Virus record (IMG/VR): IMGVR_UViG_2636415906_000002
Direction: 5' to 3' (one strand)
From: a virus
Lineage: Duplodnaviria; Heunggongvirae; Uroviricota; Caudoviricetes
Length of the DNA stretch: 38,857 nucleotides
In this document: piece after piece, positions 1 through 38,857 of the stretch
Layout of the letters: each line of letters starts with the position of its first letter
Position numbering within the stretch: the stretch's first letter is position 1
Notes under the pieces: generated by a model
Told to the model about the DNA's origin: nothing
Seen by the model: only the letters and a program-made list of their open reading frames with translations
Databases searched by the model: none
Position numbers and translations under genes: made by a program

Positions 1-893
1 TTTAATACCTCTTTGTTTACTGGGGTTAATATCTGAGATGGTAGTTCTGAAAGATTCTCTTGTTCAAGTATATGTTGAAAGCTTTTATTCATCATTATGA
101 TGTTAAAAATCTCATTTACTATTAGTAGGTTGGTTTTTATGAATTTTGAGTTGTTATAAACAGATTTATGTTCAGCGATACTATTTTCATAAAGCTCAAT
201 CAACTCCTCTGCAGTCATCCTTTTTGATGGTTTGTGATAATAAAATCCGGCTGCTTTTGCACCTTTATTCCCAACTGTTCTTTGATTTAGAATGTGTTTT
301 ATCTTTATAATGTCCCGACTTTTTATTAATTTTTTATCATATGCTTCGGTAAGAATATCTTGTGCTTCCTCAGTTTCACATCTTGCAAATTGCACTGCGA
401 GATACAGAGGCAAATTACCCCGTTCGACTGCTGAGAGAAGTTTATGCTCTCCCTTATCAAGTAGCATATTAATACTGCTCACCCAGTTCGATGAATATCC
501 AGTAATCTCACTTATTTCGGAGTCTGAAAGTCCTCTGATTTTCATGTCTTTAATCACCTGTAATAACTCATTAGAACGTGGTCTTCTCCTTGCAATGTTT
601 TCAACTAAACTCATAACGTAAGCATCTTCTTCTGATACATCTCTTATAATTGCTGGAATAATAGTTTCACCTAATGCAACGAGAGCCTCTATTCTCCCTT
701 GACCACAAATTAAAGCATATTTGAAATCGCCTTCATCAATAGCTCTTACGCTTATTGGCTTGCTTAATCCTCTTTTTTTTATGCTTTCCTTTATTTCTTC
801 ATGCACTACCTTATTTCTTGTTCGTGGGTTAAGAAATTTTATTTTTGCAATCTCAATTTGAATTATTGGGAATTCATTTTTTTCAGGCAGCAT
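1..893 (-). CDS. ParB/RepB-like N-terminal nuclease-domain protein (partial; C-terminus beyond window start)
   Basis: Manual reverse-complement translation from ATG 893..891 (RBS GAGGGA upstream) stays open to the window edge (about 297 codons); N-terminus IQIEIAKIKFLNPRTRNKVVHEEIKESIKKRGLSKPISVRAIDEGDFKYALICGQGRIEALVALGETIIPAIIRDVSEEDAYVMSLVENIARR fits the ParB/Srx fold with a GQGR arginine motif; AT-rich; start overlaps stop of upstream recombinase by 11 nt. Absent from ORF track because it has no in-window stop. Confidence 0.55.
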   Translation of the reverse strand, partial: MLPEKNEFPIIQIEIAKIKFLNPRTRNKVVHEEIKESIKKRGLSKPISVRAIDEGDFKYALICGQGRIEALVALGETIIPAIIRDVSEEDAYVMSLVENIARRRPRSNELLQVIKDMKIRGLSDSEISEITGYSSNWVSSINMLLDKGEHKLLSAVERGNLPLYLAVQFARCETEEAQDILTEAYDKKLIKSRDIIKIKHILNQRTVGNKGAKAAGFYYHKPSKRMTAEELIELYENSIAEHKSVYNNSKFIKTNLLIVNEIFNIIMMNKSFQHILEQENLSELPSQILTPVNKEVL

Positions 894-2439
894 ATAGTTC
901 CCTCACTTTCATGCGAGTAATAATTTGTAGAAGTTTATCAAGATTATCAAATCTATAGAGATCTAATCGAATGTTGTTTGTTTCCGTCATGCACATTTTA
1001 TTATATTCGTTTTCAATCTTTGGTATGATATAAAAATCAAGAGGTGAAATATTTTGTGAATTCATTCGTATAACAATTGTTATGTCTGCTTTCTGTGAGT
1101 TATCAAACCGGACTTTCCATCTAAGTTTACCTGATTTCATATGTATGCATTTAGTAACAAGGACGGAAATTAAAAACTCATCATTGATGTAAAGCATTGG
1201 GGCATATTTATACTCGTCTATATGACAGTTACTTTTTAAAATTTCACCCTTAAAATCCTCAATTATCTCTGAGTAAAATGATCTTAGTGCTTCATTTATT
1301 TTGAGATAGCTGTAATCATGTTCTGGCTTATAACCAATCAAAGTATATGCTCTTAAAAGACCACCAAATCGGGTTCTATAAACAGAAGATGAAGGGCCTG
1401 TATCATCTTCATCAATGATAAAGCCTGATAGTTTTCCATTAGATTCTAATTTTTGTTTTAGTTTTTCTAATAGATCTTCATTAGTCAAATGAATGGATCG
1501 GAGCTGAATTATTTCTTGAGCTTTATTGTATTTTTTCTTTGAAATAATAGGTTTATATGCCTTGTCACATCTAACCCATTCATGTTTGGGGTTTTTTACA
1601 AGCCTACTTTTTAATTTAGATGAGGTTTTGTTATATATGTTGTTTCCAATATATTTTTCATTTGTCAAAATTTGATGTATTTTTGCACGAGTCCATAATG
1701 TTCCATTTTCTGCAGGTATGTTCTGTTCATTTAATCTCTCAGCAATAATGAATTCTGGGACGTTATTATCTATAAAGAGATCATATATTCTATTTACAAT
1801 TTTTATTTCATTTTTTGGTCCCGGAATTAATATTACCCTATCTGTTTGAATACTCTTTCTTTTGCGGAAACTCAATATTTCTTTAGCTATGCCATTTTCG
1901 TCTACTAAAAGACGTCTCAGCCCATAACCAGCCATACCGCCTTGATGATAACCAAGCTTTATTAAATTTACTTGCCCTATAAATACCTTTTCAGATAGAT
2001 TCCTGCTGTGATATGCAGCACTAGATCTTTTTATATTCAGTATAACAGAGGACTCTAAAGGGAAATCTTTAGTGGGTATAGGTTCGGAACAATATATAAG
2101 ATCTACACCATTTCTCTCAAATAGAAAGGAATAATATGCCGCTTCATCACTATTTTGAAAACGACCAAAACGGCTCACATCATAAAATAATACAGCCTGT
2201 ATATCTATTTTCTTTTGTTCTACATCGCTAAGTAACTGCTGCAAAGAATGCCTGCCTACGATACTGACTCCGCTCTTACCTGCATCATCGTAGGTATAAG
2301 CGATTTCCATATTGTTCTTTTCAGCATAATCTTTGATATATTCGGACTGATTATGTAAAGAATATTGCTGATGGTCGGTAGACATCCTCAAGTACTGCGC
2401 GACCCTAACTCTATGATTTTTGTCATTTTCGCTAGCCAT
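883..2439 (-). CDS. large serine recombinase (resolvase-type catalytic domain + recombinase domain)
   Basis: 518-aa ORF; N-terminal VAQYLRMSTDHQ catalytic-serine motif and DDAGKSG...R pattern of resolvase domain, then GYHQGGMAGYGLRR recombinase-domain signature; strongly AT-rich. Confidence 0.7.
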   Translation of the reverse strand: MASENDKNHRVRVAQYLRMSTDHQQYSLHNQSEYIKDYAEKNNMEIAYTYDDAGKSGVSIVGRHSLQQLLSDVEQKKIDIQAVLFYDVSRFGRFQNSDEAAYYSFLFERNGVDLIYCSEPIPTKDFPLESSVILNIKRSSAAYHSRNLSEKVFIGQVNLIKLGYHQGGMAGYGLRRLLVDENGIAKEILSFRKRKSIQTDRVILIPGPKNEIKIVNRIYDLFIDNNVPEFIIAERLNEQNIPAENGTLWTRAKIHQILTNEKYIGNNIYNKTSSKLKSRLVKNPKHEWVRCDKAYKPIISKKKYNKAQEIIQLRSIHLTNEDLLEKLKQKLESNGKLSGFIIDEDDTGPSSSVYRTRFGGLLRAYTLIGYKPEHDYSYLKINEALRSFYSEIIEDFKGEILKSNCHIDEYKYAPMLYINDEFLISVLVTKCIHMKSGKLRWKVRFDNSQKADITIVIRMNSQNISPLDFYIIPKIENEYNKMCMTETNNIRLDLYRFDNLDKLLQIITRMKVRELYAA

Positions 2440-2609
2440 GCACGAAACCTCATGGATGATTCAATACAATGTAGTGGATAAAATTGATCAAATTTCAACC
2501 GAATTCAACTGTTTTATCATTGATTAGAGCGAATTTGGTAGATCTTCGAGGTGTATGATAATCGAGAAGAGATGTGAATTATTTAGCTGATATGACCGAC
2601 AGCTTTCGT

Positions 2610-2659
2610 TATGTGGACTCAATGTCCCCATTTGTAAATGGCTATGCTTAGTCCACATA
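2610..2659. promoter_or_regulatory. 10-bp perfect inverted repeat TATGTGGACT / AGTCCACATA with 30-bp spacer in the integrase - recombinase intergenic region
   Basis: read directly from sequence (2610..2619 and 2650..2659); lies upstream of the serine recombinase start. Confidence 0.3.
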
Positions 2660-2721
2660 GGTTAATGGTGTGATTATTAATTCTTTAACTAAATCAAGAT
2701 AGTTAATCCATCATGGGAGAG

Positions 2722-3951
2722 TTATGCGGCAATAACTTTGCATTTTTGAGACGAAACATAGTCACTCCACCATTGCATGAGAACCACCCGTTCAGTGAGA
2801 TACTCTGCACGATTGTAGGCTGCAATTATTTCATCTTTCTTCGAGTGGGCAAGGGCGGCTTCTAAGACATCAGTCCTAAACTTGCCAGACTCCTCAGCAG
2901 CCGTTCTAGCAATGGATCGCATACCGTGAGCTACAAGCTCACCTCCGAAACCCATACGGATTATGGCCGCATTAGCTGTTTGTTCATGCATGTGATTGAG
3001 TGGAGCTTTGATACTGGGGAACACCCACTCTCTATGCCCGCTGATGACTTTCATTAAATCCAAAACTCGCAAAGCTTCTTTGCTCAGTGGAACTTTGTGA
3101 GGCTTCTTCATTTTCATAAACTCCGCCGGGATGTTCCACATGCCAGTTTCAATATCAATATCTGACCATCTTGTGCGAACAGCTTCACCTGGGCGAACCC
3201 ATGTGAGAAGTTGCCACTCAATCAGTAGCCTTGTTTCCAAACGGATAGAAGCATTGTTTAGAGCAACCAAGAAGCGAGGGAGTTCGGAAGGGGGTAATGC
3301 TGGCATATTCTGTTTTTTTGGCTTGCTGAACCGTTGCCCCAGGTTGTCTGCCGGGTTGAATTCTATGAGTTCTTCTGTTGCTGCATAGCGGAAAATTTCA
3401 TTCAGGCGGGATATGATGCGGCGAAGTGTTTCAAGGACACCTCGTTTTTCTATGGGTTCTAAATGCTGTTTAAGCATTTTAGGGCGAATCTCCTTAATTG
3501 GGGTATCACCCAATGTGGAAAAGATATTTCTCTCTAGGCTTCGCCAGATGTCGTTAGCATGATCTTGGGAGATGCCTGACGTTTTGACTTTCTCATCAAG
3601 CCACTTCTTGGCTACTGCTTGAAATGTATGTTCCGTGGCATCTTTCAGTGCATTGGCTTTTTGGTTGTTATGAACTTGGGGGTCTATACCATTTGTAAGC
3701 AACGACAAGTATTCATCACGTAAAGCTCGTGCCTTCGCAAGTGTAAGGTGAGGATAGGTTCCTAAGCTCACCTTAGTTCGCTTTTTGGTCACAGGCACTG
3801 CATATCTGAAATACCAATTTTTCTTCCCTCCCTTCGCCAGGGGAGCGATTCGCAACAGCAAACCATCGCCGTCAAAAAGGTTAACCTCTTTTTCGGCAGG
3901 TTTGGTGCTTTTGATTTCAGTGTCAGTGAGCTTCTTAGCGATTTTGGCCAT
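2722..3951 (-). CDS. tyrosine integrase, P4/CP4-57 IntA family
   Basis: ORF 2722..4032; probable true start ATG at 3951 giving MAKIAKKLTDTEIK...FDGDGLLLRI...WYFRY, the typical N-terminus of P4-family integrases; C-terminal catalytic region (GMRSIARTAAEESG...AYNRAEYL); sits directly downstream of an ssrA 3-prime-end copy and terminator. Confidence 0.85.
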   Translation of the reverse strand: MAKIAKKLTDTEIKSTKPAEKEVNLFDGDGLLLRIAPLAKGGKKNWYFRYAVPVTKKRTKVSLGTYPHLTLAKARALRDEYLSLLTNGIDPQVHNNQKANALKDATEHTFQAVAKKWLDEKVKTSGISQDHANDIWRSLERNIFSTLGDTPIKEIRPKMLKQHLEPIEKRGVLETLRRIISRLNEIFRYAATEELIEFNPADNLGQRFSKPKKQNMPALPPSELPRFLVALNNASIRLETRLLIEWQLLTWVRPGEAVRTRWSDIDIETGMWNIPAEFMKMKKPHKVPLSKEALRVLDLMKVISGHREWVFPSIKAPLNHMHEQTANAAIIRMGFGGELVAHGMRSIARTAAEESGKFRTDVLEAALAHSKKDEIIAAYNRAEYLTERVVLMQWWSDYVSSQKCKVIAA

Positions 3952-4049
3952 GTTTGGGACCCTCGATTTTAGGACCCATCTTCGTGGGTCCCATTCAGGG
4001 TGCCATAACTCGTAGTTCTCAGCAATTCTCACTAGACTACAATAGACGT

Positions 4050-4082
4050 AAAAAAGCCCGCAGAGCTTGTGCTGTGCGGGCT
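4050..4082 (-). terminator. intrinsic terminator (ancestral ssrA-downstream hairpin, now left at attL)
   Basis: minus-strand AGCCCGCA - loop - TGCGGGCT followed by TTTTTT. Confidence 0.5.
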
Positions 4083-4113
4083 TAGTAGACTTTACTGAAC
4101 TTCAGTACATCAA

Positions 4114-4162
4114 TATTTGGTGGAGCTGGCGGGAGTTGAACCCGCGTCCGAAATTCCTACAT
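4114..4162. repeat. attL: 49-bp direct repeat (45 nt of ssrA 3-prime end + 4 nt), identical to 37794..37842
   Basis: TATTTGGTGGAGCTGGCGGGAGTTGAACCCGCGTCCGAAATTCCTACAT present at both positions; flanking bases diverge on both sides. Confidence 0.85.
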
Positions 4163-4247
4163 ACCATTTTCACTATAGCAAAAACATTAACTTGCGTTTA
4201 AAATCAGTAAGTTAGTATTATCTTGTGTTTGTCCGTTTTACTCATTT

Positions 4248-5294
4248 TTAATGTTCTGTCGCCAATCTGTCGCCATTGTAGGTCAACGAAGGTTGAGCCT
4301 TCCCTTTGTTTGTTACAATTTCATCAAAGATAGCTGGATTATTATCTTTCAGTAATCTTGCTAGTATAATGATTTGCCCAGACGAGCCATCATCCTTGAA
4401 TGAAAGGAAATTATCGGTAATATCAAGAATATCAATGGTAAATTTGAAGTAGGTTTCAATTGTATCGCCAAGTTCAATGCTGGACATGAAGTTAGTAATC
4501 ATTTCATATCCATCAAAGTATAAAGTTGCATGTTCATTTAACTCCATGGGAGTTAGGCAAAGCATTCGATTAAGTTCGGATAAGTGTTTTTCTATTGAAT
4601 GAAGAGATTGCATTTGACGGATTAAAACTTCGGCAAACTGAGAGCCACGATTAGATGAATGTATCTTCTCTAGGTTTTTTAGTATATCAACCCAGTGATT
4701 ATTTACTTCACGTATGTATTCTTTATCTGTATTTTTAGGCCGTCCCTTCTCTGGTGAGCTATTTATGAAAATATATCTATATAGATGTATTGGGTAGTTT
4801 ATTTTATAACTTATCTCTTTAGTACCATAATGACGTTCGCGTTTAATGGTTTTGTTAGGTAAATTGGTGAAATAATCAGTAACGAACTTTAGATGGCTAT
4901 AGTAGCTATCAGATAGATTCTTTTGCTTGGTTTCCTCAATTTGTCGGTTTGTTTGAACTGTGCGGTGTATGTTTGCTACGACAGCAACAAATGGTATGGA
5001 CAAAGAAAGTAAGGCGATAGGAAGCTTGCTAATTGCAATGAAATTATTAAAGCCCTCACTATCAAATTGAGGGGAATGTCCAAGCCAGGAAAATATACCA
5101 AAGTATATCGCTGAAAATACAGGAATCCTAAGTGATTGTTTAAATAAGTATTGACTTGTTAATGGCCTTTCATCCATGTTAAAGCCTTTTTTTGATACGC
5201 ATAGATATAATTCAAGGCATATATATAAAAAATATATTATGATAAGTAAGTACGATATCCATGGGTATTGTGGGATATAGTTATTAACAAGCAC
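4248..5294 (-). CDS. membrane-anchored protein of unknown function (att-proximal prophage cargo)
   Basis: 348-codon ORF with GTG at 5294 overlapping int stop by 11 nt (alternative ATG at 5177 gives 309 aa); 2-3 N-terminal hydrophobic helices then about 240-aa soluble domain with no motif I recognise; markedly AT-rich. Confidence 0.55.
   Translation of the reverse strand: MLVNNYIPQYPWISYLLIIIYFLYICLELYLCVSKKGFNMDERPLTSQYLFKQSLRIPVFSAIYFGIFSWLGHSPQFDSEGFNNFIAISKLPIALLSLSIPFVAVVANIHRTVQTNRQIEETKQKNLSDSYYSHLKFVTDYFTNLPNKTIKRERHYGTKEISYKINYPIHLYRYIFINSSPEKGRPKNTDKEYIREVNNHWVDILKNLEKIHSSNRGSQFAEVLIRQMQSLHSIEKHLSELNRMLCLTPMELNEHATLYFDGYEMITNFMSSIELGDTIETYFKFTIDILDITDNFLSFKDDGSSGQIIILARLLKDNNPAIFDEIVTNKGKAQPSLTYNGDRLATEH
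4256..4276. repeat. tandem CTGTCGCCA 9-mers (candidate integrase arm-type sites, P-arm side of attP)
   Basis: CTGTCGCCA at 4256..4264 and 4267..4275; same 9-mer recurs at 37730..37738 and inverted at 37702..37710 on the other side of the att core. Confidence 0.3.
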
Positions 5295-6324
5295 TTTCTA
5301 ATTTTCTCCATCCAAGGTTAGCAAGAGGATTTTTGGTTACAGCATCTTCCAGATGGTCGGGAGCGAAGTGGGCGTAAATCATTGTCATTTTTATATCGAC
5401 ATGGCCCAGAATATCGCGCAGCACCAGTATGTTTCCGCCATTCATCATAAAGTGACTTGCAAATGTATGTCGTAATACGTGTGTGCATTGCCCTTCTGGT
5501 AGCTCGATACCAGCTCGTTTTACCGCACGTTCAAAAGCTTTCCTACAAGGTGTAAATAATTTTCCCCTATTCTTAGGCAGTTCTTCATATAAATCCTTTG
5601 AAATAGGCACTGTTCGGTTTTTCTTTCCTTTAGTCTTGGTATAAGTGATACGGTATTTTGATACCTGATGACTCTGTAGGTTTTCGGCTTCGCTCCAGCG
5701 TGCGCCGGTGGCCAAGCATATTTTTGCAATCATCAGCAGACTGGGGCTTTGAGAATCAGCACAGGCATCCAGCAGACGTTTAATTTCTTCCGGGGTCAGG
5801 AACGCCAATTCACCCTCAGCAATTTTAAATGTTGGCAGCCCAGCAAGCGGGTTGGGGGCTGACCAGTGGCCCAGCTTTTTCAGTGTACCAAAAACAGATG
5901 ATAGGTTGCGCTGTTCAAGATTTACCGTGCGGGGCTTAACGGGCGACATAAGCGTGCCATCTTCATTTCGTACTTCACCTTTTAACCGTGCTTCGCGGTA
6001 TTTCGTAAACTCACCAGCTGTCAGTTCTGAGGCGATGGGATCGCCTAGACCATTACAGATAATTCTAAGTTTCGCCATGAGGCGCTTGGGGTCTGCGAGT
6101 GTTTGACCATACAGGGAATACCACAGCTCAATTAATTCTGATAGATGTCGCCGATCTTCCTTTTCCCCTAGCCATGGTTTTTTGTTCACTTCTTCCATTG
6201 TGAAGCTTTCAAACGCAATGGCTTCGCCTTTGGTAGCAAATTGCTTACGCACGCGCTTACCATTGCGTCCATTGGGATAGCACTCACACAACCATTTTCC
6301 GTTCGGCTGTTTTCTGATGGTCAT
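5284..6324 (-). CDS. int: P2/186-type tyrosine integrase
   Basis: 346 aa; LATGARWSEAENL ... HVLRHTFASHF ... IKMTMIYAHF catalytic R / HxxR / Y pattern; positioned next to attL and downstream of repressor as in P2. Confidence 0.9.
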   Translation of the reverse strand: MTIRKQPNGKWLCECYPNGRNGKRVRKQFATKGEAIAFESFTMEEVNKKPWLGEKEDRRHLSELIELWYSLYGQTLADPKRLMAKLRIICNGLGDPIASELTAGEFTKYREARLKGEVRNEDGTLMSPVKPRTVNLEQRNLSSVFGTLKKLGHWSAPNPLAGLPTFKIAEGELAFLTPEEIKRLLDACADSQSPSLLMIAKICLATGARWSEAENLQSHQVSKYRITYTKTKGKKNRTVPISKDLYEELPKNRGKLFTPCRKAFERAVKRAGIELPEGQCTHVLRHTFASHFMMNGGNILVLRDILGHVDIKMTMIYAHFAPDHLEDAVTKNPLANLGWRKLESAC

Positions 6325-6327
6325 AAG

Positions 6328-6966
6328 TTAGAGGTTCTTGATTACTTTGACTGCACGTCCTACGACTTCCACATCATCTACAGAACATTCAAATGAAGTG
6401 TCATCTTGGTTAACTACTATTTTGTTTCCGGGTATGCGCGCAATTTTGACGATGCTTTTAACTCCGTCCATATCGACTAACCAGAAGCCATTACTGACTT
6501 GTTTAACAGACGTATCCACTACAAAGCTATCATTAGCTGTTTTAACAAATAAAGCGTTGGATGAGTCACCATCGAGCAGGCTGCTATCAAGAAGAATTTC
6601 ATCACTTGGCTGCAGTTCGCCGTTCTTCAGTTCAACACGTTTGATGCTAGGAGCAACGATCTTAGAAAGTGGTCTTACAGTGACGGGAGGTTCATTTTTG
6701 AGATTTGTTTCTTCGTTCTCACACGCATACATATCTCCTTGACCAGTAGCCAGCCATAGAAGGGAAGCTCCTGTTTCAAGGGCACATTGGATTACCCATT
6801 CGGCAGGAAAGCTATCCCTTAAGTATCTGTTAGCCATAGTGCTTTTTGATACTTCCAGATGTTCGCAGAGCTGCTGTCGTGAGCTGAAGTTGTAAGCCTT
6901 AATAAGCCTATTAATCGCATCGCGCCCACCACTATCATTCCCCGCCTTGATTAAACTCATAATCAA
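6328..6966 (-). CDS. cI: immunity repressor, 186 CI-like
   Basis: 212 aa; N-terminal HTH-like region (SSRQQLCEHLEVSKSTMANRYL) and C-terminal domain; divergent from apl/cII across an operator-rich intergenic region; cotranscribed with int. Confidence 0.75.
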   Translation of the reverse strand: MIMSLIKAGNDSGGRDAINRLIKAYNFSSRQQLCEHLEVSKSTMANRYLRDSFPAEWVIQCALETGASLLWLATGQGDMYACENEETNLKNEPPVTVRPLSKIVAPSIKRVELKNGELQPSDEILLDSSLLDGDSSNALFVKTANDSFVVDTSVKQVSNGFWLVDMDGVKSIVKIARIPGNKIVVNQDDTSFECSVDDVEVVGRAVKVIKNL

Positions 6967-7062
6967 ACCTCTTGACGCATATAAAAAGTGATCTTAATAT
7001 CCATTTATGGTTTGAAAAGCAAAACCAAACCACATAAAACAAGATAAAACGAAACCAAACTA
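6964..7062. promoter_or_regulatory. operator region: four CAAACC/GGTTTG half-site copies around the early promoter
   Basis: CAAACC at 6964, inverted TGGTTTG at 7008, CCAAACC at 7024 and CCAAAC at 7054, flanking the -35/-10 elements. Confidence 0.3.
6972..7000 (+). promoter_or_regulatory. candidate sigma70 early lytic promoter (pR-like): TTGACG - 17 nt - TAATAT
   Basis: -35 at 6972..6977, -10 at 6995..7000, directed toward apl/cII. Confidence 0.45.
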
Positions 7063-7076
7063 AGAGATACTGCACT

Positions 7077-7319
7077 ATGAGTACTGATATTTCAATTCGT
7101 GTACCAAAAGAGATGGCAACGCCTGCTGAGTTCGCGGAATGGGAAGGTATCTCCCGCGGCTCCGTGTATCAAAAAATTCACCATGGTCAGCTTGCTAAAT
7201 ACATGGTCAAGAAAGAAAAAAACAAAGGCCGCGTAAGCCTGCGTTATTTAATGTACAAAACCGATCAGGTCCGTGAATCCCTCGGTCATTCCAACTTCCG
7301 CGTCATTGTTGGTAAGTAA
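7077..7319 (+). CDS. Apl/Cox-type small DNA-binding excisionase / lysis-lysogeny regulator
   Basis: 80-aa first gene of the rightward early operon, divergent from cI; position and size as 186 Apl / P2 Cox. Confidence 0.65.
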   Translation: MSTDISIRVPKEMATPAEFAEWEGISRGSVYQKIHHGQLAKYMVKKEKNKGRVSLRYLMYKTDQVRESLGHSNFRVIVGK

Positions 7320-7351
7320 GTTCAATTATGAGAACTTTCTAAGGGGGTAGC

Positions 7352-7861
7352 ATGTTTGATTATAAGATTTCCAAACACCCGCATTTTGATGAAGCCTGTA
7401 GAGCTTTTGCACTTCGTCACAATATGGCGAAGCTGGCAGAACGTGCAGGAATGAATGTCCAGACTCTGCGAAACAAACTCAACCCAGATCAACCGCATCA
7501 GCTCAATGCGCCAGAAATCTGGCTGCTTACCGATCTGACTGAAGATTCAACGCTGATAGATGGTTTTCTGGCACAGATTCACTGCCTGCCATGTGTACCG
7601 ATTAATGAGGTAGCAAAAGAGAAACTGCCGCATTACGTCATGAGTGCAACCGCAGAGATCGGGCGTATTGCTGCAGGTGCGGTATCTGGCAATGTAAAAA
7701 CCAGTGCAGGTCGTCGTGATGCTATCAGCAGCATTAACTCTGTAACACGACTGATGGCGCTGGCTGCTGTTTCATTGCAGGCCCGTTTACAGGCTAACCC
7801 GGCGATGGCGAGTGCAGTTGATACCATGACTGGCCTTGGTGCTTCATTCGGTTTGCTGTGA
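7352..7861 (+). CDS. cII: CII-like lysogeny establishment regulator
   Basis: 169 aa, same length and position as 186 CII; RBS AAGGGGG before ATG. Confidence 0.7.
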   Translation: MFDYKISKHPHFDEACRAFALRHNMAKLAERAGMNVQTLRNKLNPDQPHQLNAPEIWLLTDLTEDSTLIDGFLAQIHCLPCVPINEVAKEKLPHYVMSATAEIGRIAAGAVSGNVKTSAGRRDAISSINSVTRLMALAAVSLQARLQANPAMASAVDTMTGLGASFGLL

Positions 7862-7868
7862 GGTGTTT

Positions 7869-8165
7869 ATGCTGACGAAAGAACCATCATTTGCATCGTT
7901 GCTGGTAAAACAAAGCCCGGCAATGCACTACGGTCACGGCTGGATCACGGGTGAGGATGGAAAACGCTGGCATCCATGTCATTCACAAGATGAATTGCTG
8001 TCTGAATTGACCACGAGGAAACGGAGAAAGTCCAAATGTATGGGGCAGAAAGTGAAGTGGTTTATCAGTTTCGTTACAGAGGGGAGAGTTATTCAGTACC
8101 TGAAGATGATTTGCTCTGTTGCTATCCGTCATTGTCGGGCGATGGCAGTTACTTTTTCACGTTAA
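7869..8165 (+). CDS. hypothetical early-operon protein
   Basis: ATG at 7869 with RBS GAGGTG; overlaps the next ORF in a different frame. Confidence 0.4.
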   Translation: MLTKEPSFASLLVKQSPAMHYGHGWITGEDGKRWHPCHSQDELLSELTTRKRRKSKCMGQKVKWFISFVTEGRVIQYLKMICSVAIRHCRAMAVTFSR

Positions 8166-8260
8166 AGGATGGGACGTTTTTACGGGGAGAGCAGGTTAAA
8201 GAGACGATACGAAAAAATGTATCTCCTCTTGAGCGTTACCGTAAGAACAAAGAACGATAG
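8036..8260 (+). CDS. hypothetical early-operon protein
   Basis: 74-aa ORF with RBS GGAGAAAG; overlaps 7869..8165 by 130 nt in another frame, so only one may be real. Confidence 0.3.
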   Translation: MYGAESEVVYQFRYRGESYSVPEDDLLCCYPSLSGDGSYFFTLKDGTFLRGEQVKETIRKNVSPLERYRKNKER

Positions 8261-8282
8261 CTGCGTTTGGGGGATATGAAGT

Positions 8283-8624
8283 ATGGCAATTAATGGCGCT
8301 GCAGCAACTGTTCCATTAAGCCCCGGTGAACGCCTGAATGGACTTAATCACATTGCGGAGTTAAGGGCGAAAGTTTTTGGCCTGAATATTGAGTCAGAGC
8401 TTGAGCGGTTTATTAAAGATATGCGTGATCCACGGGATATCAATAATGAACAAAATAAACGGGCACTGGCTGCCATATTCTTTATGGCAAAAATTCCAGC
8501 TGAACGTCATAGCATCAGCATTAATGAGCTGACCACTGACGAAAAGCGGGAGCTGATTAAAGCAATGAATCATTTTCGTGCAGTGGTGAGCTTATTTCCC
8601 AGACGGCTAACCATGCCGAATTAA
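8283..8624 (+). CDS. hypothetical early-operon protein
   Basis: 113-aa ORF, ATG start, co-directional in early operon. Confidence 0.5.
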   Translation: MAINGAAATVPLSPGERLNGLNHIAELRAKVFGLNIESELERFIKDMRDPRDINNEQNKRALAAIFFMAKIPAERHSISINELTTDEKRELIKAMNHFRAVVSLFPRRLTMPN

Positions 8625-8691
8625 CCAACTAATGAAATTAATGGCGTAAACCCGCCGGGCATCCCTTTATCTAAATTCAGGAGAATTGATT

Positions 8692-8925
8692 ATGCGTAAT
8701 ATTGAAACCATCACGACTAAAACCGGACCGGATGATGCAGGGCTTAATATTTTACTGACAGAGGCTCGTCTGGAAGAACGCCGGGCAAGGGCTGAAGCAA
8801 TGGCAGCTCGCCTTGATAGCCTGGCGTGTCATATCACATCCCGCCAACTAAACCACGTCGAAGCGGCAGAACTGCTGCGTGTGACTGCTGAAGCAATCCA
8901 GAACGAAGCGCAGGAGATCCACTGA
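8692..8925 (+). CDS. hypothetical early-operon protein
   Basis: ATG 8692 with RBS CAGGAGA; stop overlaps next start (TGATG). Confidence 0.5.
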   Translation: MRNIETITTKTGPDDAGLNILLTEARLEERRARAEAMAARLDSLACHITSRQLNHVEAAELLRVTAEAIQNEAQEIH

Positions 8926-9152
8926 TGGCTGATGCAATGGATCTCGTACAGCAGCGAGTTGAAGAAGAACGCCAACGTCATATCCGTGCTGCCCGTGCCA
9001 AAACGCCGGGCGTGTCCCGCGTGCTTTGCGTTGAGTGTGAAGCGCCAATTCCGCCAGCACGCCGCCGTGCCATTCCGGGTGTGCAGCTTTGCATTACCTG
9101 TCAGGAAATCGCAGAGCTGAAAGGCAAACATTACAACGGAGGTGCTGTATGA
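8925..9152 (+). CDS. TraR/DksA-family C4 zinc-finger protein
   Basis: 75 aa with CVECEAPIP...CITCQE four-cysteine motif; translationally coupled to dam (ATGA overlap). Confidence 0.65.
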   Translation: MADAMDLVQQRVEEERQRHIRAARAKTPGVSRVLCVECEAPIPPARRRAIPGVQLCITCQEIAELKGKHYNGGAV

Positions 9153-10006
9153 GCACCATCCTGAAATGGGCGGGAAATAAAACCGCCATTATGTCCGAAC
9201 TGAAAAAACACCTTCCTGCTGGCCCGCGACTGGTTGAACCTTTCGCGGGTTCCTGTGCTGTGATGATGGAGACGGATTACCCCAGCTATCTGGTTGCGGA
9301 TATTAATCCTGATTTAATCAACCTCTATAAAAAGGTTGCCTCTGATTGTGAATCGTTTATATCTCGCGCCAGAGTTTTATTTGAGATCGCAAACAGGGAG
9401 GTGGCTTATTACAACATAAGGCAGGAGTTTAATTACTCCACTGAAATTACTGATTTCATGAAAGCGGTATATTTCCTGTATCTCAATCGTCACGGTTACC
9501 GTGGTTTATGTCGCTATAACAAGAGCGGGCATTTCAACATTCCCTACGGTAATTATAAAAATCCGTATTTTCCTGAAAAAGAAATTCGCGCATTTGCAGA
9601 GAAAGCCCAGCGTGCAACGTTTATCTGCGCAAGCTTTGATGAAACGCTGGCGATGCTGCAGGTGGGGGATGTGGTGTATTGCGATCCGCCGTATGACGGT
9701 ACGTTTTCCGGCTATCACACTGATGGTTTCACTGAAGATGACCAGTATCACCTGGCATCCGTTCTTGAACATCGGTCATCAGAAGGACATCCGGTCATTG
9801 TTTCTAACAGTGATACATCCCTGATCCGTTCGCTGTATCGCAATTTTACTCACCACTACATCAAGGCAAAACGCAGCATCGGTGTAGCAGCTGGTGAGAG
9901 TAAATCTGCAACAGAAATCATCGCTGTTTCCGGGCCGCGCTGCTGGGTGGGATTTGATCCTTCGCGTGGCGTGGATAGTTCTGCCGTGTACGGAGTGCGT
10001 GCATGA
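9149..10006 (+). CDS. dam: DNA adenine methyltransferase (Dam / D12 class)
   Basis: [15 protein letters not shown] and DPPY motifs; RBS GGAGG; start at 9149 inside ORF 9089..10006. Confidence 0.85.
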
Positions 10007-12417
10007 GCCATGCTGATATGAACAACTGCAGCGGCTTTAACAAGGTCGCCGCAGCATTCTCATGGAACAGCCCGAAAAAGGCCATTAACCCTTATCTGGA
10101 CCCGGCGGAAGTTGCGCCGGTTTCTGCGCTTTCAAACCTGATCACTCTGTACGCTACCGATAACGAGCAGGAACAACTGCGCCGCGAGGCACTGAGTGAT
10201 CAGGTCTGGGAGCGTTATTTCTTTAATGAATCCCGTGATCCTGTCCAACGCGAAATGGAGCAGGATAAGCTCATTAGCCGGGCAAAGATGGCGCATGAGC
10301 AGCAGCGTTTTAATCCAGACATGGTCATTCTGGCTGACGTCAACGCCCAGCCTTCCCATATCAGCAAGCCGCTGATGCAACGTATTGAATATTTCAGCAG
10401 CCTGGGCAGGCCAAAGGCTTATTCCCGCTATTTGCGTGAGACGATTAAGCCATGTCTGGAACGACTGGAGCATGTACGCGACAGCCAGCTATCTGCATCT
10501 TTTCGTTTTATGGCAAGCCATGAAGGGCTGGACGGTCTGCTGATCCTGCCTGAAATGAGTCAGGATCAGGTGAAACGCCTGTCTACCCTTGTCGCTGCGC
10601 ATATGAGCATGTGTCTTGATGCCGCTTGTGGTGATTTGTACGCCTCCGATGATGTTAAGCCAGAAGAAATCCGCAAGACATGGGAAAAGGTGGCTGCAGA
10701 AACCCTGCGACTGGATGTCATACCGCCTGCGTTTGAGCAACTCCGCCGGAAAAGAAACCGCCGCAAACCTGTGCCTTATGAACTCATTCCGGGTTCGCTG
10801 GCGCGTATGCTGTGCGCCGACTGGTGGTATCGGAAATTATGGAAGATGCGTTGCGAATGGCGGGAAGAGCAGTTGCGTGCTGTCTGCCTGGTCAGCAAAA
10901 AAGCATCTCCCTATGTCAGCTATGAAGCCGTGATGCATAAACGTGAGCAGCGCCGTAAGTCGCTGGAGTTTTTCCGTTCTCATGAACTGGTGAACGAAGA
11001 CGGCGACACGCTGAACATGGAGGATGTGGTAAACGCCAGCAGCAGCAACCCGGCGCATCGCCGCAACGAGATGATGGCCTGTGTTAAAGGCCTGGAGCTT
11101 ATCGCGGAAATGCGTGGTGACTGCGCCGTTTTCTACACCATCACCTGTCCGTCACGTTTCCATTCCACGCTAAATAACGGCAGGCCAAACCCGACCTGGA
11201 CAAACGCGACGGTAAGACAAAGCAGCGATTATCTGGTCGGCATGTTTGCTGCATTTCGTAAGGCTATGCACAAAGCCGGGTTGCGCTGGTATGGCGTGCG
11301 GGTGGCTGAGCCGCATCATGACGGCACAGTTCACTGGCACCTGTTGTGTTTCATGCGCAAAAAAGACCGCCGCGCCATTACTGCATTGTTGCGTAAGTTT
11401 GCCATCCGAGAAGACCGCGAGGAGCTGGGCAATAACACGGGGCCACGCTTTAAGTCTGAGCTGATAAACCCGCGCAAAGGAACGCCGACAAGCTACATTG
11501 CGAAATATATCAGTAAGAATATTGACGGGCGTGGTCTGGCTGGCGAGATCAGTAAGGAAACGGGTAAATCCCTGCGTGATAACGCTGAATACGTTAATGC
11601 CTGGGCGTCTCTGCATCGTGTTCAGCAATTCCGCTTCTTTGGCATTCCGGGGCGTCAGGCTTACCGTGAACTGCGATTGCTGGCTGGTCAGGCGGCAAGG
11701 CAACAGGGTGACAAAAAAGCAGGTGCGCCGGTACTGGATAACCCGCGCCTTGATGCCATCCTGGCTGCTGCTGATGCTGGTTGTTTTGCCACCTACATCA
11801 TGAAGCAGGGCGGCGTACTGGTTCCCCGCAAATATCACCTCATCAGAACCGCTTATGAAATCAACGAAGAGCCAACCGCCTATGGCGATCACGGTATTCG
11901 TATTTATGGCATCTGGTCACCCATTGCAGAGGGCAAGATCTGCACTCATGCAGTGAAGTGGAAAATGGTTCGTAAGGCCGTTGACGTTCAGGAGGCGGCA
12001 GCCGACCAGGGCGCTTGCGCCCCTTGGACTCGTGGCAATAACTGTCCCCTTGCTGAAAATTTGAACCAACAGGAGAAAGATAAATCAGCTGATGGGGACC
12101 CCAGAACGGACATTACCAGCATGGATGACAAGGAGTTGCACGATTACCTGCACAGTATGAGCAAAAAAGAGCGCCGGGAACTGGCAGCAAGGTTATGCCT
12201 GGTGAAACCGAAACGGCGTAAAGACTACAAACAGCGAATTACAGACCATCAGCGACTGCAGCTCGTGTATGAGCTGAAGTCCAGAGGATTTGATGGCAGC
12301 GAGAAAGAGGTCGATTTACTCCTTCGCGGAGGCAGTATTCCGTCAGGAGCAGGCCTGCGTATCTTCTATCGGAACCAGCGTTTGCAGGAAGATGATCAGT
12401 GGCGGAACCTGTATTAA
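10003..12417 (+). CDS. A: replication initiation protein A (rolling-circle nickase, P2 gpA family)
   Basis: 804-aa protein in the P2 A position, translationally coupled to dam (ATGA overlap). Confidence 0.9.
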
Positions 12418-12510
12418 TTACGCGGGTTAACAATTCGTGCTCTTAATAATACCAGGCATATCAGGCTGATGAACGTAAAAAAATCGTTTTACATCAGTAA
12501 GATTATTATA

Positions 12511-12530
12511 TACTGTAAATATAAACAGTG
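12511..12530. promoter_or_regulatory. LexA operator (SOS box) TACTGTAAATATAAACAGTG overlapping a candidate promoter (-35 TTTACA 12488..12493)
   Basis: perfect CTGT-N8-ACAG with AT-rich spacer, about 40 nt upstream of the ATG at 12572. Confidence 0.65.
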
Positions 12531-12571
12531 GTTATGCATACAGCATTGCGTGTGGTGTCATAGGAGGAAAG

Positions 12572-12760
12572 ATGCAGGACTATTTTTTGGAGTCTTTGAA
12601 GCTCCAGCGCATTGATTTTTTTCTTAAGCTTGTAGCGGCTAGTGAGTGTAGTGATGAAGAGAAGGGGCTGGCTCTGCAGTGGGTTTCTGAATTGACTGAT
12701 GAACTCATGGCAAAAATCAGAACCCACGAATACAACCGCTCAATGGATGTCATCAGCTGA
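12572..12760 (+). CDS. Tum-like antirepressor N-terminal segment (62 aa)
   Basis: RBS AGGAGGA; first gene downstream of the LexA box; overlaps the upstream extension of the DinI-like ORF in the +1 frame. Confidence 0.45.
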   Translation: MQDYFLESLKLQRIDFFLKLVAASECSDEEKGLALQWVSELTDELMAKIRTHEYNRSMDVIS

Positions 12761-12770
12761 GGTGACTTTT

Positions 12771-13004
12771 ATGCGCATTGAAATAATGATCGATAAAGAG
12801 CAGAAGATTAGCCAGTCTACCCTGGACGCCCTTGAATCCGAGCTTTACCGCAATCTGCGCCCCCTGTATCCCAAAACGGTAATTCGCATTCGCAAAGGTA
12901 GCTCTAACGGTGTGGAACTAACCGGACTGCAACTGGACGAAGAAAGAAAACAAGTGATGAAAATTATGCAGAAGGTGTGGGAAGACGACAGCTGGCTGCA
13001 TTAA
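12771..13004 (+). CDS. DinI-like protein (equivalent to the C-terminal half of a 186 Tum-type antirepressor)
   Basis: MRIEIMIDKEQKISQSTLDALESELYRNLRPLYPKTVIRIRKGSSNGVELTGLQLDEERKQVMKIMQKVWEDDSWLH resembles DinI; ATG 12771. Confidence 0.7.
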   Translation: MRIEIMIDKEQKISQSTLDALESELYRNLRPLYPKTVIRIRKGSSNGVELTGLQLDEERKQVMKIMQKVWEDDSWLH

Positions 13005-13138
13005 GAAACGTTGCTGGCGTCTGAACTTGCTTCTGGCGTCAGCAAGGTTGAACAACGAGCCCTTGCGAGGCGTTAGCTCTGTAGTGCATGTCTATGCCGC
13101 ATGAGATCGCATGATCGTTTGAGGATCGTTTTTGCTAA

Positions 13139-13164
13139 GGCCCGCCAGAACTGGCGGGCTTTTG
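13139..13164 (+). terminator. intrinsic terminator after the Tum-like module
   Basis: GCCCGCCAG-AA-CTGGCGGGC followed by TTTTG. Confidence 0.5.
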
Positions 13165-13208
13165 CGTAGATCATGCAGGTGCATGAAAACCACTACATAA
13201 AGCGGGCA

Positions 13209-13227
13209 GGCGTGGCGGGGATACGAG
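13209..13227. other. cos-like cohesive-end site GGCGTGGCGGGGATACGAG
   Basis: matches from memory the first 13 nt of the 186-type cos (GGCGTGGCGGGGA...), at the expected position before the portal-terminase block. Confidence 0.4.
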
Positions 13228-13321
13228 CGCGCGCTGAGATATGAATTAGTAATAGTTGTTTTAATCTATCTTGTTAAGTAAATTAACGATCAACCCATGG
13301 TCATGTCTAGGGAATGATGAT

Positions 13322-15103
13322 ATGAATTTTGATGCAACTCCTTTAAATATTAAAAATATACTTTCTGTTAAACAGCGTTATGTGATTCCACGGAATCAAC
13401 GAGAATTTAGTTGGGAAAAGTTACAACTTGATGAATTGTGGCAAGACATAATAAGAAATATAAAATTAAATCCCAAAGGGGATGACTTTGAATTCAATGA
13501 GTACTTTATTGGTACAATTGTATTGTCTGGTGCTGACAGTGATAATGTTTTGGAGATTGTTGATGGTCAGCAGCGTTTCAGTGTTATTACAATTCTACTT
13601 TCTTTAATTTCTAGGTTTTTAAGAAAAAATGGGAAGGCCGAATTTGCTGATGATATTTTTAAAACATATATCGTAACCGCAAATCAGACGTTCAATAGAA
13701 ATTCTGTCAGTTCTAATGGCGACTCAGTAGTTGAGAAGCTTTCTAAAAATAGTGACAGGGCTTTTTTTAAACTAAAATTCCAAGATAGAGTTGAGCATAA
13801 AGCTGATGTGACTTGCGATGAAGATAAAAAGATTCAATATGCTGGGTTGTATTTAAGTAGAAAGCTAGGAAAGAAAGCATTATGTTCTTCTTTGTTGCGT
13901 GACGGTGCAGTAAAGTATAAAAAGGAAGATTACCTTTTTTGCTTGAATGCCGTTTACAATATGGTTACTAATTATCTTAAATTAGTAAGGATATCAGTAG
14001 GCAAGGAAGATGACGCGTATGATATTTTCGAGGTTTTGAATGCAAGGGGAATAAACTTAAGCTCCCTTGATCTGATTAAAAATAAAGTTTTCCAGAGTTG
14101 TATTGAAACATATCCAATAGATAAAGCCAAAGAGAAATGGGATTATATTACTAATTGCATCGAAGCTAGAGATAGTAACGCTACAATGGTTGATTATGTC
14201 AGGTGTTGGTGGCTTTCTAAGTTTAATTATATAGGTGAAGATCAACTATACCGTGCCTTTAAAAGAGAGATAAATGATGGTGTTTATGGATTAACTGCAA
14301 TTTCATTTTTGGATGAGTTGCATAAAGATGTTGATTTATATTGTAAGATAATTTCTCCAGATATTGATGATTGGCCTCAACAGGATCAGCGAGATATTTA
14401 CAATTCACTTAAAGCATTTGAAATATTCAATGTTTCAATCCCTCGCCCATTCATTTTGTCATTATTAAGAAAAAGAAGAGATAAATCTAGAAGTCTTTCG
14501 CAAAAAAGTTTAATAGAGTGTCTAATGTGTTTAGAGAGATTCCACTTTAGATTTAATGCTATTTGCCGATTAAGACCCTCTGGCATAGACGCCAAGTATT
14601 CAGTATTAGCAGTAAGCCTTGATAAAGCTACTAATAAACGTAGTATCGAATCAACCATTAGTGAAGCAATAGCATACTTTTCTGCGAAAAGTCCAAATGA
14701 AAAAGTATTCAATGAGGCATTTGTTAAAAATTTATTTTATACAAATAAAAAAGCCTCCCAGCGTAAGCTCATAATGTATATTTTTGAACGTTTTGAAAAG
14801 AAATTGCGAGGAACTAATGAGTTAAAATTAGACTTAGTTTCACTCGAGCATATTGGTGCACAAAGTAGTTTTGACTCAGAGGTTGTTGGATTAATGGGGA
14901 ATCTTCTTCCTCTTTGCTTTACTTTGAATGAATCATGTAAAAATGATAGCTTAAGTAAAAAAATAAACGAGTATAAGAAGTCAAACCTTAAGGTGGTTAA
15001 TGAGTTTATTGATGAGTATTCATCTAACGATGAGGAATGGAATGCCCAAAAAGTTCAGATTAGAACATTATCTATGTCAGCGAAGGCCTATAATATAATC
15101 TAA
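13322..15103 (+). CDS. DUF262/DUF1524 two-domain nuclease, GmrSD/BrxU-like type IV restriction-type defence protein
   Basis: 593 aa from ATG 13322; N-terminal DGQQR motif (13562..13576) typical of DUF262 ParB-like NTPase domain; C-terminal LEHIGAQ ... GNLLPL ... NESCKN His-Me finger-like motif (E509/H510 at 14846..14851); AT-rich; own terminators on both sides. Confidence 0.7.
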   Translation: MNFDATPLNIKNILSVKQRYVIPRNQREFSWEKLQLDELWQDIIRNIKLNPKGDDFEFNEYFIGTIVLSGADSDNVLEIVDGQQRFSVITILLSLISRFLRKNGKAEFADDIFKTYIVTANQTFNRNSVSSNGDSVVEKLSKNSDRAFFKLKFQDRVEHKADVTCDEDKKIQYAGLYLSRKLGKKALCSSLLRDGAVKYKKEDYLFCLNAVYNMVTNYLKLVRISVGKEDDAYDIFEVLNARGINLSSLDLIKNKVFQSCIETYPIDKAKEKWDYITNCIEARDSNATMVDYVRCWWLSKFNYIGEDQLYRAFKREINDGVYGLTAISFLDELHKDVDLYCKIISPDIDDWPQQDQRDIYNSLKAFEIFNVSIPRPFILSLLRKRRDKSRSLSQKSLIECLMCLERFHFRFNAICRLRPSGIDAKYSVLAVSLDKATNKRSIESTISEAIAYFSAKSPNEKVFNEAFVKNLFYTNKKASQRKLIMYIFERFEKKLRGTNELKLDLVSLEHIGAQSSFDSEVVGLMGNLLPLCFTLNESCKNDSLSKKINEYKKSNLKVVNEFIDEYSSNDEEWNAQKVQIRTLSMSAKAYNII

Positions 15104-15111
15104 TATATATT

Positions 15112-15138
15112 GGGCGCTTATGTTAAGCGCCTTGTTTC
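15112..15138. terminator. bidirectional intrinsic terminator between the convergent cargo gene and portal gene
   Basis: GGCGCTTA-TGT-TAAGCGCC hairpin followed by TTGTTTC. Confidence 0.5.
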
Positions 15139-15148
15139 ATAATCATTT

Positions 15149-16183
15149 TTAACAGTTTAAGGCATAAGTTTTAAAGTTAACTACTTTCTCACCAAGCCAG
15201 TGATTTAGTTCCTTTAGTCGTTTCTGCAATGGTATTAACTCATTACGAACAAAAACGAGACTGGCCTTCTCCACATCCCCAAACCCCCCAACATTATTCG
15301 GCAAAATTCCCATCATCTGCGGCGGTACGCGGTGTGCAGCCATCATGTCGTCCCGGCTCACGTTCTTGATGTTCAGAAATTCATCTTTCGCTGCGACTTC
15401 TGACAACGGGATGATCTGAAGCCCGTCCTTTTTGCCGTTAGGCGAGTACATAAACAGGTTGCGGAAGTTGCCAGGGCCTTTGGCGCTTTTCATCGCGTTG
15501 CGGAGGTTGTTCACATCTTCCTGGTTCTGCGCGGCGTCGGTCATATACATGATGAAGCCTGCATGACTGCCGTTAATGTAATACTTGCGGCGGAACAGCG
15601 TGGCAGACTCGTTGAGCAGGGCGGATGGAATAGCAGAAAGATAACCGGGCAGGCCGTAGATCTCCTGGTTGATGTCCGGTTCCATCAGATGAAAGATGCT
15701 GCCTTTCGTGAACTGATATGGCTGCGTGGTCATACCGTATTGCACAAACCAGTAGGTATCCAGGTCTAACCCGCGTCGGGTGTATTTTGCCAGGGCAGGT
15801 TCAAGGGCGATAACTTCACCGAAGCGGTTCGTGCGTTTCTCCAGGTAGGCGTTACCAAATACCAGATAGTCCTGCACAAAACGCGAAAAAGCCTGCTGGC
15901 TGAGCAGCGGATGAGGGATGTAGGTGCTGGTCAGAATGTTGCACTTTACTGCAATCGGGGAACTATGATGAACGGCAGCGCGGAAGGTGCGCGCCAGTCC
16001 GTCAAAGCTGACGGGCGGCTCATACCAGCGGTCCATCTGTACGCATTCCACATAATCCAGCAGTTCTCGGCGGTCCAGAACAGGAACGGGATCGCCGAAG
16101 CTGAATGCTTCGGCTGTAGTTTGACTTTTAAGCTGGATCTGTTTCGTCGCCGCAGCGCGGTTCTTCTTACTCTTTCCCATCAA
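15149..16183 (-). CDS. Q: portal protein
   Basis: 344 aa; P2 gpQ position and size, overlaps terminase stop. Confidence 0.9.
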   Translation of the reverse strand: MMGKSKKNRAAATKQIQLKSQTTAEAFSFGDPVPVLDRRELLDYVECVQMDRWYEPPVSFDGLARTFRAAVHHSSPIAVKCNILTSTYIPHPLLSQQAFSRFVQDYLVFGNAYLEKRTNRFGEVIALEPALAKYTRRGLDLDTYWFVQYGMTTQPYQFTKGSIFHLMEPDINQEIYGLPGYLSAIPSALLNESATLFRRKYYINGSHAGFIMYMTDAAQNQEDVNNLRNAMKSAKGPGNFRNLFMYSPNGKKDGLQIIPLSEVAAKDEFLNIKNVSRDDMMAAHRVPPQMMGILPNNVGGFGDVEKASLVFVRNELIPLQKRLKELNHWLGEKVVNFKTYALNC

Positions 16184-17946
16184 AAAATCTCCACAATATT
16201 GCTGGTATTGGCGGATTCGCCCTGCAGCGGTTCGTTAAACAGTGCGTGCATCGTTGCCCAGGCCAGATCGGCGTGGCTGGCTTCTTCGCTGCGGCTGGCT
16301 TCATAGGTCGGGCGGTTGCCACTGGCGGTGGTGGCGCGACGGATTGCCATAAAGGACTGCGCTATGTCGGTGTGTCCGGCGTCAAACTCCAGACGGCGGT
16401 GGCTGATAATGTCGTAGGCCTTGAGTACCAGGGCGTTTTTAACGTTGGGGTTGTAGACAAACTCCCGGACGGCAGGAAAAAACGCTTTCACGTTCTCGTA
16501 AACCCCGTGACCAACGCCGGTTGAGTCGATACCGATATAGGTCACGTTGTACTGTTCGGTCAGTTTTTTGATGGCGTCAGCCTGGGCGCGGAAGTCCATT
16601 CCGCGCCACTGGTGACGCTCAAGAATGCGGAACTTACCGCCCGGCACGGCTGGCGGCGCCACCACCACGCATCCGGCGCTGTCGCCGTTCTGCGTACCTT
16701 TCGCCGGGTCATATCCGATCCACACTTCGCGCCAGCCAAACGGGCGCAGCGCCAGTGCATGAAAGTCGGTCCAGACTTCCCAACTGTCCACCATGCACGC
16801 CTGCAGCTCGCTGAGCGGGAACACGGACGCGAGATCGTCCACAAACTCGCACATCAGCAGGTTCTGGTATTCGTCCGGGCTGTACTCCATGCGCAACTGG
16901 TCAAGGTCGAACAGGTTACAGCCGCCGCGCACCGCATCTTCCACGGTGACTATCTGGCGGTATTGCCCGTCTGCGCACAGCAGGCCGGGGGCCAGATTGC
17001 TGTGGGACAGGTCGATGTCCACCTTGTCGGCCTTGTTGCGCCCACGGTTGAACAGCGCACCGGACCAGAACGGATAAGCACTGTGGGTCAGGCTGGATGG
17101 CGTGGAAAAATAGGTTTGTCGCCATTTTTTGTGAATAGCCATACCGGAAGCCACTTTGCGCAGCTCCTGGAATTTCGGTATCCAGAAATATTCATCCAGA
17201 TACAGGTTGCCGTGGTAACTCTGGGCAGTGCGGGCATTGGTGCCGAGGAAATACAGTGTGGCCCCGTTGGGAAGCACCATCGGATCGCCTTTCAGCTCCA
17301 CCTCCACTTCTTTGGCAAAGTCGATGATGTACTGTTTGAAGACGTGGGCCTGTGCCTTGCTGGCGGAAAGAAAAATCTGGTTACGTCCGGTAAGCAGAGC
17401 GTCAATCAGGGCTTCACGGGCAAAGTAAAAGGTCGCGCCGATCTGGCGTGACTTCAGCAGATTGCGGATGCGGTTGGTTTTTCCGGCTTCCCACCAGTGG
17501 CGCTGGTAGTTGAACATGGAGGAATGGAAGATTTCTTCCAGCTTCTCAATCTGTTCATCGGTGAAGACATTCTTTTCCGGCTGACGGCGCGGGCCTTTGT
17601 TGCGGTTGGCGACGTTAGGGTTTAAGTCGGCTTCGTTGCCGCCATTGTTAAACTTGCCGATCCGCGCGTGGCGTTCCGACTGGCGCGCCAGCAGGTCAAT
17701 CTCTTTGAAATCTTTCCCTTCTTTGTGCTCCTTCATAATGAGCTGGCAGTAGCGTGCGGCGGTGGTGAGCTGCATCTGATCCAGCGGCCCATAGTCACCC
17801 CACTTGTCGCGTTTTTTCCAGCTGTGAACGGTTGCAACTTTCTCGCCCAGCATTTCAGCAATGCGGGCTACGCGGTATCCCTGAAAGTACAGCAGCATGG
17901 CCTGCCGACGGGGATCGAGATCTGCGGGTGTCAGTGTGGTGTTCAT
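16180..17946 (-). CDS. P: terminase large (ATPase) subunit
   Basis: 588 aa; P2 gpP position, divergent from O. Confidence 0.9.
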   Translation of the reverse strand: MNTTLTPADLDPRRQAMLLYFQGYRVARIAEMLGEKVATVHSWKKRDKWGDYGPLDQMQLTTAARYCQLIMKEHKEGKDFKEIDLLARQSERHARIGKFNNGGNEADLNPNVANRNKGPRRQPEKNVFTDEQIEKLEEIFHSSMFNYQRHWWEAGKTNRIRNLLKSRQIGATFYFAREALIDALLTGRNQIFLSASKAQAHVFKQYIIDFAKEVEVELKGDPMVLPNGATLYFLGTNARTAQSYHGNLYLDEYFWIPKFQELRKVASGMAIHKKWRQTYFSTPSSLTHSAYPFWSGALFNRGRNKADKVDIDLSHSNLAPGLLCADGQYRQIVTVEDAVRGGCNLFDLDQLRMEYSPDEYQNLLMCEFVDDLASVFPLSELQACMVDSWEVWTDFHALALRPFGWREVWIGYDPAKGTQNGDSAGCVVVAPPAVPGGKFRILERHQWRGMDFRAQADAIKKLTEQYNVTYIGIDSTGVGHGVYENVKAFFPAVREFVYNPNVKNALVLKAYDIISHRRLEFDAGHTDIAQSFMAIRRATTASGNRPTYEASRSEEASHADLAWATMHALFNEPLQGESANTSNIVEIF

Positions 17947-17992
17947 GGCACAAACCTACAGCCTTGAATGAAGGCTTTCCCCGCCTGCGGTT

Positions 17993-18010
17993 TGTGTGGT
18001 TGTCGGTACA
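17993..18010. promoter_or_regulatory. Ogr/B-type late-promoter activator site TGT-N12-ACA (P/O divergent region)
   Basis: TGTGTGGTTGTCGGTACA in the 142-bp P-O intergenic region. Confidence 0.5.
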
Positions 18011-18088
18011 AATACCGCGCATTGTTTCACTGCCCCCATCACCGCAACCATAAGGCTCCAGTAAGTTTTTTCTAACGGAGCACGGCTC

Positions 18089-18922
18089 ATGACAGTGAAA
18101 GCAAAGCGTTTTCGCATCGGGGTGGAAGGTGCCACTACCGACGGACGCGAAATCCAGCGTGAATGGCTGGAACAGATGGCAGCCAGCTACAACCCGGCGG
18201 TGTATACCGCGCTGATTAACCTTGAGCACATCAAGTCTTATCTGCCGGACAGCACCTTTAACCGCTACGGCAAGGTGACGGCGCTGTTTGCTGAAGAAAT
18301 CACGGAAGGTCCGCTGGCAGGCAAGATGGCGCTGTATGCCGACGTTGAGCCAACGGAGTCCCTGGTGGAACTGGTGAAAAAAGGCCAGAAATTATTCACC
18401 TCTATGGAAGTCAGCCCGAAGTTCGCTGATACGGGCAAAGCCTACCTGGTTGGCCTGGCTGCCACTGATGATCCTGCCAGTCTGGGCACGGAAATGCTGA
18501 CATTCAGCGCCAGTGCAGCCCATAACCCGCTGGCAAACCGCAAGCAGAATCCTGCCAATCTCTTTACCGCTGCAGAGGAAACGGTGATCGAACTGGAAGA
18601 AATCCAGGACGACAAACCGTCCCTGTTTGCCCGCGTCACGGCGCTGTTTACCAAAAAAGAGCAGTCCGATGACGCCCGGTTCTCTGATGTGCATAAGGCC
18701 GTGGAGCTGGTCGCCACTGAGCAGCAGAACCTGAGCGCACGCACCGAAAAATCCCTGTCTGAGCAGGAAGAACGCCTGTCTGAGCTGGAGACTGCCCTGC
18801 AGGCACAGCAAACCGCCTTTAACGAACTGGTGAATAAGCTGAGTCATGAAGACAGCCGCCAGGACTACCGCCAGCGTGCAACAGGCGGTAACGCCCCCGC
18901 TGACACTCTGACCAATTGCTGA
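18089..18922 (+). CDS. O: capsid scaffolding protein
   Basis: 277 aa, RBS GGAG, P2 gpO position. Confidence 0.85.
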   Translation: MTVKAKRFRIGVEGATTDGREIQREWLEQMAASYNPAVYTALINLEHIKSYLPDSTFNRYGKVTALFAEEITEGPLAGKMALYADVEPTESLVELVKKGQKLFTSMEVSPKFADTGKAYLVGLAATDDPASLGTEMLTFSASAAHNPLANRKQNPANLFTAAEETVIELEEIQDDKPSLFARVTALFTKKEQSDDARFSDVHKAVELVATEQQNLSARTEKSLSEQEERLSELETALQAQQTAFNELVNKLSHEDSRQDYRQRATGGNAPADTLTNC

Positions 18923-18937
18923 TGGAGCACAAACCTG

Positions 18938-19996
18938 ATGAAGAAGAATACCCGCTTTGCTTTTAACGCTTACCTGCAGCAACTGGCACGTCTGAACGGT
19001 GTGGCAGTTGAAGAACTGTCCAGCAAGTTCACTGTAGAGCCGTCTGTGCAGCAGACGCTGGAAGACCAGATCCAGCAGTCCGCCGCTTTCCTGACGCTGA
19101 TTAACGTCACGCCAGTGACTGAGCAGTCCGGTCAGCTGCTGGGGCTGGGTGTTGGCAGCACCATTGCCGGAACCACTGACACCACCGCGAAAGAGCGTGA
19201 ACCTGTCGATCCGACGCTGATGGTCGATGTGGAATACAAATGCGAGCAGACCAACTTTGACACGGTGCTGACCTACGCGAAGCTGGACCTGTGGGCGAAG
19301 TTTCAGGATTTCCAGGTGCGTATCCGTGACGCCATCGTGAAACGTCAGGCACTGGACCGCATCATGATCGGCTTTAACGGCGTGAAGCGTGCGAAAACCT
19401 CCAACCGTAGTGAAAACCCGCTGCTGCAGGATGTGAACAAAGGCTGGCTGCAGAAAATCCGTGAGGATGCACCGGATCACGTCATGGGCAGCACCACCAC
19501 GGGCGGTGAAACCACTCCGGGTGCGGTGAAAGTCGGGAAAGGTGGCGAATATGCCAACCTGGACGCTGTGGTGATGGATGCCGTCAATGAGCTTATCGAC
19601 GTGGTTTACCAGGACGATGACGATCTGGTGGTGATTTGCGGTCGTGAACTGTTGTCTGACAAGTATTTCCCGCTGGTCAACAAAGAGCAGGAAAACAGTG
19701 AAAAACTGGCTGCCGATATGATCATCAGCCAGAAACGCATGGGTGGCCTGCAGGCCGTGCGTGCGCCGTTCTTCCCGCCGAATGCGCTGCTGATCACCCG
19801 TCTGGATAACCTGTCCATCTACTGGCAGGAAGACACCCGCCGCCGTTCAGTTATCGACAACCCGAAACGTGACCGGATTGAAAACTTTGAATCCGTTAAT
19901 GAAGCCTATGTGGTTGAGGACTACCGCTGCGCCGCACTGGTGGAAAACATCCAGATTGGTGATTTCAGCGCCGCCGCAGCCGAAACCGGAGCGTAA
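18938..19996 (+). CDS. N: major capsid protein
   Basis: 352 aa, P2 gpN position. Confidence 0.9.
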   Translation: MKKNTRFAFNAYLQQLARLNGVAVEELSSKFTVEPSVQQTLEDQIQQSAAFLTLINVTPVTEQSGQLLGLGVGSTIAGTTDTTAKEREPVDPTLMVDVEYKCEQTNFDTVLTYAKLDLWAKFQDFQVRIRDAIVKRQALDRIMIGFNGVKRAKTSNRSENPLLQDVNKGWLQKIREDAPDHVMGSTTTGGETTPGAVKVGKGGEYANLDAVVMDAVNELIDVVYQDDDDLVVICGRELLSDKYFPLVNKEQENSEKLAADMIISQKRMGGLQAVRAPFFPPNALLITRLDNLSIYWQEDTRRRSVIDNPKRDRIENFESVNEAYVVEDYRCAALVENIQIGDFSAAAAETGA

Positions 19997-19999
19997 TCC

Positions 20000-20650
20000 A
20001 TGAGCCTGAGTCCCGCACGGCAGCATCGCCTGCGCGTTCAGGCTGAACAGGCCGCCCGCGAGGGCGGCAGTGTTCGCCACGCATCGGGCTATGACCTGAT
20101 GCTGCTGCAACTGGCGGAAGACCGCCGCCGTCTCAAGGGCGTTCAGTCCACGGTCAAAAAAGCGGAAATCAAGGTGGAGCTGCTGCCGAAGTACGCCGCC
20201 TGGGCAGAGGGTGTCCTGGCTGCCGGAGGCGCTCAACAGGATGACGTGCTGATGTACGTGATGCTGTGGCGCATTGATGCCGGAGATTATGCCGGGGCGC
20301 TGGAGATCGGGCGTCATGCCCTGCGTCATGGCTGGGTGATGCCGCTGGGTAACCGCAACGTGCAGACCGTGCTGGCAGAGGAAATGGCAGACGCCGCGCA
20401 GAGCGCAATGCTTGCCGCCACCGGCTTTGATGCCGATCTGTTGTTGCAGACGCTGGAGCTGACAGACGGTCTGGATATGCCGGACCAGTCACGGGCGCGT
20501 CTGCATAAAGCGATTGGCGCTGTCCTGAGTGAAAGCAATCCGGCTTCCGCCCTTAATCATCTCAACCATGCGTTACAGCTTGATCCCCGCTGTGGCGTGA
20601 AAAAAGACAAACAGCAGCTGGAGCGCAGACTGCGCAATGACAGCCGCTGA
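20000..20650 (+). CDS. M: terminase small (endonuclease) subunit
   Basis: 216 aa, P2 gpM position. Confidence 0.85.
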   Translation: MSLSPARQHRLRVQAEQAAREGGSVRHASGYDLMLLQLAEDRRRLKGVQSTVKKAEIKVELLPKYAAWAEGVLAAGGAQQDDVLMYVMLWRIDAGDYAGALEIGRHALRHGWVMPLGNRNVQTVLAEEMADAAQSAMLAATGFDADLLLQTLELTDGLDMPDQSRARLHKAIGAVLSESNPASALNHLNHALQLDPRCGVKKDKQQLERRLRNDSR

Positions 20651-20745
20651 CAGAACGTGCCCCCGCGCACGGGCGGCACGGGGTGGCGAAAGGCACTGCC
20701 ACATCAAAACCCCGTCCACCGCCCTCTATTTCAGGAGAAAGCAGC

Positions 20746-21210
20746 ATGAAGTTTGTTGCGCCAGAACAGGCACCGGAACAGGCGGAAATCATCAGAAATA
20801 CGCCGTTCTGGCCTGATGTGGACCTGTCGGAGTTTCGCAGTGTCATGCGCACTGACGGCACGGTGACGCAGCCGCGTTTAAAGCAGGTTGCGCTGTCGGC
20901 AATTTCGGAGGTCAACGCAGAGCTGTATGAGTTTCGCAGACGTCAGCAGATGCTGGGGTATGTGTCGCTGGCTGAGGTTCCGGCGGAACAGCTGGACGGC
21001 AAAAGTGAGCGCATTCAGCACTATTTCAACGCGGTTTACTGCTGGGCACGCGCCATGCTCAACGAACGATACCAGGACTATGACGCCACGGCATCCGGTG
21101 TGAAGCGAGGCGAGGAACTGGCGGAATCCAGCGGTGATTTGTGGCGTGACGCCCGCTGGGCTATCAGCCGGGTGCAGGATGCGCCGCACTGCACAGTGGA
21201 GCTTATCTGA
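20746..21210 (+). CDS. L: head completion / stabilisation protein
   Basis: ATG 20746 with RBS AGGAGAAAG inside ORF 20683..21210. Confidence 0.85.
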   Translation: MKFVAPEQAPEQAEIIRNTPFWPDVDLSEFRSVMRTDGTVTQPRLKQVALSAISEVNAELYEFRRRQQMLGYVSLAEVPAEQLDGKSERIQHYFNAVYCWARAMLNERYQDYDATASGVKRGEELAESSGDLWRDARWAISRVQDAPHCTVELI

Positions 21211-21413
21211 TGAAAGTGCGTGCGCATCAGTATGACACGGTGGACGCGCTTTGCTGGCGTCATTACGGGCGCACGCAGGGTGTCACGGAGCAGGTACTGA
21301 AGGCAAATCCGGGGCTTGCCGAATATGGCCCCTTTTTACCTCACGGGCTGCAGGTGGAGCTGCCGGACATTCCGACCACCACCACCGTGCAGACCGTCCA
21401 GCTATGGGACTGA
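21210..21413 (+). CDS. X: tail protein X
   Basis: 67 aa, ATGA overlap with L. Confidence 0.8.
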   Translation: MKVRAHQYDTVDALCWRHYGRTQGVTEQVLKANPGLAEYGPFLPHGLQVELPDIPTTTTVQTVQLWD

Positions 21414-21416
21414 ATT

Positions 21417-21632
21417 ATGACGCTTGAGCGAATCAGCGCCTTTATCACGTACTGCATCGCCGTTGTGCTGGCCTGGCTGGGCGATTTGTCCATCAAGGAT
21501 GCCTCAACGCTGGGCGGCCTGATGATTGGTGTGCTGATGCTGGCTATCAACTGGTACTACAAACACAAAGCCTACCAGCTTCTGCGCGACGGGCAGATCT
21601 CGCGGGAGGACTATGAATCCATCAATCGTTAA
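21417..21632 (+). CDS. holin, two-TM pinholin-like
   Basis: 71 aa with two hydrophobic helices, directly upstream of and overlapping a SAR endolysin. Confidence 0.6.
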   Translation: MTLERISAFITYCIAVVLAWLGDLSIKDASTLGGLMIGVLMLAINWYYKHKAYQLLRDGQISREDYESINR

Positions 21633-22125
21633 ACGCTGCCTTGTCGGGGCCGTGCTGGCTATTGCTGCCACGCTGCCGGGTTTTCAGCAGCTTCACACCT
21701 CCGTGGAGGGGCTGAAACTGATTGCCGATTACGAAGGCTGTCGTCTGCAGCCGTATCAGTGCAGCGCGGGCGTCTGGACCGACGGCATTGGTAACACGTC
21801 AGGCGTCATTCCTGGCAAAACCATTACGGAACGACAGGCAGCAGAAGGACTGATTTCCAACGTGCTGCGTGTGGAGCGGGCGCTGGAAAGGTGTGTGAAA
21901 CAACAGCCGCCGCAGAAGGTATATGACGCTGCGGTGTCGTTTGCCTTCAACGTGGGAACGGGCAATGCCTGCAGTTCCACGCTGGTGAAATTACTCAATC
22001 AGCGGCGCTGGGCGGATGCGTGCCGACAGTTGCCGCGCTGGGTTTATGTAAAAGGTGTGTTTAATCAGGGGCTGGATAACCGCCGTGCGCGGGAGATGGC
22101 CTGGTGTTTACAGGGAGCAAACTGA
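21613..22125 (+). CDS. SAR endolysin, T4-lysozyme (GH24) family
   Basis: N-terminal signal-anchor-release helix LVGAVLAIAATLPG; catalytic E-x8-D-x5-T triad in EGLKLIADYEGCRLQPYQCSAGVWTDGIGNT. Confidence 0.8.
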   Translation: MNPSIVKRCLVGAVLAIAATLPGFQQLHTSVEGLKLIADYEGCRLQPYQCSAGVWTDGIGNTSGVIPGKTITERQAAEGLISNVLRVERALERCVKQQPPQKVYDAAVSFAFNVGTGNACSSTLVKLLNQRRWADACRQLPRWVYVKGVFNQGLDNRRAREMAWCLQGAN

Positions 22126-22126
22126 A

Positions 22127-22504
22127 ATGAAAAAGAAATTAATCAGCGGGCTGTTTCTGATGTTATGGATGGCGCTGTTAATCGCCGCAATGGTGTATCC
22201 GCAGGGGATTTTTCCGGTACTGGCAGCGTCCGGCGTTTGGGTAGCCTGTTTGCTGACATGGGCGGTAATTCCGGTAGCACTGGCTGCGTTAATTAAGAAT
22301 GGCCCGCTCTGGCAGGAGTTGAGGGCATCTTTGCTGAAGACAATTACCCGAAAAGAAAACGTATTTATCAGCTGGGTGATGCGATTGCTGATTGTCGTAA
22401 GTCTCGCCTGGACGGAGTGGGCTATTACCCTGGTCTTTTATCTACTGACCGTTATTGCCTTCTGGATCACCCGTAATCAGATGGCGCAACAGGTAGCAGC
22501 ATGA
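22127..22504 (+). CDS. lysA: LysA-like membrane protein
   Basis: ATG 22127 (RBS GGGAGC) inside ORF 22055..22504; hydrophobic. Confidence 0.65.
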   Translation: MKKKLISGLFLMLWMALLIAAMVYPQGIFPVLAASGVWVACLLTWAVIPVALAALIKNGPLWQELRASLLKTITRKENVFISWVMRLLIVVSLAWTEWAITLVFYLLTVIAFWITRNQMAQQVAA

Positions 22505-22929
22505 ACCGGTTGCTGCTGGGTGTGCTGGCGTTATTACTGACGGCGCTGGGCTGGCAGACGTGGCGGCTGGCTGATGCCAGCCAGACCATCAGCACGCAGG
22601 CAGACGAGCTGCAGAGCAAAAGCCAGGCGCTGGCAAAGAGCAACAACCAGCTTATCAGCCTGTCCATTCTGACTGAAACTAACAACCGGGAGCAGGCGCG
22701 GCTCTATGCCGAAGCAGAACAGACCAGTGCACTGCTGAGACAACGACAACGCCGGATTGAGGAACTGAAACGTGAGAACGAGGATTTACGCCGCTGGGCT
22801 GATACTCCTTTGCCTGCTGACATTATCCGGCTGCGGGAACGTCCGGCACTCACCGGAGGTGCAGCTTACCGTCAGTGGTTGTCCGCGAGTGACGCCGTGT
22901 CAGCTGGATCAGGCAGCGCCACACAATAA
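22501..22929 (+). CDS. lysB: i-spanin (Rz-like)
   Basis: N-terminal TM helix then coiled-coil-like region. Confidence 0.7.
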   Translation: MNRLLLGVLALLLTALGWQTWRLADASQTISTQADELQSKSQALAKSNNQLISLSILTETNNREQARLYAEAEQTSALLRQRQRRIEELKRENEDLRRWADTPLPADIIRLRERPALTGGAAYRQWLSASDAVSAGSGSATQ

Positions 22930-23062
22930 CGGTGATCTGAACGCATTGCTGGATGAAACGGAGGCCGCCTGGGCGGTCTGTGCAGACAAAGTGGACATGA
23001 TTATTGCGTGTCAGGAGCGAAACAGTGAACAAACCACAATCCCTGCGCCACGCCCTCAATAA
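22772..23062 (+). CDS. lysC: o-spanin lipoprotein (Rz1-like), embedded in the +1 frame of lysB
   Basis: signal peptide with LSGC lipobox (LLCLLTLSGCGN); starts inside lysB. Confidence 0.6.
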   Translation: MRTRIYAAGLILLCLLTLSGCGNVRHSPEVQLTVSGCPRVTPCQLDQAAPHNNGDLNALLDETEAAWAVCADKVDMIIACQERNSEQTTIPAPRPQ

Positions 23063-23456
23063 AGCAGTGCCTTATGTCCGTAATAACCCGGACAAACTGC
23101 ATCTGTTTGTGGATAACGGTTCGCTGGTTGCCACCGGGGCCAGCTCCATGTCATGGGAGTACCGCTACACCCTTAACGTGGTGATTGAAGATTTCAGCGG
23201 CGACCAGAATCTGCTGATGGCCCCGGTTTTGCTGTGGCTGCGGGATAACCAGTCTGATGCCATCAATAACCCGACGTTACGGGAAAAGCTATTCACCTTT
23301 GAAGTGGATATTCTGCGCAACGATGTCTGTGATATCAGCCTGAACCTGCAGCTGACGGAGCGTGTGCTGGTCAGCACTGACGGAAGTGTGTCGAGCGTTG
23401 AAGCGATAACGGAACCCGATGAACCTGAAGAAATGTGGACGGTGAAACGTGGCTGA
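23025..23456 (+). CDS. R: tail completion protein
   Basis: GTG 23025 with RBS AGGAG; P2 gpR-like N-terminus. Confidence 0.8.
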   Translation: MNKPQSLRHALNKAVPYVRNNPDKLHLFVDNGSLVATGASSMSWEYRYTLNVVIEDFSGDQNLLMAPVLLWLRDNQSDAINNPTLREKLFTFEVDILRNDVCDISLNLQLTERVLVSTDGSVSSVEAITEPDEPEEMWTVKRG

Positions 23457-23895
23457 ACTGCAGAAAGTAGACGACTGGCTGAGTGCCTTGCTGGCGAATC
23501 TGGAGCCAGTCGCAAGAAGCCGCATGATGCGTCAGCTGGCGCAGGAACTGCGCCGGACACAGCAACAGAACATCAGGATGCAGCGCAATCCAGATGGCAG
23601 CAGTTATGAGCCGCGCAGAGTAACAGCACGCAGCAAAAAGGGGCGCATCAAACGTCAGATGTTTACAAAGCTGCGCACCACAAAATACCTGAAAACTGCC
23701 GCCAGCGCCGACTCTGCCAGCGTGCAGTTTGAAGGCAAGGTGCAGCGCATTGCCCGCGTTCACCATTACGGCCTGCGAGATCGCGTCAGTCGTAAGGGAC
23801 CGGAGGTGCGTTACGCAGAGCGTCGCCTTCTGGGTGTAAATGATGATGTTGAGGCAATGACCCGCGACATGATTCTGCAATGGCTGGCGGGGTGA
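23449..23895 (+). CDS. S: tail completion protein
   Basis: 148 aa, P2 gpS position. Confidence 0.8.
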   Translation: MAELQKVDDWLSALLANLEPVARSRMMRQLAQELRRTQQQNIRMQRNPDGSSYEPRRVTARSKKGRIKRQMFTKLRTTKYLKTAASADSASVQFEGKVQRIARVHHYGLRDRVSRKGPEVRYAERRLLGVNDDVEAMTRDMILQWLAG

Positions 23896-23899
23896 TCTT

Positions 23900-23917
23900 T
23901 GTATCAGCACTGATACA
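23900..23917. promoter_or_regulatory. Ogr/B-type late-promoter activator site TGT-N12-ACA (pV)
   Basis: TGTATCAGCACTGATACA, a perfect 18-bp palindrome, upstream of V. Confidence 0.5.
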
Positions 23918-23963
23918 AGTTGCAGCACTGCCGCCTTTCTTCCCCTGATGGCAACCTTTCCCT

Positions 23964-24542
23964 ATGAACGCACAATTAACCGAAATCATGCGCCTTATCA
24001 CCAACCTGATCCGCACAGGGGTAGTCACCGAAGTGGACAGGGAAAACTGGCTTTGCCGGGTGAAAACGGGCGAGCTTGAAACCAACTGGATCAGCTGGCT
24101 GACGCTGCGTGCCGGGAATGCCCGTACATGGTGGCGACCATCGGAAGGTGAGCAGGTGGTGCTGCTGAGTCTGGGCGGCAATCTGGAAACCGCCTTTGCG
24201 CTGCCCGCTGTCTATTCGAATCAGTTCGCACCACCGTCGACGTCGGCGGACGCCTGCGTGACAGAACATCCTGACGGTGGCTGGTTTGAATACGAACCCG
24301 CCACCGGGCGCTGGTATGTCAGGGGCATCAAATCAATGGTCATTGAGGCTGCTGACAACATCACCATGAAAACCAGTGAGTTTGTACTGGAGGCTGACCG
24401 CACGCGCATTAACAGCGAAGTGGTGATCAATGGTGGCGTTACCCAGGGCGGCGGAGCGATGAGTTCTAACGGGATCGTGGTTGATGCGCATCAGCATACT
24501 GGCGTCCTGAAAGGCGGCGATACAACCGGAGGCCCGGTATGA
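23964..24542 (+). CDS. V: baseplate spike / assembly protein
   Basis: 192 aa, P2 gpV position. Confidence 0.85.
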   Translation: MNAQLTEIMRLITNLIRTGVVTEVDRENWLCRVKTGELETNWISWLTLRAGNARTWWRPSEGEQVVLLSLGGNLETAFALPAVYSNQFAPPSTSADACVTEHPDGGWFEYEPATGRWYVRGIKSMVIEAADNITMKTSEFVLEADRTRINSEVVINGGVTQGGGAMSSNGIVVDAHQHTGVLKGGDTTGGPV

Positions 24543-24898
24543 CGCTTTATAGCGGGATGAACAATACCAGCGGCAAAGTCATTACTGATATTGATCATCT
24601 GCGCCAGTCGGTGCGGGACATTCTGCTGACACCGCAGGGTAGCCGCATTGCCCGCCGGGAATATGGTTCCCTCCTGTCGGTTTTAATAGATCAGCCACAA
24701 AATCCGGCATTACGCCAGCAGGTCATGTCGGCAGTGTATGTGGCGCTGAGTCGCTGGGAGCCACGGCTGACGCTGGATTCCATCACCATCAACAGCAACT
24801 TTGACGGTTCTATGGTGGTGGAGCTGACCGGGCGGCGGAATAACGGTGTGCCTGTGTCCCTTTCCGTATCAACAGGAGCAGAGAATGGCAGTGATTGA
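24539..24898 (+). CDS. W: baseplate protein (GPW/gp25 family)
   Basis: 119 aa, ATGA overlap with V. Confidence 0.85.
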   Translation: MTLYSGMNNTSGKVITDIDHLRQSVRDILLTPQGSRIARREYGSLLSVLIDQPQNPALRQQVMSAVYVALSRWEPRLTLDSITINSNFDGSMVVELTGRRNNGVPVSLSVSTGAENGSD

Positions 24899-25793
24899 CC
24901 TTTCGCAGTTGCCTGCACCGCAGATTGTGGATGTGCCGGACTTTGAGACGCTGCTTGCCGAACGCAAGGCCCAATTTGTTGCGCTTCATCCAAAAGATGA
25001 GCAGGAAGCCGTGATCCGCACGCTGGAACTGGAATCTGAACCCGTCACTAAATTGTTGCAGGAGAACGCTTACCGTGAGTTGCTTCTGCGCCAGCGCATT
25101 AACGAAGCCGCGCAGGCGGTGATGGTGGCTTACGCGATGGGCGGCGATCTTGACCAGCTCGCTGCCAACTACAACGTGACACGCCTGACGGTGACGCCTG
25201 CTGATAATGATGCTGTGCCGCCCGTTGCAGCTGTGATGGAAAGCGATGAAGCGTTACGCCTGCGTGTGCCTGCAGCCTTTGAAGGGCTTTCTGTTGCGGG
25301 GCCAACTGCAGCTTATGAATTTCATGCCCGAAGTGCCGACGGTCGGGTAGCGGATGCCAGTGCAACCAGCCCGGCACCTGCAGAGGTGGTGCTGACTGTC
25401 CTTAGCCGCGAAGGCGATGGAACTGCAGAAAAAGACCTGCTGGACGTGGTGGAAAAAGCTCTGAACAGTGAGAACGTCCGCCCGGTGGCTGACCGTCTTA
25501 CGGTTCGCAGCGCAGAAATCATCCCGTATCGCGTGGAAGCCACCATTTTTCTCTATCCGGGACCGGAAGCAGAGCCGGTAATGGCAGCGGCAAAAGCCAG
25601 TCTGCAGAAGTACATTGCCAGCCAGACGAGGCTTGGTCGGGATATTCGCCGTAGCGCCATCTTTGCTGCTCTGCATGTTGAGGGTGTTCAACGTGTGGAA
25701 CTGGCTTCTCCGCTGGCGGATGTGGTCCTGAACAAAACACAGGCGGCATCATGTACGCAGTGGAGCGTAACCAACGGAGGAACGGATGAATAG
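24885..25793 (+). CDS. J: baseplate wedge protein
   Basis: ATG 24885 with RBS AGGAG; 302 aa as P2 gpJ. Confidence 0.85.
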   Translation: MAVIDLSQLPAPQIVDVPDFETLLAERKAQFVALHPKDEQEAVIRTLELESEPVTKLLQENAYRELLLRQRINEAAQAVMVAYAMGGDLDQLAANYNVTRLTVTPADNDAVPPVAAVMESDEALRLRVPAAFEGLSVAGPTAAYEFHARSADGRVADASATSPAPAEVVLTVLSREGDGTAEKDLLDVVEKALNSENVRPVADRLTVRSAEIIPYRVEATIFLYPGPEAEPVMAAAKASLQKYIASQTRLGRDIRRSAIFAALHVEGVQRVELASPLADVVLNKTQAASCTQWSVTNGGTDE

Positions 25794-26391
25794 TCTGCTG
25801 CCACCGGGTTCAACTTCACTGGAGCGCCGACTGGCGCAAACCTGTAGCGGGATTTCTGATCTGCAGGTGCCGCTGCGTGACTTGTGGAATCCGGCTACCT
25901 GTCCGGTCAGCTTCCTGCCTTATCTCGCCTGGGCGTTCTCTGTGGATCGCTGGGACGAGGGCTGGACAGAAAGCGTCAAGCGCCAGGTGGTGAAGGATGC
26001 TTTTTATATTCATCAGCATAAAGGGACCACCAGTGCCGTGCGGCGGGTGGTGGAGCCGTTCGGATTCCTGATCCGCATTATTGAGTGGTGGCAGACCGGA
26101 GAAACACCGGGCACGTTTCGCCTGGATATCGGCGTGCAGGACCAGGGCATCACTGAAGATACCTATCTGGAACTTGAGCGACTGATAAGCGATGCCAAAC
26201 CATGTAGCCGCCACATGATCGGCATGTCCATCAATCTGCAGACCAGCGGCCCGCATTGGGTGGGAGCCGCCAGCTATCTTGGCGAAGAAATCACGATCTA
26301 TCCGTATATCAACGAAACGATTATTTCCGGTGGCACCGCGCATGAAGGCGGGGCGGTCCATGTTATTGACACAATGAGAGTGAATCCATGA
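25786..26391 (+). CDS. I: baseplate / tail-fibre anchoring protein
   Basis: 201 aa, P2 gpI position. Confidence 0.8.
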   Translation: MNSLLPPGSTSLERRLAQTCSGISDLQVPLRDLWNPATCPVSFLPYLAWAFSVDRWDEGWTESVKRQVVKDAFYIHQHKGTTSAVRRVVEPFGFLIRIIEWWQTGETPGTFRLDIGVQDQGITEDTYLELERLISDAKPCSRHMIGMSINLQTSGPHWVGAASYLGEEITIYPYINETIISGGTAHEGGAVHVIDTMRVNP

Positions 26392-27746
26392 GCACAAAAT
26401 TTTATACCCTGCTGACGGATATTGGCGCGGCGAAACTTGCCAGCGCCGCCGCGCTCGGTGTGCCGCTAAAAATTACCCATATGGCGGTGGGCGATGGCGG
26501 TGGAGTATTGCCAACGCCGGACGCAAAGCAGACGGCACTGGTAAATGAGAAACGCCGGGCTGCGCTGAATATGCTTTATATCGACCCGCAGAACAGCAGC
26601 CAGATTATTGCCGAACAGGTGATCCCTGAAAACGAGGGCGGTTGGTGGATACGTGAAGTGGGCTTGTTTGATGAGTCCGGGGCATTGATTGCCGTGGGCA
26701 ACTGCCCGGAAAGCTATAAGCCGCAACTGGCTGAAGGTAGCGGGCGCACTCAGACCGTGCGCATGGTGCTGATTACCAGCAGCACGGACAATATCACCCT
26801 GAAAATCGACCCTGCTGTAGTGCTGGCAACCCGCAAGTATGTGGATGACAAGGCACTGGAGCTGAAGGTGTACGCGGATGATCAGATGGCAAAACATCTT
26901 GCCGCACCGGACCCGCATTCACAGTACGCGCCAAAAGCCAGCCCGACATTTACCGGAACCCCCAAAGCGCCAACGCCAGCGGCGGGGAATAATACCACGC
27001 AGGTTGCGACCACTGCGTTTGTACAGGCGGCACTGACGGCCCTTATTAATGGTGCGCCAGCCACGCTGGACACGCTGAAAGAAATAGCCGCAGCCATTAA
27101 CAATGATCCGAATTTCAGTACCACCATTAACAATGCGCTGGCACTAAAAGCACCGTTGTCGAGTCCGGCACTCACCGGAACGCCAACAGCCCCCACGGCG
27201 GCGCAGTCGGTCAACAATACACAGATTGCCACTACGGCTTTTGTGAAATCGGCGATTGCAGGAATGGTGGGTTCTGCACCTGCTGCACTGGATACACTGA
27301 ACGAACTGGCGGCGGCACTGGGGAATGATCCGAACTTTGCCACGACAATGCTTAATGCGCTGGCAGGTAAACAACCGCTGGACAATACGCTTACCAATTT
27401 GAGTGGAAAGGATGTAGCTGGTCTTCTCACATACCTTGGTTTAAGAGCAAGCGGGCAGTACACCGATAATTTGTTATTTACAGGTCCTGATGGTCTTAAG
27501 ATTCAGGTGTTTCGCCGGACGCTCGCAAATTTGACTACTGTTGGTGTAGTAAATTCTGTGCCAGTGACTTTCCCTGTCCCGTTCCCTGTTAATTGCTGGG
27601 GCGTTTTTTCTACCAAATTAACATGGGTTCAGATAACTAACTCATGCGAGTGGGTAAGCAATACAGGATTTACCGCTCAGGTCATGATGAATATTGCTGT
27701 AAATACAAACACCTCAGACGCTATGTTTTTAGCTATAGGATATTAA
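26388..27746 (+). CDS. H: tail fibre protein: constant N-region (residues 1..350) + currently expressed variable C-terminus
   Basis: 452 aa; two about 70-aa tail-fibre repeats (26943..27155, 27165..27374); invertase crossover site inside the gene at codon 350. Confidence 0.85.
   Translation: MSTKFYTLLTDIGAAKLASAAALGVPLKITHMAVGDGGGVLPTPDAKQTALVNEKRRAALNMLYIDPQNSSQIIAEQVIPENEGGWWIREVGLFDESGALIAVGNCPESYKPQLAEGSGRTQTVRMVLITSSTDNITLKIDPAVVLATRKYVDDKALELKVYADDQMAKHLAAPDPHSQYAPKASPTFTGTPKAPTPAAGNNTTQVATTAFVQAALTALINGAPATLDTLKEIAAAINNDPNFSTTINNALALKAPLSSPALTGTPTAPTAAQSVNNTQIATTAFVKSAIAGMVGSAPAALDTLNELAAALGNDPNFATTMLNALAGKQPLDNTLTNLSGKDVAGLLTYLGLRASGQYTDNLLFTGPDGLKIQVFRRTLANLTTVGVVNSVPVTFPVPFPVNCWGVFSTKLTWVQITNSCEWVSNTGFTAQVMMNIAVNTNTSDAMFLAIGY
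27424..27449. repeat. invertase crossover site 1 (hix/gix-like): TTCTCACATACC-TT-GGTTTAAGAGCA
   Basis: 26-bp imperfect palindrome inside H; core dinucleotide TT at 27436..27437. Confidence 0.5.
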
Positions 27747-27747
27747 T

Positions 27748-28188
27748 ATGAATCGTTTTGTGTTCAGTCCATCTGAGTCCCGTTTTTATGCCATCGAGTG
27801 GCAGGCTGATTATGTTGATAATAATTGTTGGCCACATGATGCCATTAACGTTAGTGACAGCATTTATTATGAGTTTTCCGGCACTCCCCCTACAGGTAAG
27901 CAACTTATAACTTTAAATAACATGCCAGCATGGGGTGATATTCCTCCACCTACACGAGAAGAATTAATTGTCGCTGCTGATGTGGAGAAGCAAAAAAGAA
28001 TAGATTTAGCCAATGATTACATGAACGGTAAGCAATGGCCTGGTAAAGCAGCTATTGGTCGTCTGAAAGGTGAGGAACTGGCACAATATAATTTGTGGCT
28101 GGATTATCTGGACGCACTGGAGCTGGTCGATACCGCCAGTGCGCCAGATATTGAATGGCCTACGCCTCCGGCAGTTCAGGCCAGATGA
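27748..28188 (+). CDS. G: tail fibre assembly chaperone
   Basis: 146 aa directly after H. Confidence 0.8.
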   Translation: MNRFVFSPSESRFYAIEWQADYVDNNCWPHDAINVSDSIYYEFSGTPPTGKQLITLNNMPAWGDIPPPTREELIVAADVEKQKRIDLANDYMNGKQWPGKAAIGRLKGEELAQYNLWLDYLDALELVDTASAPDIEWPTPPAVQAR

Positions 28189-28762
28189 CATCTGGCGCGG
28201 TGCTGGTATCAGTTGCCGTCACCGCGTCAATGTAATCCAGTACAGCGTTAAGGCTGGTTGTTTCTGCCTGCGTCAGTTTACGTCCGGCCTGCAATTTCAG
28301 CTGAATCAGACTGATTGAAGCCATTGCAGTATCAATCAGTGACTGGCGCTGTGCTTCTGCTGCATCTACTGCGGCGCTATGCTGTGCTTCGGTATCCGTC
28401 ACCCATTTCTCACCATCCCATTTATCGTATGGCGTTAACGGGGCGATAGTGGTTGTATTATCAGGGTAATCACCCGGAGCTGTGATTTCTTTTGATTCTC
28501 CTGTTTCGGTGCTAAAGACGATTTCACCGCGATGGTCTGGCACATATTCCCATGAGTTAAAATCTACAGATCGGCAGATTGCATAACCAGCTTTGTATGT
28601 GCCAGGGGCATCTAAACAGGAATATGCAGGGATACCGACACCAACGGCAAGATATTCAGTTGATGTGGAAATATATTCCCGTGTTTCGCCATCATAGTTA
28701 TAGACGGTAATATTCCCCGCCTTTGTAGCAATAAACTCGCTATTTAATACAGCGTTATCCAT
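28160..28762 (-). CDS. alternative tail fibre assembly chaperone (inverted cassette)
   Basis: 200 aa on minus strand, convergent with G, coupled TAATG to the alternative fibre cassette. Confidence 0.7.
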   Translation of the reverse strand: MDNAVLNSEFIATKAGNITVYNYDGETREYISTSTEYLAVGVGIPAYSCLDAPGTYKAGYAICRSVDFNSWEYVPDHRGEIVFSTETGESKEITAPGDYPDNTTTIAPLTPYDKWDGEKWVTDTEAQHSAAVDAAEAQRQSLIDTAMASISLIQLKLQAGRKLTQAETTSLNAVLDYIDAVTATDTSTAPDVIWPELPEA

Positions 28763-29304
28763 TATGCAGCCCTCACGATATAGTTAAATGCAATATTCCG
28801 TGGACGGGTTTCATTTATCCCATATGCTGTTGTTCTCTGATTCCCGACAAAATATCCATTTGGATTAGAAGATACAGAATAATCATCAAAATCAAGTGGG
28901 CTATCAGCACCCGGCGTCAGGCTTGCAATATATCCTCTTCCCATAACTTCTGATGCTGGTATTTCTTTTGTACGATAATCACTAACTCTGAAGAGCTGCC
29001 CTTGGTGGGTGTGTGATTCCACTCCTCCATTCTGAAGACTTAGCAAGGCACGTACAGCATCAATACCACGCCCGTCATCCCAGCCACGAATAAACTCACC
29101 ACGTAAATCAGGCAATTTATTTGTCGGATAAGCCTTTGCCAGTTCCGGGTATTCTTCAGCAGAAAAAGCGGCACCGTTGCATTTCAGCCAGCCTGTTGGC
29201 GGAGTGGCTGAAGGCCACGGAACAGGCACCCCAACCGGTAATGCAGAGCCTTCTCCCAAACCAACGTTTAAGAAAATGCAGAGGTAACAGCTAACTGGCA
29301 TCAT
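28762..29304 (-). CDS. alternative tail-fibre C-terminal cassette (promoterless; fused to H codons 1..350 only after inversion)
   Basis: minus-strand ORF passing through crossover site 2 in the same codon phase as H at site 1; conserved fibre C-terminal motifs PVGVPVPWP...GW..CNG...YP.L...RGEFIRGWDDGRG. Confidence 0.65.
   Translation of the reverse strand: MMPVSCYLCIFLNVGLGEGSALPVGVPVPWPSATPPTGWLKCNGAAFSAEEYPELAKAYPTNKLPDLRGEFIRGWDDGRGIDAVRALLSLQNGGVESHTHQGQLFRVSDYRTKEIPASEVMGRGYIASLTPGADSPLDFDDYSVSSNPNGYFVGNQRTTAYGINETRPRNIAFNYIVRAA
29251..29276. repeat. invertase crossover site 2 (hix-like): TTCTCCCAAACC-AA-CGTTTAAGAAAA
   Basis: 26-bp imperfect palindrome; core AA is the reverse complement of site-1 core TT, i.e. 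inverted configuration. Confidence 0.5.
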
Positions 29305-29331
29305 CTCCGGTTTTTATTCAGGGGGATGATC

Positions 29332-29898
29332 ATGCTTATTGGCTATGTACGCGTGTCAACAAATGACCAGAACACCGATTTGCAACGCAATGCACTGAAC
29401 TGTGCGGGATGTGAGCGGATTTTTGAGGATAAAATCAGTGGCACCAAGTCCGACAGACCGGGGCTGAAAAAGCTGCTCAGGACACTATCGGCAGGAGACA
29501 CGCTGGTTGTCTGGAAGCTGGACAGACTGGGGCGCAGTATGCGGCATCTTGTTACGCTGATAGAAGAGCTGCGCCAGCGTGGCGTGAATTTCCGAAGCCT
29601 GACTGACAGTATTGATACCAGCACCCCAATGGGCCGTTTCTTTTTTCATGTCATGGGTGCCCTGGCTGAAATGGAACGCGAACTGATAGTTGAACGTACC
29701 AGGGCGGGGCTGGCTGCAGCTCGTGCTAAAGGCAGAGTAGGTGGACGCCGTCCTAAGTTGACCAGCGAACAGTGGTCACAGATTGGGCGTTTACTCGAGG
29801 CCGGAGAATCAAGACAGCGTATTGCACTGATTTTTGATGTAGGCGTTTCTACCATTTATCGAAAATTTCCGGCAAATAAGAACAATAAATCTCCCTGA
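29332..29898 (+). CDS. DNA invertase, Gin/Cin/Pin/Hin-family serine recombinase
   Basis: MLIGYVRVSTNDQNTDLQRNAL...DTLVVWKLDRLGRS...MGRFFFHVMGALAEMERELIVERT - near-identical architecture to Gin/Hin from memory; catalytic Ser in VRVSTNDQ. Confidence 0.9.
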   Translation: MLIGYVRVSTNDQNTDLQRNALNCAGCERIFEDKISGTKSDRPGLKKLLRTLSAGDTLVVWKLDRLGRSMRHLVTLIEELRQRGVNFRSLTDSIDTSTPMGRFFFHVMGALAEMERELIVERTRAGLAAARAKGRVGGRRPKLTSEQWSQIGRLLEAGESRQRIALIFDVGVSTIYRKFPANKNNKSP

Positions 29899-29946
29899 AT
29901 CAGCTTTATTTTGATTATCCCTGAAAGCAGACAAATACCGTCATTT

Positions 29947-29964
29947 TGTGTGAATAACGGTACA
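29947..29964. promoter_or_regulatory. Ogr/B-type late-promoter activator site TGT-N12-ACA (pF)
   Basis: TGTGTGAATAACGGTACA upstream of FI. Confidence 0.5.
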
Positions 29965-30040
29965 ACTGCGCTTAGCTGTTTGTCAGGCACAATCACTTCA
30001 ACATAGGGTGAAGCCTAATCCAATCAGGAGGTTCGCCACT

Positions 30041-31213
30041 ATGGCTCAGGATTACCACCACGGGGTGCGCGTTGTTGAAGTCAACGAAGGCACCCGATCC
30101 ATTACCACGGTGAGCACCGCCATCGTGGGTATGGTCTGCACGGGCGATGATGCCGATGCAAAAATGTTTCCTCTTAATAAACCCGTGCTGATCACTGATG
30201 TGCTGACTGCCAGCGGTAAAGCGGGTGAGTCAGGCACGCTGGCCCGTTCGCTGGATGCCATCGCTGACCAGGCAAAACCCGTGACCGTTGTTGTGCGTGT
30301 GCCGCAGGGTGAAACGGAAGAAGAAACCACGACCAATATCATCGGAGCAGTGACCGCTGAAGGTAAAAAAACAGGCATGAAAGCCCTGTTATCTGCCCAG
30401 TCACAGCTCGGCGTTAAACCGCGCATTCTCGGCGTGCCAGGTCACGACACGAAGGCGGTAGCTACTGAGTTGCTGAGCGTGGCGCAAAGCCTGCGTGGAT
30501 TTGCTTACCTGTCAGCGTATGGTTGCAAGACAGTGCAGGAAGCAATCACTTACCGTGAAAACTTCAGTCAGCGTGAAGGAATGCTGATCTGGCCCGACTT
30601 TACTGGCTGGGACACGGTGCTGAATGCCGAAGCAACGGCTTATGCCACCGCCCGTGCGCTTGGTCTGCGCGCCAAAATTGACGAGCAGACCGGATGGCAC
30701 AAAAGCCTGTCCAACGTGGGCGTTAACGGTGTCACCGGAATTTCTGCAGATGTGTTCTGGGATCTGCAGGACCCGGCAACCGATGCAGATCTGCTGAACC
30801 AGAACGACGTCACCACGCTTGTGCGTAAAGACGGTTTCCGCTTCTGGGGTTCCCGCTGCCTGAGTGATGACACGCTCTTTGCCTTCGAAAACTACACCCG
30901 CACGGCGCAGGTGCTGATGGACACGATGGCAGAAGCACACATGTGGGCGGTGGATAAACCGCTTAACCCGTCGCTGGCCCGCGACATTATCGAAGGTATC
31001 CGCGCCAAAATGCGCAGCCTGGTCAGTCAGGGCTATCTCATTGGTGGTGATTGCTGGCTGGATGAGTCGGTGAACGACAAAGACACGCTGAAAGCCGGAA
31101 AACTCACCATCGACTACGACTACACGCCAGTGCCGCCACTTGAAAACCTGATGCTGCGTCAGCGCATCACCGATCAGTACCTGGTGAATTTCGCCAGCCA
31201 GGTCAGCGCGTAA
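30041..31213 (+). CDS. FI: contractile tail sheath protein
   Basis: ATG 30041 with RBS AGGAGG inside ORF 30008..31213. Confidence 0.9.
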
Positions 31214-31222
31214 GGGGACAAC

Positions 31223-31738
31223 ATGGCTTTACCACGCAAATTAAAACACCTGAACCTGTTTAACGACGGGAACAACTGGCAGGGGATCGTTGAGTCGCTG
31301 ACGCTGCCGAAATTTACCCGCAAATATGAGAAGTATCGCGGCGGCGGAATGCCGGGTGCGGTGGATGTGGATCTGGGGCTTGATGACAGTGCGCTGGACA
31401 CAGAATTTTCCATTGGTGGTACTGAATTGCTGCTGTTTAAACAGATGGGTAAAGCCACGGTGGATGGCATCCAGCTGCGCTTTACCGGCTCTATTCAGCG
31501 TGACGATACCGGGGAAGTGCAGGCCGTGGAGCTTGTCGTGCGTGGACGTCACAAAGAAGTGGATTCCGGCGAGTGGAAGACGGGCGAAAGCAACACCACC
31601 AAAGTGACCAGTACCAACAGCTACGCGAAGCTGACTATAAATGGTGAGGTGCTCTATGAAGTGGACCTTATCAACATGGTGGAAATTGTGGACGGTGTGG
31701 ACCTGATGGAAGCGCACCGCAACGCCCTCGGCCTCTGA
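31223..31738 (+). CDS. FII: tail tube protein
   Basis: 171 aa directly after sheath. Confidence 0.9.
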   Translation: MALPRKLKHLNLFNDGNNWQGIVESLTLPKFTRKYEKYRGGGMPGAVDVDLGLDDSALDTEFSIGGTELLLFKQMGKATVDGIQLRFTGSIQRDDTGEVQAVELVVRGRHKEVDSGEWKTGESNTTKVTSTNSYAKLTINGEVLYEVDLINMVEIVDGVDLMEAHRNALGL

Positions 31739-31792
31739 TGTATCTGAACGGCGCGGGATACCGCGCCAGAACCCAATTTACAGGACAGCAAA

Positions 31793-32095
31793 ATGAGCGA
31801 TAAGCAGACTGAAAAGACTATTCAACTGGATACCCCCATCAAGCGCGGTAAAACAGAAATCACCGAAATTGTGCTGCGTAAACCGCAGTCCGGTGCGCTG
31901 CGCGGTACACGCCTGCAGGCCATTATGGATATGGATGTAAACGCGATGATGACCGTGATCCCCCGCATCTCCAGTCCGGCACTGACTGCACAGGAAATTG
32001 CAGAGATGGACCCGGCAGATCTCACTGCCATGTCGGTTGAGGTTGTCACTTTTTTGTTGAAGAAGTCGGTGCTTGCCGGTTTACCGACAGCCTGA
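31793..32095 (+). CDS. E: tail assembly chaperone E (zero-frame product)
   Basis: 100 aa between tube and tape measure. Confidence 0.75.
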   Translation: MSDKQTEKTIQLDTPIKRGKTEITEIVLRKPQSGALRGTRLQAIMDMDVNAMMTVIPRISSPALTAQEIAEMDPADLTAMSVEVVTFLLKKSVLAGLPTA

Positions 32096-32229
32096 CGGTT
32101 GACGATCTGGTGGCAGATATCGCCACCATTTTTCACTGGCCGCCATCCGTTACTGACGTTATGCCGCTGACCGAAGTGCTGGAATGGCGGTATAAAGCGA
32201 TTCAGAGAAGCGGGGCCAACGATGAGTGA
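31793..32229 (+). CDS. E: E+E' fusion by programmed -1 ribosomal frameshift at T_TTT_TTG (32050..32056)
   Basis: slippery heptamer in phase; -1 frame stays open to TGA at 32227..32229, overlapping T start. Confidence 0.6.
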
Positions 32230-35200
32230 TAACAACCTGCGTCTGCAGGTCATTCTTAATGCGGTTGACAAGCTCACCCGCCCATTTCGATCTGCGCAGG
32301 CCAGTTCAAGAGAACTGGCTGCTGCTGTCAAAAAATCCCGCGATGCAATAAAGCAGCTTGATCAGGCCGGGAGCAGTCTGGACAGCTTCCGAAAGCTGCA
32401 GGCAGAAAATCAGAAATTAGGCGACAGGCTGAACTATGCCCGCCAGCGTGCAAATTTGCTCAGTCAGGAACTGGGAGCGATGGGGCCGCCTTCGCAACGT
32501 CAGGTTGTTGCTCTGGGCCGTCAACGGCTGGCTGTTCAGCGCCTGGAAGAACGCCAGAAAAAGCTGCAGCAGCAGACGGCGCTTGTGCGTGCTGAACTGT
32601 ACCGGGCGGGAATTTCTGCGAAAGACGATGCGGGAGCAACTGCCCGTTTAGCCCGTGAAACATCACGTTATAACCAGGAGCTTTCGAAACAGGAGGCGCG
32701 GCTGAAGCGACTGGGGGAAGCTCAGCGCAGGATGAATGCAGCGCGTGCCAGTTATGCCCGTTCGCTGGAGGTGCGTGATCGTATTGCAGGTGCCGGAGCC
32801 ACCACCACGGCTGCAGGGCTGGCAATGGGTGCGCCAGTGATGGCGGCAGTAAAAAGCTATACCAGCATGGAAGATGCCATGAAAGGTGTGGCAAAGCAGG
32901 TCAATGGTCTGCGTGACGATAATGGCAACCGCACTGCACGTTTTTATGAAATGCAGGATGCCATCAAGGCTGCCAGCGAACAGTTGCCGATGGAAAACGG
33001 TGCGGTGGACTTCGCTGCACTGGTTGAAGGTGGTGCGCGCATGAACGTCGCAAACCCTGACGACAGCTGGGAAGATCAGAAACGTGACCTGCTGGCCTTC
33101 GCCAGTACGGCAGCAAAGGCGGCAACAGCCTTTGAGCTGCCAGCGGATGAACTGTCAGAAAGTCTGGGGAAAATCGCCCAGCTCTACAAAATCCCCACCC
33201 GCAATATTGAACAGCTCGGTGATGCGCTGAACTATCTGGATGATAACGCCATGTCGAAAGGGGCAGACATCATTGATGTGATGCAACGTCTGGGCGGTGT
33301 GGCTGACCGTCTGGATTATCGTAAAGCGGCGGCGCTGGGTTCCACCTTCCTGACACTGGGCGCTGCGCCAGAGGTTGCAGCCAGTGCAGCAAACGCGATG
33401 GTGCGTGAATTGTCCATTGCCACCATGCAAAGCAAGAGTTTCTTTGAAGGGATGAATCTGCTGAAACTCAATCCTGAAGTGATTGAAAAGCAGATGACGA
33501 AGGATGCGATGGGAACCATCCAGCGCGTGCTGGAGAAGGTAAACGCGCTGCCGCAGGACAAGCGCCTGTCTGCCATGACTATGTTGTTTGGTAAAGAGTT
33601 TGGCGATGACGCGGCGAAACTGGCAAACAACCTGCCGGAACTGCAGCGTCAGTTAAAACTGACAGCGGGCAATGATGCGCTCGGCTCCATGCAGAAAGAA
33701 TCCGACATTAACAAGGATTCACTTTCTACGCAGTGGTTGCTGGTCAAAACCGGAGCGCAGAACACCTTCAGCAGCCTGGGCGAAACGCTGCGCCAGCCGC
33801 TGATGGATATTCTGTACACGGTGAAAAGCGTCACGGGGGCGTTGCGTCGCTGGGTGGAAGCTAACCCGGAACTGACAGGCACACTGATGAAAGCATCGGC
33901 TGTTGTGGCTGCGGTTACCGTCGGCCTCGGCACCTTAGCGGTGGCGCTGGCTGCAGTGCTGGGGCCGCTGGCAGTGATCCGTCTGGGATTCTCTGTGTTG
34001 GGTATCAAAACGTTATCTTCCGTTACGGCAGCAGTAACTCGAACCAGCAGCGCGTTGTCCTGGCTGGCCGGCGCACCACTGGCACTGCTGCGACGCGGGC
34101 TTGCTTCATCGGGCAACGCCGCAGGTTTACTTACTGCGCCGTTGTCGTCTTTGCGCCGCACGGCATCACTGACGGGAAATGTCCTGAAAACTGTAGCAGG
34201 TGCGCCGGTTGCACTTTTGCGGTCTGGATTATCCGGTTTACGTGCTGTTGCTGTGATGTTTATGAATCCTCTGGCGGTACTGCGCGGTGGACTGGCCGCC
34301 GCAGGCACGGTGCTGCGAGTACTGGCATCTGGTCCACTGGCGATGCTGCGCGTTGCCCTGTATGCCATATCTGGTCTGTTAGGTGCTCTGCTCAGTCCGA
34401 TAGGTCTTGTGGTTACTGCACTGGCGGGCGTGGCGCTGGTTGTCTGGAAATACTGGCAACCCATCACCGCATTTCTCGGTGGCGTGGTGGAAGGATTCAA
34501 AGCGGCGGCAGGTCCCATCAGTGCAGCGTTCGAACCGCTTAAGCCCGTGTTCCAGTGGATTGGCGACAAAGTGCAGGCGCTGTGGGGCTGGTTTACTGAT
34601 CTGCTGACGCCCGTTAAGTCGACCTCTGCCGAACTGCAGAGCGCAGCGGCAATGGGGCGGCGATTCGGGGAGGCACTGGCGGAAGGGCTGAATATGGTCA
34701 TGCATCCGCTGGACTCCCTGAAATCCGGCGTTTCCTGGTTGCTGGAGAAGCTCGGCATTGTCAGTAAAGAGGCCGCAAAGGCAAAACTGCCGGAAAGCGT
34801 GACGCGTCAGCAACCTGCGACGGTGAATGCAGACGGTAAAGTGATGATGCCATCGGGTGGTTTTCCATCATGGGGATATGGCTTTGCGGGGATGTATGAC
34901 AGCGGCGGGTATATCCCGCGCGGGCAGTTTGGCATCGTCGGTGAAAACGGGCCGGAAATTGTTAACGGCCCGGCAAATGTGACCAGCCGGAGAAATACAG
35001 CTGCACTGGCTGCCGTTGTTGCCGGAATGATGGGCGTTGCTGCCGCGCCAGCAGAGCTTCCACCGTTGCACCCTTTGGCACTTCCCGCGAAAGGTGGAGA
35101 AGCAATTGTGAGTCGCGCAGCCACTGTGCCGCTCGTTCAACGGATTGAGGCACCGACGCAGATCATCATTCAGACGCAGCCAGGACAAAGTGCGCAGGAT

Positions 35201-35299
35201 ATTGCGCGGGAGGTGGCACGCCAGCTTGATGAACGTGAACGCAGGCTGAAGGCAAAAGCCAGGAGTAACTACAGCGATCAGGGGGGATACGACGCATGA
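32222..35299 (+). CDS. T: tail tape measure protein
   Basis: 1025 aa; internal Ala/Leu/Gly-rich tandem repeats of about 21 aa. Confidence 0.9.
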   Translation: MSDNNLRLQVILNAVDKLTRPFRSAQASSRELAAAVKKSRDAIKQLDQAGSSLDSFRKLQAENQKLGDRLNYARQRANLLSQELGAMGPPSQRQVVALGRQRLAVQRLEERQKKLQQQTALVRAELYRAGISAKDDAGATARLARETSRYNQELSKQEARLKRLGEAQRRMNAARASYARSLEVRDRIAGAGATTTAAGLAMGAPVMAAVKSYTSMEDAMKGVAKQVNGLRDDNGNRTARFYEMQDAIKAASEQLPMENGAVDFAALVEGGARMNVANPDDSWEDQKRDLLAFASTAAKAATAFELPADELSESLGKIAQLYKIPTRNIEQLGDALNYLDDNAMSKGADIIDVMQRLGGVADRLDYRKAAALGSTFLTLGAAPEVAASAANAMVRELSIATMQSKSFFEGMNLLKLNPEVIEKQMTKDAMGTIQRVLEKVNALPQDKRLSAMTMLFGKEFGDDAAKLANNLPELQRQLKLTAGNDALGSMQKESDINKDSLSTQWLLVKTGAQNTFSSLGETLRQPLMDILYTVKSVTGALRRWVEANPELTGTLMKASAVVAAVTVGLGTLAVALAAVLGPLAVIRLGFSVLGIKTLSSVTAAVTRTSSALSWLAGAPLALLRRGLASSGNAAGLLTAPLSSLRRTASLTGNVLKTVAGAPVALLRSGLSGLRAVAVMFMNPLAVLRGGLAAAGTVLRVLASGPLAMLRVALYAISGLLGALLSPIGLVVTALAGVALVVWKYWQPITAFLGGVVEGFKAAAGPISAAFEPLKPVFQWIGDKVQALWGWFTDLLTPVKSTSAELQSAAAMGRRFGEALAEGLNMVMHPLDSLKSGVSWLLEKLGIVSKEAAKAKLPESVTRQQPATVNADGKVMMPSGGFPSWGYGFAGMYDSGGYIPRGQFGIVGENGPEIVNGPANVTSRRNTAALAAVVAGMMGVAAAPAELPPLHPLALPAKGGEAIVSRAATVPLVQRIEAPTQIIIQTQPGQSAQDIAREVARQLDERERRLKAKARSNYSDQGGYDA

Positions 35300-35781
35300 T
35301 GATGGTGCTGGGATTGTACGTGTTTATGCTGCGCACCGTTCCGTATCAGGAACTGCAGTATCAACGCAGCTGGCGACATGCGGCAAACAGTCGGGTAAAC
35401 CGACGTCCGTCCACGCAGTTTCTGGGACCGGAAAACGACATGCTGACGCTTTCCGGTGTTCTTATGCCGGAAATAACAGGCGGCAGGCTGTCGTTGCTGG
35501 CACTGGAGCAGATGGCAGAACAGGGGAAAGCATGGCCCCTGATTGAAGGCAGCGGCACGATTTACGGCATGTATGTGATTGAGGGACTGAATCAGACTAA
35601 AACGGAGTTTTTCCGCGACGGTATGCCGCGCCGGATTGAGTTCACCCTGTCGCTCAAACGAGTGGATGAATCCCTGTCCGATATGTTCGGTGATCTCAGT
35701 GCGCAACTGAATAATCTGCAGGACACGGCAACGTCTGCCTTAAGCGATATCAGTAAAACGGTGGGAGGGCTGCTGTCGTGA
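35296..35781 (+). CDS. U: tail protein U
   Basis: 161 aa, ATGA overlap with T. Confidence 0.85.
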   Translation: MMMVLGLYVFMLRTVPYQELQYQRSWRHAANSRVNRRPSTQFLGPENDMLTLSGVLMPEITGGRLSLLALEQMAEQGKAWPLIEGSGTIYGMYVIEGLNQTKTEFFRDGMPRRIEFTLSLKRVDESLSDMFGDLSAQLNNLQDTATSALSDISKTVGGLLS

Positions 35782-36878
35782 ATTTCAGCTCAGAACTGCT
35801 TAACAAAGGCAACAAAACTCCCGCATTCAGCATCAGTATTGAGGGCAGGGATATCACCACTGTGCTGGATAACCGCCTGATGAGTTTGACGCTGACGGAT
35901 AACCGGGGCTTTGAAGCGGACCAGCTTGATCTGGAGTTGGATGACGCTGACGGAAAAATCGTGCTGCCGCGCCGTGGTGCGGTCATTACGCTGGCGCTGG
36001 GCTGGAAGGGGCAGCCGCTTTTCCCGAAAGGGGCATTCACAGTGGACGAGATTGAATACACTGGCGCACCGGACCGCCTGACTATCCGGGCGCGAAGTGC
36101 TGATTTTCGGGAAACGCTGAATACCCGCCGTGAAAAATCGTGGCATAAGACCACCGTCGGGGAAGTGGTGAAGGAAATAGCCGCGCGGCACAAGCTGAAG
36201 ATGGCACTGGGTAAAGACCTGTCGGATAAGCCCGTGGAGCATATAGACCAGACTAATGAGAGTGACGGCAGTTTTCTGATGCGGCTGGCGCGACAGTACG
36301 GTGCCATCGCGTCGGTGAAAAATGGCAATCTGTTATTCATCCGGCAGGGGCAGGGCAAAAGCGCCACTGGTAAACCTCTGCCAGTGATCACTATCACACG
36401 CAAGGACGGCGACAGTCACCGCTTTACCCTGGCAGATCGCGGAGCCTACACGGGCGTAATTGCCAGCTGGTTGCATACCCGCGAACCTGCGAAGAAAGAA
36501 AGCACCACGGTGAAGCGTAAGCGCAGAACTAAGAAGCAGAAGAAAGAGCCAGAAGCGAAGCAGGGCGATTACCTGGTGGGTACGGATGAAAACGTGCTGG
36601 TACTTAATCGCACTTATGCCAACCGGAGCAACGCCGAACGAGCGGCGAAAATGCAGTGGGAACGCCTGCAACGCGGCGTTGCGTCATTTTCGCTACAACT
36701 GGCAGAAGGGCGGGCAGATCTCTACACGGAAATGCCTGTGAAGGTCAGTGGTTTTAAACAGCCGATAGATGATGCGGAATGGACCATTACGACTCTGACA
36801 CATACCGTCAGCCCGGATAACGGTTTTACAACCAGTATTGAACTCGAAGTGAAGATTGATGATCTTGAAATGGAATAA
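35778..36878 (+). CDS. D: tail protein D (late control D family)
   Basis: 366 aa, last tail gene before ogr. Confidence 0.85.
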   Translation: MNFSSELLNKGNKTPAFSISIEGRDITTVLDNRLMSLTLTDNRGFEADQLDLELDDADGKIVLPRRGAVITLALGWKGQPLFPKGAFTVDEIEYTGAPDRLTIRARSADFRETLNTRREKSWHKTTVGEVVKEIAARHKLKMALGKDLSDKPVEHIDQTNESDGSFLMRLARQYGAIASVKNGNLLFIRQGQGKSATGKPLPVITITRKDGDSHRFTLADRGAYTGVIASWLHTREPAKKESTTVKRKRRTKKQKKEPEAKQGDYLVGTDENVLVLNRTYANRSNAERAAKMQWERLQRGVASFSLQLAEGRADLYTEMPVKVSGFKQPIDDAEWTITTLTHTVSPDNGFTTSIELEVKIDDLEME

Positions 36879-36946
36879 AGTGTTCTCAATATTGATATTT
36901 TGTGTATCATTACAATGATTCTGATAGCAAAGGTAGGGATCTGGAT

Positions 36947-37165
36947 ATGATGAATTGTCCAAAGTGTGGTCATGCGGCACACACAAGGAGCAGTTTTCAA
37001 GTAACTGAAAGCACCAAAGAGCGTTACTGCCAGTGCCAAAATATTAACTGCGGGAGCACTTTTGTTACTCATGAAACAGTGGTCCGGTTTATTGTGACAC
37101 CCGCACTGATTGCTACTGCTCCTCCACATCCATTGCCAGGTGGTCAGGGGCATATGAATTTTTGA
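36947..37165 (+). CDS. ogr: Ogr/Delta zinc-finger late-gene transcriptional activator
   Basis: 72 aa MMNCPKCGHAAHTRSS...CQCQNINC...HPLPGGQG, the Cys4 pattern of P2 Ogr. Confidence 0.85.
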   Translation: MMNCPKCGHAAHTRSSFQVTESTKERYCQCQNINCGSTFVTHETVVRFIVTPALIATAPPHPLPGGQGHMNF

Positions 37166-37172
37166 GAAAGAG

Positions 37173-37195
37173 AACCTGCTACGGCAGGTTTTTAT
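37173..37195 (+). terminator. intrinsic terminator after ogr
   Basis: AACCTGC-TACG-GCAGGTT followed by TTTTA. Confidence 0.5.
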
Positions 37196-37674
37196 TCATC
37201 TGGGATCTCACCCGTTTCAAGAAAATGTATAAAGCCAGGCTCATCTATGATGATTGTGCCTTTCATCCTGGCTGCCGATACTTTTGATGGGCCTGCATTG
37301 TAACCGCAACAGAGCATCTGAAGGCTTTGGGTTACAGAGGTTCTTACCGTTAATCCTTGTTCATTCGCCTTATCAACCAATCTTTCTTTATCTGCTTTCT
37401 TAAATCCGGTGAAACACACATCGAATGTATTTTTTTTCGGACCAGACTGCTTAGTGAGATGTGAGTAGCTTTCGGGGAGGAATGACGCGCATTCCTGAAT
37501 GGCTTGTTCTGGTGAATCGTACTGTTTAAGAATGCGGTCTTTTCGGAAGGTTTTTATTCGATCGGTGTTCTTACAAATGCCCTGTATATGATTTTCGCTA
37601 TAACTGATGCTCTGTATAGAGTGAACACCGATACGACCATTTGCATTGATGTAAACAAAGTGAAGTTCTTCCAT
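37192..37674 (-). CDS. small WYL-like + BRCT-domain protein (att-proximal prophage cargo)
   Basis: 160 aa, RBS AAGAGG; C-terminal FDVCFTGF...GLTVRTSVTQ...LCCGYNAGPSKVSAARMKGTIIIDEPGFIHFLETGE aligns by eye to the LigA-type BRCT domain; N-terminal RIGVHSIQS...TFRKDRI resembles a WYL-domain core. Confidence 0.6.
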   Translation of the reverse strand: MEELHFVYINANGRIGVHSIQSISYSENHIQGICKNTDRIKTFRKDRILKQYDSPEQAIQECASFLPESYSHLTKQSGPKKNTFDVCFTGFKKADKERLVDKANEQGLTVRTSVTQSLQMLCCGYNAGPSKVSAARMKGTIIIDEPGFIHFLETGEIPDE

Positions 37675-37700
37675 GTGAAACCTCTTTGCATGATTTCAAG

Positions 37701-37739
37701 ATGGCGACAGGCAAGATGGACGCAAAAGTCTGTCGCCAT
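37701..37739. promoter_or_regulatory. 10-bp perfect inverted repeat ATGGCGACAG - N19 - CTGTCGCCAT upstream of the BRCT gene (candidate operator / integrase arm sites)
   Basis: read directly; shares the CTGTCGCCA 9-mer with 4256..4275. Confidence 0.35.
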
Positions 37740-37758
37740 TTTGCCGCCACTACCAAAG

Positions 37759-37787
37759 AAAAAGGGGCTACGCTTTCACGTAACCCC
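37759..37787 (-). terminator. intrinsic terminator for ssrA supplied by the prophage arm
   Basis: minus-strand GGGGUUACG-UGAAAG-CGUAGCCCC followed by UUUUU, 11 nt past the tmRNA 3-prime end. Confidence 0.55.
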
Positions 37788-37793
37788 TTGATT

Positions 37794-37842
37794 TATTTGG
37801 TGGAGCTGGCGGGAGTTGAACCCGCGTCCGAAATTCCTACAT
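37794..37842. repeat. attR: 49-bp direct repeat overlapping the 3-prime end of intact ssrA
   Basis: identical to 4114..4162. Confidence 0.85.
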
Positions 37843-38160
37843 CCTCGGTACTACATGCTTAGTCAGTCTTTACATTCGCTTGCCAGCTGCGGACGGACAC
37901 GCCACTAACAAACTAGCCTGATTAAGTTTTAACGCTTCAACCCCAGGCAGGGCTTCCACGCGATCTCTTTTGGGTTTGACCTCTCTTGATCCCCGTCCTA
38001 AGAGCGGAGGCTAGGGAGAGAGGGCTCTAAGCAGGTTATTAAGCTGCTAAAGCGTAGTTTTCGTCGTTTGCGACTATTTTTTGCGGCTTTTTACGAGGCC
38101 AACCGCCCCTCGGCATGCACCTTGGGTTTCGCAAATCCCGTCGAATCCAGAATCAGCCCC
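37798..38160 (-). ncRNA. ssrA: tmRNA (SsrA), 363 nt
   Basis: reverse complement reads GGGGCUGAUUCUGGAUUCGACGGG ... tag-reading-frame region ... GGGUUCAACUCCCGCCAGCUCCACCA, matching enterobacterial tmRNA from memory. Confidence 0.95.
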
Positions 38161-38374
38161 AATGTGTAAAGGTAAGTATACCAGATTTATGAGCGCCATG
38201 ACCAGCCTCAATGGCGTTATCGTTAAAGATTTAGCACCCATGTAGCCTGATTTTTATTCGATTAAGCAATGGGATGGCAACATTTGTGTCGGATGTGATA
38301 GCCAATAAGATGTTCATTCGCGCCGCCGGAGAGGGAGGCGCGGTGAGGAACTGGTCAATAATTGGAGTGCAGGT

Positions 38375-38857
38375 TTAACGGTGGGCGTTTTTCATGATAC
38401 GTGCTTTATCCACCTGCCATTCGCGTTCTTTGATATCTGAACGTTTATCGTGCTGTTTTTTACCTTTGGCGACGCCGATTTTCACTTTGCACCAGGCATT
38501 TTTCCAGTACAGGGAGAGCGCCACTACGGTATAGCCTTCTCGATTGACGCGACCGTACAATGAGTCCAGTTCGCGTTGGTTGAGAAGTAACTTGCGGGTA
38601 CGGGTAGGATCGCACACCACATGCGTGGAGGCCACGGCCATTGGCGTGATGTTAGCGCCAAACAGAAATGCCTCTCCGTCACGCAGAAGGACGTAGCTGT
38701 CGCTGATATTGGCTTTTCCTGCGCGCAGGGATTTAACCTCCCAGCCTTGCAGGGCAAGTCCCGCTTCGAACTCTTCTTCGATAAAGTATTCGTGACGGGC
38801 GCGCTTGTTAAGCGCGATGGTCGCTGAACCAGGTTTATGTGCTTTTTTCTTCGTCAT
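38375..38857 (-). CDS. smpB: SsrA-binding protein SmpB
   Basis: 160-aa [51 protein letters not shown]... essentially the E. coli SmpB sequence; start codon at window end. Confidence 0.95.

What the first reader, a model, noticed from the sequence alone, without database searches (positions are those of the whole stretch)
1..4113. Second, older ssrA island in tandem: IntA-type integrase with AT-rich large serine recombinase + ParB-like pair
Left of attL the ancestral ssrA 3-prime copy and terminator are followed by a P4/IntA-family integrase, the canonical CP4-57 arrangement, so the P2-like phage inserted between ssrA and a pre-existing island. That island then carries a 518-aa large serine recombinase whose stop overlaps the start of a ParB/RepB-like gene (GQGR motif) that runs off the window. 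Both genes are about 30 percent GC. A serine recombinase coupled to a ParB-like protein inside a tyrosine-integrase island is not a standard mobility set. It could be a nested element, a phase-variation or partition-like module, or part of a defence cassette continuing outside the window. A 10-bp inverted repeat (2610..2659) lies in the recombinase upstream region.
Basis: partly seen in the sequence, partly recalled or inferred. Interest (0 to 1): 0.5.

Follow-up and report, generated by a model that had tools for sequence, protein, structure and literature searches.

The report
Serine recombinase with two ParB partners
Next to the ssrA gene this E. coli carries a small three-gene cassette of unknown function (an unusual serine recombinase plus two ParB-like DNA-binding proteins) that is conserved in the same order across many bacterial phyla, sits where related islands carry anti-phage systems, and is present in the lab strain BL21.

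Summary
A decayed P4-type-integrase island sits at ssrA, and a P2-like prophage later inserted in front of it (perfect 49-bp repeat, 4114-4162 and 37794-37842).

The "recombinase + ParB pair" is a trio. The partial ORF is a 298-aa ParB_N/RepB protein that ends 4 nt beyond the window. A second 298-aa ParB paralog follows it.

- **Distribution.** The order LSR-ParB1-ParB2, with overlapping stops and starts, recurs in essentially all of 80 loci from Alpha-, Beta- and Gammaproteobacteria, Acidobacteria, Planctomycetes and Myxococcota. It is also present in 659 of 5,426 complete E. coli genomes, including B/BL21.
- **The recombinase.** It keeps the catalytic serine and the recombinase domain. It lacks the zinc-ribbon/coiled-coil domain and ends in a restriction-endonuclease-like (PD-(D/E)xK) fold.
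- **What is absent.** There is no ParA, no att-like flanking repeat, no conserved target and no copy-number expansion.
- **Context.** In Enterobacteriaceae the trio occupies the integrase-adjacent slot where sister islands carry Gabija-like or ThiF/JAB operons.
- **Prior knowledge.** It matches no PADLOC model, and I found no paper on it.

Best reading (about 0.4): an autonomous, horizontally exchanged conflict or defence cassette. Rivals are a self-mobile cassette (0.3) and a maintenance module (0.15). The 10-bp inverted repeat exists but is not conserved.

The parts
1..893 (-). ParB1: ParB_N + RepB-type protein. 297 of its 298 codons lie in the window. Its start overlaps the recombinase stop by 11 nt.
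   Evidence: Uninterrupted translation. Pfam ParB_N 1.5e-13 and RepB 8.5e-08. Full length is 298 aa in L001:19997-20893. The family profile best matches Spo0J 1vz0 (E 2e-18), then ParB, Noc and KorB. Family-invariant motifs are NPRxRN, CGQGR and ENxARR.
883..2439 (-). Atypical large serine recombinase, 518 aa. It comprises a catalytic domain, a recombinase domain, a helical region aligned to a homing-endonuclease-associated repeat, and a C-terminal PD-(D/E)xK-like domain.
2440..2721 (-). 282-bp upstream region that travels with the trio. Its GAGG ribosome-binding site precedes the ATG at 2439. No consensus sigma-70 promoter was called on this strand.
   Evidence: Homology to sister islands with integrases matching at 86-87% nucleotide identity stops at about 2709-2756, that is, at the integrase stop codon. 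It is conserved with the trio in the argW-island version. Promoter scan.
2611..2660 (.). Imperfect palindrome (24 + 2 + 24) with perfect 10-bp outer arms. It is probably not a conserved functional site.
   Evidence: (I5). The arms carry non-compensatory changes in the 300709 and E14 variants. A 20-nt-arm score of 14/20 lies within the shuffle range (mean 12.3, maximum 15).
2722..3951 (-). P4/IntA-type tyrosine integrase of the older ssrA island (the ORF is open to 4032).
   Evidence: Arm-DNA-bind_3, Phage_int_M and Phage_integrase. NF007246 444 bits. RefSeq CDS 22722-23951 in L001.
4054..4068 (-). Terminator-like hairpin just downstream of the duplicated ssrA 3' end.
4114..4162 (.). Duplicated ssrA 3' end, the att core of the P2-like prophage. 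It marks the junction between the prophage and the older island.
   Evidence: Perfect 49-bp direct repeat with 37794-37842. Partial tmRNA match. No third copy in the 24 kb held to the left of this copy in L001.

Best explanation
The recombinase and the ParB-like gene belong to a self-contained three-gene operon, LSR-ParB1-ParB2. In E. coli the module is about 3.65 kb. It runs from the integrase stop codon to about 48 bp past the ParB2 stop.

This operon is accessory cargo of the ssrA island. It is not the island's integration apparatus and not a partition apparatus.

I think it is most likely a genetic-conflict cassette: defence against phages or plasmids, or exclusion of competing mobile elements.

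The mechanism below is inferred, not shown.

1. The two ParB paralogs form a hetero-oligomeric, possibly nucleotide-gated, DNA-binding or clamping module.
2. ParB1 keeps the Spo0J/KorB-type N-domain, with a box-III EN motif and an HTH. ParB2 is degenerate.
3. That module marks or holds a DNA substrate.
4. The recombinase then breaks or rearranges the substrate with its conserved Ser-20 active site.
5. The recombinase's unusual C-terminal half (a homing-endonuclease-type repeat plus a PD-(D/E)xK-like domain) replaces the zinc-ribbon/coiled-coil that ordinary serine integrases use to read att sites and control direction.

Shown: gene content, order, translational coupling, domain architecture, wide conservation and genomic context.

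Inferred: the protein-protein partnership, the substrate and the biological role.
For: **A conserved functional unit.**

- The same order with overlapping stops and starts appears in essentially all 80 genome loci. Eleven of them have ParB2 missing, split or shortened (five with none called). In nine of those the contig ends there, one (L063) carries a split ParB2, and L071 and L024 are internally degraded.
- The full trio is also in 49 of 53 IMG/VR loci, on Agrobacterium pAtC58 and in a low-GC gut contig.
- The recombinase family holds 1,348 50%-identity clusters at E < 1e-30.
- A natural LSR-RepB fusion protein exists (P0175).
- ParB1 and ParB2 are paralogs.

**Cargo, not island backbone.**

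- Sister ssrA islands whose integrases match at 86-87% nucleotide identity carry a Gabija-like nuclease plus UvrD helicase (CT01), or a ThiF + MPN/JAB operon, directly after the integrase. Homology breaks at the integrase stop codon.
- In E. coli, Klebsiella and Enterobacter the trio is followed by type I R-M, NACHT, Hxs/TIGR04141, Mrr/McrA-like HNH or Gabija-like genes.

**Defence-island context in other phyla.** Among 124 flanking ORFs of 32 loci there are strong PADLOC hits: MADS mad3 (4 members), DUF1156 MTase/DUF3780, DrmD, BrxH, ZorD, PDC-S06/S28/S54 and type I/II/III methyltransferases.

**It does not behave like the element's integrase or a transposon.**

- There is one copy per E. coli genome, with at most two places. 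The only second location characterised is the argW-island version, 94-95% identical to the ssrA one.
- There are no flanking direct or inverted repeats.
- There is no conserved flanking gene.
- There is no general tRNA or tmRNA association.

**Composition and fold.** GC is about 30%, against about 46% for the adjacent integrase. The recombinase carries a nuclease-like fold.
Against: - The recombinase and ParB1 match no PADLOC model. ParB2 matches only through its ParB-like N-domain, to a methyltransferase model.
- No experiment or paper links the trio to any phenotype.
- E. coli B/BL21 carries an intact trio. From general knowledge, that strain is the classic permissive host for T phages and common plasmids. 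Any defence must therefore be narrow, silent or directed at something else.
- Mobile-element genes are themselves enriched in defence islands, so context alone cannot separate a defence system from a selfish cassette.
- A strictly conserved serine-recombinase active site is typical of mobility enzymes. It is not known in defence effectors.
- Flanks in many alphaproteobacterial loci are housekeeping genes such as ABC transporters and DNA polymerase A.
- A canonical PD-(D/E)xK catalytic triad is not evident.
Confidence: 0.4

Rival explanations
1. The trio is, or descends from, a compact self-mobile element. The recombinase excises and inserts the cassette, and the ParB proteins act as accessory factors for target choice, directionality or handling of the excised circle. 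The E. coli copies would be immobilised passengers of the ssrA and argW islands.
For: - Large serine recombinases are typically mobile-element integrases, and the catalytic residues here are invariant.
- The cassette is a discrete unit. Shared homology between loci repeatedly ends about 330-520 bp upstream of the recombinase and 125-220 bp after ParB2.
- A 93%-identical cassette sits in different flanks in Pseudotabrizicola and Paracoccus (L031 and L038).
- Several whole assembly contigs are about the size of the unit, 4-6 kb (L017, L032, L064, L070, L106).
- In beta/gamma-type loci a DUF3987 protein follows ParB2. From general knowledge, this domain family is associated with replication functions of P4-like elements.
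- Two related elements in one genome carry divergent trios (65% identity) beside an 83-90% identical backbone, as expected for integration or incompatibility modules.
- There is a precedent: Dehalococcoides ssrA islands have an integration module with a CcrB-like serine recombinase and a ParBc protein (PMC3146451).
Against: - There is no copy-number expansion. E. coli genomes have one copy and at most two places, all beside a tyrosine integrase or its remnant.
- The trio has no megablast match in the plasmid or phage collections.
- There are no terminal inverted or direct repeats.
- There is no conserved insertion target and no tRNA or tmRNA linkage outside Enterobacteriaceae.
- No empty site was found.
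- The recombinase lacks the zinc-ribbon/coiled-coil that known serine integrases use for att recognition and directionality.
- In predicted proviruses the trio lies at either edge in either orientation.
Confidence: 0.3
2. The trio is a maintenance module for its carrier (island, prophage or megaplasmid). It would combine a multimer- or tandem-array-resolving recombinase with ParB-type DNA-binding proteins that organise, silence or segregate the element. By analogy only, this resembles resolvase-containing stability operons such as RK2 parCBA, or KorB-type regulators.
For: - ParB1 is closest to Spo0J, ParB, Noc and KorB, with the N-domain and HTH aligned.
- Homologs occur on 67 plasmid records, mostly large rhizobial, Agrobacterium and Sphingobium replicons.
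- In many loci a small regulator gene is divergently transcribed from the recombinase, as in plasmid resolution operons.
- The trio sits at the integrase-proximal end of islands.
Against: - No ParA/Walker ATPase accompanies the ParBs in any locus.
- Sister islands of the same family lack the trio altogether, so it is not needed for the island life cycle.
- Many copies lie in chromosomes next to housekeeping genes.
- No conserved res- or parS-like repeats were found.
- The similarity to RK2 parCBA is architectural only. It rests on my own knowledge and was not tested.
Confidence: 0.15
3. The trio is a phase-variation switch. The recombinase inverts a nearby promoter-bearing segment, for example around the 2611-2660 palindrome, to control neighbouring genes.
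For: - Serine recombinases include DNA invertases. There is a weak NCBIfam match to the Mpi invertase catalytic domain.
- An imperfect palindrome lies upstream of the recombinase gene.
Against: - No pair of inverted repeats brackets any segment.
- 619 E. coli genomes carry at least 80% of the trio query. Every two-piece match among the 40 rows shown had an IS insertion rather than an inverted segment.
- The palindrome arms drift without compensation.
- The neighbours differ from locus to locus.
Confidence: 0.05

Closest known systems
Large serine recombinases / serine integrases (PhiC31, Bxb1, A118/LI, CcrB, TnpX)
   Same: It has the N-terminal resolvase catalytic domain with the conserved nucleophilic serine, plus the recombinase domain PF07508. 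The best structural matches over about 325 residues are serine integrase-DNA complexes (9dxd, 9iu2, 9rah). The best NCBIfam match is CcrB, far below its cut-off.
   Different: There is no zinc-ribbon/coiled-coil domain. The C-terminal 200 residues form a helical region (aligned to a homing-endonuclease-associated repeat in relatives) plus a PD-(D/E)xK-like beta domain. The gene is not at an element end next to an att site. It is always coupled to two ParB paralogs.
ParB / Spo0J / Noc / KorB CTP-dependent DNA clamps
   Same: The ParB1 profile aligns over the N-domain and HTH with Spo0J (E 2e-18), ParB, Noc and KorB. A box-I-like PR motif and the box-III EN motif are kept. ParB2 aligns with Noc (E 5e-10).
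   Different: There is no ParA partner and no identified parS. Box II is CGQGR in ParB1 and DGHLR in ParB2, instead of GERRxR. The C-terminal half is RepB-type (PF07506). Two paralogs are encoded in tandem and coupled to a recombinase.
Integration module of Dehalococcoides ssrA-specific genomic islands (DsiB/DsiA/ParBc/Mom; PMC3146451)
   Same: A roughly 540-aa serine recombinase and a ParB-domain protein are encoded together in an island at ssrA.
   Different: There the recombinase gene lies adjacent to attL with the ssrA direct repeat embedded in it, and it is proposed to be the island's integrase. It comes with a second small recombinase, a RecF-like protein, Mom and a tRNA-like locus. Here a tyrosine integrase lies between ssrA and the trio, none of those partners is present, and outside Enterobacteriaceae the trio is not linked to ssrA.
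Integrase-adjacent defence hotspots of P4-type-integrase islands and of P2/P4 elements
   Same: The trio occupies the slot directly after the integrase, where sister islands carry Gabija-like or ThiF/JAB operons. It is followed by R-M, NACHT, Hxs, Mrr or Gabija-like genes.
   Different: The trio itself matches no catalogued defence system, and no anti-phage activity has been shown.

Membership tests
Large serine recombinase (serine integrase) | N-terminal resolvase-type catalytic domain with nucleophilic serine and conserved Arg/Asp residues | tested here: met
   PF00239 7.7e-22. Y16, R18, S20, Q24, D87, R90 and R93 are invariant in 34 homologs.
Large serine recombinase (serine integrase) | Recombinase domain (PF07508) following the long alpha-E helix | tested here: met
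   PF07508 6e-22 over residues 210-312. Foldseek aligns about 325 columns to serine integrase structures.
Large serine recombinase (serine integrase) | Zinc-ribbon domain with embedded coiled-coil that reads att half-sites and sets directionality | tested here: not met
Large serine recombinase (serine integrase) | Gene at the end of its element next to attL or attR, with recognisable empty sites | tested here: not met
   In E. coli a tyrosine integrase separates it from ssrA. There are no flanking repeats, no conserved target and no empty site.
ParABS partition system | ParB with an N-terminal ParB/Srx domain and an HTH DNA-binding domain | tested here: met
   ParB_N and RepB Pfam hits. Profile match to Spo0J, ParB, Noc and KorB.
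ParABS partition system | Cognate ParA (Walker-type ATPase) encoded alongside | tested here: not met
   No ParA next to the trio in E. coli. No conserved additional gene was found in 80 loci, other than the small upstream regulators and DUF3987.
ParABS partition system | parS palindromes near the operon | tested here: inconclusive
   The only candidate is the 2611-2660 palindrome. It is not conserved and not above shuffles on a 20-nt-arm score.
ParABS partition system | GERRxR (box II) and ENLxR (box III) CTP-binding motifs | tested here: inconclusive
   ParB1 has CGQGR in place of GERR but keeps EN..R. ParB2 has DGHLR and no EN. Nucleotide binding is not testable here.
P4/IntA-type integrase island at ssrA (CP4-57-like) | P4-type tyrosine integrase immediately downstream of the ssrA 3' end | tested here: met
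   NF007246 444 bits. The integrase start (3951) lies 163-166 bp from the ssrA 3' end or its duplicated copy, in the window and in BL21.
P4/IntA-type integrase island at ssrA (CP4-57-like) | Distal direct repeat of the ssrA 3' end bounding the island | tested here: not met
   No third copy in the 24 kb held to the left of this copy in L001. The island is cut short by IS3 or IS1 before ileY/ygaQ.
Catalogued anti-phage defence systems (PADLOC-DB v2) | Proteins match the models of a listed system | tested here: not met
   No hit for the recombinase or ParB1. ParB2 hits only the ParB-like N-terminus of a methyltransferase model.
Serine DNA invertase phase-variation switch | Inverted recombination sites bracketing an invertible segment, with both orientations seen in populations | tested here: not met
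   No such repeats. The sampled E. coli matches are collinear or split only by IS insertions.
Dehalococcoides-type ssrA-GI integration module | Serine recombinase adjacent to attL with the ssrA direct repeat embedded in it, plus a small second recombinase, Mom and a tRNA-like locus | tested here: not met
   The module is described in PMC3146451. Here the ssrA repeat is 4114-4162, separated from the recombinase by the tyrosine integrase, and none of the partner genes is present.

The most novel reading that the evidence does not exclude
The LSR-ParB1-ParB2 operon is a previously unrecognised class of DNA-targeting conflict system. A heteromeric ParB-type clamp, possibly CTP-gated, would deliver a serine recombinase fused to a nuclease-fold domain onto invading or competing DNA.

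A more speculative variant is a recombinase platform that captures cargo next to itself. Two observations hint at this in the alphaproteobacterial branch:

- a conserved structured 3' RNA follows ParB2;
- in one locus (L013) a duplicated 205-nt tail brackets two defence-like genes.
Probability: 0.3. Interest if true: 0.85.

Novelty: new variant of a known kind. Interest (0 to 1): 0.62.

Why it matters
- **Scale.** The cassette is carried by about 11-12% of complete E. coli genomes, including B/BL21, and by Klebsiella, Enterobacter, Salmonella and Citrobacter. Recognisable relatives occur across at least five phyla. It is annotated only generically, and I found no study of it.
- **Recombinase biology.** If it is a defence or exclusion system, it would add a serine-recombinase effector and a ParA-less ParB pair to the defence repertoire.
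- **ParB biology.** It would also extend the biology of ParB clamps beyond segregation and gene silencing.
- **If it is a mobile element.** It would be a serine-recombinase element that reads DNA without the zinc-ribbon/coiled-coil. That is relevant to serine-integrase engineering.
- **Tractability.** Either way it can be tested directly in a standard lab strain.
- **Side product.** The associated 105-nt structured RNA is a candidate new RNA family.

Tried and rejected
1. **Ordinary partition locus.** Rejected: no ParA anywhere, and two ParB paralogs are coupled to a recombinase.
2. **The recombinase is the island's or the prophage's integrase.** Rejected for E. coli. The island has a P4-type integrase and the P2-like phage has its own at 5284-6324. 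In IMG/VR proviruses the trio lies at either edge in both orientations. I think this reflects boundary extension to an "integrase" hit.
3. **The inverted repeat at 2611-2660 is an att, parS or operator site.** Not supported: the arms drift without compensation, and the 20-nt-arm score lies within the shuffle range.
4. **Flanking terminal repeats in 62 loci.** None recur.
5. **A conserved insertion target.** None found. There is no tRNA or tmRNA linkage outside Enterobacteriaceae.
6. **An empty site in E. coli.**
   - The apparent trio-less genomes (MLI105, 3PT) are IS1 deletions.
   - The 800-bp downstream flank matched 594 genomes, and I did not find it joined directly to the integrase.
7. 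**The alphaproteobacterial 3' RNA motif in E. coli, pAtC58 and beta/gamma loci.** Absent.
8. **Rfam matches.** None for the motif or for the E. coli downstream stretch.
9. **Literature.** Seven searches found no description of the trio.
10. **Megablast of the trio against plasmids and phages.** No match. Only distant protein-level homologs were found.

Full report
**1. What is in the window**

ARAGORN finds the intact tmRNA gene at 37798-38160 on the minus strand. A perfect 49-bp copy of its 3' end lies at 4114-4162 and again at 37794-37842. The P2-like prophage therefore occupies the 33.7 kb between these copies. Its own tyrosine integrase is at 5284-6324.

Left of the 4114-4162 copy there is a terminator-like hairpin at 4054-4068. 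Next comes a P4/IntA-type tyrosine integrase. Its ORF is 2722-4032, with a likely start at 3951. It has Arm-DNA-bind_3, Phage_int_M and Phage_integrase domains and scores 444 bits against NF007246.

In E. coli genomes without the prophage, such as BL21 and YD786, ssrA directly abuts this same integrase. No third copy of the ssrA core lies in the 24 kb held to its left in the 99.9%-identical genome ECCNB20-2. There the island is cut short by IS3 before ileY and ygaQ. It is an old, decayed island.

**2. The pair is a trio**

- The 518-aa ORF at 883-2439 (-) has Resolvase and Recombinase Pfam domains.
- The next ORF starts at 893, overlapping the recombinase stop by 11 nt, and is open to window position 1.
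- In ECCNB20-2 this ORF is a 298-aa ParB_N + RepB protein that ends 4 nt beyond the window.
- A second 298-aa ParB_N/RepB protein follows it, again with overlapping stop and start.
- Profile comparison shows that the two are paralogs (hhalign probability 97.4%, 19% identity).
- GC is about 0.28-0.38 across the trio and 0.43-0.48 in the integrase.

**3. Distribution in E. coli and relatives**

The trio region matches 659 of 5,426 complete E. coli genomes, and 619 of them carry at least 80% of it. All matches are chromosomal, with one place per genome as a rule and at most two. Carriers include E. coli B, BL21 and their derivatives.

This integrase allele is almost always coupled to the trio (646 of 697 genomes). 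A version 94-95% identical sits in an argW island next to an integrase remnant.

Near-identical proteins occur in Klebsiella, Enterobacter, Salmonella, Citrobacter and Cronobacter. In the Klebsiella and Enterobacter examples the arrangement is again ssrA-integrase-trio. Megablast finds nothing in the plasmid or phage collections.

**4. Limits of the E. coli module**

- Sister ssrA islands, whose integrase sequence matches at 86-87% nucleotide identity, lose homology at about window 2709-2756, which is the integrase stop codon.
- The ssrA and argW versions diverge about 48 bp after the ParB2 stop.
- The module is therefore about 3.65 kb: 282 bp upstream, the three genes, and a short tail.
- The apparent trio-less genomes with the same integrase are IS1 deletions.

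**5. Conservation across phyla**

An exhaustive search of 50%-identity representatives gave 1,348 clusters at E < 1e-30. Most are full-length proteins of about 520 aa at 35-46% identity.

A scan of one genome per species returned 80 loci from Alpha-, Beta- and Gammaproteobacteria, Acidobacteria, Planctomycetes, Myxococcota and others.

- A recombinase followed by ParB1 is present in all 80.
- ParB2 is missing, split or shortened in eleven of them (five with none called).
  - In nine of the eleven the contig ends at that point.
  - L063 carries a split ParB2.
  - Only L071 and L024 are internally degraded.

The same full trio is in 49 of 53 IMG/VR loci. It is also on Agrobacterium fabrum pAtC58, between an AbiEii toxin-antitoxin pair and a Fic gene, and in a low-GC gut virome contig.

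Companions vary by clade:

- A divergently transcribed HTH-like protein of about 120 aa is found in 37 loci.
- A co-directional CxxC-rich basic protein is found in 12 loci.
- In several beta/gamma-type loci a DUF3987 protein follows ParB2.

E. coli has none of these.

**6. The recombinase is atypical**

Y16, R18, S20, Q24, D87, R90 and R93 are invariant in 34 diverse homologs. The serine-recombinase chemistry is therefore under selection.

The AF2 model is confident (pLDDT 86.8). Foldseek aligns only about 325 residues to serine integrase structures such as 9dxd, Bxb1 9iu2 and PhiC31 9rah. There is no zinc-ribbon Pfam hit.

- matches to RecU, to the Eco15I N-domain and to many type II restriction enzymes.

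Residues about 318-370 carry the family motif RFGxLxxAYxLIGY. They align to the stretch that Pfam calls the "homing endonuclease associated repeat" (PF18780) in relatives.

Family-conserved residues in the beta domain are W441, D452, R458 and D468. I could not recognise a canonical D...(D/E)xK triad, so nuclease activity is uncertain.

**7. The ParB proteins**

The ParB1 family profile best matches Spo0J (E 2e-18), then ParB, Noc and KorB, across the N-domain and the HTH. Its invariant motifs are NPRxRN, CGQGR (aligned to GERR) and ENxARR (aligned to ENLQR).

ParB2 best matches Noc (E 5e-10). It has LLDGHLR and lacks the EN motif.

No ParA-like gene accompanies them in any locus. One representative protein (P0175, 773 aa) fuses the recombinase with a RepB-type domain. 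This weakly suggests a physical partnership, although a sequencing frameshift could produce the same fusion.

**8. Context**

In sister ssrA islands the slot right after the integrase holds one of two things:

- a Gabija-like ATP-dependent nuclease plus UvrD helicase (CT01);
- a ThiF + MPN/JAB operon.

Where the trio is present, it is followed by one of these:

- type I R-M;
- NACHT + RelA/SpoT;
- Hxs/TIGR04141 and AAA + RloB;
- Mrr and McrA-like HNH genes;
- a Gabija-like pair.

These islands also carry a relaxase.

Outside Enterobacteriaceae, 124 flanking ORFs from 32 loci gave strong PADLOC hits: MADS mad3 (4 members), DUF1156 MTase/DUF3780, DrmD, BrxH, ZorD, PDC-S06/S28/S54 and several methyltransferases. 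Pfam on the same set also shows ABC transporters, DNA polymerase A and other housekeeping genes.

The trio itself matches no PADLOC system.

**9. Tests for mobility or inversion**

- No direct or inverted repeats recur between the cassette's two flanks in 62 loci.
- No flanking gene family is shared.
- tRNA and tmRNA genes are not generally nearby.
- The sampled E. coli matches are collinear, or split only by IS insertions.
- The 10-bp inverted repeat at 2611-2620 and 2651-2660 is real, but its arms change without compensation in close variants.

Other observations point the opposite way:

- Shared homology between loci ends at recurrent positions, about 330-520 bp upstream and 125-220 bp downstream.
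- A 93%-identical cassette lies in different flanks in two genera.
- Several contigs are about cassette-sized.
- Two related elements in one genome carry 65%-identical trios beside an 83-90% identical backbone.

These facts fit a unit of horizontal exchange. They do not show that it moves itself.

**10. Interpretation**

The trio is an autonomous, widely exchanged operon. It combines a catalytically conserved but architecturally unusual serine recombinase with two ParA-less ParB paralogs.

It is not the integration system of this island and not an ordinary partition locus. Its position, neighbours, single-copy state and composition are those of defence-island cargo. I therefore rank a conflict or defence role first, at about 0.4.

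A self-mobile cassette comes second (about 0.3). A carrier-maintenance module comes third (about 0.15), and a phase switch is unlikely (about 0.05).

One caveat rests on general knowledge. E. coli B carries an intact trio yet is the classic permissive host for T phages and plasmids.

Seven literature searches found no description of the trio. The nearest precedent is the Dehalococcoides ssrA-island integration module, which has a CcrB-like serine recombinase and a ParBc protein (PMC3146451). It differs in gene set and in its position relative to att.

**11. Side finding: a candidate new RNA**

In an alphaproteobacterial branch, a conserved GC-rich element of about 105 nt follows ParB2 on the coding strand. 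It was found in about 42 of the 80 genome loci and 17 of 54 viral loci.

- It has 27 predicted pairs, and 97.9% of cells are paired.
- 57 cells carry double changes, against 14.9 +/- 2.9 in shuffles, and slid controls are far lower.
- There are many G-U pairs on this strand only.
- It has no Rfam match.
- It is absent from E. coli.

Noticed in passing
L075:11370-11478 (+), L058:5398-5506 (+) and about 57 other loci; absent from the window: A conserved GC-rich structured element of about 105 nt lies 3-75 nt after the ParB2 stop in an alphaproteobacterial branch. It has five helices, 9 pairs with compensatory changes and strand-specific G-U pairs, and no Rfam 15 match. It is a candidate new RNA motif in the operon's 3' UTR.
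   Followed up: partly
L013:11336-11539 and L013:16369-16572: The roughly 205-nt tail (RNA motif plus hairpin) is duplicated 5 kb downstream in Ruegeria conchae. The two copies bracket a 1162-aa ORF (with what I read as PLD-type and helicase-type motifs) and an AT-rich 291-aa ORF. The 90%-identical Roseovarius locus L028 lacks the second gene and the second copy. This could be cargo capture at the tail or a remnant of a second element. It is a single case.
   Followed up: partly
window 4248-5294 (-): A 348-aa hypothetical protein lies between the P2-like integrase and the att site. It has a weak PADLOC hit to a 2TM effector model (E 8e-05). In strain 300709 the same slot holds an annotated anti-phage dCTP deaminase. 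It is probably P2 hotspot cargo.
   Followed up: no
L005:12990-14104 (just left of the window's position 1 region in ssrA-type islands): An AT-rich stretch of about 1.1 kb with no annotated gene, no ORF over 73 aa and no Rfam hit lies downstream of ParB2. Its proximal 0.8 kb, used as the query, matches 594 E. coli genomes. Its function is unknown; it may be a decayed gene or non-coding.
   Followed up: partly
L009-L088, upstream of the recombinase gene; L099:6532-6939 (-); L104:4258-4773 (+): There are two alternative small upstream genes. One is a divergent protein of about 120-170 aa with a WTGxSERTxxNW motif (winged HTH in the gut contig; 37 loci). The other is a co-directional CxxC...C..C basic protein of about 140 aa (12 loci). 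Several loci of the second type also have a DUF3987 gene right after ParB2. E. coli lacks all three.
   Followed up: partly
P0121, P0122, P0126, P0243 (proteins): Relatives of 850-1057 aa contain two tandem recombinase units joined through a PF18780 homing-endonuclease-associated repeat. P0175 fuses a recombinase with a RepB-type domain.
   Followed up: no
L138 and L168 (two predicted proviruses of IMG genome 2534681903): Two related elements in one genome have trios only about 65% identical. The sequence from the RNA motif onward is 83-90% identical, so the trio is the diverged module of otherwise similar elements.
   Followed up: no
L105:10547-11442 (Enterobacter asburiae): ParB1 is split into 42-aa and 205-aa fragments while the recombinase and ParB2 are intact. 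This is an example of decay of the trio.
   Followed up: no
L003:2914-7654 (E. coli E14 argW island): Two adjacent tyrosine recombinase genes and a 668-aa hypothetical gene have overlapping ends, inside the same island array that carries the argW copy of the trio. This is a separate multi-recombinase element and was not examined.
   Followed up: no

What the first reader, a model, noticed from the sequence alone, without database searches (positions are those of the whole stretch)
4163..5294. AT-rich membrane-protein gene wedged between attL and int - orphan cargo, candidate exclusion or abortive-infection effector
A 348-codon minus-strand ORF is co-directional with int and overlaps its stop by 11 nt (GTG 5294; alternative ATG 5177). 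It has 2-3 N-terminal hydrophobic helices (WISYLLIIIYFLYICLELYLCV, IPVFSAIYFGIFSWLG, FIAISKLPIALLSLSIPFVAVVA) and then about 240 aa with no motif I can place. Its composition is far more AT-rich than the phage core, and P2-type phages normally carry nothing between att and int. Together with the WYL-like/BRCT gene on the other side of attP it would form a contiguous, co-oriented two-gene module in the circular phage.
Basis: partly seen in the sequence, partly recalled or inferred. Interest (0 to 1): 0.6.

Follow-up and report, generated by a model that had tools for sequence, protein, structure and literature searches.

The report
Prophage membrane protein, likely anti-phage
A real, swappable cargo gene sits between the integrase and the attachment site of an E. 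coli prophage; it encodes an inner-membrane protein of a large uncharacterised family with no known relatives, and its position and variability suggest, without any experiment, that it protects the lysogen against other phages.

Summary
A 348-codon minus-strand ORF (4248-5294) starts 11 nt before the int stop and lies inside a 186/P2-like prophage bounded by an exact 49-bp ssrA repeat (4114-4162 / 37794-37842). It is 34% GC against 52% for the prophage.

It is not an orphan. It matches PHROG 17460 and at least 821 protein clusters, none annotated. In 72 of 80 viral contigs it is the gene directly after a 186-type int.

The predicted protein has three N-terminal membrane helices (N-out, C-in). 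TM2-TM3 plus a juxtamembrane helix are conserved (52% identity among 72 alleles). The roughly 200-aa cytoplasmic domain is hypervariable (20%) and has no structural relative in the PDB.

The slot is polymorphic among related E. coli prophages: empty, this family, or unrelated AT-rich genes. Int stays above 90% identical while the cargo falls to 26%.

The best reading is a lysogen-expressed inner-membrane anti-phage protein, either abortive infection or exclusion. This rests on context only.

The proposed two-gene module with the BRCT gene is not supported. A strong terminator separates them, and the BRCT gene is present whatever fills the slot. Weak PADLOC "2TM effector" hits are sporadic and do not establish membership.

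The parts
4248..5294 (-). Cargo gene: 348-aa inner-membrane protein (PHROG 17460 family), GTG start
   Evidence: ORF listing and sequence. PHROG 17460 at 3.1e-155 over the full length. Homologues in the same position.
5284..5294 (-). 11-nt overlap between the int stop and the cargo start (probable translational coupling)
   Evidence: Start at or overlapping the int stop in divergent alleles.
5193..5261 (-). TM1 (residues 12-34): poorly conserved in sequence, conserved in hydrophobicity
   Evidence: 18% mean identity, but hydrophobic in 70 of 72 alleles. Absent in some distant 2-TM members.
4860..5177 (-). Conserved core (residues 40-145): pre-TM2 segment, TM2 (49-71), short periplasmic loop, TM3 (84-108) and the juxtamembrane helix carrying the NIHRTIQT..QI..KN..D..YSH.K motif
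   Evidence: Alignments A1, A2, A5. Q48, H110 and Q114 are invariant in 140 members. 52% mean identity among 72 alleles.
4275..4859 (-). Hypervariable cytoplasmic alpha/beta domain (residues 146-340), fold without a detectable relative
4257..4275 (+). Two TGTCGCCA repeats 11 bp apart (probable Int arm-type sites of attP). The last codons of the cargo ORF run through them.
   Evidence: 13 matches in the window against 3.9 expected; 5 of them sit at the two prophage ends.
4114..4162 (.). attL core: exact 49-bp copy of the ssrA 3' end
4054..4068 (-). Terminator-like hairpin just outside attL (the displaced native ssrA terminator). First predicted stop for a cI-int-cargo transcript in the prophage.
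   Evidence: No terminator-like site is predicted on the minus strand between 4248 and 4163.
5284..6324 (-). 186-type tyrosine integrase, upstream gene of the same transcription unit
   Evidence: Pfam Int_N and Phage_integrase.
6328..6966 (-). 186-type CI repressor, first gene of the leftward lysogenic unit
   Evidence: Pfam Phage_CI_repr and Phage_CI_C.
37794..37842 (.). attR core, inside the intact ssrA gene (37798-38160)
37762..37789 (-). Phage-borne terminator directly after the att core. It replaces the ssrA terminator. In the circular phage it separates the cargo gene from the BRCT gene.
   Evidence: 12-bp stem, -23.6 kcal/mol, z = -3.3.
37731..37749 (+). Second pair of TGYCGCCA repeats (the other attP arm), with an inverted copy at 37702-37709

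Best explanation
The ORF is a genuine accessory gene of a 186-like prophage integrated at ssrA.

Shown:
- It is the last gene of the leftward cI-int unit and starts inside the end of int.
- It lies in a one-gene slot between the int stop and the probable Int arm-type repeats next to the att core. Related prophages have this slot empty, filled by very divergent alleles of the same family, or filled by unrelated AT-rich genes.
- The predicted protein has three membrane helices.
- The TM2-TM3 hairpin and a polar juxtamembrane helix are conserved. The roughly 200-aa domain after them is hypervariable and has a novel fold.

Inferred:
- The topology is N-out/C-in, from charge distribution, which puts the variable domain in the cytoplasm.
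- The protein is made at a low level in the lysogen together with CI and Int, and protects the lysogen against other phages.

The mechanism I consider most likely is sensor-effector. The variable cytoplasmic domain recognises a component of an infecting phage. The conserved membrane module then oligomerises or opens, collapses the membrane potential and aborts the infection. A non-lethal block of genome entry at the inner membrane is the close second, listed as a rival.
For: Gene reality and start.

Position in the prophage. The neighbours are CI and Int. In phage 186 an int-lacZ translational fusion is used to measure leftward transcription (PMC7708051).

Same position in relatives:
- 72 of 80 IMG/VR loci and 5 of 7 genome loci have the gene directly after a 186-type int.
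- In unrelated tailless Vibrio prophages it lies directly after a LexA-like CI repressor at the prophage border. PMC11630473 describes variable, defence-enriched loci often near the borders of such prophages, frequently flanked by a transcriptional regulator.

Slot polymorphism: empty, this family, a 222-aa membrane protein, or a 418-aa protein.

Decoupled divergence: int 91-96% identical while the cargo is 26-48%.

Conserved membrane core against a hypervariable C-domain: 52% versus 20%. This is the pattern of a fixed effector with a changing sensor.

Topology: the positive-inside distribution of charges is read directly from the sequence.

Literature: the int-att interval of P2-like prophages is a reported minor defence hotspot (PMC13586616). 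A validated defence gene, PD-T7-4, is reported to often overlap an integrase gene (PMC9519451).

The same prophage carries a GmrSD gene in the classical A-Q hotspot. In Kosakonia the homologue lies next to a KAP NTPase.
Against: There is no functional data of any kind.

No significant similarity to any known defence, exclusion or pore-forming family:
- Pfam and NCBIfam give nothing.
- PADLOC gives one 20.6-bit hit for this protein and at most 2 of 140 members per transmembrane model, scattered over 2TM, 4TM, PycTM and KwaA models.

Guilt by position is weak. Most hotspot genes are untested, and the int-att interval holds only 3% of recognised P2 defence systems.

No promoter or expression evidence was obtained; the promoter scan is at background. 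A 34% GC gene could be silenced by H-NS (my inference).

The conserved periplasmic loop fits an entry-blocking role as well as it fits a pore.
Confidence: 0.5

Rival explanations
1. Superinfection-exclusion protein that blocks genome entry without killing the cell. The conserved TM2-loop-TM3 module would occupy or distort an inner-membrane component that incoming phages use for DNA translocation, or bind their ejection or tape-measure proteins. This would resemble lysogeny-module Sie proteins of lactococcal phages, P22 SieA or T4 Imm.
For: It is an inner-membrane protein in the lysogeny unit. The best-conserved parts include the short periplasmic loop (G72, H73, P75, F77, G81, F82 invariant among close alleles; G81 and F85 nearly invariant across 140 members) and the membrane helices. 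The position matches that of lactococcal sie genes and Ltp, which lie within int-repressor modules (my knowledge, not checked here).
Against: Only about 22 residues are predicted to face the periplasm. The large, fast-evolving part is cytoplasmic, which is hard to explain for a blocker of entry. There is no sequence or fold similarity to any Sie protein.
Confidence: 0.2
2. Lysogenic-conversion or fitness factor unrelated to phages, for example envelope modification, stress or colonisation. This is the type of gene that sits next to att-int in serotype-converting phages.
For: The att-int neighbourhood is the classical place for O-antigen modification genes in Shigella and Salmonella phages (my knowledge). 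The gene is AT-rich, accessory and encodes a membrane protein.
Against: There is no glycosyltransferase, acyltransferase, flippase or any enzyme-like match by Pfam, NCBIfam or fold. Extreme allelic diversity at a fixed slot is more typical of arms-race genes. The family also occurs in marine Vibrio, Pseudomonas and Xenorhabdus elements.
Confidence: 0.12
3. A function for the phage's own life cycle or for counter-defence. Examples: a membrane factor aiding lysis, DNA entry or exit, or integration and excision control, or an inhibitor of a host defence system.
For: It is translationally coupled to int, and the ORF ends inside probable Int arm sites. It is carried within the att-delimited genome, and a 98.9% identical copy is present in a deposited phage record, OK490418.1.
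Against: It is dispensable. Prophages whose int is about 91% identical at protein level, with the same att, lack it or carry unrelated genes. It lies in the lysogenic unit, not in the lysis cassette. At 348 aa with a large cytoplasmic domain it does not look like a holin.
Confidence: 0.1
4. Membrane toxin that acts as an addiction or stabilisation module for the prophage, or a spurious or decaying ORF.
For: Small membrane-active proteins are common toxins. No partner gene is needed if expression is tightly limited by coupling to int (inference).
Against: There is no antitoxin candidate in the one-gene slot. The ORF is intact across hundreds of clusters with conserved motifs, so it is not spurious. 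One disrupted copy was seen: L023 has about 1.3 kb inserted.
Confidence: 0.05

Closest known systems
PHROG 17460 (phage protein family of unknown function)
   Same: Full-length profile match, 3.1e-155, residues 4-332 on profile positions 2-343. This is the family to which the gene belongs.
   Different: The PHROG carries no function. This work adds the position rule (after int, or after the repressor), the domain layout and the breadth of the family (at least 821 clusters).
Lambda RexAB, and mycobacteriophage Sbash gp30/gp31 (prophage abortive-infection systems co-expressed with the repressor)
   Same: A lysogen-expressed gene distal in the repressor transcription unit, with a membrane component proposed to depolarise the cell on sensing infection. 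This is an analogy of logic and position, from my knowledge of those systems.
   Different: Those are two-protein systems: a cytoplasmic sensor plus a 4-TM channel. Here one polypeptide would carry both parts. There is no sequence or fold similarity, and no partner gene in the slot.
2TM membrane effectors of CBASS and type IV retrons (PADLOC PDLC00691, PDLC02912; SLATT-like)
   Same: A two-helix membrane hairpin followed by a helical stretch. There is one weak PADLOC match for this protein: 20.6 bits, E = 8e-5, residues 55-163.
   Different: Matches are sporadic, at most 2 of 140 family members per model, and also touch 4TM, PycTM and KwaA models. There is no Pfam SLATT hit. NCBIfam gives only one weak SLATT_6 hit among 42 members (E = 0.047). 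No cyclase or reverse transcriptase lies nearby. The extra 200-aa domain is absent from those effectors.
Lysogeny-module superinfection-exclusion proteins (lactococcal Sie2009, S. thermophilus Ltp, P22 SieA)
   Same: A membrane-associated protein encoded in the int-repressor module of a temperate phage and expressed in the lysogen (my knowledge of those systems).
   Different: Those are smaller, act from the outer face of the membrane and are unrelated in sequence. Here the bulk of the protein is predicted to be cytoplasmic.
Defence hotspots of P2-like prophages (old/tin locus, Z/fun locus, and the minor int-att hotspot)
   Same: The gene occupies the int-att interval, which PMC13586616 reports as holding 3% of recognised P2 defence systems. 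The same prophage has a GmrSD gene in the main A-Q hotspot.
   Different: The occupant here is not recognised by PADLOC. The paper does not mention this family in its main text. Its supplements were not available.

Membership tests
PHROG 17460 | Significant full-length match to the family profile | tested here: met
   E = 3.1e-155, 517.8 bits, residues 4-332 on profile positions 2-343 of 343.
CBASS / retron 2TM (SLATT-like) effectors | Consistent profile similarity of the family to 2TM or SLATT models | tested here: not met
   This protein gives one hit of 20.6 bits. Among 140 members, at most 2 match any one model, and the hits scatter over 2TM, 4TM, PycTM and KwaA. Pfam SLATT models give no hit in 42 members. 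NCBIfam SLATT_6 matches 1 of 42 at E = 0.047.
CBASS / retron 2TM (SLATT-like) effectors | Encoded next to a CD-NTase or a retron reverse transcriptase | tested here: not met
   The neighbours are int and the att site in the window and in 72 of 80 viral loci. The slot holds a single gene.
CBASS / retron 2TM (SLATT-like) effectors | Two-helix transmembrane hairpin | tested here: met
   TM2 (49-71) and TM3 (84-108) in the model and the hydropathy profile. Distant members have only these two helices.
Rex-type two-component abortive infection (RexA/RexB) | 4-TM channel protein plus an adjacent cytoplasmic sensor gene, co-transcribed with the repressor | tested here: not met
   There are three TM helices, a single gene and no partner. 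There is no Pfam match. Only the position, distal in the repressor unit, is analogous.
Cargo of the P2-like int-att hotspot (PMC13586616) | Located between int and the att site, inside the att-delimited element | tested here: met
   The att core is at 4114-4162, the gene at 4248-5294 and int at 5284-6324.
Cargo of the P2-like int-att hotspot (PMC13586616) | Presence/absence and replacement polymorphism among related elements | tested here: met
   Empty slots in L002 and L003. A 222-aa gene in L098, a family allele in L099 and a 418-aa gene in L100. Span classes among 44 two-piece hits: 9 empty, 29 of about 740 bp, 5 of about 1.1 kb, and 1 of 1.36 kb. One locus per class was inspected.
Cargo of the P2-like int-att hotspot (PMC13586616) | Recognised or experimentally shown anti-phage activity | not testable with these tools
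   PADLOC does not recognise it. No experiment is available.
Holins | Small (under about 150 aa) membrane protein in the lysis cassette next to an endolysin | tested here: not met
   It is 348 aa, lies in the lysogenic unit after int, and has a 240-aa soluble part.
Serotype-converting genes at att-int (GtrABC, Oac) | Glycosyltransferase, flippase or acyltransferase domains | tested here: not met

The most novel reading that the evidence does not exclude
The family is a previously unrecognised, widespread single-protein anti-phage system of temperate phages. It would have a conserved 2-TM plus juxtamembrane effector fused to a hypervariable cytoplasmic sensor of novel fold. It would be carried as an exchangeable one-gene cassette wedged between int and the Int arm sites, or after the repressor in tailless Vibrio prophages, and expressed by coupling to the lysogeny genes. 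Domain swaps of the C-terminal part would then re-target specificity.
Probability: 0.35. Interest if true: 0.65.

Novelty: new variant of a known kind. Interest (0 to 1): 0.5.

Why it matters
If the family is defensive, it adds a large group to the catalogue of prophage-encoded immunity: at least 821 clusters across Enterobacteriaceae, Pseudomonas, Vibrio and Xenorhabdus. It has a fold and a membrane module unlike those of known systems.

It would also show that the int-att interval of 186-like phages is a regular one-gene cassette site, not an occasional hotspot.

The natural series of alleles, with the same int and membrane core but different cytoplasmic domains, is a ready-made experiment on how specificity is encoded. 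Even a negative result would be useful for annotation, because the gene is currently called 'hypothetical protein', often with a start codon that removes the first membrane helix.

Tried and rejected
- A profile search of PDB sequences gave only designed helical bundles.
- The search for related loci with the diverse alignment A2 failed for lack of a conserved stretch. A1 was used instead.
- A word-indexed search with the conserved core (A3) returned only fragments of the same family and no bridge to an annotated family.
- The PADLOC '2TM effector' lead was followed on 42 and then 140 members and rejected as evidence of homology.
- PD-T7-4, reported to often overlap an integrase gene, is a Zn-finger HEPN protein of about 220 aa and is unrelated.
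- M40 as a conserved second start (a dual-start idea) was rejected. It is invariant only among close alleles and is L or I in distant members.
- Read-through from ssrA into the BRCT gene, and co-transcription of the cargo gene with the BRCT gene, were rejected because of the terminator at 37762-37789.
- A literature search for the protein accession and the PHROG id found nothing. The supplements of PMC13586616 are not held.
- The promoter scan around the gene is at background level and was not used.

Full report
**Setting.** The window is E. coli chromosome around ssrA.
- smpB lies at 38375-38857 and the tmRNA gene at 37798-38160, both on the minus strand.
- An exact 49-bp copy of the ssrA 3' end at 4114-4162 repeats 37794-37842. 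This delimits a prophage of about 33.7 kb.
- Its left end reads cI (6328-6966), int (5284-6324), then the ORF in question, all on the minus strand. cI and int have the Pfam signatures of the 186 type.
- To the left of attL lies an older island with a P4-type integrase (2722-4032) and a serine recombinase (883-2439).

**Observation.** The ORF 4248-5294 (-) is there as described.
- It has 348 codons from GTG and overlaps the int stop by 11 nt. An ATG at 5177 gives M40.
- GC content is 34.0%, against 45.9% for int and 52.0% for the rest of the prophage.
- With about 7.3% stop codons expected at this composition, a 348-codon open frame has a chance of about 3e-12 (my arithmetic).
- Hydropathy and the AlphaFold2 model agree on helices 12-34, 49-71 and 79-143. 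The model has pLDDT 80 and pTM 0.62, from an alignment of 19 sequences. The third helix is a membrane span that continues as a long cytoplasmic helix, followed by an alpha/beta domain.
- Charged residues follow the positive-inside rule for an N-out, C-in topology. The loop 35-56 carries +5/-2, the loop 73-83 carries 0/-2, and HRTVQTNRQIEETKQK follows TM3 (sequence; the topology is an inference).

**Which start?** PGAP annotates the ATG form (309 aa) in an identical prophage. The comparative data favour the long form.
- The stretch upstream of M40 stays open and aligns to the family profile from positions 6-14 in 84 of 89 loci.
- Divergent alleles start with ATG, or GTG in this subgroup, at or overlapping the int stop.
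- The segment is hydrophobic in 70 of 72 unique alleles, although it is only 18% identical.
- Some distant members do begin at the M40-equivalent and have two helices. TM1 is therefore an optional addition to a 2-TM core.

**What family?**
- Pfam and NCBIfam find nothing.
- PHROG 17460 (unknown function) matches over the full length at 3e-155.
- A word-indexed search finds 29 clusters, all 'hypothetical' and all enterobacterial.
- An exhaustive profile search finds 821 clusters at E of 1e-3 or better and 126 at 1e-30 or better. Most are 320-380 aa and match over both parts.
- No Pfam or NCBIfam family recurs among 42 diverse members.
- The most conserved positions are Q48, H110 and Q114, invariant in 140 members. 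L45, F51, P58, W70, G81, F85, P92, L96, R111, T115, Q118, I119, K125, N126, D129, H134 and K136 are at least 90% conserved. These residues lie in the pre-TM2 segment, the two helices, the short periplasmic loop and one face of the juxtamembrane helix.
- Among 72 unique alleles, mean pairwise identity is 52% in the core (residues 40-145) and 20% in the C-terminal domain.

**Structure.**
- The C-terminal domain alone models well (pLDDT 83.5, pTM 0.84).
- BFVD gives nothing, and a profile search of PDB sequences gives nothing.
- AFDB could not be searched.

**Link to known membrane effectors.** PADLOC gives one weak hit to a CBASS '2TM effector' model: 20.6 bits, residues 55-163. On 140 members, no model is matched by more than two, and the hits scatter over 2TM, 4TM, PycTM and KwaA models. 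I read this as generic transmembrane resemblance, not homology. The protein may still work like such effectors, but it is not a member of their families.

**Genomic position.**
- In 72 of 80 IMG/VR loci and 5 of 7 genome loci, the family member is the gene directly after a 186-type int, with cI upstream.
- The contig usually ends about 1 kb further on, so it is the last gene of the prophage.
- Int identity to the window's int is 66-100%, while cargo identity is 26-99%, and the two are uncoupled. L073, L077 and L079 have int at 96% and cargo at 27-28%.
- Outside this lineage, the gene follows a large tyrosine integrase in a Pseudomonas element.
- It lies at a prophage end beside int in Xenorhabdus.
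- It precedes a KAP NTPase in Kosakonia.
- In tailless (Vinavirales) Vibrio prophages it follows a LexA-like CI repressor at the element border, with a 1-nt gap. For such prophages, PMC11630473 describes variable, defence-enriched loci often near the borders and frequently flanked by a regulator.

**The slot.**
- In complete E. coli genomes this allele is rare: 13 of 5426.
- With a query spanning att to int, 44 further records appear as two joined pieces. By span they fall into four classes:
  - 9 with a gap of about 100 bp (empty);
  - 29 with about 740 bp;
  - 5 with about 1.1 kb;
  - 1 with about 1.36 kb.
- I inspected one or two loci of each class.
  - The empty slots are L002 and L003.
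  - L098 has a 222-aa protein with three hydrophobic segments.
  - L099 has a 353-aa family member (267 bits).
  - L100 has a 418-aa soluble protein with a weak RES-domain hit.
  - All are 33-34% GC.
- An alignment of the att-proximal DNA shows a shared segment of about 112 bp. It ends in two TGYCGCCA repeats 11 bp apart (4257-4275 in the window), after which the sequences diverge.
- The same repeat pair lies on the other side of the core (37731-37749). The motif occurs 13 times in the window against 3.9 expected. These are probably Int arm-type sites, as described for 186 attP in PMC7498355. That identification is an inference.
- The cargo ORFs end inside these repeats. This explains why unrelated cargo proteins share a tail such as GDRLATEH, GGTLAAAH or GGTLAAES.
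- The cassette is therefore bounded by the int stop and the arm sites.

**Expression (inferred).**
- The overlap with int, found in divergent alleles, suggests translational coupling.
- In 186, int lies on the leftward transcript; an int-lacZ fusion is used to measure leftward transcription (PMC7708051).
- No terminator-like site lies between the gene and attL. The first is the displaced ssrA terminator at 4054-4068.
- The promoter scan is at background.

**The BRCT gene.**
- A 12-bp-stem hairpin with a T-run (37762-37789, -23.6 kcal/mol, z = -3.3) lies directly after the core. It serves as the new ssrA terminator and would also stop a transcript crossing attP.
- The BRCT gene is present at 95% identity or more in 170 genomes. 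These include genomes with the 222-aa cargo (for example NZ_CP051001, NZ_CP103609, NZ_CP052877) or a divergent allele (NZ_CP102853, NZ_CP024886).
- It is a stable gene of this prophage lineage, not a partner of the cargo.

**Interpretation.** Five observations point the same way:
- the position at the end of the lysogeny unit in two unrelated kinds of temperate phage;
- the replaceable one-gene slot;
- the AT-rich composition;
- the uncoupled and extreme allelic divergence;
- the layout of a fixed membrane module with a changing cytoplasmic domain.

Together they fit a lysogen-expressed anti-phage protein better than any alternative. The int-att interval has been reported as a minor defence hotspot of P2-like prophages (PMC13586616), and a validated defence gene is reported to often overlap an integrase gene (PMC9519451).

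Within 'anti-phage' I favour a sensor-effector abortive-infection mechanism, because the variable part is cytoplasmic. A block of genome entry is the main rival, because the periplasmic loop is conserved. None of this is tested. The confidence of 0.5 is for 'anti-phage, membrane-acting'. The confidence for the specific sensor-effector mechanism is about 0.3.

**Novelty.** The gene is neither a known defence gene nor a member of a known family other than an unannotated PHROG. The kind of thing, a prophage lysogeny-module membrane protein that excludes or aborts other phages, is well known. I therefore rate it a new variant of a known kind, of moderate interest and directly testable.

Noticed in passing
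window 13271-15103 (+), with 12699-13004 (+): The classical P2 hotspot between gpA (10003-12417) and the portal gene (15149-16183) is a second AT-rich island (33% GC). It holds a 610-aa GmrSD-type type IV restriction enzyme (GmrSD_N 4.5e-32, GmrSD_C 3.6e-9), preceded by a DinI-like gene.
   Followed up: partly
window 37192-37674 (-): The 160-aa ORF next to attR is annotated 'BRCT domain-containing protein' in some RefSeq records. It scores 19.5 bits on Pfam BRCT (below the cut-off) and 1.8e-7 on the C-terminal part of PADLOC candidate PDC-S48. It is present at 95% identity or more in 170 of 5426 E. coli genomes, whatever fills the int-att slot.
   Followed up: partly
window 37762-37789 (-) and 4054-4068 (-): Integration displaces the native ssrA terminator to the attL side. 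The phage supplies a strong replacement hairpin directly after the att core, so the intact ssrA copy keeps a terminator.
   Followed up: yes
window 4257-4275 and 37702-37749; L098, L099, L100, L003: TGYCGCCA repeats 11 bp apart flank the att core on both arms (probable Int arm sites). Unrelated cargo ORFs all terminate inside the left pair, which gives them a shared C-terminal tail G(G/D)xLA(A/T)(E/A)(H/S).
   Followed up: partly
L098 1636-2304 (-) and L100 1665-2921 (-) (E. coli NZ_CP028381, NZ_CP172871): Alternative occupants of the same slot. One is a 222-aa protein with three hydrophobic segments (WP_001083625.1), apparently the commonest class among the 60 listed records. The other is a 418-aa soluble protein with a weak RES-domain hit (WP_416042178.1). 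Both are 33-34% GC and unknown to PADLOC.
   Followed up: partly
window 883-4032 (-): Directly outside attL lies an older ssrA-linked island with a P4-type integrase (2722-4032) and a large serine recombinase (883-2439). The prophage therefore integrated in tandem at the regenerated ssrA end. In strain FDAARGOS_1287 the same prophage abuts glaH instead.
   Followed up: no
L009 70-1137 (-) and L010 13430-14506 (+) (Vibrio phages PQ189313, PQ189345): Tailless PM2-like (Vinavirales) Vibrio prophages carry a 355-358-aa relative of the family directly after their LexA-like repressor, at the element border.
   Followed up: partly
L023 (IMG/VR 2513237219_000007) about 3661-5001; NZ_CP020835.1 near 1261729-1263096: One copy of the cargo gene has about 1.3 kb inserted between int and residue 50, possibly an IS. 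In another genome, an IS1 lies within the match to the BRCT-gene region.
   Followed up: no
OK490418.1 11511-12554 (Klebsiella phage Kp4865-2): A 98.9% identical copy of the gene is present in a deposited, unannotated phage genome record attributed to Klebsiella. This suggests that the cargo travels with the phage across genera.
   Followed up: no

Follow-up and report, generated by a model that had tools for sequence, protein, structure and literature searches.

The dam gene and its place in the early operon

The window analysed here is a stretch of 38,857 nucleotides carrying a P2-like E. coli prophage in which an adenine methyltransferase gene, dam, lies between a zinc-finger gene and the replication gene A. 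The features considered are the following.

6972..7000, plus strand: pR-like early lytic promoter TTGACG-N17-TAATAT, the only plus-strand sigma70-like site between cI and dam
8925..9152, plus strand: TraR/DksA-type C4 zinc-finger gene, 75 amino acids (PF01258 zf-dskA_traR, 4.4e-11; TIGR02419, 67 bits)
9138..9142, plus strand: Shine-Dalgarno (SD) sequence GGAGG for dam, 6 nt before its ATG and within the 3' end of the zinc-finger gene
9149..10006, plus strand: dam, orphan Dam-family (D12 class, alpha-type) N6-adenine DNA methyltransferase with putative GATC target (matches to PF02086, TIGR00571 and E. coli Dam)
9683..9694, plus strand: codons of catalytic motif IV, DPPY (residues 179-182)
9992..10006, plus strand: dam-A junction, with SD sequence GGAG at 9992-9995 (7 nt before the ATG of A) and ATGA at 10003-10006
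10003..12417, plus strand: replication gene A, rolling-circle initiator/nickase (PF05840 Phage_GPA, E=2.1e-127)
10098..10133, plus strand: hairpin CCGGCG/CGCCGG followed by UUUCUGCGCUUUC, 96-131 nt into gene A, putative positional analogue of the terminator tM1 of phage 186

The dam reading frame runs from an ATG at 9149 to a TGA at 10004-10006 and codes for 285 amino acids. A longer frame with a TTG start at 9089 is a mechanical ORF call only, and the RefSeq annotation of an identical copy uses the ATG. The product matched PF02086 over the whole profile (1-253 of 253; E=3.5e-76, 256.7 bits, cut-off 22), the NCBIfam model TIGR00571 'dam' (323 bits, cut-off 114.85) and the E. coli Dam structures 2g1p/4gol (E=1.5e-73). 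Together with the DPPY motif, the two family matches confirm the original prediction of a D12-class m6A methyltransferase. The DPPY codons themselves carry a GATC site (GATCCG). Against the E. coli Dam equivalog NF008152 / PRK10904 the product scored 288 bits, under the cut-off of 441, and judging from its sequence it belongs to a paralogous phage clade distinct from the host dam gene. The gene of this prophage is actually an already known, ordinary annotated copy of a phage Dam. The identical RefSeq protein WP_043856316.1 is found in E. coli prophages as 'DNA adenine methylase', and dam is present, with the same annotation, in 1238 of 5426 complete E. coli genomes.

No restriction endonuclease gene adjoins dam here or in 38 related loci, i.e. 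the adjacent cognate endonuclease gene of DpnII/MboI-like type II restriction-modification systems is absent, and the best PADLOC model was 'orphan methyltransferase' (1.5e-111), as expected for the solitary enzyme that had been proposed. In this prophage and in 33 related loci it is flanked by the zinc-finger gene and gene A, the extra genes found in this slot being exo-like, orf84-like or small unknown ORFs. The same prophage also contains, some 3.3 kb from dam, a DUF262/GmrSD-like nuclease gene (13271-15103), whose product has both a GmrSD_N and a GmrSD_C domain and matches type IV methyl-directed models weakly. The two genes could then form a defence/self-immunity pair, or dam could be a restriction-modification remnant. 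However, the nuclease gene was found in 17 complete E. coli genomes versus 1238 with dam and in 0 of the 38 Dam-carrying loci of other species, and Salmonella phage RE-2010 carries an AIPR gene at the equivalent position. In addition, gene A, a dinI-like gene and a terminator lie between dam and the nuclease, and no locus has an endonuclease gene next to dam. The host chromosome is already ~99.9% GATC-methylated (PMC6602927), so that a nuclease directed to G6mATC would presumably be lethal to its own host with or without the phage Dam. Pairing is contradicted by these co-occurrence data and either origin is extremely improbable; the relevance to a type IV-like nuclease cargo once suggested for this methyltransferase was not supported.

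The stop codon of the zinc-finger gene (TGA, 9150-9152) lies within an ATGA (9149-9152) and overlaps the dam start by 4 nt, and the ATG of gene A (10003-10005) sits inside a second ATGA (10003-10006) overlapping the dam stop, so both overlaps were correctly anticipated. An NTGA overlap on both sides of dam was found in 27 of 33 intact related loci from various Enterobacterales, and this is not due to chance. The GGAGG/GGGGG-like motif at the SD position of dam is conserved across related loci. At the other end of the gene, the junction nucleotides double as codons for the conserved Dam C-terminal G/E-V-R-A; V283, R284 and A285 are conserved in the family and the context GAGGTGCGxGCATGA is kept in relatives. 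Since dam and A each have their own SD sequence, translational coupling may not be obligatory. The order of early genes is that of the early lytic operon of phage 186. The location proposed for dam, among replication functions with the zinc-finger gene before it and gene A after it, is supported, the operon being the early lytic (pR) one. The proposed translational coupling stands as far as the ATGA architecture goes, but it is not a property of Dam. In phages 186 and P2, which encode no Dam, the same slot between the DksA-like zinc-finger gene and gene A is occupied by unrelated proteins, orf84 (CP84, PAPS-reductase-like) and orf83 (DUF5405) respectively, with a 4-nt overlap from orf84 to A and a short one from orf83 to A. 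The overlaps are therefore generic to the operon slot and are not specific evidence about Dam.

According to the GenBank record of 186, translation of A needs orf84 to be translated to its end; our literature search on translational coupling of 186 orf84 gave no matches and this feature note is the sole source. Phage 186 also has an annotated terminator early in A, tM1, thought to end transcripts when A is untranslated, and we infer that the hairpin at 10098-10133 is its positional analogue. Its fold (-13.8 kcal/mol) is no better than that of shuffled sequences (z=-0.5), but position and form match tM1. It is retained in 41 sequence variants, among them a wholly different stem at the same place in two loci (L107 and L109). 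We keep it as a candidate on the basis of this positional and cross-locus conservation and not of folding energy.

All this might indicate that dam is a neutral passenger cassette, any translated ORF ending at the start of A being sufficient as a leader and the enzyme activity being irrelevant. The slot occupants differ among phages, always with 4-nt overlaps, the requirement for orf84 translation in 186 is in line with this idea, and dam has become a pseudogene in 2 of 38 loci. Nevertheless, catalytic and DNA-contact residues are invariant over 107 proteins down to 71% identity, dam is retained where an orf84-like gene intervenes before A (L016, L019 and L024), and the genome-wide GATC signature described below follows the presence of dam. 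We consider a passenger role very unlikely.

Recognition residues and target specificity

The protein is 47.3% identical over 258 residues to E. coli Dam (EcoDam; PDB 2g1p, 4gol, 4rtj) and belongs to the same fold family. Among the EcoDam residues with known roles in GATC contact (PMC4417163), K9, Y119, L122, R124, P134 and Y138 correspond to K6, Y117, L120, R122, P132 and Y136 of the phage protein, i.e. six of seven are identical, and the seventh, N120, is replaced by R118. The EcoDam-equivalent contact residues are invariant among 107 homologues (71-98% identity), and each of the four DPPY positions is kept in 104-106 of them. Motif I reads F32-A-G34-S-C36 rather than FxGxG, the last glycine being replaced by a cysteine that is invariant in the clade (G39C with respect to EcoDam). 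The remaining differences from EcoDam, besides N120R, are R137N (N/H in the clade) and a 5-residue deletion after DPPY.

These substitutions could reflect a specificity that is looser than, or different from, strict GATC recognition, as in a broad anti-restriction or anti-defence methylase similar to some phage orphan methylases. The clade-specific invariant replacement of the base-contacting N120 by R118, the nearby R137 to N/H change, the deletion after DPPY and the NF008152 score below its cut-off would all fit. However, the equivalents of R124, L122, P134, Y119, K9 and Y138 are all kept, and the deviating positions vary in the GATC-specific Dam of phage T2 as well. Actually, three of the positions that depart from EcoDam (G39C, N120R and the shorter loop after DPPY) do so in T2 Dam too, whose GenBank record describes an enzyme making N6-methyladenine at GATC. 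Motif I of T2 Dam is FCGGL, with Leu at the position of the phage Cys; as T2 Dam is annotated as a GATC methylase, a deviation at this position appears to be tolerated in an active relative. Furthermore, GATC is the sole tetramer that differs strongly between Dam-carrying and Dam-less relatives. A departure from GATC is therefore unlikely, and the conserved contact residues and the contrast in GATC avoidance support, in silico, GATC as the target. Our literature search on Fels-2/P2-like Dam enzymes did not find experimental (biochemical or methylome) work.

GATC sites in the genomes and at the early promoter

The number of GATC sites differs sharply among these phages. The whole genomes of P2 and 186 have 25 (O/E 0.20) and 14 (O/E 0.13), whereas RE-2010 has 116 (O/E 0.79) and the prophage studied here 112 (O/E 0.72). 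Over 250 loci the median GATC O/E was 0.77-0.80 in the Dam-carrying P2-like loci (n=97), versus 0.25 in the P2-type (n=77) and 0.34 in the 186-type (n=76) loci, a 3-4-fold depletion in the 153 Dam-less ones. Dam-carrying loci with a 186-type gene A still had values of 0.62-0.86. Among 136 tetramers GATC was the top outlier in the comparison of Dam-carrying and Dam-less loci (log2 ratio 1.43; the next, 0.48). The contrast rests on few clades and thus on few independent evolutionary events. Two Dam-less loci within the Dam-carrying clade (L126 and L130) still have high GATC, which is compatible with, but does not prove, a recent loss of dam. This comparison of GATC content among relatives is the new support provided here, and it favours both GATC as the target and a role of the enzyme in self-protection while the phage replicates lytically.

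We consider it quite probable that dam codes for a functional, solitary GATC-specific methyltransferase of a Felsduovirus-type (P2-like) prophage, driven by pR and protecting the replicating phage DNA. The cI start is 12 nt away from the promoter at 6972-7000 and an apl-like gene follows 77 nt after it, an arrangement that matches the annotated pR of 186. The scan found, at its threshold, no plus-strand sigma70-like site between pR and dam that could act as the gene's own promoter, and pR is presumed to be the sole promoter of the operon. The gene would be transcribed solely from this CI-repressed early lytic promoter, in an operon ending with gene A, and probably translated in series with its neighbours through the 4-nt ATGA overlaps, which would place the synthesis of Dam at the onset of rolling-circle replication. 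Host Dam is reportedly rate-limiting for high-copy DNA, and phage Dams have been regarded as anti-restriction functions (bioRxiv 10.1101/2020.06.22.160242). The phage enzyme would add to the limiting host activity, so that the fast-replicating phage DNA, with ~112 GATC sites, could become fully methylated and these sites harmless. In its absence, un- or hemimethylated GATC would be exposed to candidate selecting agents such as nicking by MutH/MutLS, methylation-sensitive GATC-cutting restriction in the next host, or binding by SeqA. The original prediction favoured self-protection or epigenetic control over a restriction-modification system, and protecting or managing its own DNA fits all the evidence, including the orphan status and the GATC contrast.

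A control of origin nicking by Dam is unsupported. The ori consensus of P2/186 was not found as such, and the ori-like sequence at ~12010-12047, picked by eye through the A protein alignment, has no GATC within ~70 bp. At pR, a GATC (6990-6993) lies 1 nt upstream of the -10 hexamer, and the same position is occupied in 39 of 43 unique pR-like promoter variants of Dam-encoding relatives, no other offset being found. As an observation, this conserved GATC may be new. It suggests a different main role for the enzyme, in which Dam would methylate the GATC at the edge of the -10 (and possibly others) and alter the activity of pR/pL, or the binding of CI, on genomes that have just been replicated; with dam being part of the pR operon, this would close a feedback loop. 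The exact placement is found in promoters that are otherwise quite diverse, since 17 representative pR contexts share less than 75% identity over 89 nt and the spacer varies outside the GATC. Among Dam-less 186-type loci, 0 of 27 have a GATC at this position (in 5 of the 27 it is shifted by 1 nt) and the pR of 186 has none. Moreover, according to a review, Dam methylation favours excision of the P2-like prophage SopE-phi, the target being unknown (PMC7380047). Yet GATC sites in a prophage are already methylated by the host Dam, which makes the need for a phage copy less than obvious. The pR GATC persists in the two clade members without Dam, and the association comes down to two or three clades. 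Methylation sensitivity of pR is a candidate property only, and, unlike the protective model, an epigenetic role leaves unexplained why GATC avoidance is relieved over the whole genome. We regard it as doubtful that regulation is the main function, although the two roles are not mutually exclusive. With similar caution, Dam and the GATC at 6990-6993 might possibly act as an epigenetic module in which full, hemi- or no methylation sets pR/pL activity or CI occupancy. If so, fresh, incoming and resident genomes would be read differently and the phage Dam would partly control this state independently of the limiting host enzyme, providing a methylation-sensitive switch of lysis/lysogeny or early-gene timing in a prophage family present in about one quarter of E. 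coli genomes.

The gene itself is a routine annotation and the value lies in the family comparison. It amounts to a natural experiment within one phage family, in which carriers of Dam tolerate GATC and the Dam-less P2 and 186 have lost ~70-85% of these sites. The comparison favours the long-held view that GATC sites left under-methylated are a liability for enterobacterial phages, a phage-borne Dam being the alternative to site avoidance. The gene is dispensable, since it is disrupted in 2 of 38 related loci (L043 and L044). There are practical aspects too, as a prophage-borne Dam does not show up in methylomes, can set off retron-type defences and affects how phage DNA behaves with restriction enzymes. 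The conserved GATC of the early promoter is a simple, testable handle on whether induction may be under epigenetic control in this very common family of prophages.

Relationship to known phage and host Dam enzymes

The closest relative is Salmonella phage RE-2010 (ELPhiS; Felsduovirus), with 97% nucleotide identity over 1.8 kb. It shares the order DUF5347, DUF2732, DksA-like zinc finger, methyltransferase and gene A, and its coordinates (4790..5017, 5014..5871 and 5868..8282) give identical 4-nt overlaps. Its gene is annotated as DNA (adenine) methyltransferase, and at this locus there is essentially no difference between both phages; they differ in the immunity region and in the cargo gene after dinI (AIPR in RE-2010). 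We also considered M.EcoMIV of strain EC958 (EC958_1101) as the same gene and rejected it, as two 50-kb stretches of that chromosome contained the end of a Mu-like prophage and no P2-like dam. M.EcoMIV is an ST131 prophage 'Dam homolog' reported as untranscribed in the lysogen (PMC4659465), which is not evidence for the P2-like clade.

Other solitary prophage-borne Dam homologues of E. coli, such as P1 Dmt and the Stx-phage enzymes M.EcoVT2Dam / M.EcoGV, have been studied experimentally but belong to other phage families and genomic contexts. The P1-like Dmt is ~36% identical to the protein described here. These homologues could not be distinguished from the host Dam in methylomes (PMC6602927), and the P1 Dam sets off retron-Sen2 through GATC methylation (bioRxiv 10.1101/2020.06.22.160242). 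The T-even Dam (T2/T4; PDB 1yfj, 1q0s) is likewise an orphan GATC methylase encoded by a phage and falls in the same Pfam family. It departs from EcoDam, as the protein described here does, both in motif I and at position N120, but it is only 21-22% identical, comes from virulent phages with hydroxymethyl-C DNA and lies outside any replication-initiator operon. EcoDam is, like the phage enzyme, an orphan methyltransferase. It lacks the 22-residue C-terminal tail of the phage protein, which overlaps the signals for the next gene, and, unlike EcoDam, the phage enzyme is carried by a phage and would be expressed only during lytic growth.

The methyltransferase gene and its prophage

The prophage in the window is P2-like, of the Felsduovirus type, and lies beside ssrA/smpB.

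Features of the prophage and its flank
6328-6960, minus strand, cI
6972-7000, plus strand, pR-like promoter
7077-7319, apl-like gene
7352-7861, cII
between cII and the DUF5347 gene in order, fil-like gene
8283-8624, DUF5347 gene
8686-8925, DUF2732 gene
8925-9152, zinc-finger gene
9149-10006, plus strand, dam
10003-12417, gene A
12572-12760, small ORF
about 12771-13004, dinI-like gene
about 13138-13165, rho-independent terminator ending the early operon
13271-15103, plus strand, DUF262/GmrSD-like cargo gene
15149-16183, minus strand, portal gene
37798-38160, tmRNA gene (ssrA)

The original prediction described an orphan Dam gene with a DPPY motif, joined by ATGA overlaps to a zinc-finger gene upstream and replication gene A downstream, and all of these elements are in place. 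The 285-aa ORF (9149-10006, plus strand) has its DPPY at residues 179-182. Its ATG (9149-9151) lies inside an ATGA whose TGA (9150-9152) is the stop of the upstream ORF (8925-9152), which codes for a 75-aa TraR/DksA C4 zinc-finger protein (PF01258, 4.4e-11; TIGR02419). Its own stop (TGA, 10004-10006) belongs to a second ATGA, whose ATG (10003) opens gene A, coding for the 804-aa replication protein A (PF05840, 2.1e-127). Shine-Dalgarno-type sequences are found 6 nt 5' of the dam ATG (GGAGG) and 7 nt 5' of the A ATG (GGAG), and the conserved C-terminal G/E-V-R-A of Dam overlaps the Shine-Dalgarno sequence and start codon of the following gene. A strong antisense sigma70-like match also lies within dam (9552-9579, minus strand, TTTTCA-16-TATAAT, 10/12), and may be due to chance, the region overall having 3 promoter-like sites against 9.7 in shuffled controls.

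The finding is thus real and was mostly rightly interpreted, but it concerns a well-annotated, very common gene that is already known. Over the 1.8 kb surrounding dam, Salmonella phage RE-2010 shows 97% identity, with matching gene order and overlaps (4790..5017, 5014..5871 and 5868..8282) and the gene annotated as methyltransferase. There are 58 matching phage records. Of 5426 complete E. coli genomes, 1238 (22.8%) have the gene, under the annotation 'DNA adenine methylase', and the protein cluster at 90% identity has more than 4000 member sequences.

Left of the prophage integrase there are a second, P4-type tyrosine integrase (2722-4032, minus strand) and a large serine recombinase (883-2439, minus strand), while the right flank (37798-38857, minus strand) contains the tmRNA gene and smpB, suggesting that mobile elements are stacked in a tandem array at ssrA. 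A prophage of strain FDAARGOS_1287 has an identical dam and a 99.9% identical DUF262 gene, with glaH as the left neighbour instead. Between both integrases, a 348-aa ORF (4248-5294, minus strand) gave no match in a Pfam search and a weak one (8e-5) to the PADLOC '2TM effector'; RE-2010 and FDAARGOS_1287 likewise have a hypothetical protein beside int at this position. A Gin/Cin-type DNA invertase (29326-29898, plus strand; Resolvase and HTH_7, E=2.5e-53) adjoins oppositely oriented tail-fibre and assembly ORFs, which implies an invertible host-range segment.

Enzyme specificity and GATC content

The dam product covers the profile of the D12 class N6-adenine methyltransferases end to end (PF02086, 3.5e-76) and scores 323 bits against TIGR00571 'dam' (cutoff 114.85). 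With the E. coli Dam equivalog NF008152 it reaches 288 bits, under the cutoff of 441; it is a Dam-family paralogue and not the host gene. The top PADLOC model was 'orphan methyltransferase', and the closest solved structures were those of E. coli Dam (EcoDam; 2g1p, 4gol and 4rtj, E ~1.5e-73), with DpnM and T4 Dam next. The protein aligns with EcoDam over 258 residues, of which 47.3% are identical. In EcoDam, the first base pair is read by K9 and Y138, the T:A pair is touched by L122 and P134, and the last G:C pair has R124 as its key contact, while Y119 intercalates (PMC4417163). All six are identical in the phage protein (K6, Y136, Y117, L120, P132 and R122). The departures are R118 for N120, N135 for R137, C36 for the final glycine of motif I, and five residues missing after DPPY. 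T2 Dam also departs there, with S in place of N120, L in place of G39 and a shorter loop after DPPY; its record states GATC methylation. Across 107 homologues (71-98% identity) from many Enterobacterales there is little or no variation at the contact and deviating positions, the clade-specific C36 and R118 among them, a pattern indicative of purifying selection on what would be an active enzyme.

One of two points of interest is the contrast in GATC avoidance within the family, which supports both specificity and role. The comparison was extended to 250 loci in three groups.

GATC content (O/E, observed/expected, Markov) of the prophage and its relatives
This prophage (4248-37700), Dam yes: 112 GATC, O/E 0.72
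RE-2010, Dam yes: 116 GATC, O/E 0.79
P2, Dam no: 25 GATC, O/E 0.20
186, Dam no: 14 GATC, O/E 0.13
Dam-encoding loci (n=97): median O/E 0.77-0.80, range 0.56-0.99
Dam-less P2-type loci (n=77): median O/E 0.25, range 0.10-0.49
Dam-less 186-type loci (n=76): median O/E 0.34, range 0.14-0.71

GATC is depleted 3-8-fold in the Dam-less P2, 186 and 153 relatives (O/E 0.13-0.34), against about 0.8, near expectation, in the Dam-encoding loci, a contrast that spans few independent clades. Dam-encoding loci with a 186-type A (61-73% identical to 186 A) still had O/E of 0.62-0.86 (phage part only), showing that the signal follows dam and not the replication or structural module. When the 136 strand-symmetrised tetramers were scanned between both sets, GATC was the lone strong outlier (log2 ratio 1.43; next 0.48). 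Several palindromic hexamers are also avoided to strongly differing degrees in the two sets (CAGCTG, O/E 0.80 vs 0.13; CCATGG, 0.80 vs 0.18), which hints at differing restriction histories unrelated to Dam. Two Dam-less loci from IMG/VR within the Dam-encoding clade (L126 and L130) are still GATC-rich, compatible with a recent loss of dam; in one Dam-less relative the zinc-finger gene directly abuts A and in the other there is only an orf84-like gene between them. Two of 38 loci (L043 and L044), prophages of two species, carry dam as a pseudogene with frameshifts or stops.

According to McClelland (1985) and Deschavanne and Radman (1991), enterobacterial phages reportedly counter-select GATC, under-methylated sites being attacked by MutHLS, and phages with their own Dam are said to escape; the contrast found here is the pattern that they predict. 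The agent selecting against GATC may be MutH, GATC-specific restriction or SeqA. For high-copy DNA the host Dam is limiting, and an anti-restriction function is ascribed to phage Dams (bioRxiv 10.1101/2020.06.22.160242), and E. coli prophages in general under-represent GATC (PMC4659465). From the GATC signature and these premises, we consider it quite likely that the dam product actively methylates GATC as a Dam enzyme, which would benefit the phage by keeping its DNA fully methylated both while it replicates and once it is packaged.

Expression, the promoter GATC and the cargo nuclease

The sole plus-strand sigma70-like site upstream of dam (TTGACG-N17-TAATAT, 6972-7000) is separated from the cI start by 12 nt and from the apl-like gene by 77 nt, the location of pR in 186. 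By homology with 186, dam would be repressed by CI in the lysogen and switched on together with the replication genes upon infection or induction.

This promoter contains a GATC (6990-6993) 1 nt 5' of the -10 hexamer. The pattern TTGACN-N17-TAnnnT, which does not demand GATC, was searched 250-520 nt 5' of cII and yielded 43 unique promoter-like sequences of Dam-encoding relatives, from 98 loci. In 39 of them GATC occupies spacer positions 13-16, 1 nt before the -10, and it is found at no other offset. In 17 representative contexts, picked by a pattern requiring GATC and thus containing it by construction, identity was below 75% over 89 nt, the operator-like repeats differed and the 12 spacer bases before GATC were poorly conserved (mean top-base frequency 0.53). 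RE-2010, whose immunity region differs, has the same layout. In contrast, none of 27 Dam-less 186-type loci has GATC there (five have it one base off), the pR of 186 has no GATC, and the GATC of P2 Pe is 5 nt 5' of the -10 and overlaps operator O1. Excision of the P2-like prophage SopE-phi is favoured by Dam methylation, through an unknown target (review, PMC7380047). The promoter GATC, the second point of interest and inexpensive to test, fits the epigenetic control that the original prediction offered beside self-protection, a role that we regard as possible but rather unlikely; the sequences are phylogenetically related.

The proposed relevance of Dam to coexistence with a type IV-like nuclease cargo found no support. 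GmrSD_N and GmrSD_C domains are present in the cargo protein, which matches the PADLOC candidate families HEC-06 and 'Orf5' better than the type IV model. Its gene is present in 17 of the 5426 E. coli genomes, against 1238 for dam, and in none of the 38 related Dam loci, and RE-2010 has an AIPR gene at its position. It lies beyond the terminator, between dinI and portal, at the position of the P2 tin/old hotspot. Besides, host chromosomal GATC is ~99.9% methylated (PMC6602927), so a G6mATC-directed nuclease would be intolerable for the host regardless. Just 5' of the cargo gene, four GATC (at 13105, 13113, 13124 and 13169) are found within 68 bp (13105-13172), flanking the terminator (~13138-13165); the same 150-nt segment has 2-4 GATC in a subset of related loci with any cargo (seven unique four-site variants).

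The accessory slot in P2 and 186

In 27 of the 33 intact loci with dam, which come from different species of Enterobacterales, NTGA overlaps flank dam on both sides independently of the neighbours: the gene can be preceded by the zinc-finger gene, an exonuclease-like gene or an unknown ORF, and followed by A or an orf84-like gene. Phage 186 has three non-essential genes between the DksA-like zinc-finger gene and A (exonuclease-like, DUF5405 and the PAPS-reductase-like orf84), every join being a 4-nt overlap, and in P2 the slot is occupied by orf83 (DUF5405), overlapping both neighbours. The accessory slot is thus variable and tightly coupled, with dam as one of its modular cassettes, and the coupling is a property of the slot and not of Dam. 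According to the 186 record, translation of the A protein 'appears' to need orf84 translated to its end, and a terminator, tM1, lies early in A and acts when A is untranslated. At the same relative position in the window, 96-131 nt inside A, we found a hairpin followed by a U-rich tract (10098-10133, plus strand). Its folding energy is unremarkable; it is retained in 41 sequence variants, among them those of one lineage (L107 and L109) in which an entirely different stem sequence occupies this position. This hairpin would be the positional analogue of 186 tM1.

Follow-up and report, generated by a model that had tools for sequence, protein, structure and literature searches.

Introduction

HEC-06 is a validated single-gene defence that is reported to block T4 (bioRxiv 10.1101/2024.01.29.577857; bioRxiv 10.1101/2025.02.28.640651), and its defence is abolished by mutation of either its DGQQR motif (Q79A, R80A) or its EH motif (E471A, H472A) (bioRxiv 10.1101/2024.01.29.577857). 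T-even phages are blocked by HEC-06_Bact, a protein of only 22% identity to HEC-06, whereas T4-GT7, with unmodified cytosine, is not (bioRxiv 10.1101/2025.02.28.640651). The interval between gpA and gpQ of P2-like phages is an established defence reservoir, and the tabulated contents of this hotspot already include "DinI + DUF262/DUF1524" arrangements (Rousset et al. 2022, PMC9122126). The entries WP_000422658/WP_094658700 in that tabulation resemble the gene described here only by arrangement and by the identical flanking WP_001154434 and WP_001217575. GmrSD-family cargo of this kind is in this sense catalogued already and nothing out of the ordinary for a phage.

The present work concerns a DUF262-DUF1524 gene beside the cos site of a P2-family prophage contained in a stretch of 38,857 nucleotides (the window). 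A preliminary description, made from the sequence alone, had proposed a GmrSD/BrxU-like nuclease carried as single-gene cargo between cos and the portal gene.

Results

The prophage and the arrangement of the locus

The host element is apparently a complete Fels-2-type (P2-family) E. coli prophage of 33.6 kb, integrated at ssrA. The possibility of a defective prophage was considered and rejected, as the window copy has all late genes and 49-bp att repeats at its ends. The FDAARGOS_1287 copy has recombined with another prophage; the window copy agrees with CH4793 on the right. The features of the locus are as follows.

13077..13083, no strand: A-side cargo slot junction, empty in this prophage (homology break in L008, L009)
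13084..13240, plus strand: cos island, a conserved piece of phage backbone with a variable cargo slot on either side (shared with prophages that carry other cargo)
13139..13166, plus strand: DinI/tum operon terminator hairpin, backbone and not cargo (-23.4 kcal/mol, z -4.3)
13209..13227, plus strand: 19-nt cos-like cohesive-end sequence GGCGTGGCGGGGATACGAG (15/19 match to the mapped 186 cos, flanks aligned)
13241..15171, plus strand: AT-rich cargo module in the portal-side slot, replacing the native cos-to-Q spacer, tQ included
13256..13284, plus strand: candidate weak promoter TTGTTT-N17-TAAATT (inferred; conservation between orthologues)
13322..15103, plus strand: CDS of the GmrSD-family (HEC-06/DndI-like) 593-aa protein (ORF list, PGAP start, Pfam, PADLOC)
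15112..15132, no strand: G+C-rich hairpin between convergent genes, folding on both strands (-13.0 and -11.9 kcal/mol, z about -3.5)
15149..16183, minus strand: portal gene, the Q homologue (ORF list, PGAP, homology)

The cos-like site named in the preliminary description is a predicted cos by homology: the region is 100% identical to Fels-2, the left-flank motif common to P2 and 186 is conserved, and many IMG/VR P2-like loci contain the same 19-mer. Prophages with other cargo are homologous over exactly 13084-13240/13248. Among the IMG/VR matches listed (114 unique sequences), positions -38 to -1 are highly conserved and those past +26 are at background, with 0 to +25 preset by the search pattern. 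The portal stop at 15149 lies 1921 bp past cos, where P2 has a spacing of 167 bp and 186 one of 176 bp.

The gene is said in the preliminary description to be flanked by its own terminators, and this holds at one end only. The downstream hairpin (15112-15132) is likely a module-borne bidirectional terminator. The upstream hairpin (13139-13166) was tried as part of the cargo and rejected, since it sits in the conserved backbone island; its positions are conserved across P2-like loci, and in 186 a terminator, t95b, is annotated on the upstream side of cos.

The gene and its composition

The open reading frame spans 13271..15103 on the plus strand, and the ATG at 13322, which is the PGAP start, gives a protein of 593 aa. 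The start lies 95 bp past the P2/186-type cos sequence, and the gene is convergent with the portal gene, as described earlier. The module (13241-15171) holds this single open reading frame and has no room for a partner gene. The AT-richness also noted earlier is evident in the G+C content of the gene (32.4%, with GC3 27%), compared with 56% in the late genes; the stretch 13240-15148 as a whole is 32.3% G+C, and the last ~10 portal codons (15149-15180) are AT-rich and differ with the cargo. The dN/dS of 0.05 against the Salmonella orthologue shows that the gene is under strong purifying selection.

Expression may come from a weak promoter within the module. A scan for the sigma-70 consensus upstream of the gene returned nothing at threshold, the TTGTTT-N17-TAAATT candidate scoring below it, but the TTG and TA..T elements of this candidate are kept in position in the orthologous modules of Salmonella, Klebsiella and IMG/VR.

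Two cargo slots around cos

Comparison across P2-like prophages, which the preliminary description had proposed, shows that the contents of the locus vary. In two relatives (L008, L009) homology breaks between window positions 13076 and 13084/13086, where 0.8-1.3 kb of other genes are inserted on the A side. On the portal side, alignment with four empty-site relatives of the same cos type (L057, L101, L121, L077) ends at 13234, and homology to prophages with other cargo resumes at 15172-15180. In a non-random sample of at least 120 IMG/VR P2-like loci, portal-side cargo was present in 46/92 loci and in 20/24 of those with this cos type, among the matches listed. The hotspot thus consists of two slots parted by a conserved cos island of ~157 bp, a small refinement of the known picture, and recombination bounded by the cos island and the 3' end of the portal gene probably brought about the exchange of the cassette.

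Fels-2 carries AbiU in the portal-side slot; this gene was considered as a homologue of the present one and rejected, no relation being found. Elsewhere the slot holds a retron RT-Toprim, LmuB, a fused type II RM, bSEFIR, PD-T7-1, PDC-S49, a PtuA-like ATPase or a TIR protein. The cargo gene itself lies between gpA and gpQ beside cos, in a variable position and with atypical G+C, as hotspot genes do. It had been assigned earlier to the P2 variable locus where old and tin reside, and its placement on the portal side of cos had been called unusual. The first statement is accurate for the gpA-gpQ variable region but not for the side, since old and tin are found across cos, on its A side; the second is true by comparison with P2 and 186, whereas the portal side is the usual slot in Fels-2-type phages.

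Distribution of the gene

A query match was found in 1285 of 5426 complete E. coli genomes, mostly to the flanks only, and the cargo gene occupies this locus in 17 of the 5426, in agreement with its earlier classification as single-gene cargo. The identical protein occurs on 292 contigs. Orthologues occur in E. coli, Salmonella, Klebsiella, Cronobacter, Enterobacter and Serratia, those in Salmonella and Klebsiella prophages being 70-91% identical and in the same slot; more distant homologues (41-51% identical) are solo genes, in chromosomes as well as on an IncFII plasmid, and have no dnd, ssp or RM neighbours. The gene is thus accessory and mobile. Among the deposited sequences searched it is known from prophages only: a DNA search and tblastn of deposited phage genomes gave no close homologue, and the only tblastn matches were ~27% identical, in Listeria phages.

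Domains and motifs of the 593-aa protein

The architecture and motifs of the protein are those that the preliminary description had read from the sequence, down to the residue numbers.

13349..14092, plus strand: DUF262 / GmrSD_N ParB-like NTPase domain, aa 10-257 (Pfam PF03235, 4e-32)
13562-13576, plus strand: DGQQR motif, residues 81-85 (invariant in a 48-sequence alignment)
14696..15076, plus strand: DUF1524 / GmrSD_C His-Me (HNH) nuclease domain, aa 459-585 (Pfam PF07510, 3e-9)
14846-14851, 14900-14902 and 14927-14929, plus strand: nuclease motif residues E509-H510, N527 and N536

Both domain matches exceed their gathering cut-offs (112 bits against 33 for PF03235, and 37 bits against 23 for PF07510), and the protein is accordingly a member of the GmrSD (DUF262-DUF1524) superfamily. 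D81-R85, E509, H510, N527 and N536 are all invariant in the alignment, where identity to the window protein ranges from 37 to 91%. In the AF2 model of the whole protein (pLDDT 86) the nuclease region forms strands at 506-510 and 528-532 followed by a helix at 533-539, and the two domains are joined by an all-helical linker. NCBIfam profiles gave no meaningful match to the protein, and its PHROG match is phrog_21165, an unnamed family without assigned function.

Nearest relatives

The comparison to GmrSD and BrxU made in the preliminary description is correct at the level of the superfamily but misses the nearest relatives, which belong to the HEC-06/DndI ("Orf5") branch and are neither classical GmrSD nor BrxU. 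The top PADLOC model is HEC-06 (PDLC04154; 3.4e-73, 245 bits), which matches at full length (the 594-aa translation scanned aligns over residues 3-593, the profile of 569 positions over 6-563). The Orf5 model also matches at full length (7e-62, 208 bits), and Orf5 is DndI, as a DndI fragment gives 738 bits on PDLC02701; the DndI-proper model itself scores only 115 bits. The type IV model mREase_IV reaches 51 bits and covers only residues 8-268 of the same translation. Structure comparison comports with this placement: Foldseek ranks DndI (9jfl_A; E 3.9e-16, TM 0.68 over the whole chain, ~18% identity) first, SspE next and then BrxU (7p9k; TM 0.32, 13% identity). In a phmmer search of PDB sequences DndI is likewise the best solved-structure match (4.7e-9), with no BrxU chain among the matches, and there is no BREX context around the gene. 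Identity to HEC-06 is 27% over 121 N-terminal aa (E 7e-12), a comparison limited to 133 N-terminal residues because the supplement gives the first ~400 nt of the tested gene.

Discussion

The reading preferred here, with a probability of about 0.68, is that the gene encodes an enzyme of the HEC-06/DndI branch that serves as single-gene anti-phage cargo through NTP-gated restriction of hypermodified phage DNA. Its defence activity is argued by analogy with the HEC-06 mutational data, and its modification dependence by analogy with HEC-06, HEC-06_Bact and classical GmrSD. Such restriction is favoured because validated defences of the HEC-06 type need the same two motifs and because a homologue blocks T-even phages but not T4-GT7. 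Since DndI cuts unmodified DNA and is restrained by phosphorothioate (PT), modification dependence is an inference and not a rule of the family; and since the HEC-06 and DndI models score alike (245 and 208 bits) for systems of opposite logic, the choice of substrate cannot be read from family membership. In the proposed mechanism the lysogen would express the 593-aa protein from the weak promoter inside the module, and NTP binding and hydrolysis by the DUF262 domain would gate the DUF1524 nuclease, which would nick or cut incoming hypermodified phage DNA, for example that of T-even phages with its glucosyl-hmC or hmC. DNA of the host and the prophage, with Dam or Dcm methylation only, would be spared, and the lysogen, and so the prophage, would be protected. 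The preliminary description had remarked that the prophage encodes its own Dam methylase. This adds little: E. coli normally has a Dam methylase of its own, so that a resident enzyme must tolerate m6A-GATC with or without that of the prophage.

Three other explanations bear weighing against this one. The protein could be a modification-independent nuclease of the activation type, kept silent in the lysogen until a phage provides a trigger (one of its proteins, a depletion of nucleotides or free DNA ends, for example), possibly with abortive infection as the outcome. The DUF262 NTPase is indeed a regulatory switch in DndI and SspE, many of the cargo types in the slot are Abi-like (AbiU, retron, TIR, Lamassu), and an identity of just 27% to the N-terminal part of HEC-06 (121 residues) leaves room for another specificity. 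Nevertheless, among the characterised family members found in the literature there is no trigger-activated example: the solo enzymes are reported to be modification-dependent (classical GmrSD and BrxU, and HEC-06_Bact by phenotype), and the modification-restrained DndI and SspE work with a PT modification system, so this explanation is considered unlikely, though less so than the other two. A nuclease helping in cos cleavage and packaging, or acting as a selfish or homing element beside cos and the terminase genes, would have no defence role at all. It is suggested by the position of an HNH-type nuclease with 95 bp between it and cos and the portal gene, ~1 kb, between it and the terminase ATPase gene, and in some cos phages the terminase does require an HNH partner. 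This idea is very hard to sustain, however, when the gene is found at the locus in only 17 of the 1285 query-matching E. coli genomes, when the slot is empty in four IMG/VR relatives of the same cos type among the matches listed, and when P2 and 186 have there only a spacer of 167-176 bp and no gene; moreover, the architecture is that of a GmrSD-type defence enzyme and not of a small terminase-associated HNH protein.

The remaining explanation takes the similarity to DndI at face value: a DndI/SspE-like PT-sensing nuclease would attack PT-less DNA and need host dnd or ssp genes to spare self. DndI is the best solved structure by both sequence and fold, the Orf5 models match the full length, and P23 and Q26 of the PT-sensing patch (P-x-Y-Q) are conserved. 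The sensing tyrosine itself (Y25 in DndI, Y30 in SspE) is, however, Asn25 in the window protein, and at position 25 the 48 aligned sequences divide into 21 with N, 14 with F and 13 with Y. Neither the prophage nor the homologue neighbourhoods examined contain dnd or ssp genes, yet DndI is toxic without PT; dndBCD occurs in only 568 of 31,478 genomes, a rarity that is difficult to square with an identical protein on 292 contigs and orthologues in six genera. The DndI-proper model, finally, is outscored by HEC-06 (115 against 245 bits). PT sensing by this protein is therefore regarded as improbable.

A further, speculative reading, given rather little credence, joins the independent slots on either side of the cos island to an Asn25 subclade of the HEC-06/DndI branch with either a target other than glucosylated hmC or a new self/non-self logic. 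Under it, most cargo of Fels-2-type lineages would go to the outermost left end of the DNA as packaged, which would be feasible because terminase recognition would need essentially nothing past ~7 bp there, and the cassettes would come with substitutes for the portal terminator and even for the last ~10 portal codons.

If the preferred restriction enzyme is active, the prophage would give its E. coli host restriction of hypermodified (T-even-like) phages, which would further support the spread of defence genes by P2-family prophages in Enterobacteriaceae and bear on host range in phage therapy. Within the HEC-06/DndI branch, which has been little studied, the protein is a divergent member, and because this branch holds opposite self/non-self logics, the substrate preference of the protein would help to map how specificity evolved there. 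The two-slot layout around cos is of practical use in annotating cargo and in engineering P2-type phages or cosmids, and leaves the known picture unchanged.

Comparison with described systems

The cargo gene shares with known gpA-gpQ hotspot cargo (PMC9122126; PMC13586616) its interval, bounded by the replication gene A and the portal gene Q, its AT-richness, and its swappable, anti-phage character. In their treatment of the interval these sources present one hotspot, whereas here two slots flank a conserved cos island; the gene lies on the Q side of cos, like AbiU of Fels-2 and unlike old and tin of P2. Classical GmrSD (EcoCT/Eco94GmrSD), BrxU, SspE and the window protein have in common a DUF262 NTPase with DGQQR and a DUF1524 His-Me nuclease. 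GmrSD, BrxU and SspE restrict phage DNA, the first two in a modification-dependent manner; SspE (771 aa) works with sspABCD and matches the window protein in sequence only in its N-terminal ~100 residues. DndI (PDB 9JFL; PMC11662687) has the same three-part architecture, with DGQQR as its ATPase motif and a catalytic Asn in its HNH motif, but is co-transcribed with dndFGH beside dndBCDE, and it senses phosphorothioate via Y25 and cuts PT-free DNA, whereas the window protein has Asn25 and stands outside any dnd context. HEC-06 (PADLOC PDLC04154-04157) is, like the present protein, a single-gene DUF262-linker-DUF1524 protein of similar size with DGQQR and an EH nuclease motif; it differs in being found embedded in an E. 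coli Hma system and not in a prophage, in having EHICP where the window protein has EHIGA, and in having Phe instead of Asn at the PT-patch position.

Identity of the DUF262 gene and its protein

The DUF262 gene is a real, functional gene. Its open reading frame occupies 13271..15103 on the plus strand, and the RefSeq start, ATG 13322, which is supported by a GGGA Shine-Dalgarno-like sequence, gives a protein of 593 aa. The DUF262-DUF1524 architecture proposed for it in the preliminary description stands, as does the general interpretation offered there: in the HMM search both Pfam domains score over their curated cut-offs (GmrSD_N, PF03235, residues 10-257, 4e-32; GmrSD_C, PF07510, residues 459-585, 3e-9), and the DGQQR (81-85) and EH (509-510) motifs lie exactly where they had been numbered. 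Residues D81, G82, Q83, Q84, R85, E509, H510, N527 and N536 do not vary in an alignment of 48 sequences with 37-91% identity to the window protein. The gene has a G+C content of 32% (GC3 27%) compared to 56% in the late genes, and its dN/dS of 0.05 against the Salmonella orthologue indicates strong purifying selection. No site passed a sigma-70 scan of the upstream region; TTGTTT-N17-TAAATT at 13256-13284, of which the TTG and TA..T elements are kept in Salmonella, IMG/VR and Klebsiella modules (TTGCAA-N18-TATTAT in Klebsiella), is a candidate promoter proposed from sequence.

The same description had likened the protein to GmrSD and BrxU; membership of the GmrSD superfamily holds, but its nearest kin are HEC-06 and DndI. 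The best PADLOC model is that of HEC-06 (3.4e-73, 245 bits, full length), followed by "Orf5" (6.8e-62, 208 bits); SspE models and mREase_IV, the type IV model, match the N-terminal part only (55 and 51 bits). "Orf5" is DndI: PDLC02701, the model of DndI proper, gives 738 bits for a 457-residue DndI fragment taken from the PDB alignment, and only 115 bits for the window protein. DndI is also the best solved relative by sequence (PDB 9JFL, 4.7e-9), the SspE match being confined to the first ~100 residues. An AlphaFold2 model from the 48-sequence alignment has a mean pLDDT of 86, and Foldseek against the PDB places DndI first (TM 0.68, whole chain), followed by SspE (0.43) and BrxU (0.32). The PADLOC scores, the match to 9JFL and the Foldseek ranking thus place the protein in the HEC-06/DndI branch of the superfamily; classical GmrSD and BrxU are not close relatives.

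The prophage and its cos region

The window is a segment of an E. coli chromosome, matching strain CH4793 at 100% identity in the queried region 12900-15300 and at 99.9% in 27000-38857. It holds a 33.6-kb P2-family prophage whose early and late gene sets are complete, and the features at its ends are as follows.

883-2439, minus strand: serine recombinase (Resolvase and Recombinase domains), in AT-rich DNA left of the prophage att repeat
2722-4032, minus strand: tyrosine integrase, in AT-rich DNA left of the prophage att repeat
4114-4162 and 37794-37842: perfect 49-bp direct repeat bounding the prophage and consisting of the ssrA 3' end
4248-5294, minus strand: AT-rich ORF between att repeat and prophage integrase, its first start giving 348 aa (RefSeq, 309 aa)
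37192-37674, minus strand: 160-aa ORF with ogr on one side and the ssrA att repeat on the other (RefSeq, BRCT domain protein)
37798-38160, minus strand: tmRNA

Because the bounding repeat equals the ssrA 3' end, the prophage is integrated at the tmRNA gene. The serine recombinase and tyrosine integrase probably belong to a second integrative element, in tandem at ssrA; this left flank differs from CH4793, where glaH comes after the prophage. The 4248-5294 ORF, which has no Pfam match and a weak PADLOC match to "2TM effector" (8e-5), occupies what has been described in P2-like phages as a minor cargo site between integrase and att, and the BRCT ORF may be another accessory cargo piece at the prophage end. 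In the 28960-29530 region a small recombinase (RefSeq "recombinase family protein") accompanies tail-fibre and assembly genes that point in opposite directions, an arrangement resembling the invertible segments for host range of the Mu Gin / P1 Cin type. In E. coli FDAARGOS_1287 (locus L001, 33600-38401) the same prophage, with an identical DUF262 gene, breaks off after the tail-fibre genes, where baseplate genes from another, oppositely oriented prophage follow, which makes this copy recombinant or defective.

The 19-mer at 13209-13227 is assigned as cos by homology, since the cos regions of the prophage and Fels-2 show 100% identity, the 19-mer agrees with the mapped 186 cos at 15/19 positions, and P2 and 186 both have the left-flank motif TGCAT.AAAACC....AAGCGGGC. 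The distance from cos to the portal stop is 1921 bp, versus 167 bp in P2 and 176 bp in 186.

Two cargo slots around cos

Homology to E. coli prophages with other cargo covers exactly 12401-13076 and 13084-13240 and then resumes from ~15172-15180; these breaks define two cargo slots, split by a conserved ~157-bp island (13084-13240) with the DinI-operon terminator and cos. The slot on the side of replication gene A (13077-13083), just after the DinI gene, is empty in the window; in relatives it is taken up by an HNH protein, by a ComF/ShosT-like pair or by two hypothetical genes. Across 114 unique sequences, the columns around cos are highly conserved at -38 to -1 and drop to background right after +26, where the search pattern ends, an asymmetry that explains the tolerance of replacement on the portal side. 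Relatives with an empty site carry a G+C-rich cos-portal spacer of 154-176 bp with its own terminator, and since none of its sequence is present in the window, the cassette replaced the native spacer. The cassette brought with it a hairpin (15112-15132) stable on both strands, and extends into the last ~10 codons of the portal gene (15149-15180, minus strand). These codons are AT-rich and differ in sequence among prophages with different cargo; the recombination junction thus appears to fall within the portal gene, whose C-termini vary with the cargo.

The portal-side position had initially been regarded as unusual, which is true only in comparison to P2 and 186. A scan of IMG/VR for the cos core, a non-random and incomplete sample, listed at least 120 loci, 92 of them with both cos and portal gene. 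Among the matches listed, cos and portal gene are at least 300 bp apart in 46/92, all 46 inserts differ from one another in sequence, and portal-side cargo tracks cos type.

Portal-side cargo by cos type, among the IMG/VR matches listed
...GATACGAG (window, Fels-2): 20/24 loci
...GATAGCAT: 14/20 loci
...AAAGCAT (186 type): 4/11 loci
...AAAGCAC (P2 type): 4/26 loci

In Fels-2 the slot holds a 565-aa gene that is AbiU (375 bits) and unrelated to the DUF262 gene; E. coli relatives whose flanks match those in the window have a TIR protein and partner, or a DUF4145 protein. Among the matches listed, PADLOC models match 8 of the 10 largest portal-side cargo proteins of other loci (retron RT-Toprim, LmuB, fused type II RM, PDC-S49, PDC-M01A/PtuA-like ATPase, bSEFIR, PD-T7-1 and, weakly at 31 bits, a PifA-like protein), and nearly all cargo ORFs, the DUF262 gene alike, are on the plus strand, convergent with the portal gene. 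The two-slot anatomy and lineage bias, drawn from a limited sample, are the only addition to what is known, and a modest one.

Mode of action

HEC-06 is a single-gene defence that is lost when Q79 or R80 (DGQQR) or E471 or H472 (EH) is mutated (Payne et al., bioRxiv 10.1101/2024.01.29.577857), and it blocks T4 according to a later metagenomic study (bioRxiv 10.1101/2025.02.28.640651). By analogy, the window protein would be an autonomous, NTP-gated His-Me nuclease restricting hypermodified incoming DNA. DndI works in the opposite way, targeting DNA without phosphorothioate (PT): it uses Y25 to sense PT, nicks DNA that lacks PT, and is toxic in its absence (PMC11662687). That the window protein acts in the DndI mode is argued against by its Asn25, which aligns with DndI Y25 and SspE Y30, and by the fact that no dnd or ssp genes are found in the prophage or adjoining any homologue examined. 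Moreover, dndBCD occurs in only 568 of 31,478 genomes (literature count), whereas the identical protein is present on 292 contigs, and prophages of Salmonella and Klebsiella have orthologues of 70-91% identity in the corresponding slot.

An autonomous nuclease acting on hypermodified DNA is favoured because of the HEC-06 literature, these points against the DndI mode, and the homologues of 41-51% identity, which are solo genes on Aeromonas and Enterobacter chromosomes and an E. coli IncFII plasmid. That the protein is a defence nuclease of the HEC-06/DndI-branch family is assigned a probability of about 0.85; modification dependence is only slightly favoured. The main reservation about this reading is how far the protein stands from those assayed, with an identity to HEC-06 of 27% over 121 recoverable residues.

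The plasmid homologue (47% identical; contig L135, 7001-8794), which has an AcrVA2-like ORF and a ParE/RelB pair a few genes away, shows that the family travels on plasmids too. In the Salmonella prophage with the 91% orthologue (L130, 3705-5749) the DinI gene is separated from the orthologue by genes for a C5 DNA methylase (PF00145) and a 285-aa protein, which apparently occupy the A-side slot; this methylase alongside the orthologue suggests that the nuclease tolerates at least its m5C pattern.

Relation to known systems

The cos-adjacent gpA-gpQ hotspot was defined in 18,150 E. coli loci (Rousset et al. 2022, PMC9122126), and a 2026 survey covering 1511 P2-like prophages again names the GpA-GpQ interval as main hotspot (PMC13586616); the searched passages of these papers contain no split between the two sides of cos. 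The table of Rousset et al. includes "hypothetical + DinI + DUF262/DUF1524" arrangements that share flanking proteins WP_001154434 and WP_001217575 with the window. The terms DUF262 and GmrSD are absent from their main text, the N-terminal sequence of the window protein was not found in the text-format supplements, some of them incomplete, and, as far as these parts of the paper go, such a gene was not assayed. The DUF262 gene is an ordinary, well-supported case: a known prophage hotspot here holds a new and fairly divergent representative of an already known defence family.

Follow-up and report, generated by a model that had tools for sequence, protein, structure and literature searches.

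The closest described counterparts of the locus analysed here are the cos sites of phages P2 and 186 and of the satellite P4. As references we use the annotated cohesive ends of P2 (GGCGAGGCGGGGAAAGCAC, record AF063097) and of 186 (GGCGTGGCGGGGAAAGCAT, record U32222). P4 is packaged by the P2 terminase, and a core cos signal is common to the two (PMC9122126); a core of 55 bp is attributed to Ziermann & Calendar 1990 in passages of PMC5694545 and PMC9594776. Comparing the sequences, what P4 and P2 share is exactly 29 nt to the left of the cohesive end, the 19-mer itself, and 7 nt to its right, that is, a 55-bp core. In P2, 186, PsP3 and EtG the portal gene Q comes about 170-180 nt after cos with no intervening gene (167 nt from cos to the Q stop in P2). 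The tin and old genes of the P2 TO region, which also lie beside cos, are found between A and cosR, at the right-hand end of the packaged molecule. P4 is a satellite without packaging genes, in which cos follows psu and the variable slot ends at int, unlike the prophage described below; but like it, the P4 hotspot (gop/beta/cII) has variable cargo at the left-hand end of the packaged molecule, starting directly past position cos+7.

Cargo beside cos has been described several times. Rousset 2022 (PMC9122126) defined a cos-proximal defence hotspot between gpA and gpQ, with a follow-up in NAR in 2026 (PMC13586616); in the available parts of both papers, gpA-gpQ is a single 'cos-adjacent' interval, and the side of cos on which the cargo lies is left unstated. 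Dodd & Egan 1996 (Virology 219:115), as presented in PMC7826664 and PMC5694545, concerns the retrons Ec67 and Ec86 in a 186-related prophage, where foreign DNA stands in place of the stretch between cos and the packaging genes. A Dam methylase is noted in the retron-carrying sequence, and a Fels-2-like Klebsiella prophage compared in the same article has both a Dam methylase and cos (PMC5694545). For phiCTX and phiRSY1/phiRSA1, the relevant passage of PMC5694545, citing Nakayama 1999, reports that additional ORFs separate cosL from the Q homologue, and calls that interval a hotspot for foreign genes. Finally, SEN8 (Felsduovirus, NC_047753) is a phage that has been isolated and propagated (PMC5427200), and its announcement (Genome Announc 2017, PMC5427200) gives a cos site, ggcgtggcggggatacgag, identified by annotation.

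We have analysed a stretch of 38,857 nucleotides of viral DNA (IMG/VR record IMGVR_UViG_2636415906_000002), which we refer to as the window. The original prediction was that a site at 13209-13227 resembles the cohesive ends of 186 and P2, that it lies between a Tum-like module and a DUF262/DUF1524 gene, and that, if it is cos, the defence cargo is at the extreme left end of the packaged genome, between cos and the portal gene, and not on the A side as old and tin are in P2. The features that bear on this prediction are collected in Table 1.

Table 1. Features of the window around the predicted cos site and at the ends of the prophage.
Feature	Positions	Strand	Basis or remark
attL, 49-bp repeat	4114..4162	+	
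LexA-box-like site CTGTAAATATAAACAG	12513..12528	+	only CTGT-N8-ACAG in the window
Small ORF	12572..12760	+	with the next, last genes on the A side of cos
DinI-family gene	12771..13004	+	Pfam DinI, E=1e-22
Three GCATG repeats (13086, 13099, 13109)	13086..13113	+	fourth copy at 13181
GC-rich hairpin GCCCGCCAGAACTGGCGGGC, then TTTT	13140..13163	+	apparent from the sequence itself
55-bp cos core (29 nt left + 19 nt + 7 nt right)	13180..13234	+	
Predicted 19-nt cohesive end (cosN)	13209..13227	+	homology to P2/186 ends; start of the SEN8 record
CGCGCGC, putative right half-site and last conserved bases	13228..13234	+	
AT-rich variable cassette	13235..15225	.	cos+8 into the last ~25 codons of Q; right limit approximate
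GmrSD-type (DUF262/DUF1524) cargo gene, 593 aa	13322..15103	+	
Terminator-like hairpin GGGCGCTTATGTTAAGCGCCT	15112..15132	.	lies where the cargo gene and Q converge, in a gap of 45 nt
Portal gene Q	15149..16183	-	Pfam Phage_portal; annotated portal in relatives
Terminase large subunit (gpP-like)	16180..17946	-	Pfam Terminase_5, Terminase_6N, Terminase_6C
Terminase small subunit (gpM-like)	20000..20650	+	Pfam Phage_term_smal
attR, 49-bp repeat	37794..37842	+	overlaps 3' end of ssrA (tmRNA; 37798-38160)

The window carries a complete P2/186-type prophage, apparently intact. Its two att repeats are perfect and 33,680 bp apart, which gives a phage genome of that same length from att to att. It encodes an integrase, a CI-type repressor, a Dam methylase, gpA, gpP, gpO, gpN, gpM, gpL, gpD and Ogr, and its terminase, portal and capsid genes are complete; the gpP-like large subunit is the enzyme expected to cut cos. 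The gpA gene ends at 12417, so that the A side of cos amounts to only 791 nt, occupied by the small ORF and the DinI-family gene, both of which are also annotated by RefSeq in an identical E. coli locus. The record of 186 has a LexA site annotated before tum, at a place equivalent to that of the LexA-box-like site of the window, and this site together with the small-ORF/DinI operon is the positional counterpart of the p95/tum SOS operon of 186. The Tum-like module of the original prediction can be refined in these terms, and the location given for the site, between that module and the DUF262/DUF1524 gene, stands.

Other parts of the window hold features of separate interest. Outside attL there are two recombinase genes, a tyrosine integrase of the Arm-DNA-bind_3 type (2722-4032, minus strand) and a large serine recombinase (883-2439, minus strand), which suggest another element integrated in tandem at ssrA. 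Two ORFs near the ends of the prophage, 4248-5294 (minus strand, between attL and int) and 37192-37674 (minus strand, between ogr and attR), have no Pfam match and only weak PADLOC matches (2TM effector, 8e-5; PDC-S48, 2e-7), and they may be further accessory cargo in minor hotspots. There is also an invertible tail-fibre module at 28160-29898, with a resolvase-type invertase (29326-29898, plus strand), an inverted tail-fibre C-terminal segment (28762-29304, minus strand) and an assembly gene (28160-28762, minus strand).

The predicted cohesive end GGCGTGGCGGGGATACGAG is present in a single copy in the window. Compared with 186, its first 13 bases are identical and 15 of the 19 agree in total, the differences being at positions 14, 16, 17 and 19 of the cohesive end; compared with P2 and with P4, 14 of 19 agree in each case. 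The likeness stated in the original prediction is borne out by the annotated records. Its tail reads ATACGAG, where P2, 186, PsP3, EtG and P4 have AAAGCAC/T. When the 186 19-mer is searched across the window with at most 3 mismatches there is no match, because four positions differ. The exact 13-mer GGCGWGGCGGGGA occurs once, against a chance expectation that we calculate at ~0.002, and the window has four further matches to it, each at 2 mismatches.

The alignment to the P2 and 186 cos regions that had been proposed as a check was performed by joining the right and left ends of each phage into the circular form and aligning them to positions 13050-13330. It reveals a homologous block: homology to the cos regions of P2, 186 and P4 spans ~150 nt around the predicted cohesive end. 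Over the 55-bp core the window has 42/55 identities with P2, 44/55 with 186, and 43/55 with P4, on a scale where P2 and 186 have 48/55 with each other. The aligned sequences share TGCAT/GCATG repeats, a GC-rich dyad, the string TGCAT.AAAACC....AAAG.GGGC, the cohesive end, and then (T/C)GCGCGC. Put as a list of what the window has in common with P2, 186, PsP3, EtG and P4, these are a cohesive end starting with GGCG(A/T)GGCGGGG, the 29-nt left core, YGCGCGC, the upstream TGCAT repeats, and a site placed between the A-side genes and Q. A BLAST search of the cos region against annotated P2-like phages gives E-values down to 1e-70.

SEN8 is closer still: it has the identical 19-mer followed by CGCGCGC, and the same left flank as the window. 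The record NC_047753 ends at the base aligned with window position 13208 and begins with the 19-mer, annotated there as 'putative cos site'; likewise, in the records of the 186-type phages PsP3 and EtG the first bases are a 186-type 19-mer, at the position that corresponds in the alignment. In a literature search for the 19-mer string it was found only in PMC5427200. The two differ in what lies between cos and Q: SEN8 has genes for an HNH endonuclease and for a hypothetical protein there, and the window has a GmrSD-type gene. Following the alignment, the predicted nicks would be before 13209 in the top strand and after 13227 in the bottom strand; these exact positions rest on the alignment, with 4 of the 19 positions differing from the experimentally defined P2/186 ends. 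The site lies between A and Q, with its G-rich strand reading toward Q.

The flanks of the cohesive end have features of their own. The 7 nt to its left, GCGGGCA, match the reverse complement of the 7 nt to its right, GCGCGCG, at 5 of 7 positions. Such a partial mirror would fit two nicking half-sites, and it would explain why the constraint described below ends at +7. Further to the left, there are 4 copies of GCATG in the 159 nt before cos, compared to 0.14 expected; their counterparts in the alignment are the TGCAT repeats of P2, 186 and P4, and they probably belong to the predicted terminase recognition region. The GC-rich hairpin about 50-70 nt left of cos, which a consensus terminator scan missed, is likely the terminator of the DinI operon. 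GC-rich dyads are similarly placed in 186 and in P4, and the hairpin may serve both as operon terminator and as part of the cos recognition region.

In order to see how conserved this arrangement is, we gathered 160 loci with the Q protein as query, 80 from IMG/VR and 80 from GTDB species genomes. Counting the window, the cos core is found downstream of Q in 138 of 161 loci, always between Q and A and in one orientation. The exact 19-mer of the window is present in 106 of these 138 (Q identity 65-96%), and in 98 the next bases are CGCGCGC. As a conservation profile, sequences were anchored at cos and duplicates removed, leaving 113 distinct right flanks. The frequency of the majority base is 0.95 at positions -29 to -1, 0.97 within the 19-mer, and 0.95 at +1 to +7; past +7 it drops to 0.45, 0.40, 0.34. 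Between pairs of sequences, mean identity falls from 0.92 in the core to 0.29 over the following 55 nt. Such a profile is the hallmark of a constrained site that borders a hypervariable slot.

Could the site still be a chance G-rich match that has nothing to do with cos? Just 15 of 19 positions match 186, and the window holds other G-rich near-matches at 2 mismatches, but neither ~150 nt of homology with P2, 186 and P4, with the BLAST E-values it brings, nor the recurrence of the exact 19-mer at the syntenic place in more than 100 loci is what an unrelated match would produce. Together with the conservation profile across relatives they refute the idea, to which we give next to no credence.

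We therefore read positions 13209-13227 as the probable functional cos of a P2/186-type prophage that belongs to the Fels-2-like lineage and is integrated in ssrA, with the cargo leftmost on the packaged molecule; judging from the sequence comparisons, we put the probability of this reading at about 0.88. Along with it we infer that the DNA is cleaved at the predicted bonds, that the repeats on the left have a role, and that the flanks are half-sites.

Many enterobacterial P2-like prophages are cryptic. The site may then be asked to be a relic in a defective prophage, whose copies look conserved because they are recent, and whose functional ends, if any, are elsewhere. Against this, the 19-mer and the 7 nt after it are near-invariant across genera, down to a Q identity of ~73%, while the DNA adjoining them is randomised; no second candidate site is present in the window; all packaging genes are intact in a genome of P2-like length; and the same site is that of SEN8, an isolated and propagated phage. 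We find a relic highly improbable. As a proxy for physical ends, we also looked for IMG/VR contig termini that coincide with cos, and none were evident.

Two further searches describe the distribution of the cos variant with the ATACGAG tail. The exact 25-mer is found in 119 IMG/VR loci, every one of them P2-like, 'delta' matches among them being Ogr homologues. In 74 P4-like satellites, cos lies ~165 nt after psu with variable DNA from the cos+7 junction, and none of these psu-linked cos sites has the ATACGAG variant, all 74 being of P2 or 186 type. One metagenomic contig (IMGVR_UViG_3300011853_000021) has two exact 25-nt cos motifs, at 3441-3465 (minus strand) and 6704-6728 (plus strand), inverted and ~3.2 kb apart, which could be a misassembly or a rearranged element.

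A functional cos at this position sets the window apart from P2 in the side of cos on which the cargo is found. The A side has only its 791 nt and the Q stop is 1921 nt from cos, so the arrangement is not that of the P2 TO region; the original prediction of a cargo between cos and the portal gene, contrary to old and tin, agrees with the gene order. On the map convention of P2 (cosL, then Q), the cargo is the first gene, which upholds the claim that it is at the left end of the packaged genome.

This is not particular to the window. In the Fels-2-like lineage the Q stop and cos are 104 to 3499 nt apart (median 1555); the distance is at least 500 nt in 125 of 138 loci and below 250 nt, as in P2 and 186, in 12 of 138. 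The A side varies as well, from 481 to 5093 nt, the 791 nt of the window being a minimal small-ORF/DinI module. As a control, the same procedure was run with the Q protein of P2 itself as query, which yielded 79 loci of the P2 lineage. There, cos is 156-170 nt from Q in 77 of 79 loci, without cargo in between, and the A stop is found 1.7-5.7 kb away from cos (median 3.1 kb). Therefore, with Q-side cargo in 125/138 loci of the one lineage and in 2/79 of the other, the contrast with P2 is a trait of the lineage and not a peculiarity of the window, whose layout is ordinary for the Fels-2-like lineage, being the state of the majority. In the 2 exceptions among the 79 loci with P2-type Q and cos, 1.4-1.9 kb separates Q from cos, so the P2 lineage, too, makes occasional use of the Q-side slot.

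What fills the slot differs from one relative to another. Between cos and Q, vB_EcoM-813R9 has a Hypoth_Ymh protein, 500465-1 a TIR protein, RE-2010 an AIPR protein, and Fels-2 a 1.7-kb hypothetical gene. Scanning the largest ORF in each of 112 distinct slots, we find TIR, AIPR, PIN_12, AAA_21, KAP, SEFIR, GmrSD, retron RTs, Schlafen, SieB, OLD-like TOPRIM, AbiU, AbiLi and AriA. In 109 of the 112 the largest cargo ORF reads from cos to Q, convergent with Q, and the window follows this pattern. The retron RTs found in these slots recall the Ec67/Ec86 prophage, with which the window has in common both the cos-side insertion and the Dam methylase, although its own cargo is of GmrSD type and not a retron. 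phiCTX and phiRSY1/phiRSA1, for their part, have distant hosts (Pseudomonas, Ralstonia), other cos variants and other cargo.

In the window, the 1.9 kb between cos and Q is filled by the GmrSD-type gene. Its product has GmrSD_N (4e-32; PF03235, residues 10-257) and GmrSD_C (3e-9; PF07510, residues 459-585), both above the gathering score, so that a DUF262 domain at the N terminus and a DUF1524 nuclease domain at the C terminus are predicted in one protein; a DGQQR motif is visible in the translation, and PADLOC matches it to HEC-06 and Orf5. A consensus scan of 13235-13321 for a sigma-70 promoter gave nothing convincing. The locus thus has the properties of the published hotspot, with variable content between gpA and gpQ (113 right flanks, 112 largest ORFs), and cargo from known or candidate anti-phage families (GmrSD_N/C; HEC-06, Orf5). 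Moreover, Table S5 of Rousset 2022 lists this very locus for strain D72 (NZ_CP035312) as 'hypothetical + DUF262/DUF1524 + DinI'. The accessions given in that table, WP_001154434 + WP_047662251 + WP_001217575, are the RefSeq accessions at the identical locus, the cargo protein being WP_047662251. Within the available portions of PMC9122126, the DUF262/DUF1524 system was not found among the systems tested. The cos site, the cos-cargo-Q layout and the exact locus are, then, already published. Among 5,426 complete E. coli genomes, 17 have the cos-GmrSD-Q arrangement; in strains CH4793, FDAARGOS_1287, TW10690 and D72 the locus is 99.9-100% identical to that of the window.

The variable cassette can be delimited on both sides. 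Its GC content is 0.32, compared to 0.51 for the prophage, and it does not stop at the end of the cargo gene. The 3' end of Q (15149-15225 in the window), that is, its last ~20-25 codons after the conserved NELxPLQKR, is also AT-rich (GC 0.33). Among 79 loci with Q more than 93% identical we count 58 distinct Q tails, which nevertheless keep the residue pattern L.ELN.W...I.F..Y.L. The mean GC of the tails is 0.32, versus 0.50 in the 40 codons upstream, and it correlates with the GC of the cargo (Spearman 0.41, p=0.002). Each relative also has its own hairpin in the gap between cargo and Q. Because the Q tails are AT-rich and divergent, and their GC follows that of the cargo, the swapped cassette seems to include the C-terminal tail of the portal protein, together with its own terminator hairpin. 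We also considered a second cos beside Q and rejected it: the 45-nt gap between Q and cargo holds only the terminator-like hairpin, and no other site in the window matches.

Two boundaries this sharp could reflect a dedicated exchange, in which the cos+7 junction would be produced by a site-specific target or by recombination from the terminase-cut end, and the conserved block would double as a site for swapping cassettes. The boundary inside the 3' end of Q, with Q tails specific to each cassette, and the single orientation of 109/112 cargo ORFs, would both be in line with this. A search for direct repeats revealed no repeat pair flanking the slot, however, nor is there a recombinase gene beside it; the P2 lineage has the same core with cargo on the other side; and purifying selection on the 55-bp core plus homologous recombination in cos and Q is sufficient to account for the junctions. 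We regard a dedicated exchange as very unlikely.

With a functional cos at 13209-13227, packaging could proceed as follows. After excision and replication, the gpM-like/gpP-like terminase would bind the GCATG repeats and the 29-nt left core, and nick twice, 19 nt apart, to give linear DNA whose left end is 5'-GGCGTGGCGGGGATACGAG. To the right of the cohesive end only 7 nt, the partial mirror of the left half-site, would be constrained, and therefore the DNA from cos+8 to the last ~25 codons of Q would be free to vary and would act as a cargo slot. In the window this slot holds an AT-rich GmrSD-type gene, so the GmrSD gene would come first on the packaged genome, with its ATG at nt 114 of the predicted virion DNA.

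A more general proposal is that each lineage stably keeps its defence cargo on one side of cos, the Q side for the Fels-2/Ec67-prophage lineage and the A side for the P2 lineage proper, and that in the former the cargo moves as a mobile cassette with a fixed left junction at cos+7 and a right junction in the portal gene. We consider this general proposal unlikely. If it were true, each Q-side cassette would carry along an AT-rich C-terminal tail of the portal protein as well as a terminator of its own. And if the association were mechanistic, the cos-proximal position itself would drive the turnover of defence genes in phages and satellites; candidate drivers would be recombination that sets out from the left end cut by terminase, or selection for being injected last or first. 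The alternative to a turnover driven by cos is ordinary homologous exchange plus selection on cos.

The importance of the site is small beyond correct annotation, in that it fixes the predicted virion map of this prophage family, with the left end at 13209 and a defence gene first. There are modest by-products that are useful, namely the quantified split between lineages and a cassette that extends into portal gene Q by its last ~25 codons. The split opens no long-standing question and is a tidy descriptive point, but one that could help hotspot-mining pipelines to place cos and to delimit cassettes. The site also shows that what has been published as one gpA-gpQ hotspot consists of two slots, parted by cos.

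Follow-up and report, generated by a model that had tools for sequence, protein, structure and literature searches.

Tail-fibre genes that are switched by Din-type inversion of a DNA segment have long been known from phages Mu and P1 and from the e14 element. In e14 of Escherichia coli K-12, overproduction of the invertase PinE raises inversion of the P segment, and deletion of pinE locks the segment; the repeat sequence is the same as that of the locus described here (PMC12529663). Inversions have also been detected by whole-genome sequencing in P2-like prophages of EPEC (Goldberg et al. 2014, PMC4272514).

The locus considered here lies in a stretch of phage DNA of 38,857 nucleotides, which was analysed as a whole and is termed the window. 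It is very probably a Din-type (Hin/Gin/Cin/Pin) switch that has two states and works by site-specific inversion, situated in the tail-fibre operon of a 186/P2-like prophage. The switch is of the classical host-range type, already known and ordinary, and involves no new principle. From its gene content and neighbour, the host element is a complete-looking 186/P2-type prophage of the E. coli chromosome, inserted at ssrA; CI, CII, replication gene A, portal, capsid, V-W-J-I-H, FI, FII and ogr are all present, and the element adjoins ssrA. The Pin module thus resides in a P2/186-type prophage and not in e14. The features of the locus are listed below by position in the window.

26388–27746, plus strand: open reading frame of H, with the Pfam domains Phage_tail_fib N (E 4.6e-65) and Gp53-like_C.
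26388–27437, plus strand: constant part of H (codons 1–350), outside the invertible segment; annotated 'phage tail protein' in CH4793.
27424–27449, within H: left crossover site, 26 bp, TTCTCACATACC-TT-GGTTTAAGAGCA, core TT at 27436–27437.
27438–27746, plus strand: variable fibre C-terminus currently on H, a Gp53-like_C cassette (PF21882) of ∼102 aa.
27748–28188, plus strand: tail-fibre assembly chaperone of the gene G/Tfa type, partner of the current cassette (Pfam Caudo_TAP, E 1.3e-26).
28160–28762, minus strand: alternative chaperone of the TfaE type, silent in the present orientation (Pfam Caudo_TAP, E 7.2e-33).
28762–29262, minus strand: alternative fibre C-terminus cassette with a tail-collar domain (Pfam Collar, E 6.5e-16).
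29251–29276: right crossover site, 26 bp, TTCTCCCAAACC-AA-CGTTTAAGAAAA, core AA at 29263–29264.
29265–29304, minus strand: fixed short leader (ATG and 13 codons) outside the segment, at the position of the e14 stfE start; open reading frame 28762–29304.
29332–29898, plus strand: Din-family serine invertase of the Pin type, 188 aa (Pfam Resolvase, E 2.4e-53, and HTH_7, E 1.9e-15).
29350–29421, plus strand: probable recombinational (Fis) enhancer, nt 19–90 of the invertase gene.
29353–29367 and 29402–29416: candidate 15-bp Fis cores, in the region equivalent to the P1 enhancer.

An initial annotation, made from the sequence, had described a pair of 26-bp hix/gix-like sites with reverse-complementary cores TT and AA. 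Both are read directly in the sequence and are best termed gix/pix-like. In each, a 2-bp core separates 12-bp half-sites in inverted arrangement, and the two cores are inversely oriented. When aligned with known Din sites, a check that the annotation had called for, all four half-sites fit the Din half-site TTCTCNNAAACC of Mu, P1 and e14. A consensus derived solely from the Mu, P1 and K-12 e14 sites (TTMYYNNAAACCNNGGTTTNNRRKAA, at most three mismatches allowed) matches the left and right sites with two mismatches each, where 0.04 matches are expected in shuffled sequences. A third, weak match is present at 13600–13625, with three mismatches and TA, a palindrome, as its core. Two pattern searches found no other site of the left or right type in the window. 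A multi-site shufflon was considered and rejected: shufflons such as p15B Min and the three-repeat EPEC locus have at least three sites and more than two variants, the fibre region here and its surroundings hold just two, and the TA core of the match at 13600–13625 is incompatible with TT/AA. A generic repeat finder lists the two sites as a direct repeat (D6, 79%) and not as an inverted repeat, because each site is nearly palindromic and its polarity comes from the core alone. At position 9 the H-side half-site carries T, in contrast to the A of 13 other Din half-sites; this departure might weaken binding.

The segment of 1.8 kb was described in the initial annotation as holding two opposed cassettes, each with a fibre C-terminus and a tfa gene, and the open reading frames and Pfam domains agree with this. 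The product of 27748–28188 is 55% identical to K-12 TfaP over the C-terminal 105 aligned residues, and the gp53-like fibre end shows no significant similarity to K-12 StfP. The StfE-type cassette on the minus strand is 55% identical to K-12 StfE as a whole, with near identity in the first 80 aa. Its leader, MMPVSCYLCIFLNV, aligns with K-12 stfE, MPFACYFFIFINV, and with this ATG and 13 codons the silent cassette has a predicted open reading frame of its own. An equivalent of the leader frame is annotated by PGAP in both orientations.

The core was said to fall in codon positions 2–3 on both sides, and coordinate arithmetic and in-silico inversion give the same result: TT forms bases 2–3 of codon L350 (CTT) of H, and AA forms bases 2–3 of codon V14 (GTT) of the minus-strand open reading frame 29304–28762. 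Inversion in silico yields the proposed in-frame fusion, an open protein of 516 aa that reads ...GLLTYLGLGEGSALPVGVPVPWPS.... This predicted fibre is identical over 516 of 516 residues to annotated coding sequences in ZH49 and FDAARGOS_1287, which carry the flipped state; in ZH49 the gp53-like cassette is in turn a minus-strand coding sequence, 'gp53-like domain-containing protein'. All five open reading frames of the locus are intact.

The gene at 29332–29898 adjoining the segment is, as had been claimed, that of a Gin/Hin-family invertase. The protein has an N-terminal resolvase catalytic domain with the nucleophilic serine and a C-terminal helix-turn-helix, and is 85% identical to PinE of e14, 74% to Gin of Mu and 79% to Cin of P1 (tblastn). 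Identity to characterised invertases is well above that to resolvases. The structure-sequence match is to Gin 3UJ3 (E 7.7e-93), with 312 bits for Gin versus 121 bits for gamma-delta resolvase. The catalytic serine, Ser9, aligns with Gin position 9 (Ala in the 3UJ3 chain, Ser in 4M6F). The start codon lies 68 bp from the right site, a distance that is the same in e14 and Mu. A promoter/terminator scan detected nothing above background as a promoter for the invertase gene (6 promoter-like sites versus 5.2 expected), and with counts at this level the scan is uninformative on the pin promoter.

Invertase-specific contacts with Fis and the enhancer have been assigned in Hin to Q151, R154 and L155 and to basic residues 47, 48 and 51 (PMC3798978). 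Their probable counterparts here are Q150, R153 and L154, invariant among the window protein, PinE and Gin, and the basic residues K46, K47 and R50. This residue correspondence presumes a one-residue numbering offset relative to the Hin sequence.

An enhancer was sought in the 5′ end of the invertase gene, as the initial annotation had suggested. In the P1 record the cin enhancer is annotated at nt 19–90 of cin, and 55 of 72 bases are identical in the window equivalent; the suggestion stands to the extent of this positional homology. A Fis enhancer is probable in the first ∼90 bp of the gene. Synonymous codon identity is 0.52 in the enhancer region versus 0.38 downstream in the invertase gene. 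The Din enhancer consists of two Fis sites ∼47–48 bp apart, in cis; the two G-N13-C candidate cores here are 49 bp apart, and the proximal one is ∼97 bp from the crossover. The heuristic scan for Fis cores does not discriminate, as several 15-mers tie; the pair retained is the one whose positions correspond to the P1 enhancer. The distal candidate core, GTGCGGGATGTGAGC, has a G + C-rich centre, unlike high-affinity Fis sites (PMC4784862).

It had been held against a switch if a single orientation were all that is ever seen. Both orientations are present in near-identical genomes. In the clonal pair ZH48/ZH49, the 9,050-bp loci are identical save for one exact inversion, whose breakpoints fall within 7 bp (TTGGTTT/AAACCAA), the predicted core among them. 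In a second clonal pair, SW071619/SW071611, the loci span 7,096 bp and likewise differ solely by an exact inversion. The flipped construct made in silico is found at full length in other genomes, and in FDAARGOS_1287 the segment is 100% identical and flipped. These genome comparisons show that inversion at the predicted sites happens in nature, and as the clonal pairs differ by an exact inversion alone over 7–9 kb, the events are very recent. Homologous recombination was rejected as the cause of the inversion, as the inverted identity common to the left and right sites is only 7 bp in ZH48/ZH49, far too short for RecA-dependent recombination.

The same data bear on whether the sites and the gene are relics in a copy that no longer inverts, with orientation differences that date from old events or arose when homologous recombination swapped whole cassettes. 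The unusual T in the H-side half-site and the lack of a clear promoter in the scan would fit such a fossil. Against it are the five intact reading frames, the catalytic serine, the recent date of the inversions in both clonal pairs and the 7-bp limit on shared inverted repeats in ZH48/ZH49, and we consider it barely credible. Both flipped clonal pairs themselves carry the half-site with T at position 9. For the exact copy in the window, we infer activity from relatives that are 98.9–100% identical.

The junction of H with the gp53-like cassette is rare (8 genomes) and that with the collar cassette is common (461 genomes), counts that mix many cassette partners and are no measure of switching. 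They proved unusable as a census of orientation, since the 100 bp on the collar side are conserved across many cassette sets and in phages without the partner cassette.

A working model for the switch can be drawn by analogy with the family. Dimers of the 188-aa serine invertase would bind both 26-bp sites and bring them into synapsis. The synapse would most likely form at an enhancer occupied by Fis, within the first ∼90 bp of the invertase gene; dependence on Fis, the enhancer and negative supercoiling is what the family would predict. Both sites would be cut at the central dinucleotide TT/AA, rotated and religated, so that bases 27438–29262 are turned over. The promoter would stay fixed, as would codons 1–350 of H, which would be expressed with whichever cassette faces them. 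After the flip, the end of H would be the 166-aa collar-type cassette in place of the 102-aa gp53-like cassette, and the matching chaperone gene, of the TfaE instead of the G type, would then follow in the sense direction. The flip would swap the tip of the tail fibre and hence probably the bacteria that can be attached to; a consequence for host range is suggested by the precedents of Mu, P1 and carotovoricin. The virions from a lysogen population would be expected to be of two kinds that differ in receptor specificity, a form of host-range bet-hedging.

The switch might instead serve mainly the lysogen. The cassette averted from H, translated from the fixed 14-codon leader, would, as proposed for StfE2 of e14, bind a surface receptor as a free fragment and so hide it from other phages, and inversion would toggle the specificity of superinfection exclusion. 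The right site does lie within the ATG-initiated frame 29304–28762, the leader can be aligned with the start of K-12 stfE, an equivalent frame is annotated in both orientations, and a leader-plus-cassette chimera of e14 is reported to block T2 adsorption (PMC12529663). On the other hand, no promoter or ribosome-binding signal is seen for the leader frame, although the scan counts are at background and uninformative on this point. The prophage looks complete, so that a virion function suffices as an explanation; the cassettes differ from K-12 StfP, the gp53-like end being without significant similarity; and Mu has a similar short read-through with no annotated function of its own. We regard a role mainly in the lysogen as quite improbable. 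Also unlikely, if somewhat less so, is a combination in which exclusion of competing phages by the leader-borne cassette, as claimed for e14 StfE2, is a second output of the lysogen, and the invertases of co-resident prophages also recombine one another's sites. In that case a single flip would change the host range of the virion and the defence of the host together, and a prophage could even be broken in two by a 45-kb inversion between prophages, such as the FDAARGOS_1287 assembly suggests.

The 'recombinase family protein' and the two orphan-looking minus-strand reading frames of this prophage form a single functional unit, and the tail-fibre gene has two products, of 452 and 516 aa. Orientation should therefore be treated as a phase-variable state, and not as strain divergence, in genome comparisons and host-range predictions. 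The importance is modest and at the level of annotation.

Of the described systems, the EPEC E2348/69 P2-like prophage loci and Fels-2 Fin are in the same phage type and at the same position in the fibre operon. Two coexisting variants were detected by whole-genome sequencing in EPEC loci (PMC4272514); one of these loci is a shufflon with three repeats and four variants, whereas the window has two sites. In the P1 C segment, the cixL half GGTTTAAGAGAA is one base off the window half GGTTTAAGAGCA, and Cin and the cin enhancer are related as given above. The P1 invertase gene flanks its segment on the opposite side and has cixL at its 3′ end, which puts the enhancer ∼500 bp from the site. The Mu G segment shares the fusion of constant and variable fibre parts (Sc-Sv/U versus Sv′/U′) and has the gene of its 74% identical invertase directly to the right of the segment, at the same spacing. 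The Mu segment is 3 kb long, its core is GA/TC and its inverted repeats are long and perfect, in contrast to the AA/TT core, 26-bp sites and 7 bp of shared inverted identity here.

The e14 P segment of K-12 differs in residence, being part of a defective element at icd, whereas the window holds an apparently complete myovirus prophage of the 186/P2 type, inserted at ssrA. Its constant part is that of StfP and not a 350-aa N-terminus of the P2 H type, and its StfP end shows no significant similarity to the gp53-like cassette on the plus strand here. The segment measures 1,825 bp here (27438–29262) and a published 1,797 bp in e14. The order of elements is the same in both: fibre N-terminus, site, cassette and tfa, opposed tfaE and cassette, site and pin, with pix-type sites and a TfaE/StfE-type cassette beside pin. 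The right site is identical to that of K-12 e14 in 25 of 26 positions (one base differs), the cores TT/AA are the same, and the published 16-bp inversion repeat of e14, CCTTCTCCCAAACCAA, is contained in it unchanged (PMC12529663). TfaE and the invertase are 91% and 85% identical to their window counterparts, and e14 variants in other strains reach ∼96% DNA identity over 27433–29756.

The tail-fibre segment at 27438–29262 is bounded by two 26-bp crossover sites and adjoins an invertase gene. The initial annotation's description of the sites, core dinucleotides and genes matches the sequence, and the ORF list and Pfam domains agree with it:

26388–27746, plus strand, tail-fibre gene H, 452 aa (Pfam Phage_tail_fib N-terminal domain, Gp53-like_C end)
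27424–27449, left site, TTCTCACATACC-TT-GGTTTAAGAGCA
27748–28188, plus strand, Caudo_TAP chaperone
28160–28762, minus strand, second Caudo_TAP chaperone
28762–29304, minus strand, 180-aa ORF with tail Collar domain
29251–29276, right site, TTCTCCCAAACC-AA-CGTTTAAGAAAA
29332–29898, plus strand, 188-aa Resolvase + HTH_7 protein (invertase)

The core TT of the left site forms bases 2–3 of H codon 350 (CTT, Leu), and in the minus-strand ORF the core AA of the right site forms bases 2–3 of codon 14 (GTT, Val). An in-frame fusion upon inversion had been predicted, and in-silico inversion of 27438–29262 does produce an open 516-aa H, reading ...GLLTYLGLGEGSALPVGVPVPWPS...; the fused protein is identical at 516/516 residues to an annotated CDS in Escherichia coli ZH49 and FDAARGOS_1287. 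At the overlap of the two convergent chaperone genes there is a 33-nt imperfect inverted repeat (28129–28210, 73% complementary), most likely a consequence of similar Tfa C-termini (…DIEWPTPP…, …DVIWPELP…) being encoded on opposite strands and not a terminator.

Both orientations occur in nature. Complete E. coli genomes were searched with the native construct and with a construct flipped in silico. The flipped form is full-length in strain ZH49, and the native form is found at the same chromosomal place in the sister isolate ZH48; their 9,050-bp loci are identical save for one exact inversion, whose breakpoints are locatable only to the 7-bp TTGGTTT/AAACCAA, predicted core included. A second clonal set (SW071619 and SW07163 versus SW071611) likewise differs by an exact inversion, over 7,096 bp; the prophage there is a related one, its H-side half-site unchanged but its partner cassette different. 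In a third pair, Z1323PEC0011 and Z1323PEC0013, the version found in e14, the cryptic prophage of E. coli K-12, appears in opposite orientations, as judged from identical coordinates. The H end and segment of FDAARGOS_1287 are 100% identical to the window, with the segment flipped. RecA-dependent recombination is not credible as the cause, since the inverted identity of only 7 bp is too short for it.

Eight genomes have the H::gp53-like junction and 461 have the H::collar junction, counts that do not measure switching because the collar-side sequence is common to many cassette sets. Among H genes, similarity commonly stops a few bases beyond the left site (query position 118, window 27454), which makes this site a mosaic boundary.

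The four half-sites read, outer to core, TTCTCACATACC, TGCTCTTAAACC, TTCTCCCAAACC and TTTTCTTAAACG; the pattern from Mu, P1 and e14 half-sites is TTCTCNNAAACC. A pattern made from the window's own two sites is circular evidence (2 matches, 0.00 expected). An independent consensus, for which no sites but Mu gix, P1 cixL and those of K-12 e14 were used and up to 3 mismatches were allowed, matches both window sites at 2 mismatches each (0.04 expected in shuffles). A third, weak match inside a DUF262-domain gene (13600–13625, TTCTTTAATTTC-TA-GGTTTTTAAGAA, 3 mismatches, nearly palindromic) is probably due to chance, and its TA core is incompatible with TT/AA. A general repeat finder lists the site pair as a direct repeat (D6) because each site is nearly palindromic and polarity comes from the central dinucleotide only, the behaviour of hix/gix-type sites. 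Position 9 of the H-side half-site TTCTCACATACC (27424–27435) is T, against A in 13 other Din half-sites, those of Mu, P1 and e14 and the remainder of the window's own. This T notwithstanding, two clonal pairs carrying the same half-site have flipped. The crossover lies 68 bp from the invertase start codon, as it does in e14 and Mu.

The invertase belongs, as proposed, to the Gin/Hin family: it is 85% identical to K-12 PinE, 74% to Mu Gin and, by tblastn, 79% to P1 Cin, it has the nucleophilic Ser9, and its similarity to chain 3UJ3 of the Gin crystal structure (E 7.7e-93) far exceeds that to gamma-delta resolvase. A promoter scan for the invertase gene was at background level. Q150, R153, L154, K46, K47 and R50 would correspond to contact residues of Hin if a one-residue numbering offset is assumed. 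In Hin, the invertase-specific contacts to the Fis-bound enhancer are Q151, R154 and L155 together with the basic residues at 47, 48 and 51 (PMC3798978).

A Fis enhancer had been suggested within the 5′ end of the invertase gene, and homology points to a probable, putative one at 29350–29421. This stretch is equivalent to nt 19–90 of cin, annotated in the P1 GenBank record as 'enhancer of Cin-mediated C-segment inversion', and is identical to it at 55/72 positions and to Mu at 53/72. Two candidate Fis cores in a G-N13-C frame are present:

29353–29367, GTGTCAACAAATGAC
29402–29416, GTGCGGGATGTGAGC

They are 49 bp apart centre to centre, the proximal one ~97 bp from the crossover; in Hin, 47 bp separate the Fis sites, ~100 bp from hixL (PMC3798978). 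The distal core has a G+C-rich centre, unlike strong Fis sites (PMC4784862). Among six divergent Din genes, same-amino-acid codons are identical in 52% of pairs over codons 7–30 versus 38% over codons 31–135, and the best 24-codon windows for synonymous identity all begin at codons 2–9. Such raised identity fits a DNA element superimposed on the coding sequence, though 5′ ends are under other constraints as well.

Outside the segment there is a fixed hydrophobic leader of ATG plus 13 codons, MMPVSCYLCIFLNV (29265–29304, minus strand), from which whichever cassette faces the invertase gene gains a predicted ORF of its own. The K-12 stfE start aligns with this leader, and the annotated minus-strand fibre CDS of Mu likewise extends ~30 nt beyond the G-segment boundary. 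A phage-exclusion function has been attributed to the e14 equivalent of the leader ORF (PMC12529663, 2025).

E. coli CH4793 matches the window at 100% identity, and a complete 186/P2-type prophage is annotated in that record, with genes for CI, CII, replication endonuclease, portal, terminase, capsid, lysis, V-W-J-I-H, sheath, tube, tape measure, D and ogr. The invertible module separates H from the sheath gene. One end of the prophage has an integrase; at the other, directly beyond ogr, are ssrA (tmRNA) and smpB (about 37798–38160 and 38375–38857, both minus strand), which places the insertion at the ssrA locus. The DUF262-domain gene (about 13322–15103, plus strand) stands between the replication endonuclease and portal genes, a position that often holds anti-phage cargo in P2-like phages, and is a candidate defence gene.

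The FDAARGOS_1287 assembly (NZ_CP070071.1) has the same prophage split by a ~45-kb inversion; an e14-like prophage also adjoins ssrA there. The junction sites, corresponding to the right site 29251–29276, fall in two stretches of this record, L005 and L007:

L005:8352–8377
L007:5975–6000

Precisely at its core, the right site continues into the stfP-side half-site of a neighbouring e14-like prophage, giving the hybrid TGCTCTTAAACC-AA-GGTTTTCGAGAG; at the reciprocal junction a single fibre segment has an invertase gene on each side, pinE and the P2-type gene. The arrangement points to invertase action across sites of two different prophages; the inversion could also be an assembly choice.

The initial observation is thus confirmed and its interpretation supported: the module is an ordinary Din-type tail-fibre switch, and evidently active. 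Its layout is shared with the Mu G, P1 C and e14 P segments, the last being closest. The K-12 right site is 25/26 identical to that of the window, which contains the 16-bp repeat CCTTCTCCCAAACCAA reported for both ends of the P segment (1,797 bp; PMC12529663), and the cores are the same (TT left, AA right). Window TfaE is 91% identical to K-12 TfaE, the collar cassette matches stfE almost exactly over the first 80 residues and at the end but diverges in the middle, and the plus-strand chaperone shares 55% identity with TfaP across the 105 C-terminal residues that align; K-12 StfP and the gp53-like cassette have no significant similarity. Variants of e14 in other strains reach ~96% DNA identity over 27433–29756. 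Among the P2-like phages of the phage collection, many have such a module annotated 'DNA invertase', e.g. Cartapus, 500465-1, pro483 and Klebsiella KP12. Coexisting orientations have been found by sequencing in P2-like prophages of EPEC (PMC4272514), and e14 inversion has been measured under PinE, PinQ and PinR (PMC12529663); the switch is therefore of an already known kind, this phage group included.

Follow-up and report, generated by a model that had tools for sequence, protein, structure and literature searches.

The DNA analysed here (the window, 38,857 nucleotides) harbours, from about 5.3 to 37.7 kb, a complete P2-type prophage. It carries genes for an integrase, a CI repressor, gpA, the portal, terminase and scaffold proteins, a P2-family capsid protein, the baseplate proteins J and I and a tail fibre, together with an invertase and an inverted alternative fibre segment. 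The prophage is of the Elveevirus/Felsduovirus type (Escherichia phage 500465-1, Cartapus), and over the tail region it shares about 99% identity with Escherichia phage 500465-1, Escherichia phage Cartapus (Peduoviridae, Elveevirus) and Klebsiella phage KP12.

The tail operon has the gene order FI-FII-E/E'-T-U-D. The tail sheath gene FI, upstream of FII, runs from a probable ATG at 30041 to 31213. A mechanical list of open reading frames begins the same gene at GTG 30008; we consider the ATG the likely start because it is preceded by a strong Shine-Dalgarno (SD) sequence (AGGAGG, -11.7 kcal/mol) and yields the 390 aa annotated in Cartapus. FII, which encodes the tail tube protein (31223-31738, plus strand; PF04985 Phage_tube, E = 8.8e-60), lies directly upstream of E. 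Gene E itself (31793-32095, plus strand) encodes a protein of 100 aa that we assign as a tail assembly chaperone from its match to PF10109 (Phage_TAC_7; E = 1e-18, 67.5 bits for a cutoff of 25, residues 9-88), a family described in Pfam as "tail assembly chaperone proteins E, or 41 or 14". The tape measure gene T follows (32222-35299, plus strand, 1025 aa; PF10145, E = 2e-18), and U (35296-35781) and D (35778-36878) come after it. The E/E' pair thus occupies the interval between FII and T, and the end of E' lies over the start of T.

Near its 3' end, gene E contains the heptamer TTTTTTG (32050-32056, plus strand). Position 32050 is the third codon position of the frame that opens at ATG 31793, so that the heptamer has the X_XXY_YYZ phase and reads T_TTT_TTG. 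Its zero-frame context is GTC ACT TTT TTG TTG AAG, with ACT TTT TTG specifying Thr-Phe-Leu, and the zero-frame stop (TGA, 32093-32095) comes 12 codons later. A stop at 32038-32040 blocks the -1 frame, which opens at 32041, just five codons before the heptamer. From G32056 it continues for 57 sense codons to a TGA at 32227-32229, which overlaps the tape measure frame, begun at ATG 32222, by 8 nt. The first-pass annotation had reported a slippery, correctly phased T_TTT_TTG close to the 3' end of E, a -1 frame open for 58 codons up to 32227-32229 and an overlap of its stop with the tape measure start. All three statements hold, the 58 codons being the 57 sense codons plus the TGA.

The stretch read in the -1 frame (E' extension, 32056-32229, plus strand) matches the full 37-position profile of PF06528 (Phage_P2_GpE; E = 4e-19, 68.2 bits for a cutoff of 23). 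Tandem slippage at 32050-32056 would join it to E (31793-32056 plus 32056-32229) in a fused product, E+E', of 145 aa, whose predicted tryptic junction peptide is ISSPALTAQEIAEMDPADLTAMSVEVVTFLVEEVGACR. Reading the -1 frame from 32041, the first ATG, GTG or TTG is GTG 32110. Public records begin there a separate 'GpE family phage tail protein' of 39 aa (32110-32229, plus strand), which we take to be the C-terminal portion of E+E'. Scanning NCBIfam gave no match for E, E+E' or E', nor did a search of PDB sequences with E+E' at E <= 1, and a single-sequence AlphaFold model of E+E' was unusable (mean pLDDT 45).

Several other features of the prophage and its surroundings were recorded. An invertible tail-fibre module (27748-29898), which P2 itself does not have, lies directly upstream of the FI-FII-E-T operon. 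The fibre gene H (26388-27746) and an assembly gene (27748-28188) are on the plus strand; on the opposite strand are an alternative version of the assembly gene (28160-28762) and the C-terminal segment of a fibre, which contains a Collar domain (28762-29304), and a Gin/Cin/Hin-type serine invertase (Resolvase and HTH_7 domains) occupies 29326-29898. An ORF of 610 aa (13271-15103) with GmrSD_N and GmrSD_C domains, resembling type IV restriction endonucleases, separates the replication gene A from the portal gene, a variable position for defence cargo in P2-like phages. At the right end of the prophage is the tmRNA gene ssrA (37798-38160, minus strand; tag ANDENYALAA). To the left, beyond the prophage integrase (5284-6324), we found another tyrosine integrase, which has an Arm-DNA-binding domain (2722-4032, minus strand), and, left of it, a large serine recombinase (883-2439, minus strand); a 348-aa ORF between the two integrases (4248-5294) has no Pfam match. 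The second integrase and the serine recombinase beside the prophage suggest that islands may be arranged in tandem at the ssrA site.

Conservation of the heptamer and of both reading frames

A search with the fused 145-aa sequence retrieved 419 phage records. In 386 of these, at least 80% of its length is covered by two separate pieces, each in its own frame. Among 19 loci that we compared, 17 carry an in-phase T_TTT_TTN, including those of P2, 186, phiCTX, KS5, FLC5 and RE-2010, and the -1 extension is mostly 53-61 codons long, reaching 71-73 in two. In an alignment of 17 phages, the fusion proteins align from end to end, and five residues of the part encoded in the -1 frame are invariant (A108, D109, F114, A136 and R139).

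In order to avoid circularity, an independent sample was drawn from the viral contigs of IMG/VR by searching for the E' motif A-D-(I/V)-A-x-(I/V)-F-H-W alone, written as a degenerate DNA pattern. It comprised 106 unique contexts. An in-phase T6N is present in 101 of these (N being G in 83, C in 8, A in 7 and T in 3) and G_GGA_AAG in two; the three exceptions are an apparently damaged site with T5 and two sites with TCTTTTATCAAACGG. The -1 extension spans 54-74 codons with a median of 57, exactly the length found in the window. Past the heptamer, the zero frame goes on for between 1 and 20 codons, and the -1 product aligns throughout.

The contigs that depart from the T6N pattern deserve a brief description. 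Two of them, L092 (approximately 4500-4610) and L126 (approximately 4900-5010), have a clear E' motif without a canonical heptamer and read ...GAATCTTTTATCAAACGG... instead; they may employ a different shift site, for example by a P-site slip on T_TTT. The contig in which T5 replaces T6 (L091, approximately 1660-1775) looks damaged. G_GGA_AAG is found at the equivalent position in the Mannheimia phage phiMhaA1 (L013, 694-700) and in L089 and L099. Its occurrence in a minority of E/E' homologues indicates at least one replacement of the slippery sequence within the family, with no change in geometry.

Coding selection was followed through positional entropy in 35 cluster representatives of identical geometry. 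Upstream of the heptamer, the third position of the zero frame is the most variable (1.44 vs 1.16 and 0.70). From +25 to +59, a segment upstream of the annotated E' start, it is the third position of the -1 frame (1.48 vs 1.04 and 0.70). Since the variable third position changes frame and no -1 start codon precedes this segment, selection switches frame at the heptamer. At its 5' end, then, the E' frame is under coding selection and has neither a start codon nor a ribosome-binding site of its own, a statement to be read together with the start-capable Met/Val codon (32110 in the window) of 55 of the 62 cluster representatives.

Sequences flanking the heptamer

Just upstream of the heptamer, codons -4 and -3 mostly read RAG GTG. 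In the motif-selected loci AAG is used 40 times vs 2 for AAA and GAG 40 times vs 3 for GAA, and 67 of the 87 valine codons are GTG. The bias persists after clustering at 85% identity and comparison with the codon usage of each locus: AAG 20 of 22 (8.7 expected), GAG 23 of 26 (12.3 expected) and GTG 35 of 48 (14.7 expected). For loci with a GC content below 0.56, AAG was counted in 15 of 15 cases vs 5.4 expected. Elsewhere in the same E genes the three codons make up 41, 38 and 40%, respectively (Fisher p = 2e-6, 3e-7 and 1e-5). The resulting consensus, AAGGTGATC, is complementary to the 3' tail of 16S rRNA, with a mean energy of the anti-SD duplex of -10.7 kcal/mol vs -6.65 for synonymous recodings. 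The pooled z is -10 (control blocks, +1.6 to -4.9), and as these z-scores and the Fisher tests treat the 85%-identity representatives as independent, they overstate the significance of the RAGGTG bias. A sharp energy trough is located at the 9-mers that begin at -11, with -8.6 kcal/mol in the window, -7.9 as the family mean and a background of about -2 to -3.

In the window, the corresponding sequence is GAGGT (32039-32043, plus strand; GAG GTT at codons -4 and -3), which ends 6 nt before the heptamer. Taken alone, it is indistinguishable from its own synonymous null (p = 0.25); with the energy trough and the family-wide codon bias, it is a candidate 5' stimulator that would act by pairing with the ribosome. 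It is possible, if rather doubtful, that P2-type sites in general, the window included, carry a conserved, 16S-complementary and synonymously selected RAGGTGATC, 2-7 nt before T_TTT_TTG, that tunes the -1 rate at a spacing of less than 10 nt. We found no description of an SD-like element at the P2 site in the searchable literature, in which the primary study of 2002 is represented by papers that cite it (PMC3091744 and PMC3931495). The family-wide synonymous signal for this upstream element offers a testable answer to the old puzzle of how P2-like phages attain a useful and stable shift rate without a downstream structure.

Such a downstream structure is not supported in the window, where the 84 nt past the heptamer give z = -2.0 and shorter pieces -0.1 to -1.8, or in the family, where the mean z of 62 cluster representatives (-0.33) is the same as that of the control. 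In line with this, PMC3091744 states that P2, KS5, KS14 and KL3 lack downstream hairpins. With no structure supported on this side, the efficiency of the shift would rest on the heptamer and perhaps on the 5' element.

In most relatives, the dual-coding overlap does contain a small palindrome 2-3 nt past the heptamer, at +9 to +20; it reads CCGAnnTCGG and is often part of CGCCGAnnTCGGCG. In the window its place is taken by TTGAAGAAGTCGG (32059-32070), by which the 5' arm is lost. The palindrome is probably too near the shift site to stimulate.

Alternative readings of the overlap

The E-E' fusion could also arise during transcription, if RNA polymerase added one U within T6 and the U7 messenger were then translated normally. 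The site does consist of a homopolymer run, which is T7 in some relatives (Smp131, L025, L059 and L125), and slippage of this type is known on A/T runs in bacteria (PMC5009743). However, the same review cites runs of about nine for bacteria, and the family keeps T6 in 83 of 101 sites rather than lengthening it. In two members the site is G_GGA_AAG, which is a classical heptamer of ribosomal slippage and contains no long homopolymer, and the conserved 16S-complementary element just upstream fits a ribosome and not a polymerase. The passages on P2 in PMC3091744 and PMC3931495, moreover, describe its shift as translational. We therefore regard transcriptional slippage as a quite improbable source of the fusion.

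Slightly less probable still is that E' is an independent small gene, initiated at GTG 32110 and producing a free GpE protein of 39 aa with no frameshift at all. This is how the sequence is annotated in Cartapus, in p13P477T-2 and in a RefSeq E. coli chromosome, which contain exactly that CDS, and a start-capable codon (ATG or GTG) precedes the ADIA motif in 55 of 62 cluster representatives, being ATG in 49. That same codon is, however, the conserved Met/Val of the M-A-D-I-A motif: it is ATC, ATT or ACG in the remaining seven representatives, and in the 17-phage alignment VHML, RsoM1USA, 1F53_PE003 and H905 have Trp, Ala, Tyr or Glu there. The SD sequence before GTG 32110 is weak (-3.7 kcal/mol, vs -7 to -12 at the starts of FI, FII, T, U and D). 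Purifying selection in the -1 frame and a conserved V-D/E-D extend upstream of this GTG, where there is no start codon, and an independent gene would leave the in-phase T6N of 101 of the 106 loci unexplained. In P2, E' is described, in the account given in PMC3931495, as lacking a ribosome-binding site and as being read as an extension of E. The frequency of start-capable codons (55 of 62) nevertheless means that some separate initiation of a short E' may occur.

The separate annotation is widespread. The 39-aa CDS stands alone, with no joined E+E' CDS, in L001 and L002 (1911-2030) and in L139 (618-737), at the place that corresponds to 32110-32229 of the window. The exact locus is present in 995 of 5,426 complete E. 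coli genomes, for which RefSeq gives two separate genes and no joined CDS. As a consequence of this split in a very common prophage lineage, the 145-aa product is missing from protein databases. We see in this an annotation gap and not new biology.

The weight of chance was assessed within the window. TTTTTTG occurs 21 times on its two strands, and a -1 run of at least 57 codons has a background probability of 0.053 (random codon positions in the window's genes). The 41 gene-like ORFs contain 40 in-phase X_XXY_YYZ heptamers, two of which lie within 25 codons of the stop and have an alternative frame running past it: the site at 32050 and the SD of gene U. What places the E/E' arrangement decisively beyond chance is the presence of conserved domains in both frames (PF10109 and PF06528). 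A T-rich codon pair followed by an accidentally open and functionless frame, which 21 copies of the heptamer and a background of 5% could make conceivable, is effectively refuted by the Pfam match of the -1 frame (E = 4e-19), by the conservation of heptamer, phase and extension length across genera with GC contents of 33 to 69%, and by the change in the frame of selection at the heptamer.

The second of these two end-of-gene heptamers, G_GGG_GGA (35281-35287), is in phase three codons before the T stop, with U in the -1 frame, and was considered as a T-U fusion site. We rejected it as a recoding site because it is the SD of U and because the frame relation of T and U varies (-1 in 34 and +1 in 13). 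In relatives, the SD of U at the T/U junction is AGGGGGG, AAGGAGG or GGAGG.

The proposed frameshift and known systems

Taken together, our observations argue, with a probability of about 90%, that programmed -1 ribosomal frameshifting takes place at this site, in a P2-like (Peduoviridae) tail operon, and yields E and E+E'. The first-pass annotation had called it the conserved frameshift of the E/E' tail assembly chaperone pair, and this assignment is supported, at the level of sequence, by the two Pfam families, the synteny, the heptamer in 101 of 106 contexts and the frame switch. Most ribosomes translating E (31793-32095) would stop at 32095 and release the 100-aa chaperone. A minority would slip one base back while tRNA-Phe and tRNA-Leu occupy the TTT TTG of T_TTT_TTG; the slipped tRNAs would re-pair on TTT TTT and reading would go on from G32056 in the -1 frame. 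These ribosomes would finish at 32229, over the tape measure start codon, having made a 145-aa E+E' with the conserved GpE domain as its last 57 residues. If lambda gpG/gpGT and the genetics of P2 are a guide, the E part common to both products could bind the tape measure protein, the E' part would probably recruit tube subunits, and a fixed low shift rate could set the ratio of E to E+E' needed for tail assembly. We infer the slippage at this very site, its rate and the functions of the two proteins. The E/E+E' frameshift as such is already known, as it has been published and described as conserved in P2-like phages. A textbook recoding event was thus correctly identified, and the gain in new biology is small.

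The lambda slippery heptamer is G_GGA_AAG, unlike the one in the window, and the lambda tail is non-contractile whereas that of the phage in the window is contractile. We detected no sequence similarity to lambda G/GT, PF10109 and PF06528 being the only Pfam matches of E, E+E' and E'. The relation to lambda therefore appears to be one of organization and mechanism and not of detectable sequence homology. The work on gpG/gpGT (Levin 1993; Xu, Hendrix and Duda 2004, 2013, 2014), as summarized in PMC5009743, describes two overlapping ORFs between the major tail and tape measure genes, as in the window. The likeness extends, in the same summary, to two products that are both absent from the virion and whose short-to-long ratio matters for tail assembly.

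The E. coli dnaX site offers another comparison. As is proposed for the site in the window, it relies on -1 tandem slippage at a homopolymeric heptamer ending in G and has a 16S-complementary sequence upstream, which in the window is a candidate. Its heptamer is A_AAA_AAG, with established SD-like 5' and hairpin 3' stimulators, whereas the heptamer of the window is U-based and no 3' hairpin is supported there. The SD-like element of dnaX lies 10 nt before the shift site. At the P2-type site, 6-7 nt separate the end of the SD-like core from the heptamer, a shorter distance than in dnaX. Overall, the site in the window departs from the dnaX-type cassette, in which a 5' SD at about 10 nt and a 3' stem-loop accompany A_AAA_AAG. 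The shift efficiency of dnaX is about 50%; that of P2 is lower, reportedly about 10%.

The closest known counterpart is P2 itself. According to the accounts of P2 in PMC3091744 and PMC3931495, through which we cite the original study (Christie et al. 2002, J Bacteriol 184:6522), a -1 shift at TTTTTTG produces an E of 91 aa and an E+E' of 142 aa and recurs as a conserved feature of P2-like phages. Our own reading of the P2 sequence gives exactly these published sizes. Synthesis of the fusion at a low fixed rate, and a need for both proteins in tail assembly, are reported for P2 alone, in studies cited by these two papers. The window differs from P2 in the length of E (100 vs 91 aa) and of E+E' (145 vs 142 aa), in a zero-frame tail past the heptamer of 12 instead of 6 codons, and in the upstream SD-like element, which is GAGGT in the window and AAGGTGGTC in P2. 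In both, TTTTTTG stands in the same phase, the -1 frame opens five codons before it, the extension of 57 codons ends on the start codon of T, and the genes follow the order FI-FII-E/E'-T-U-D; the two fused proteins are 49% identical.
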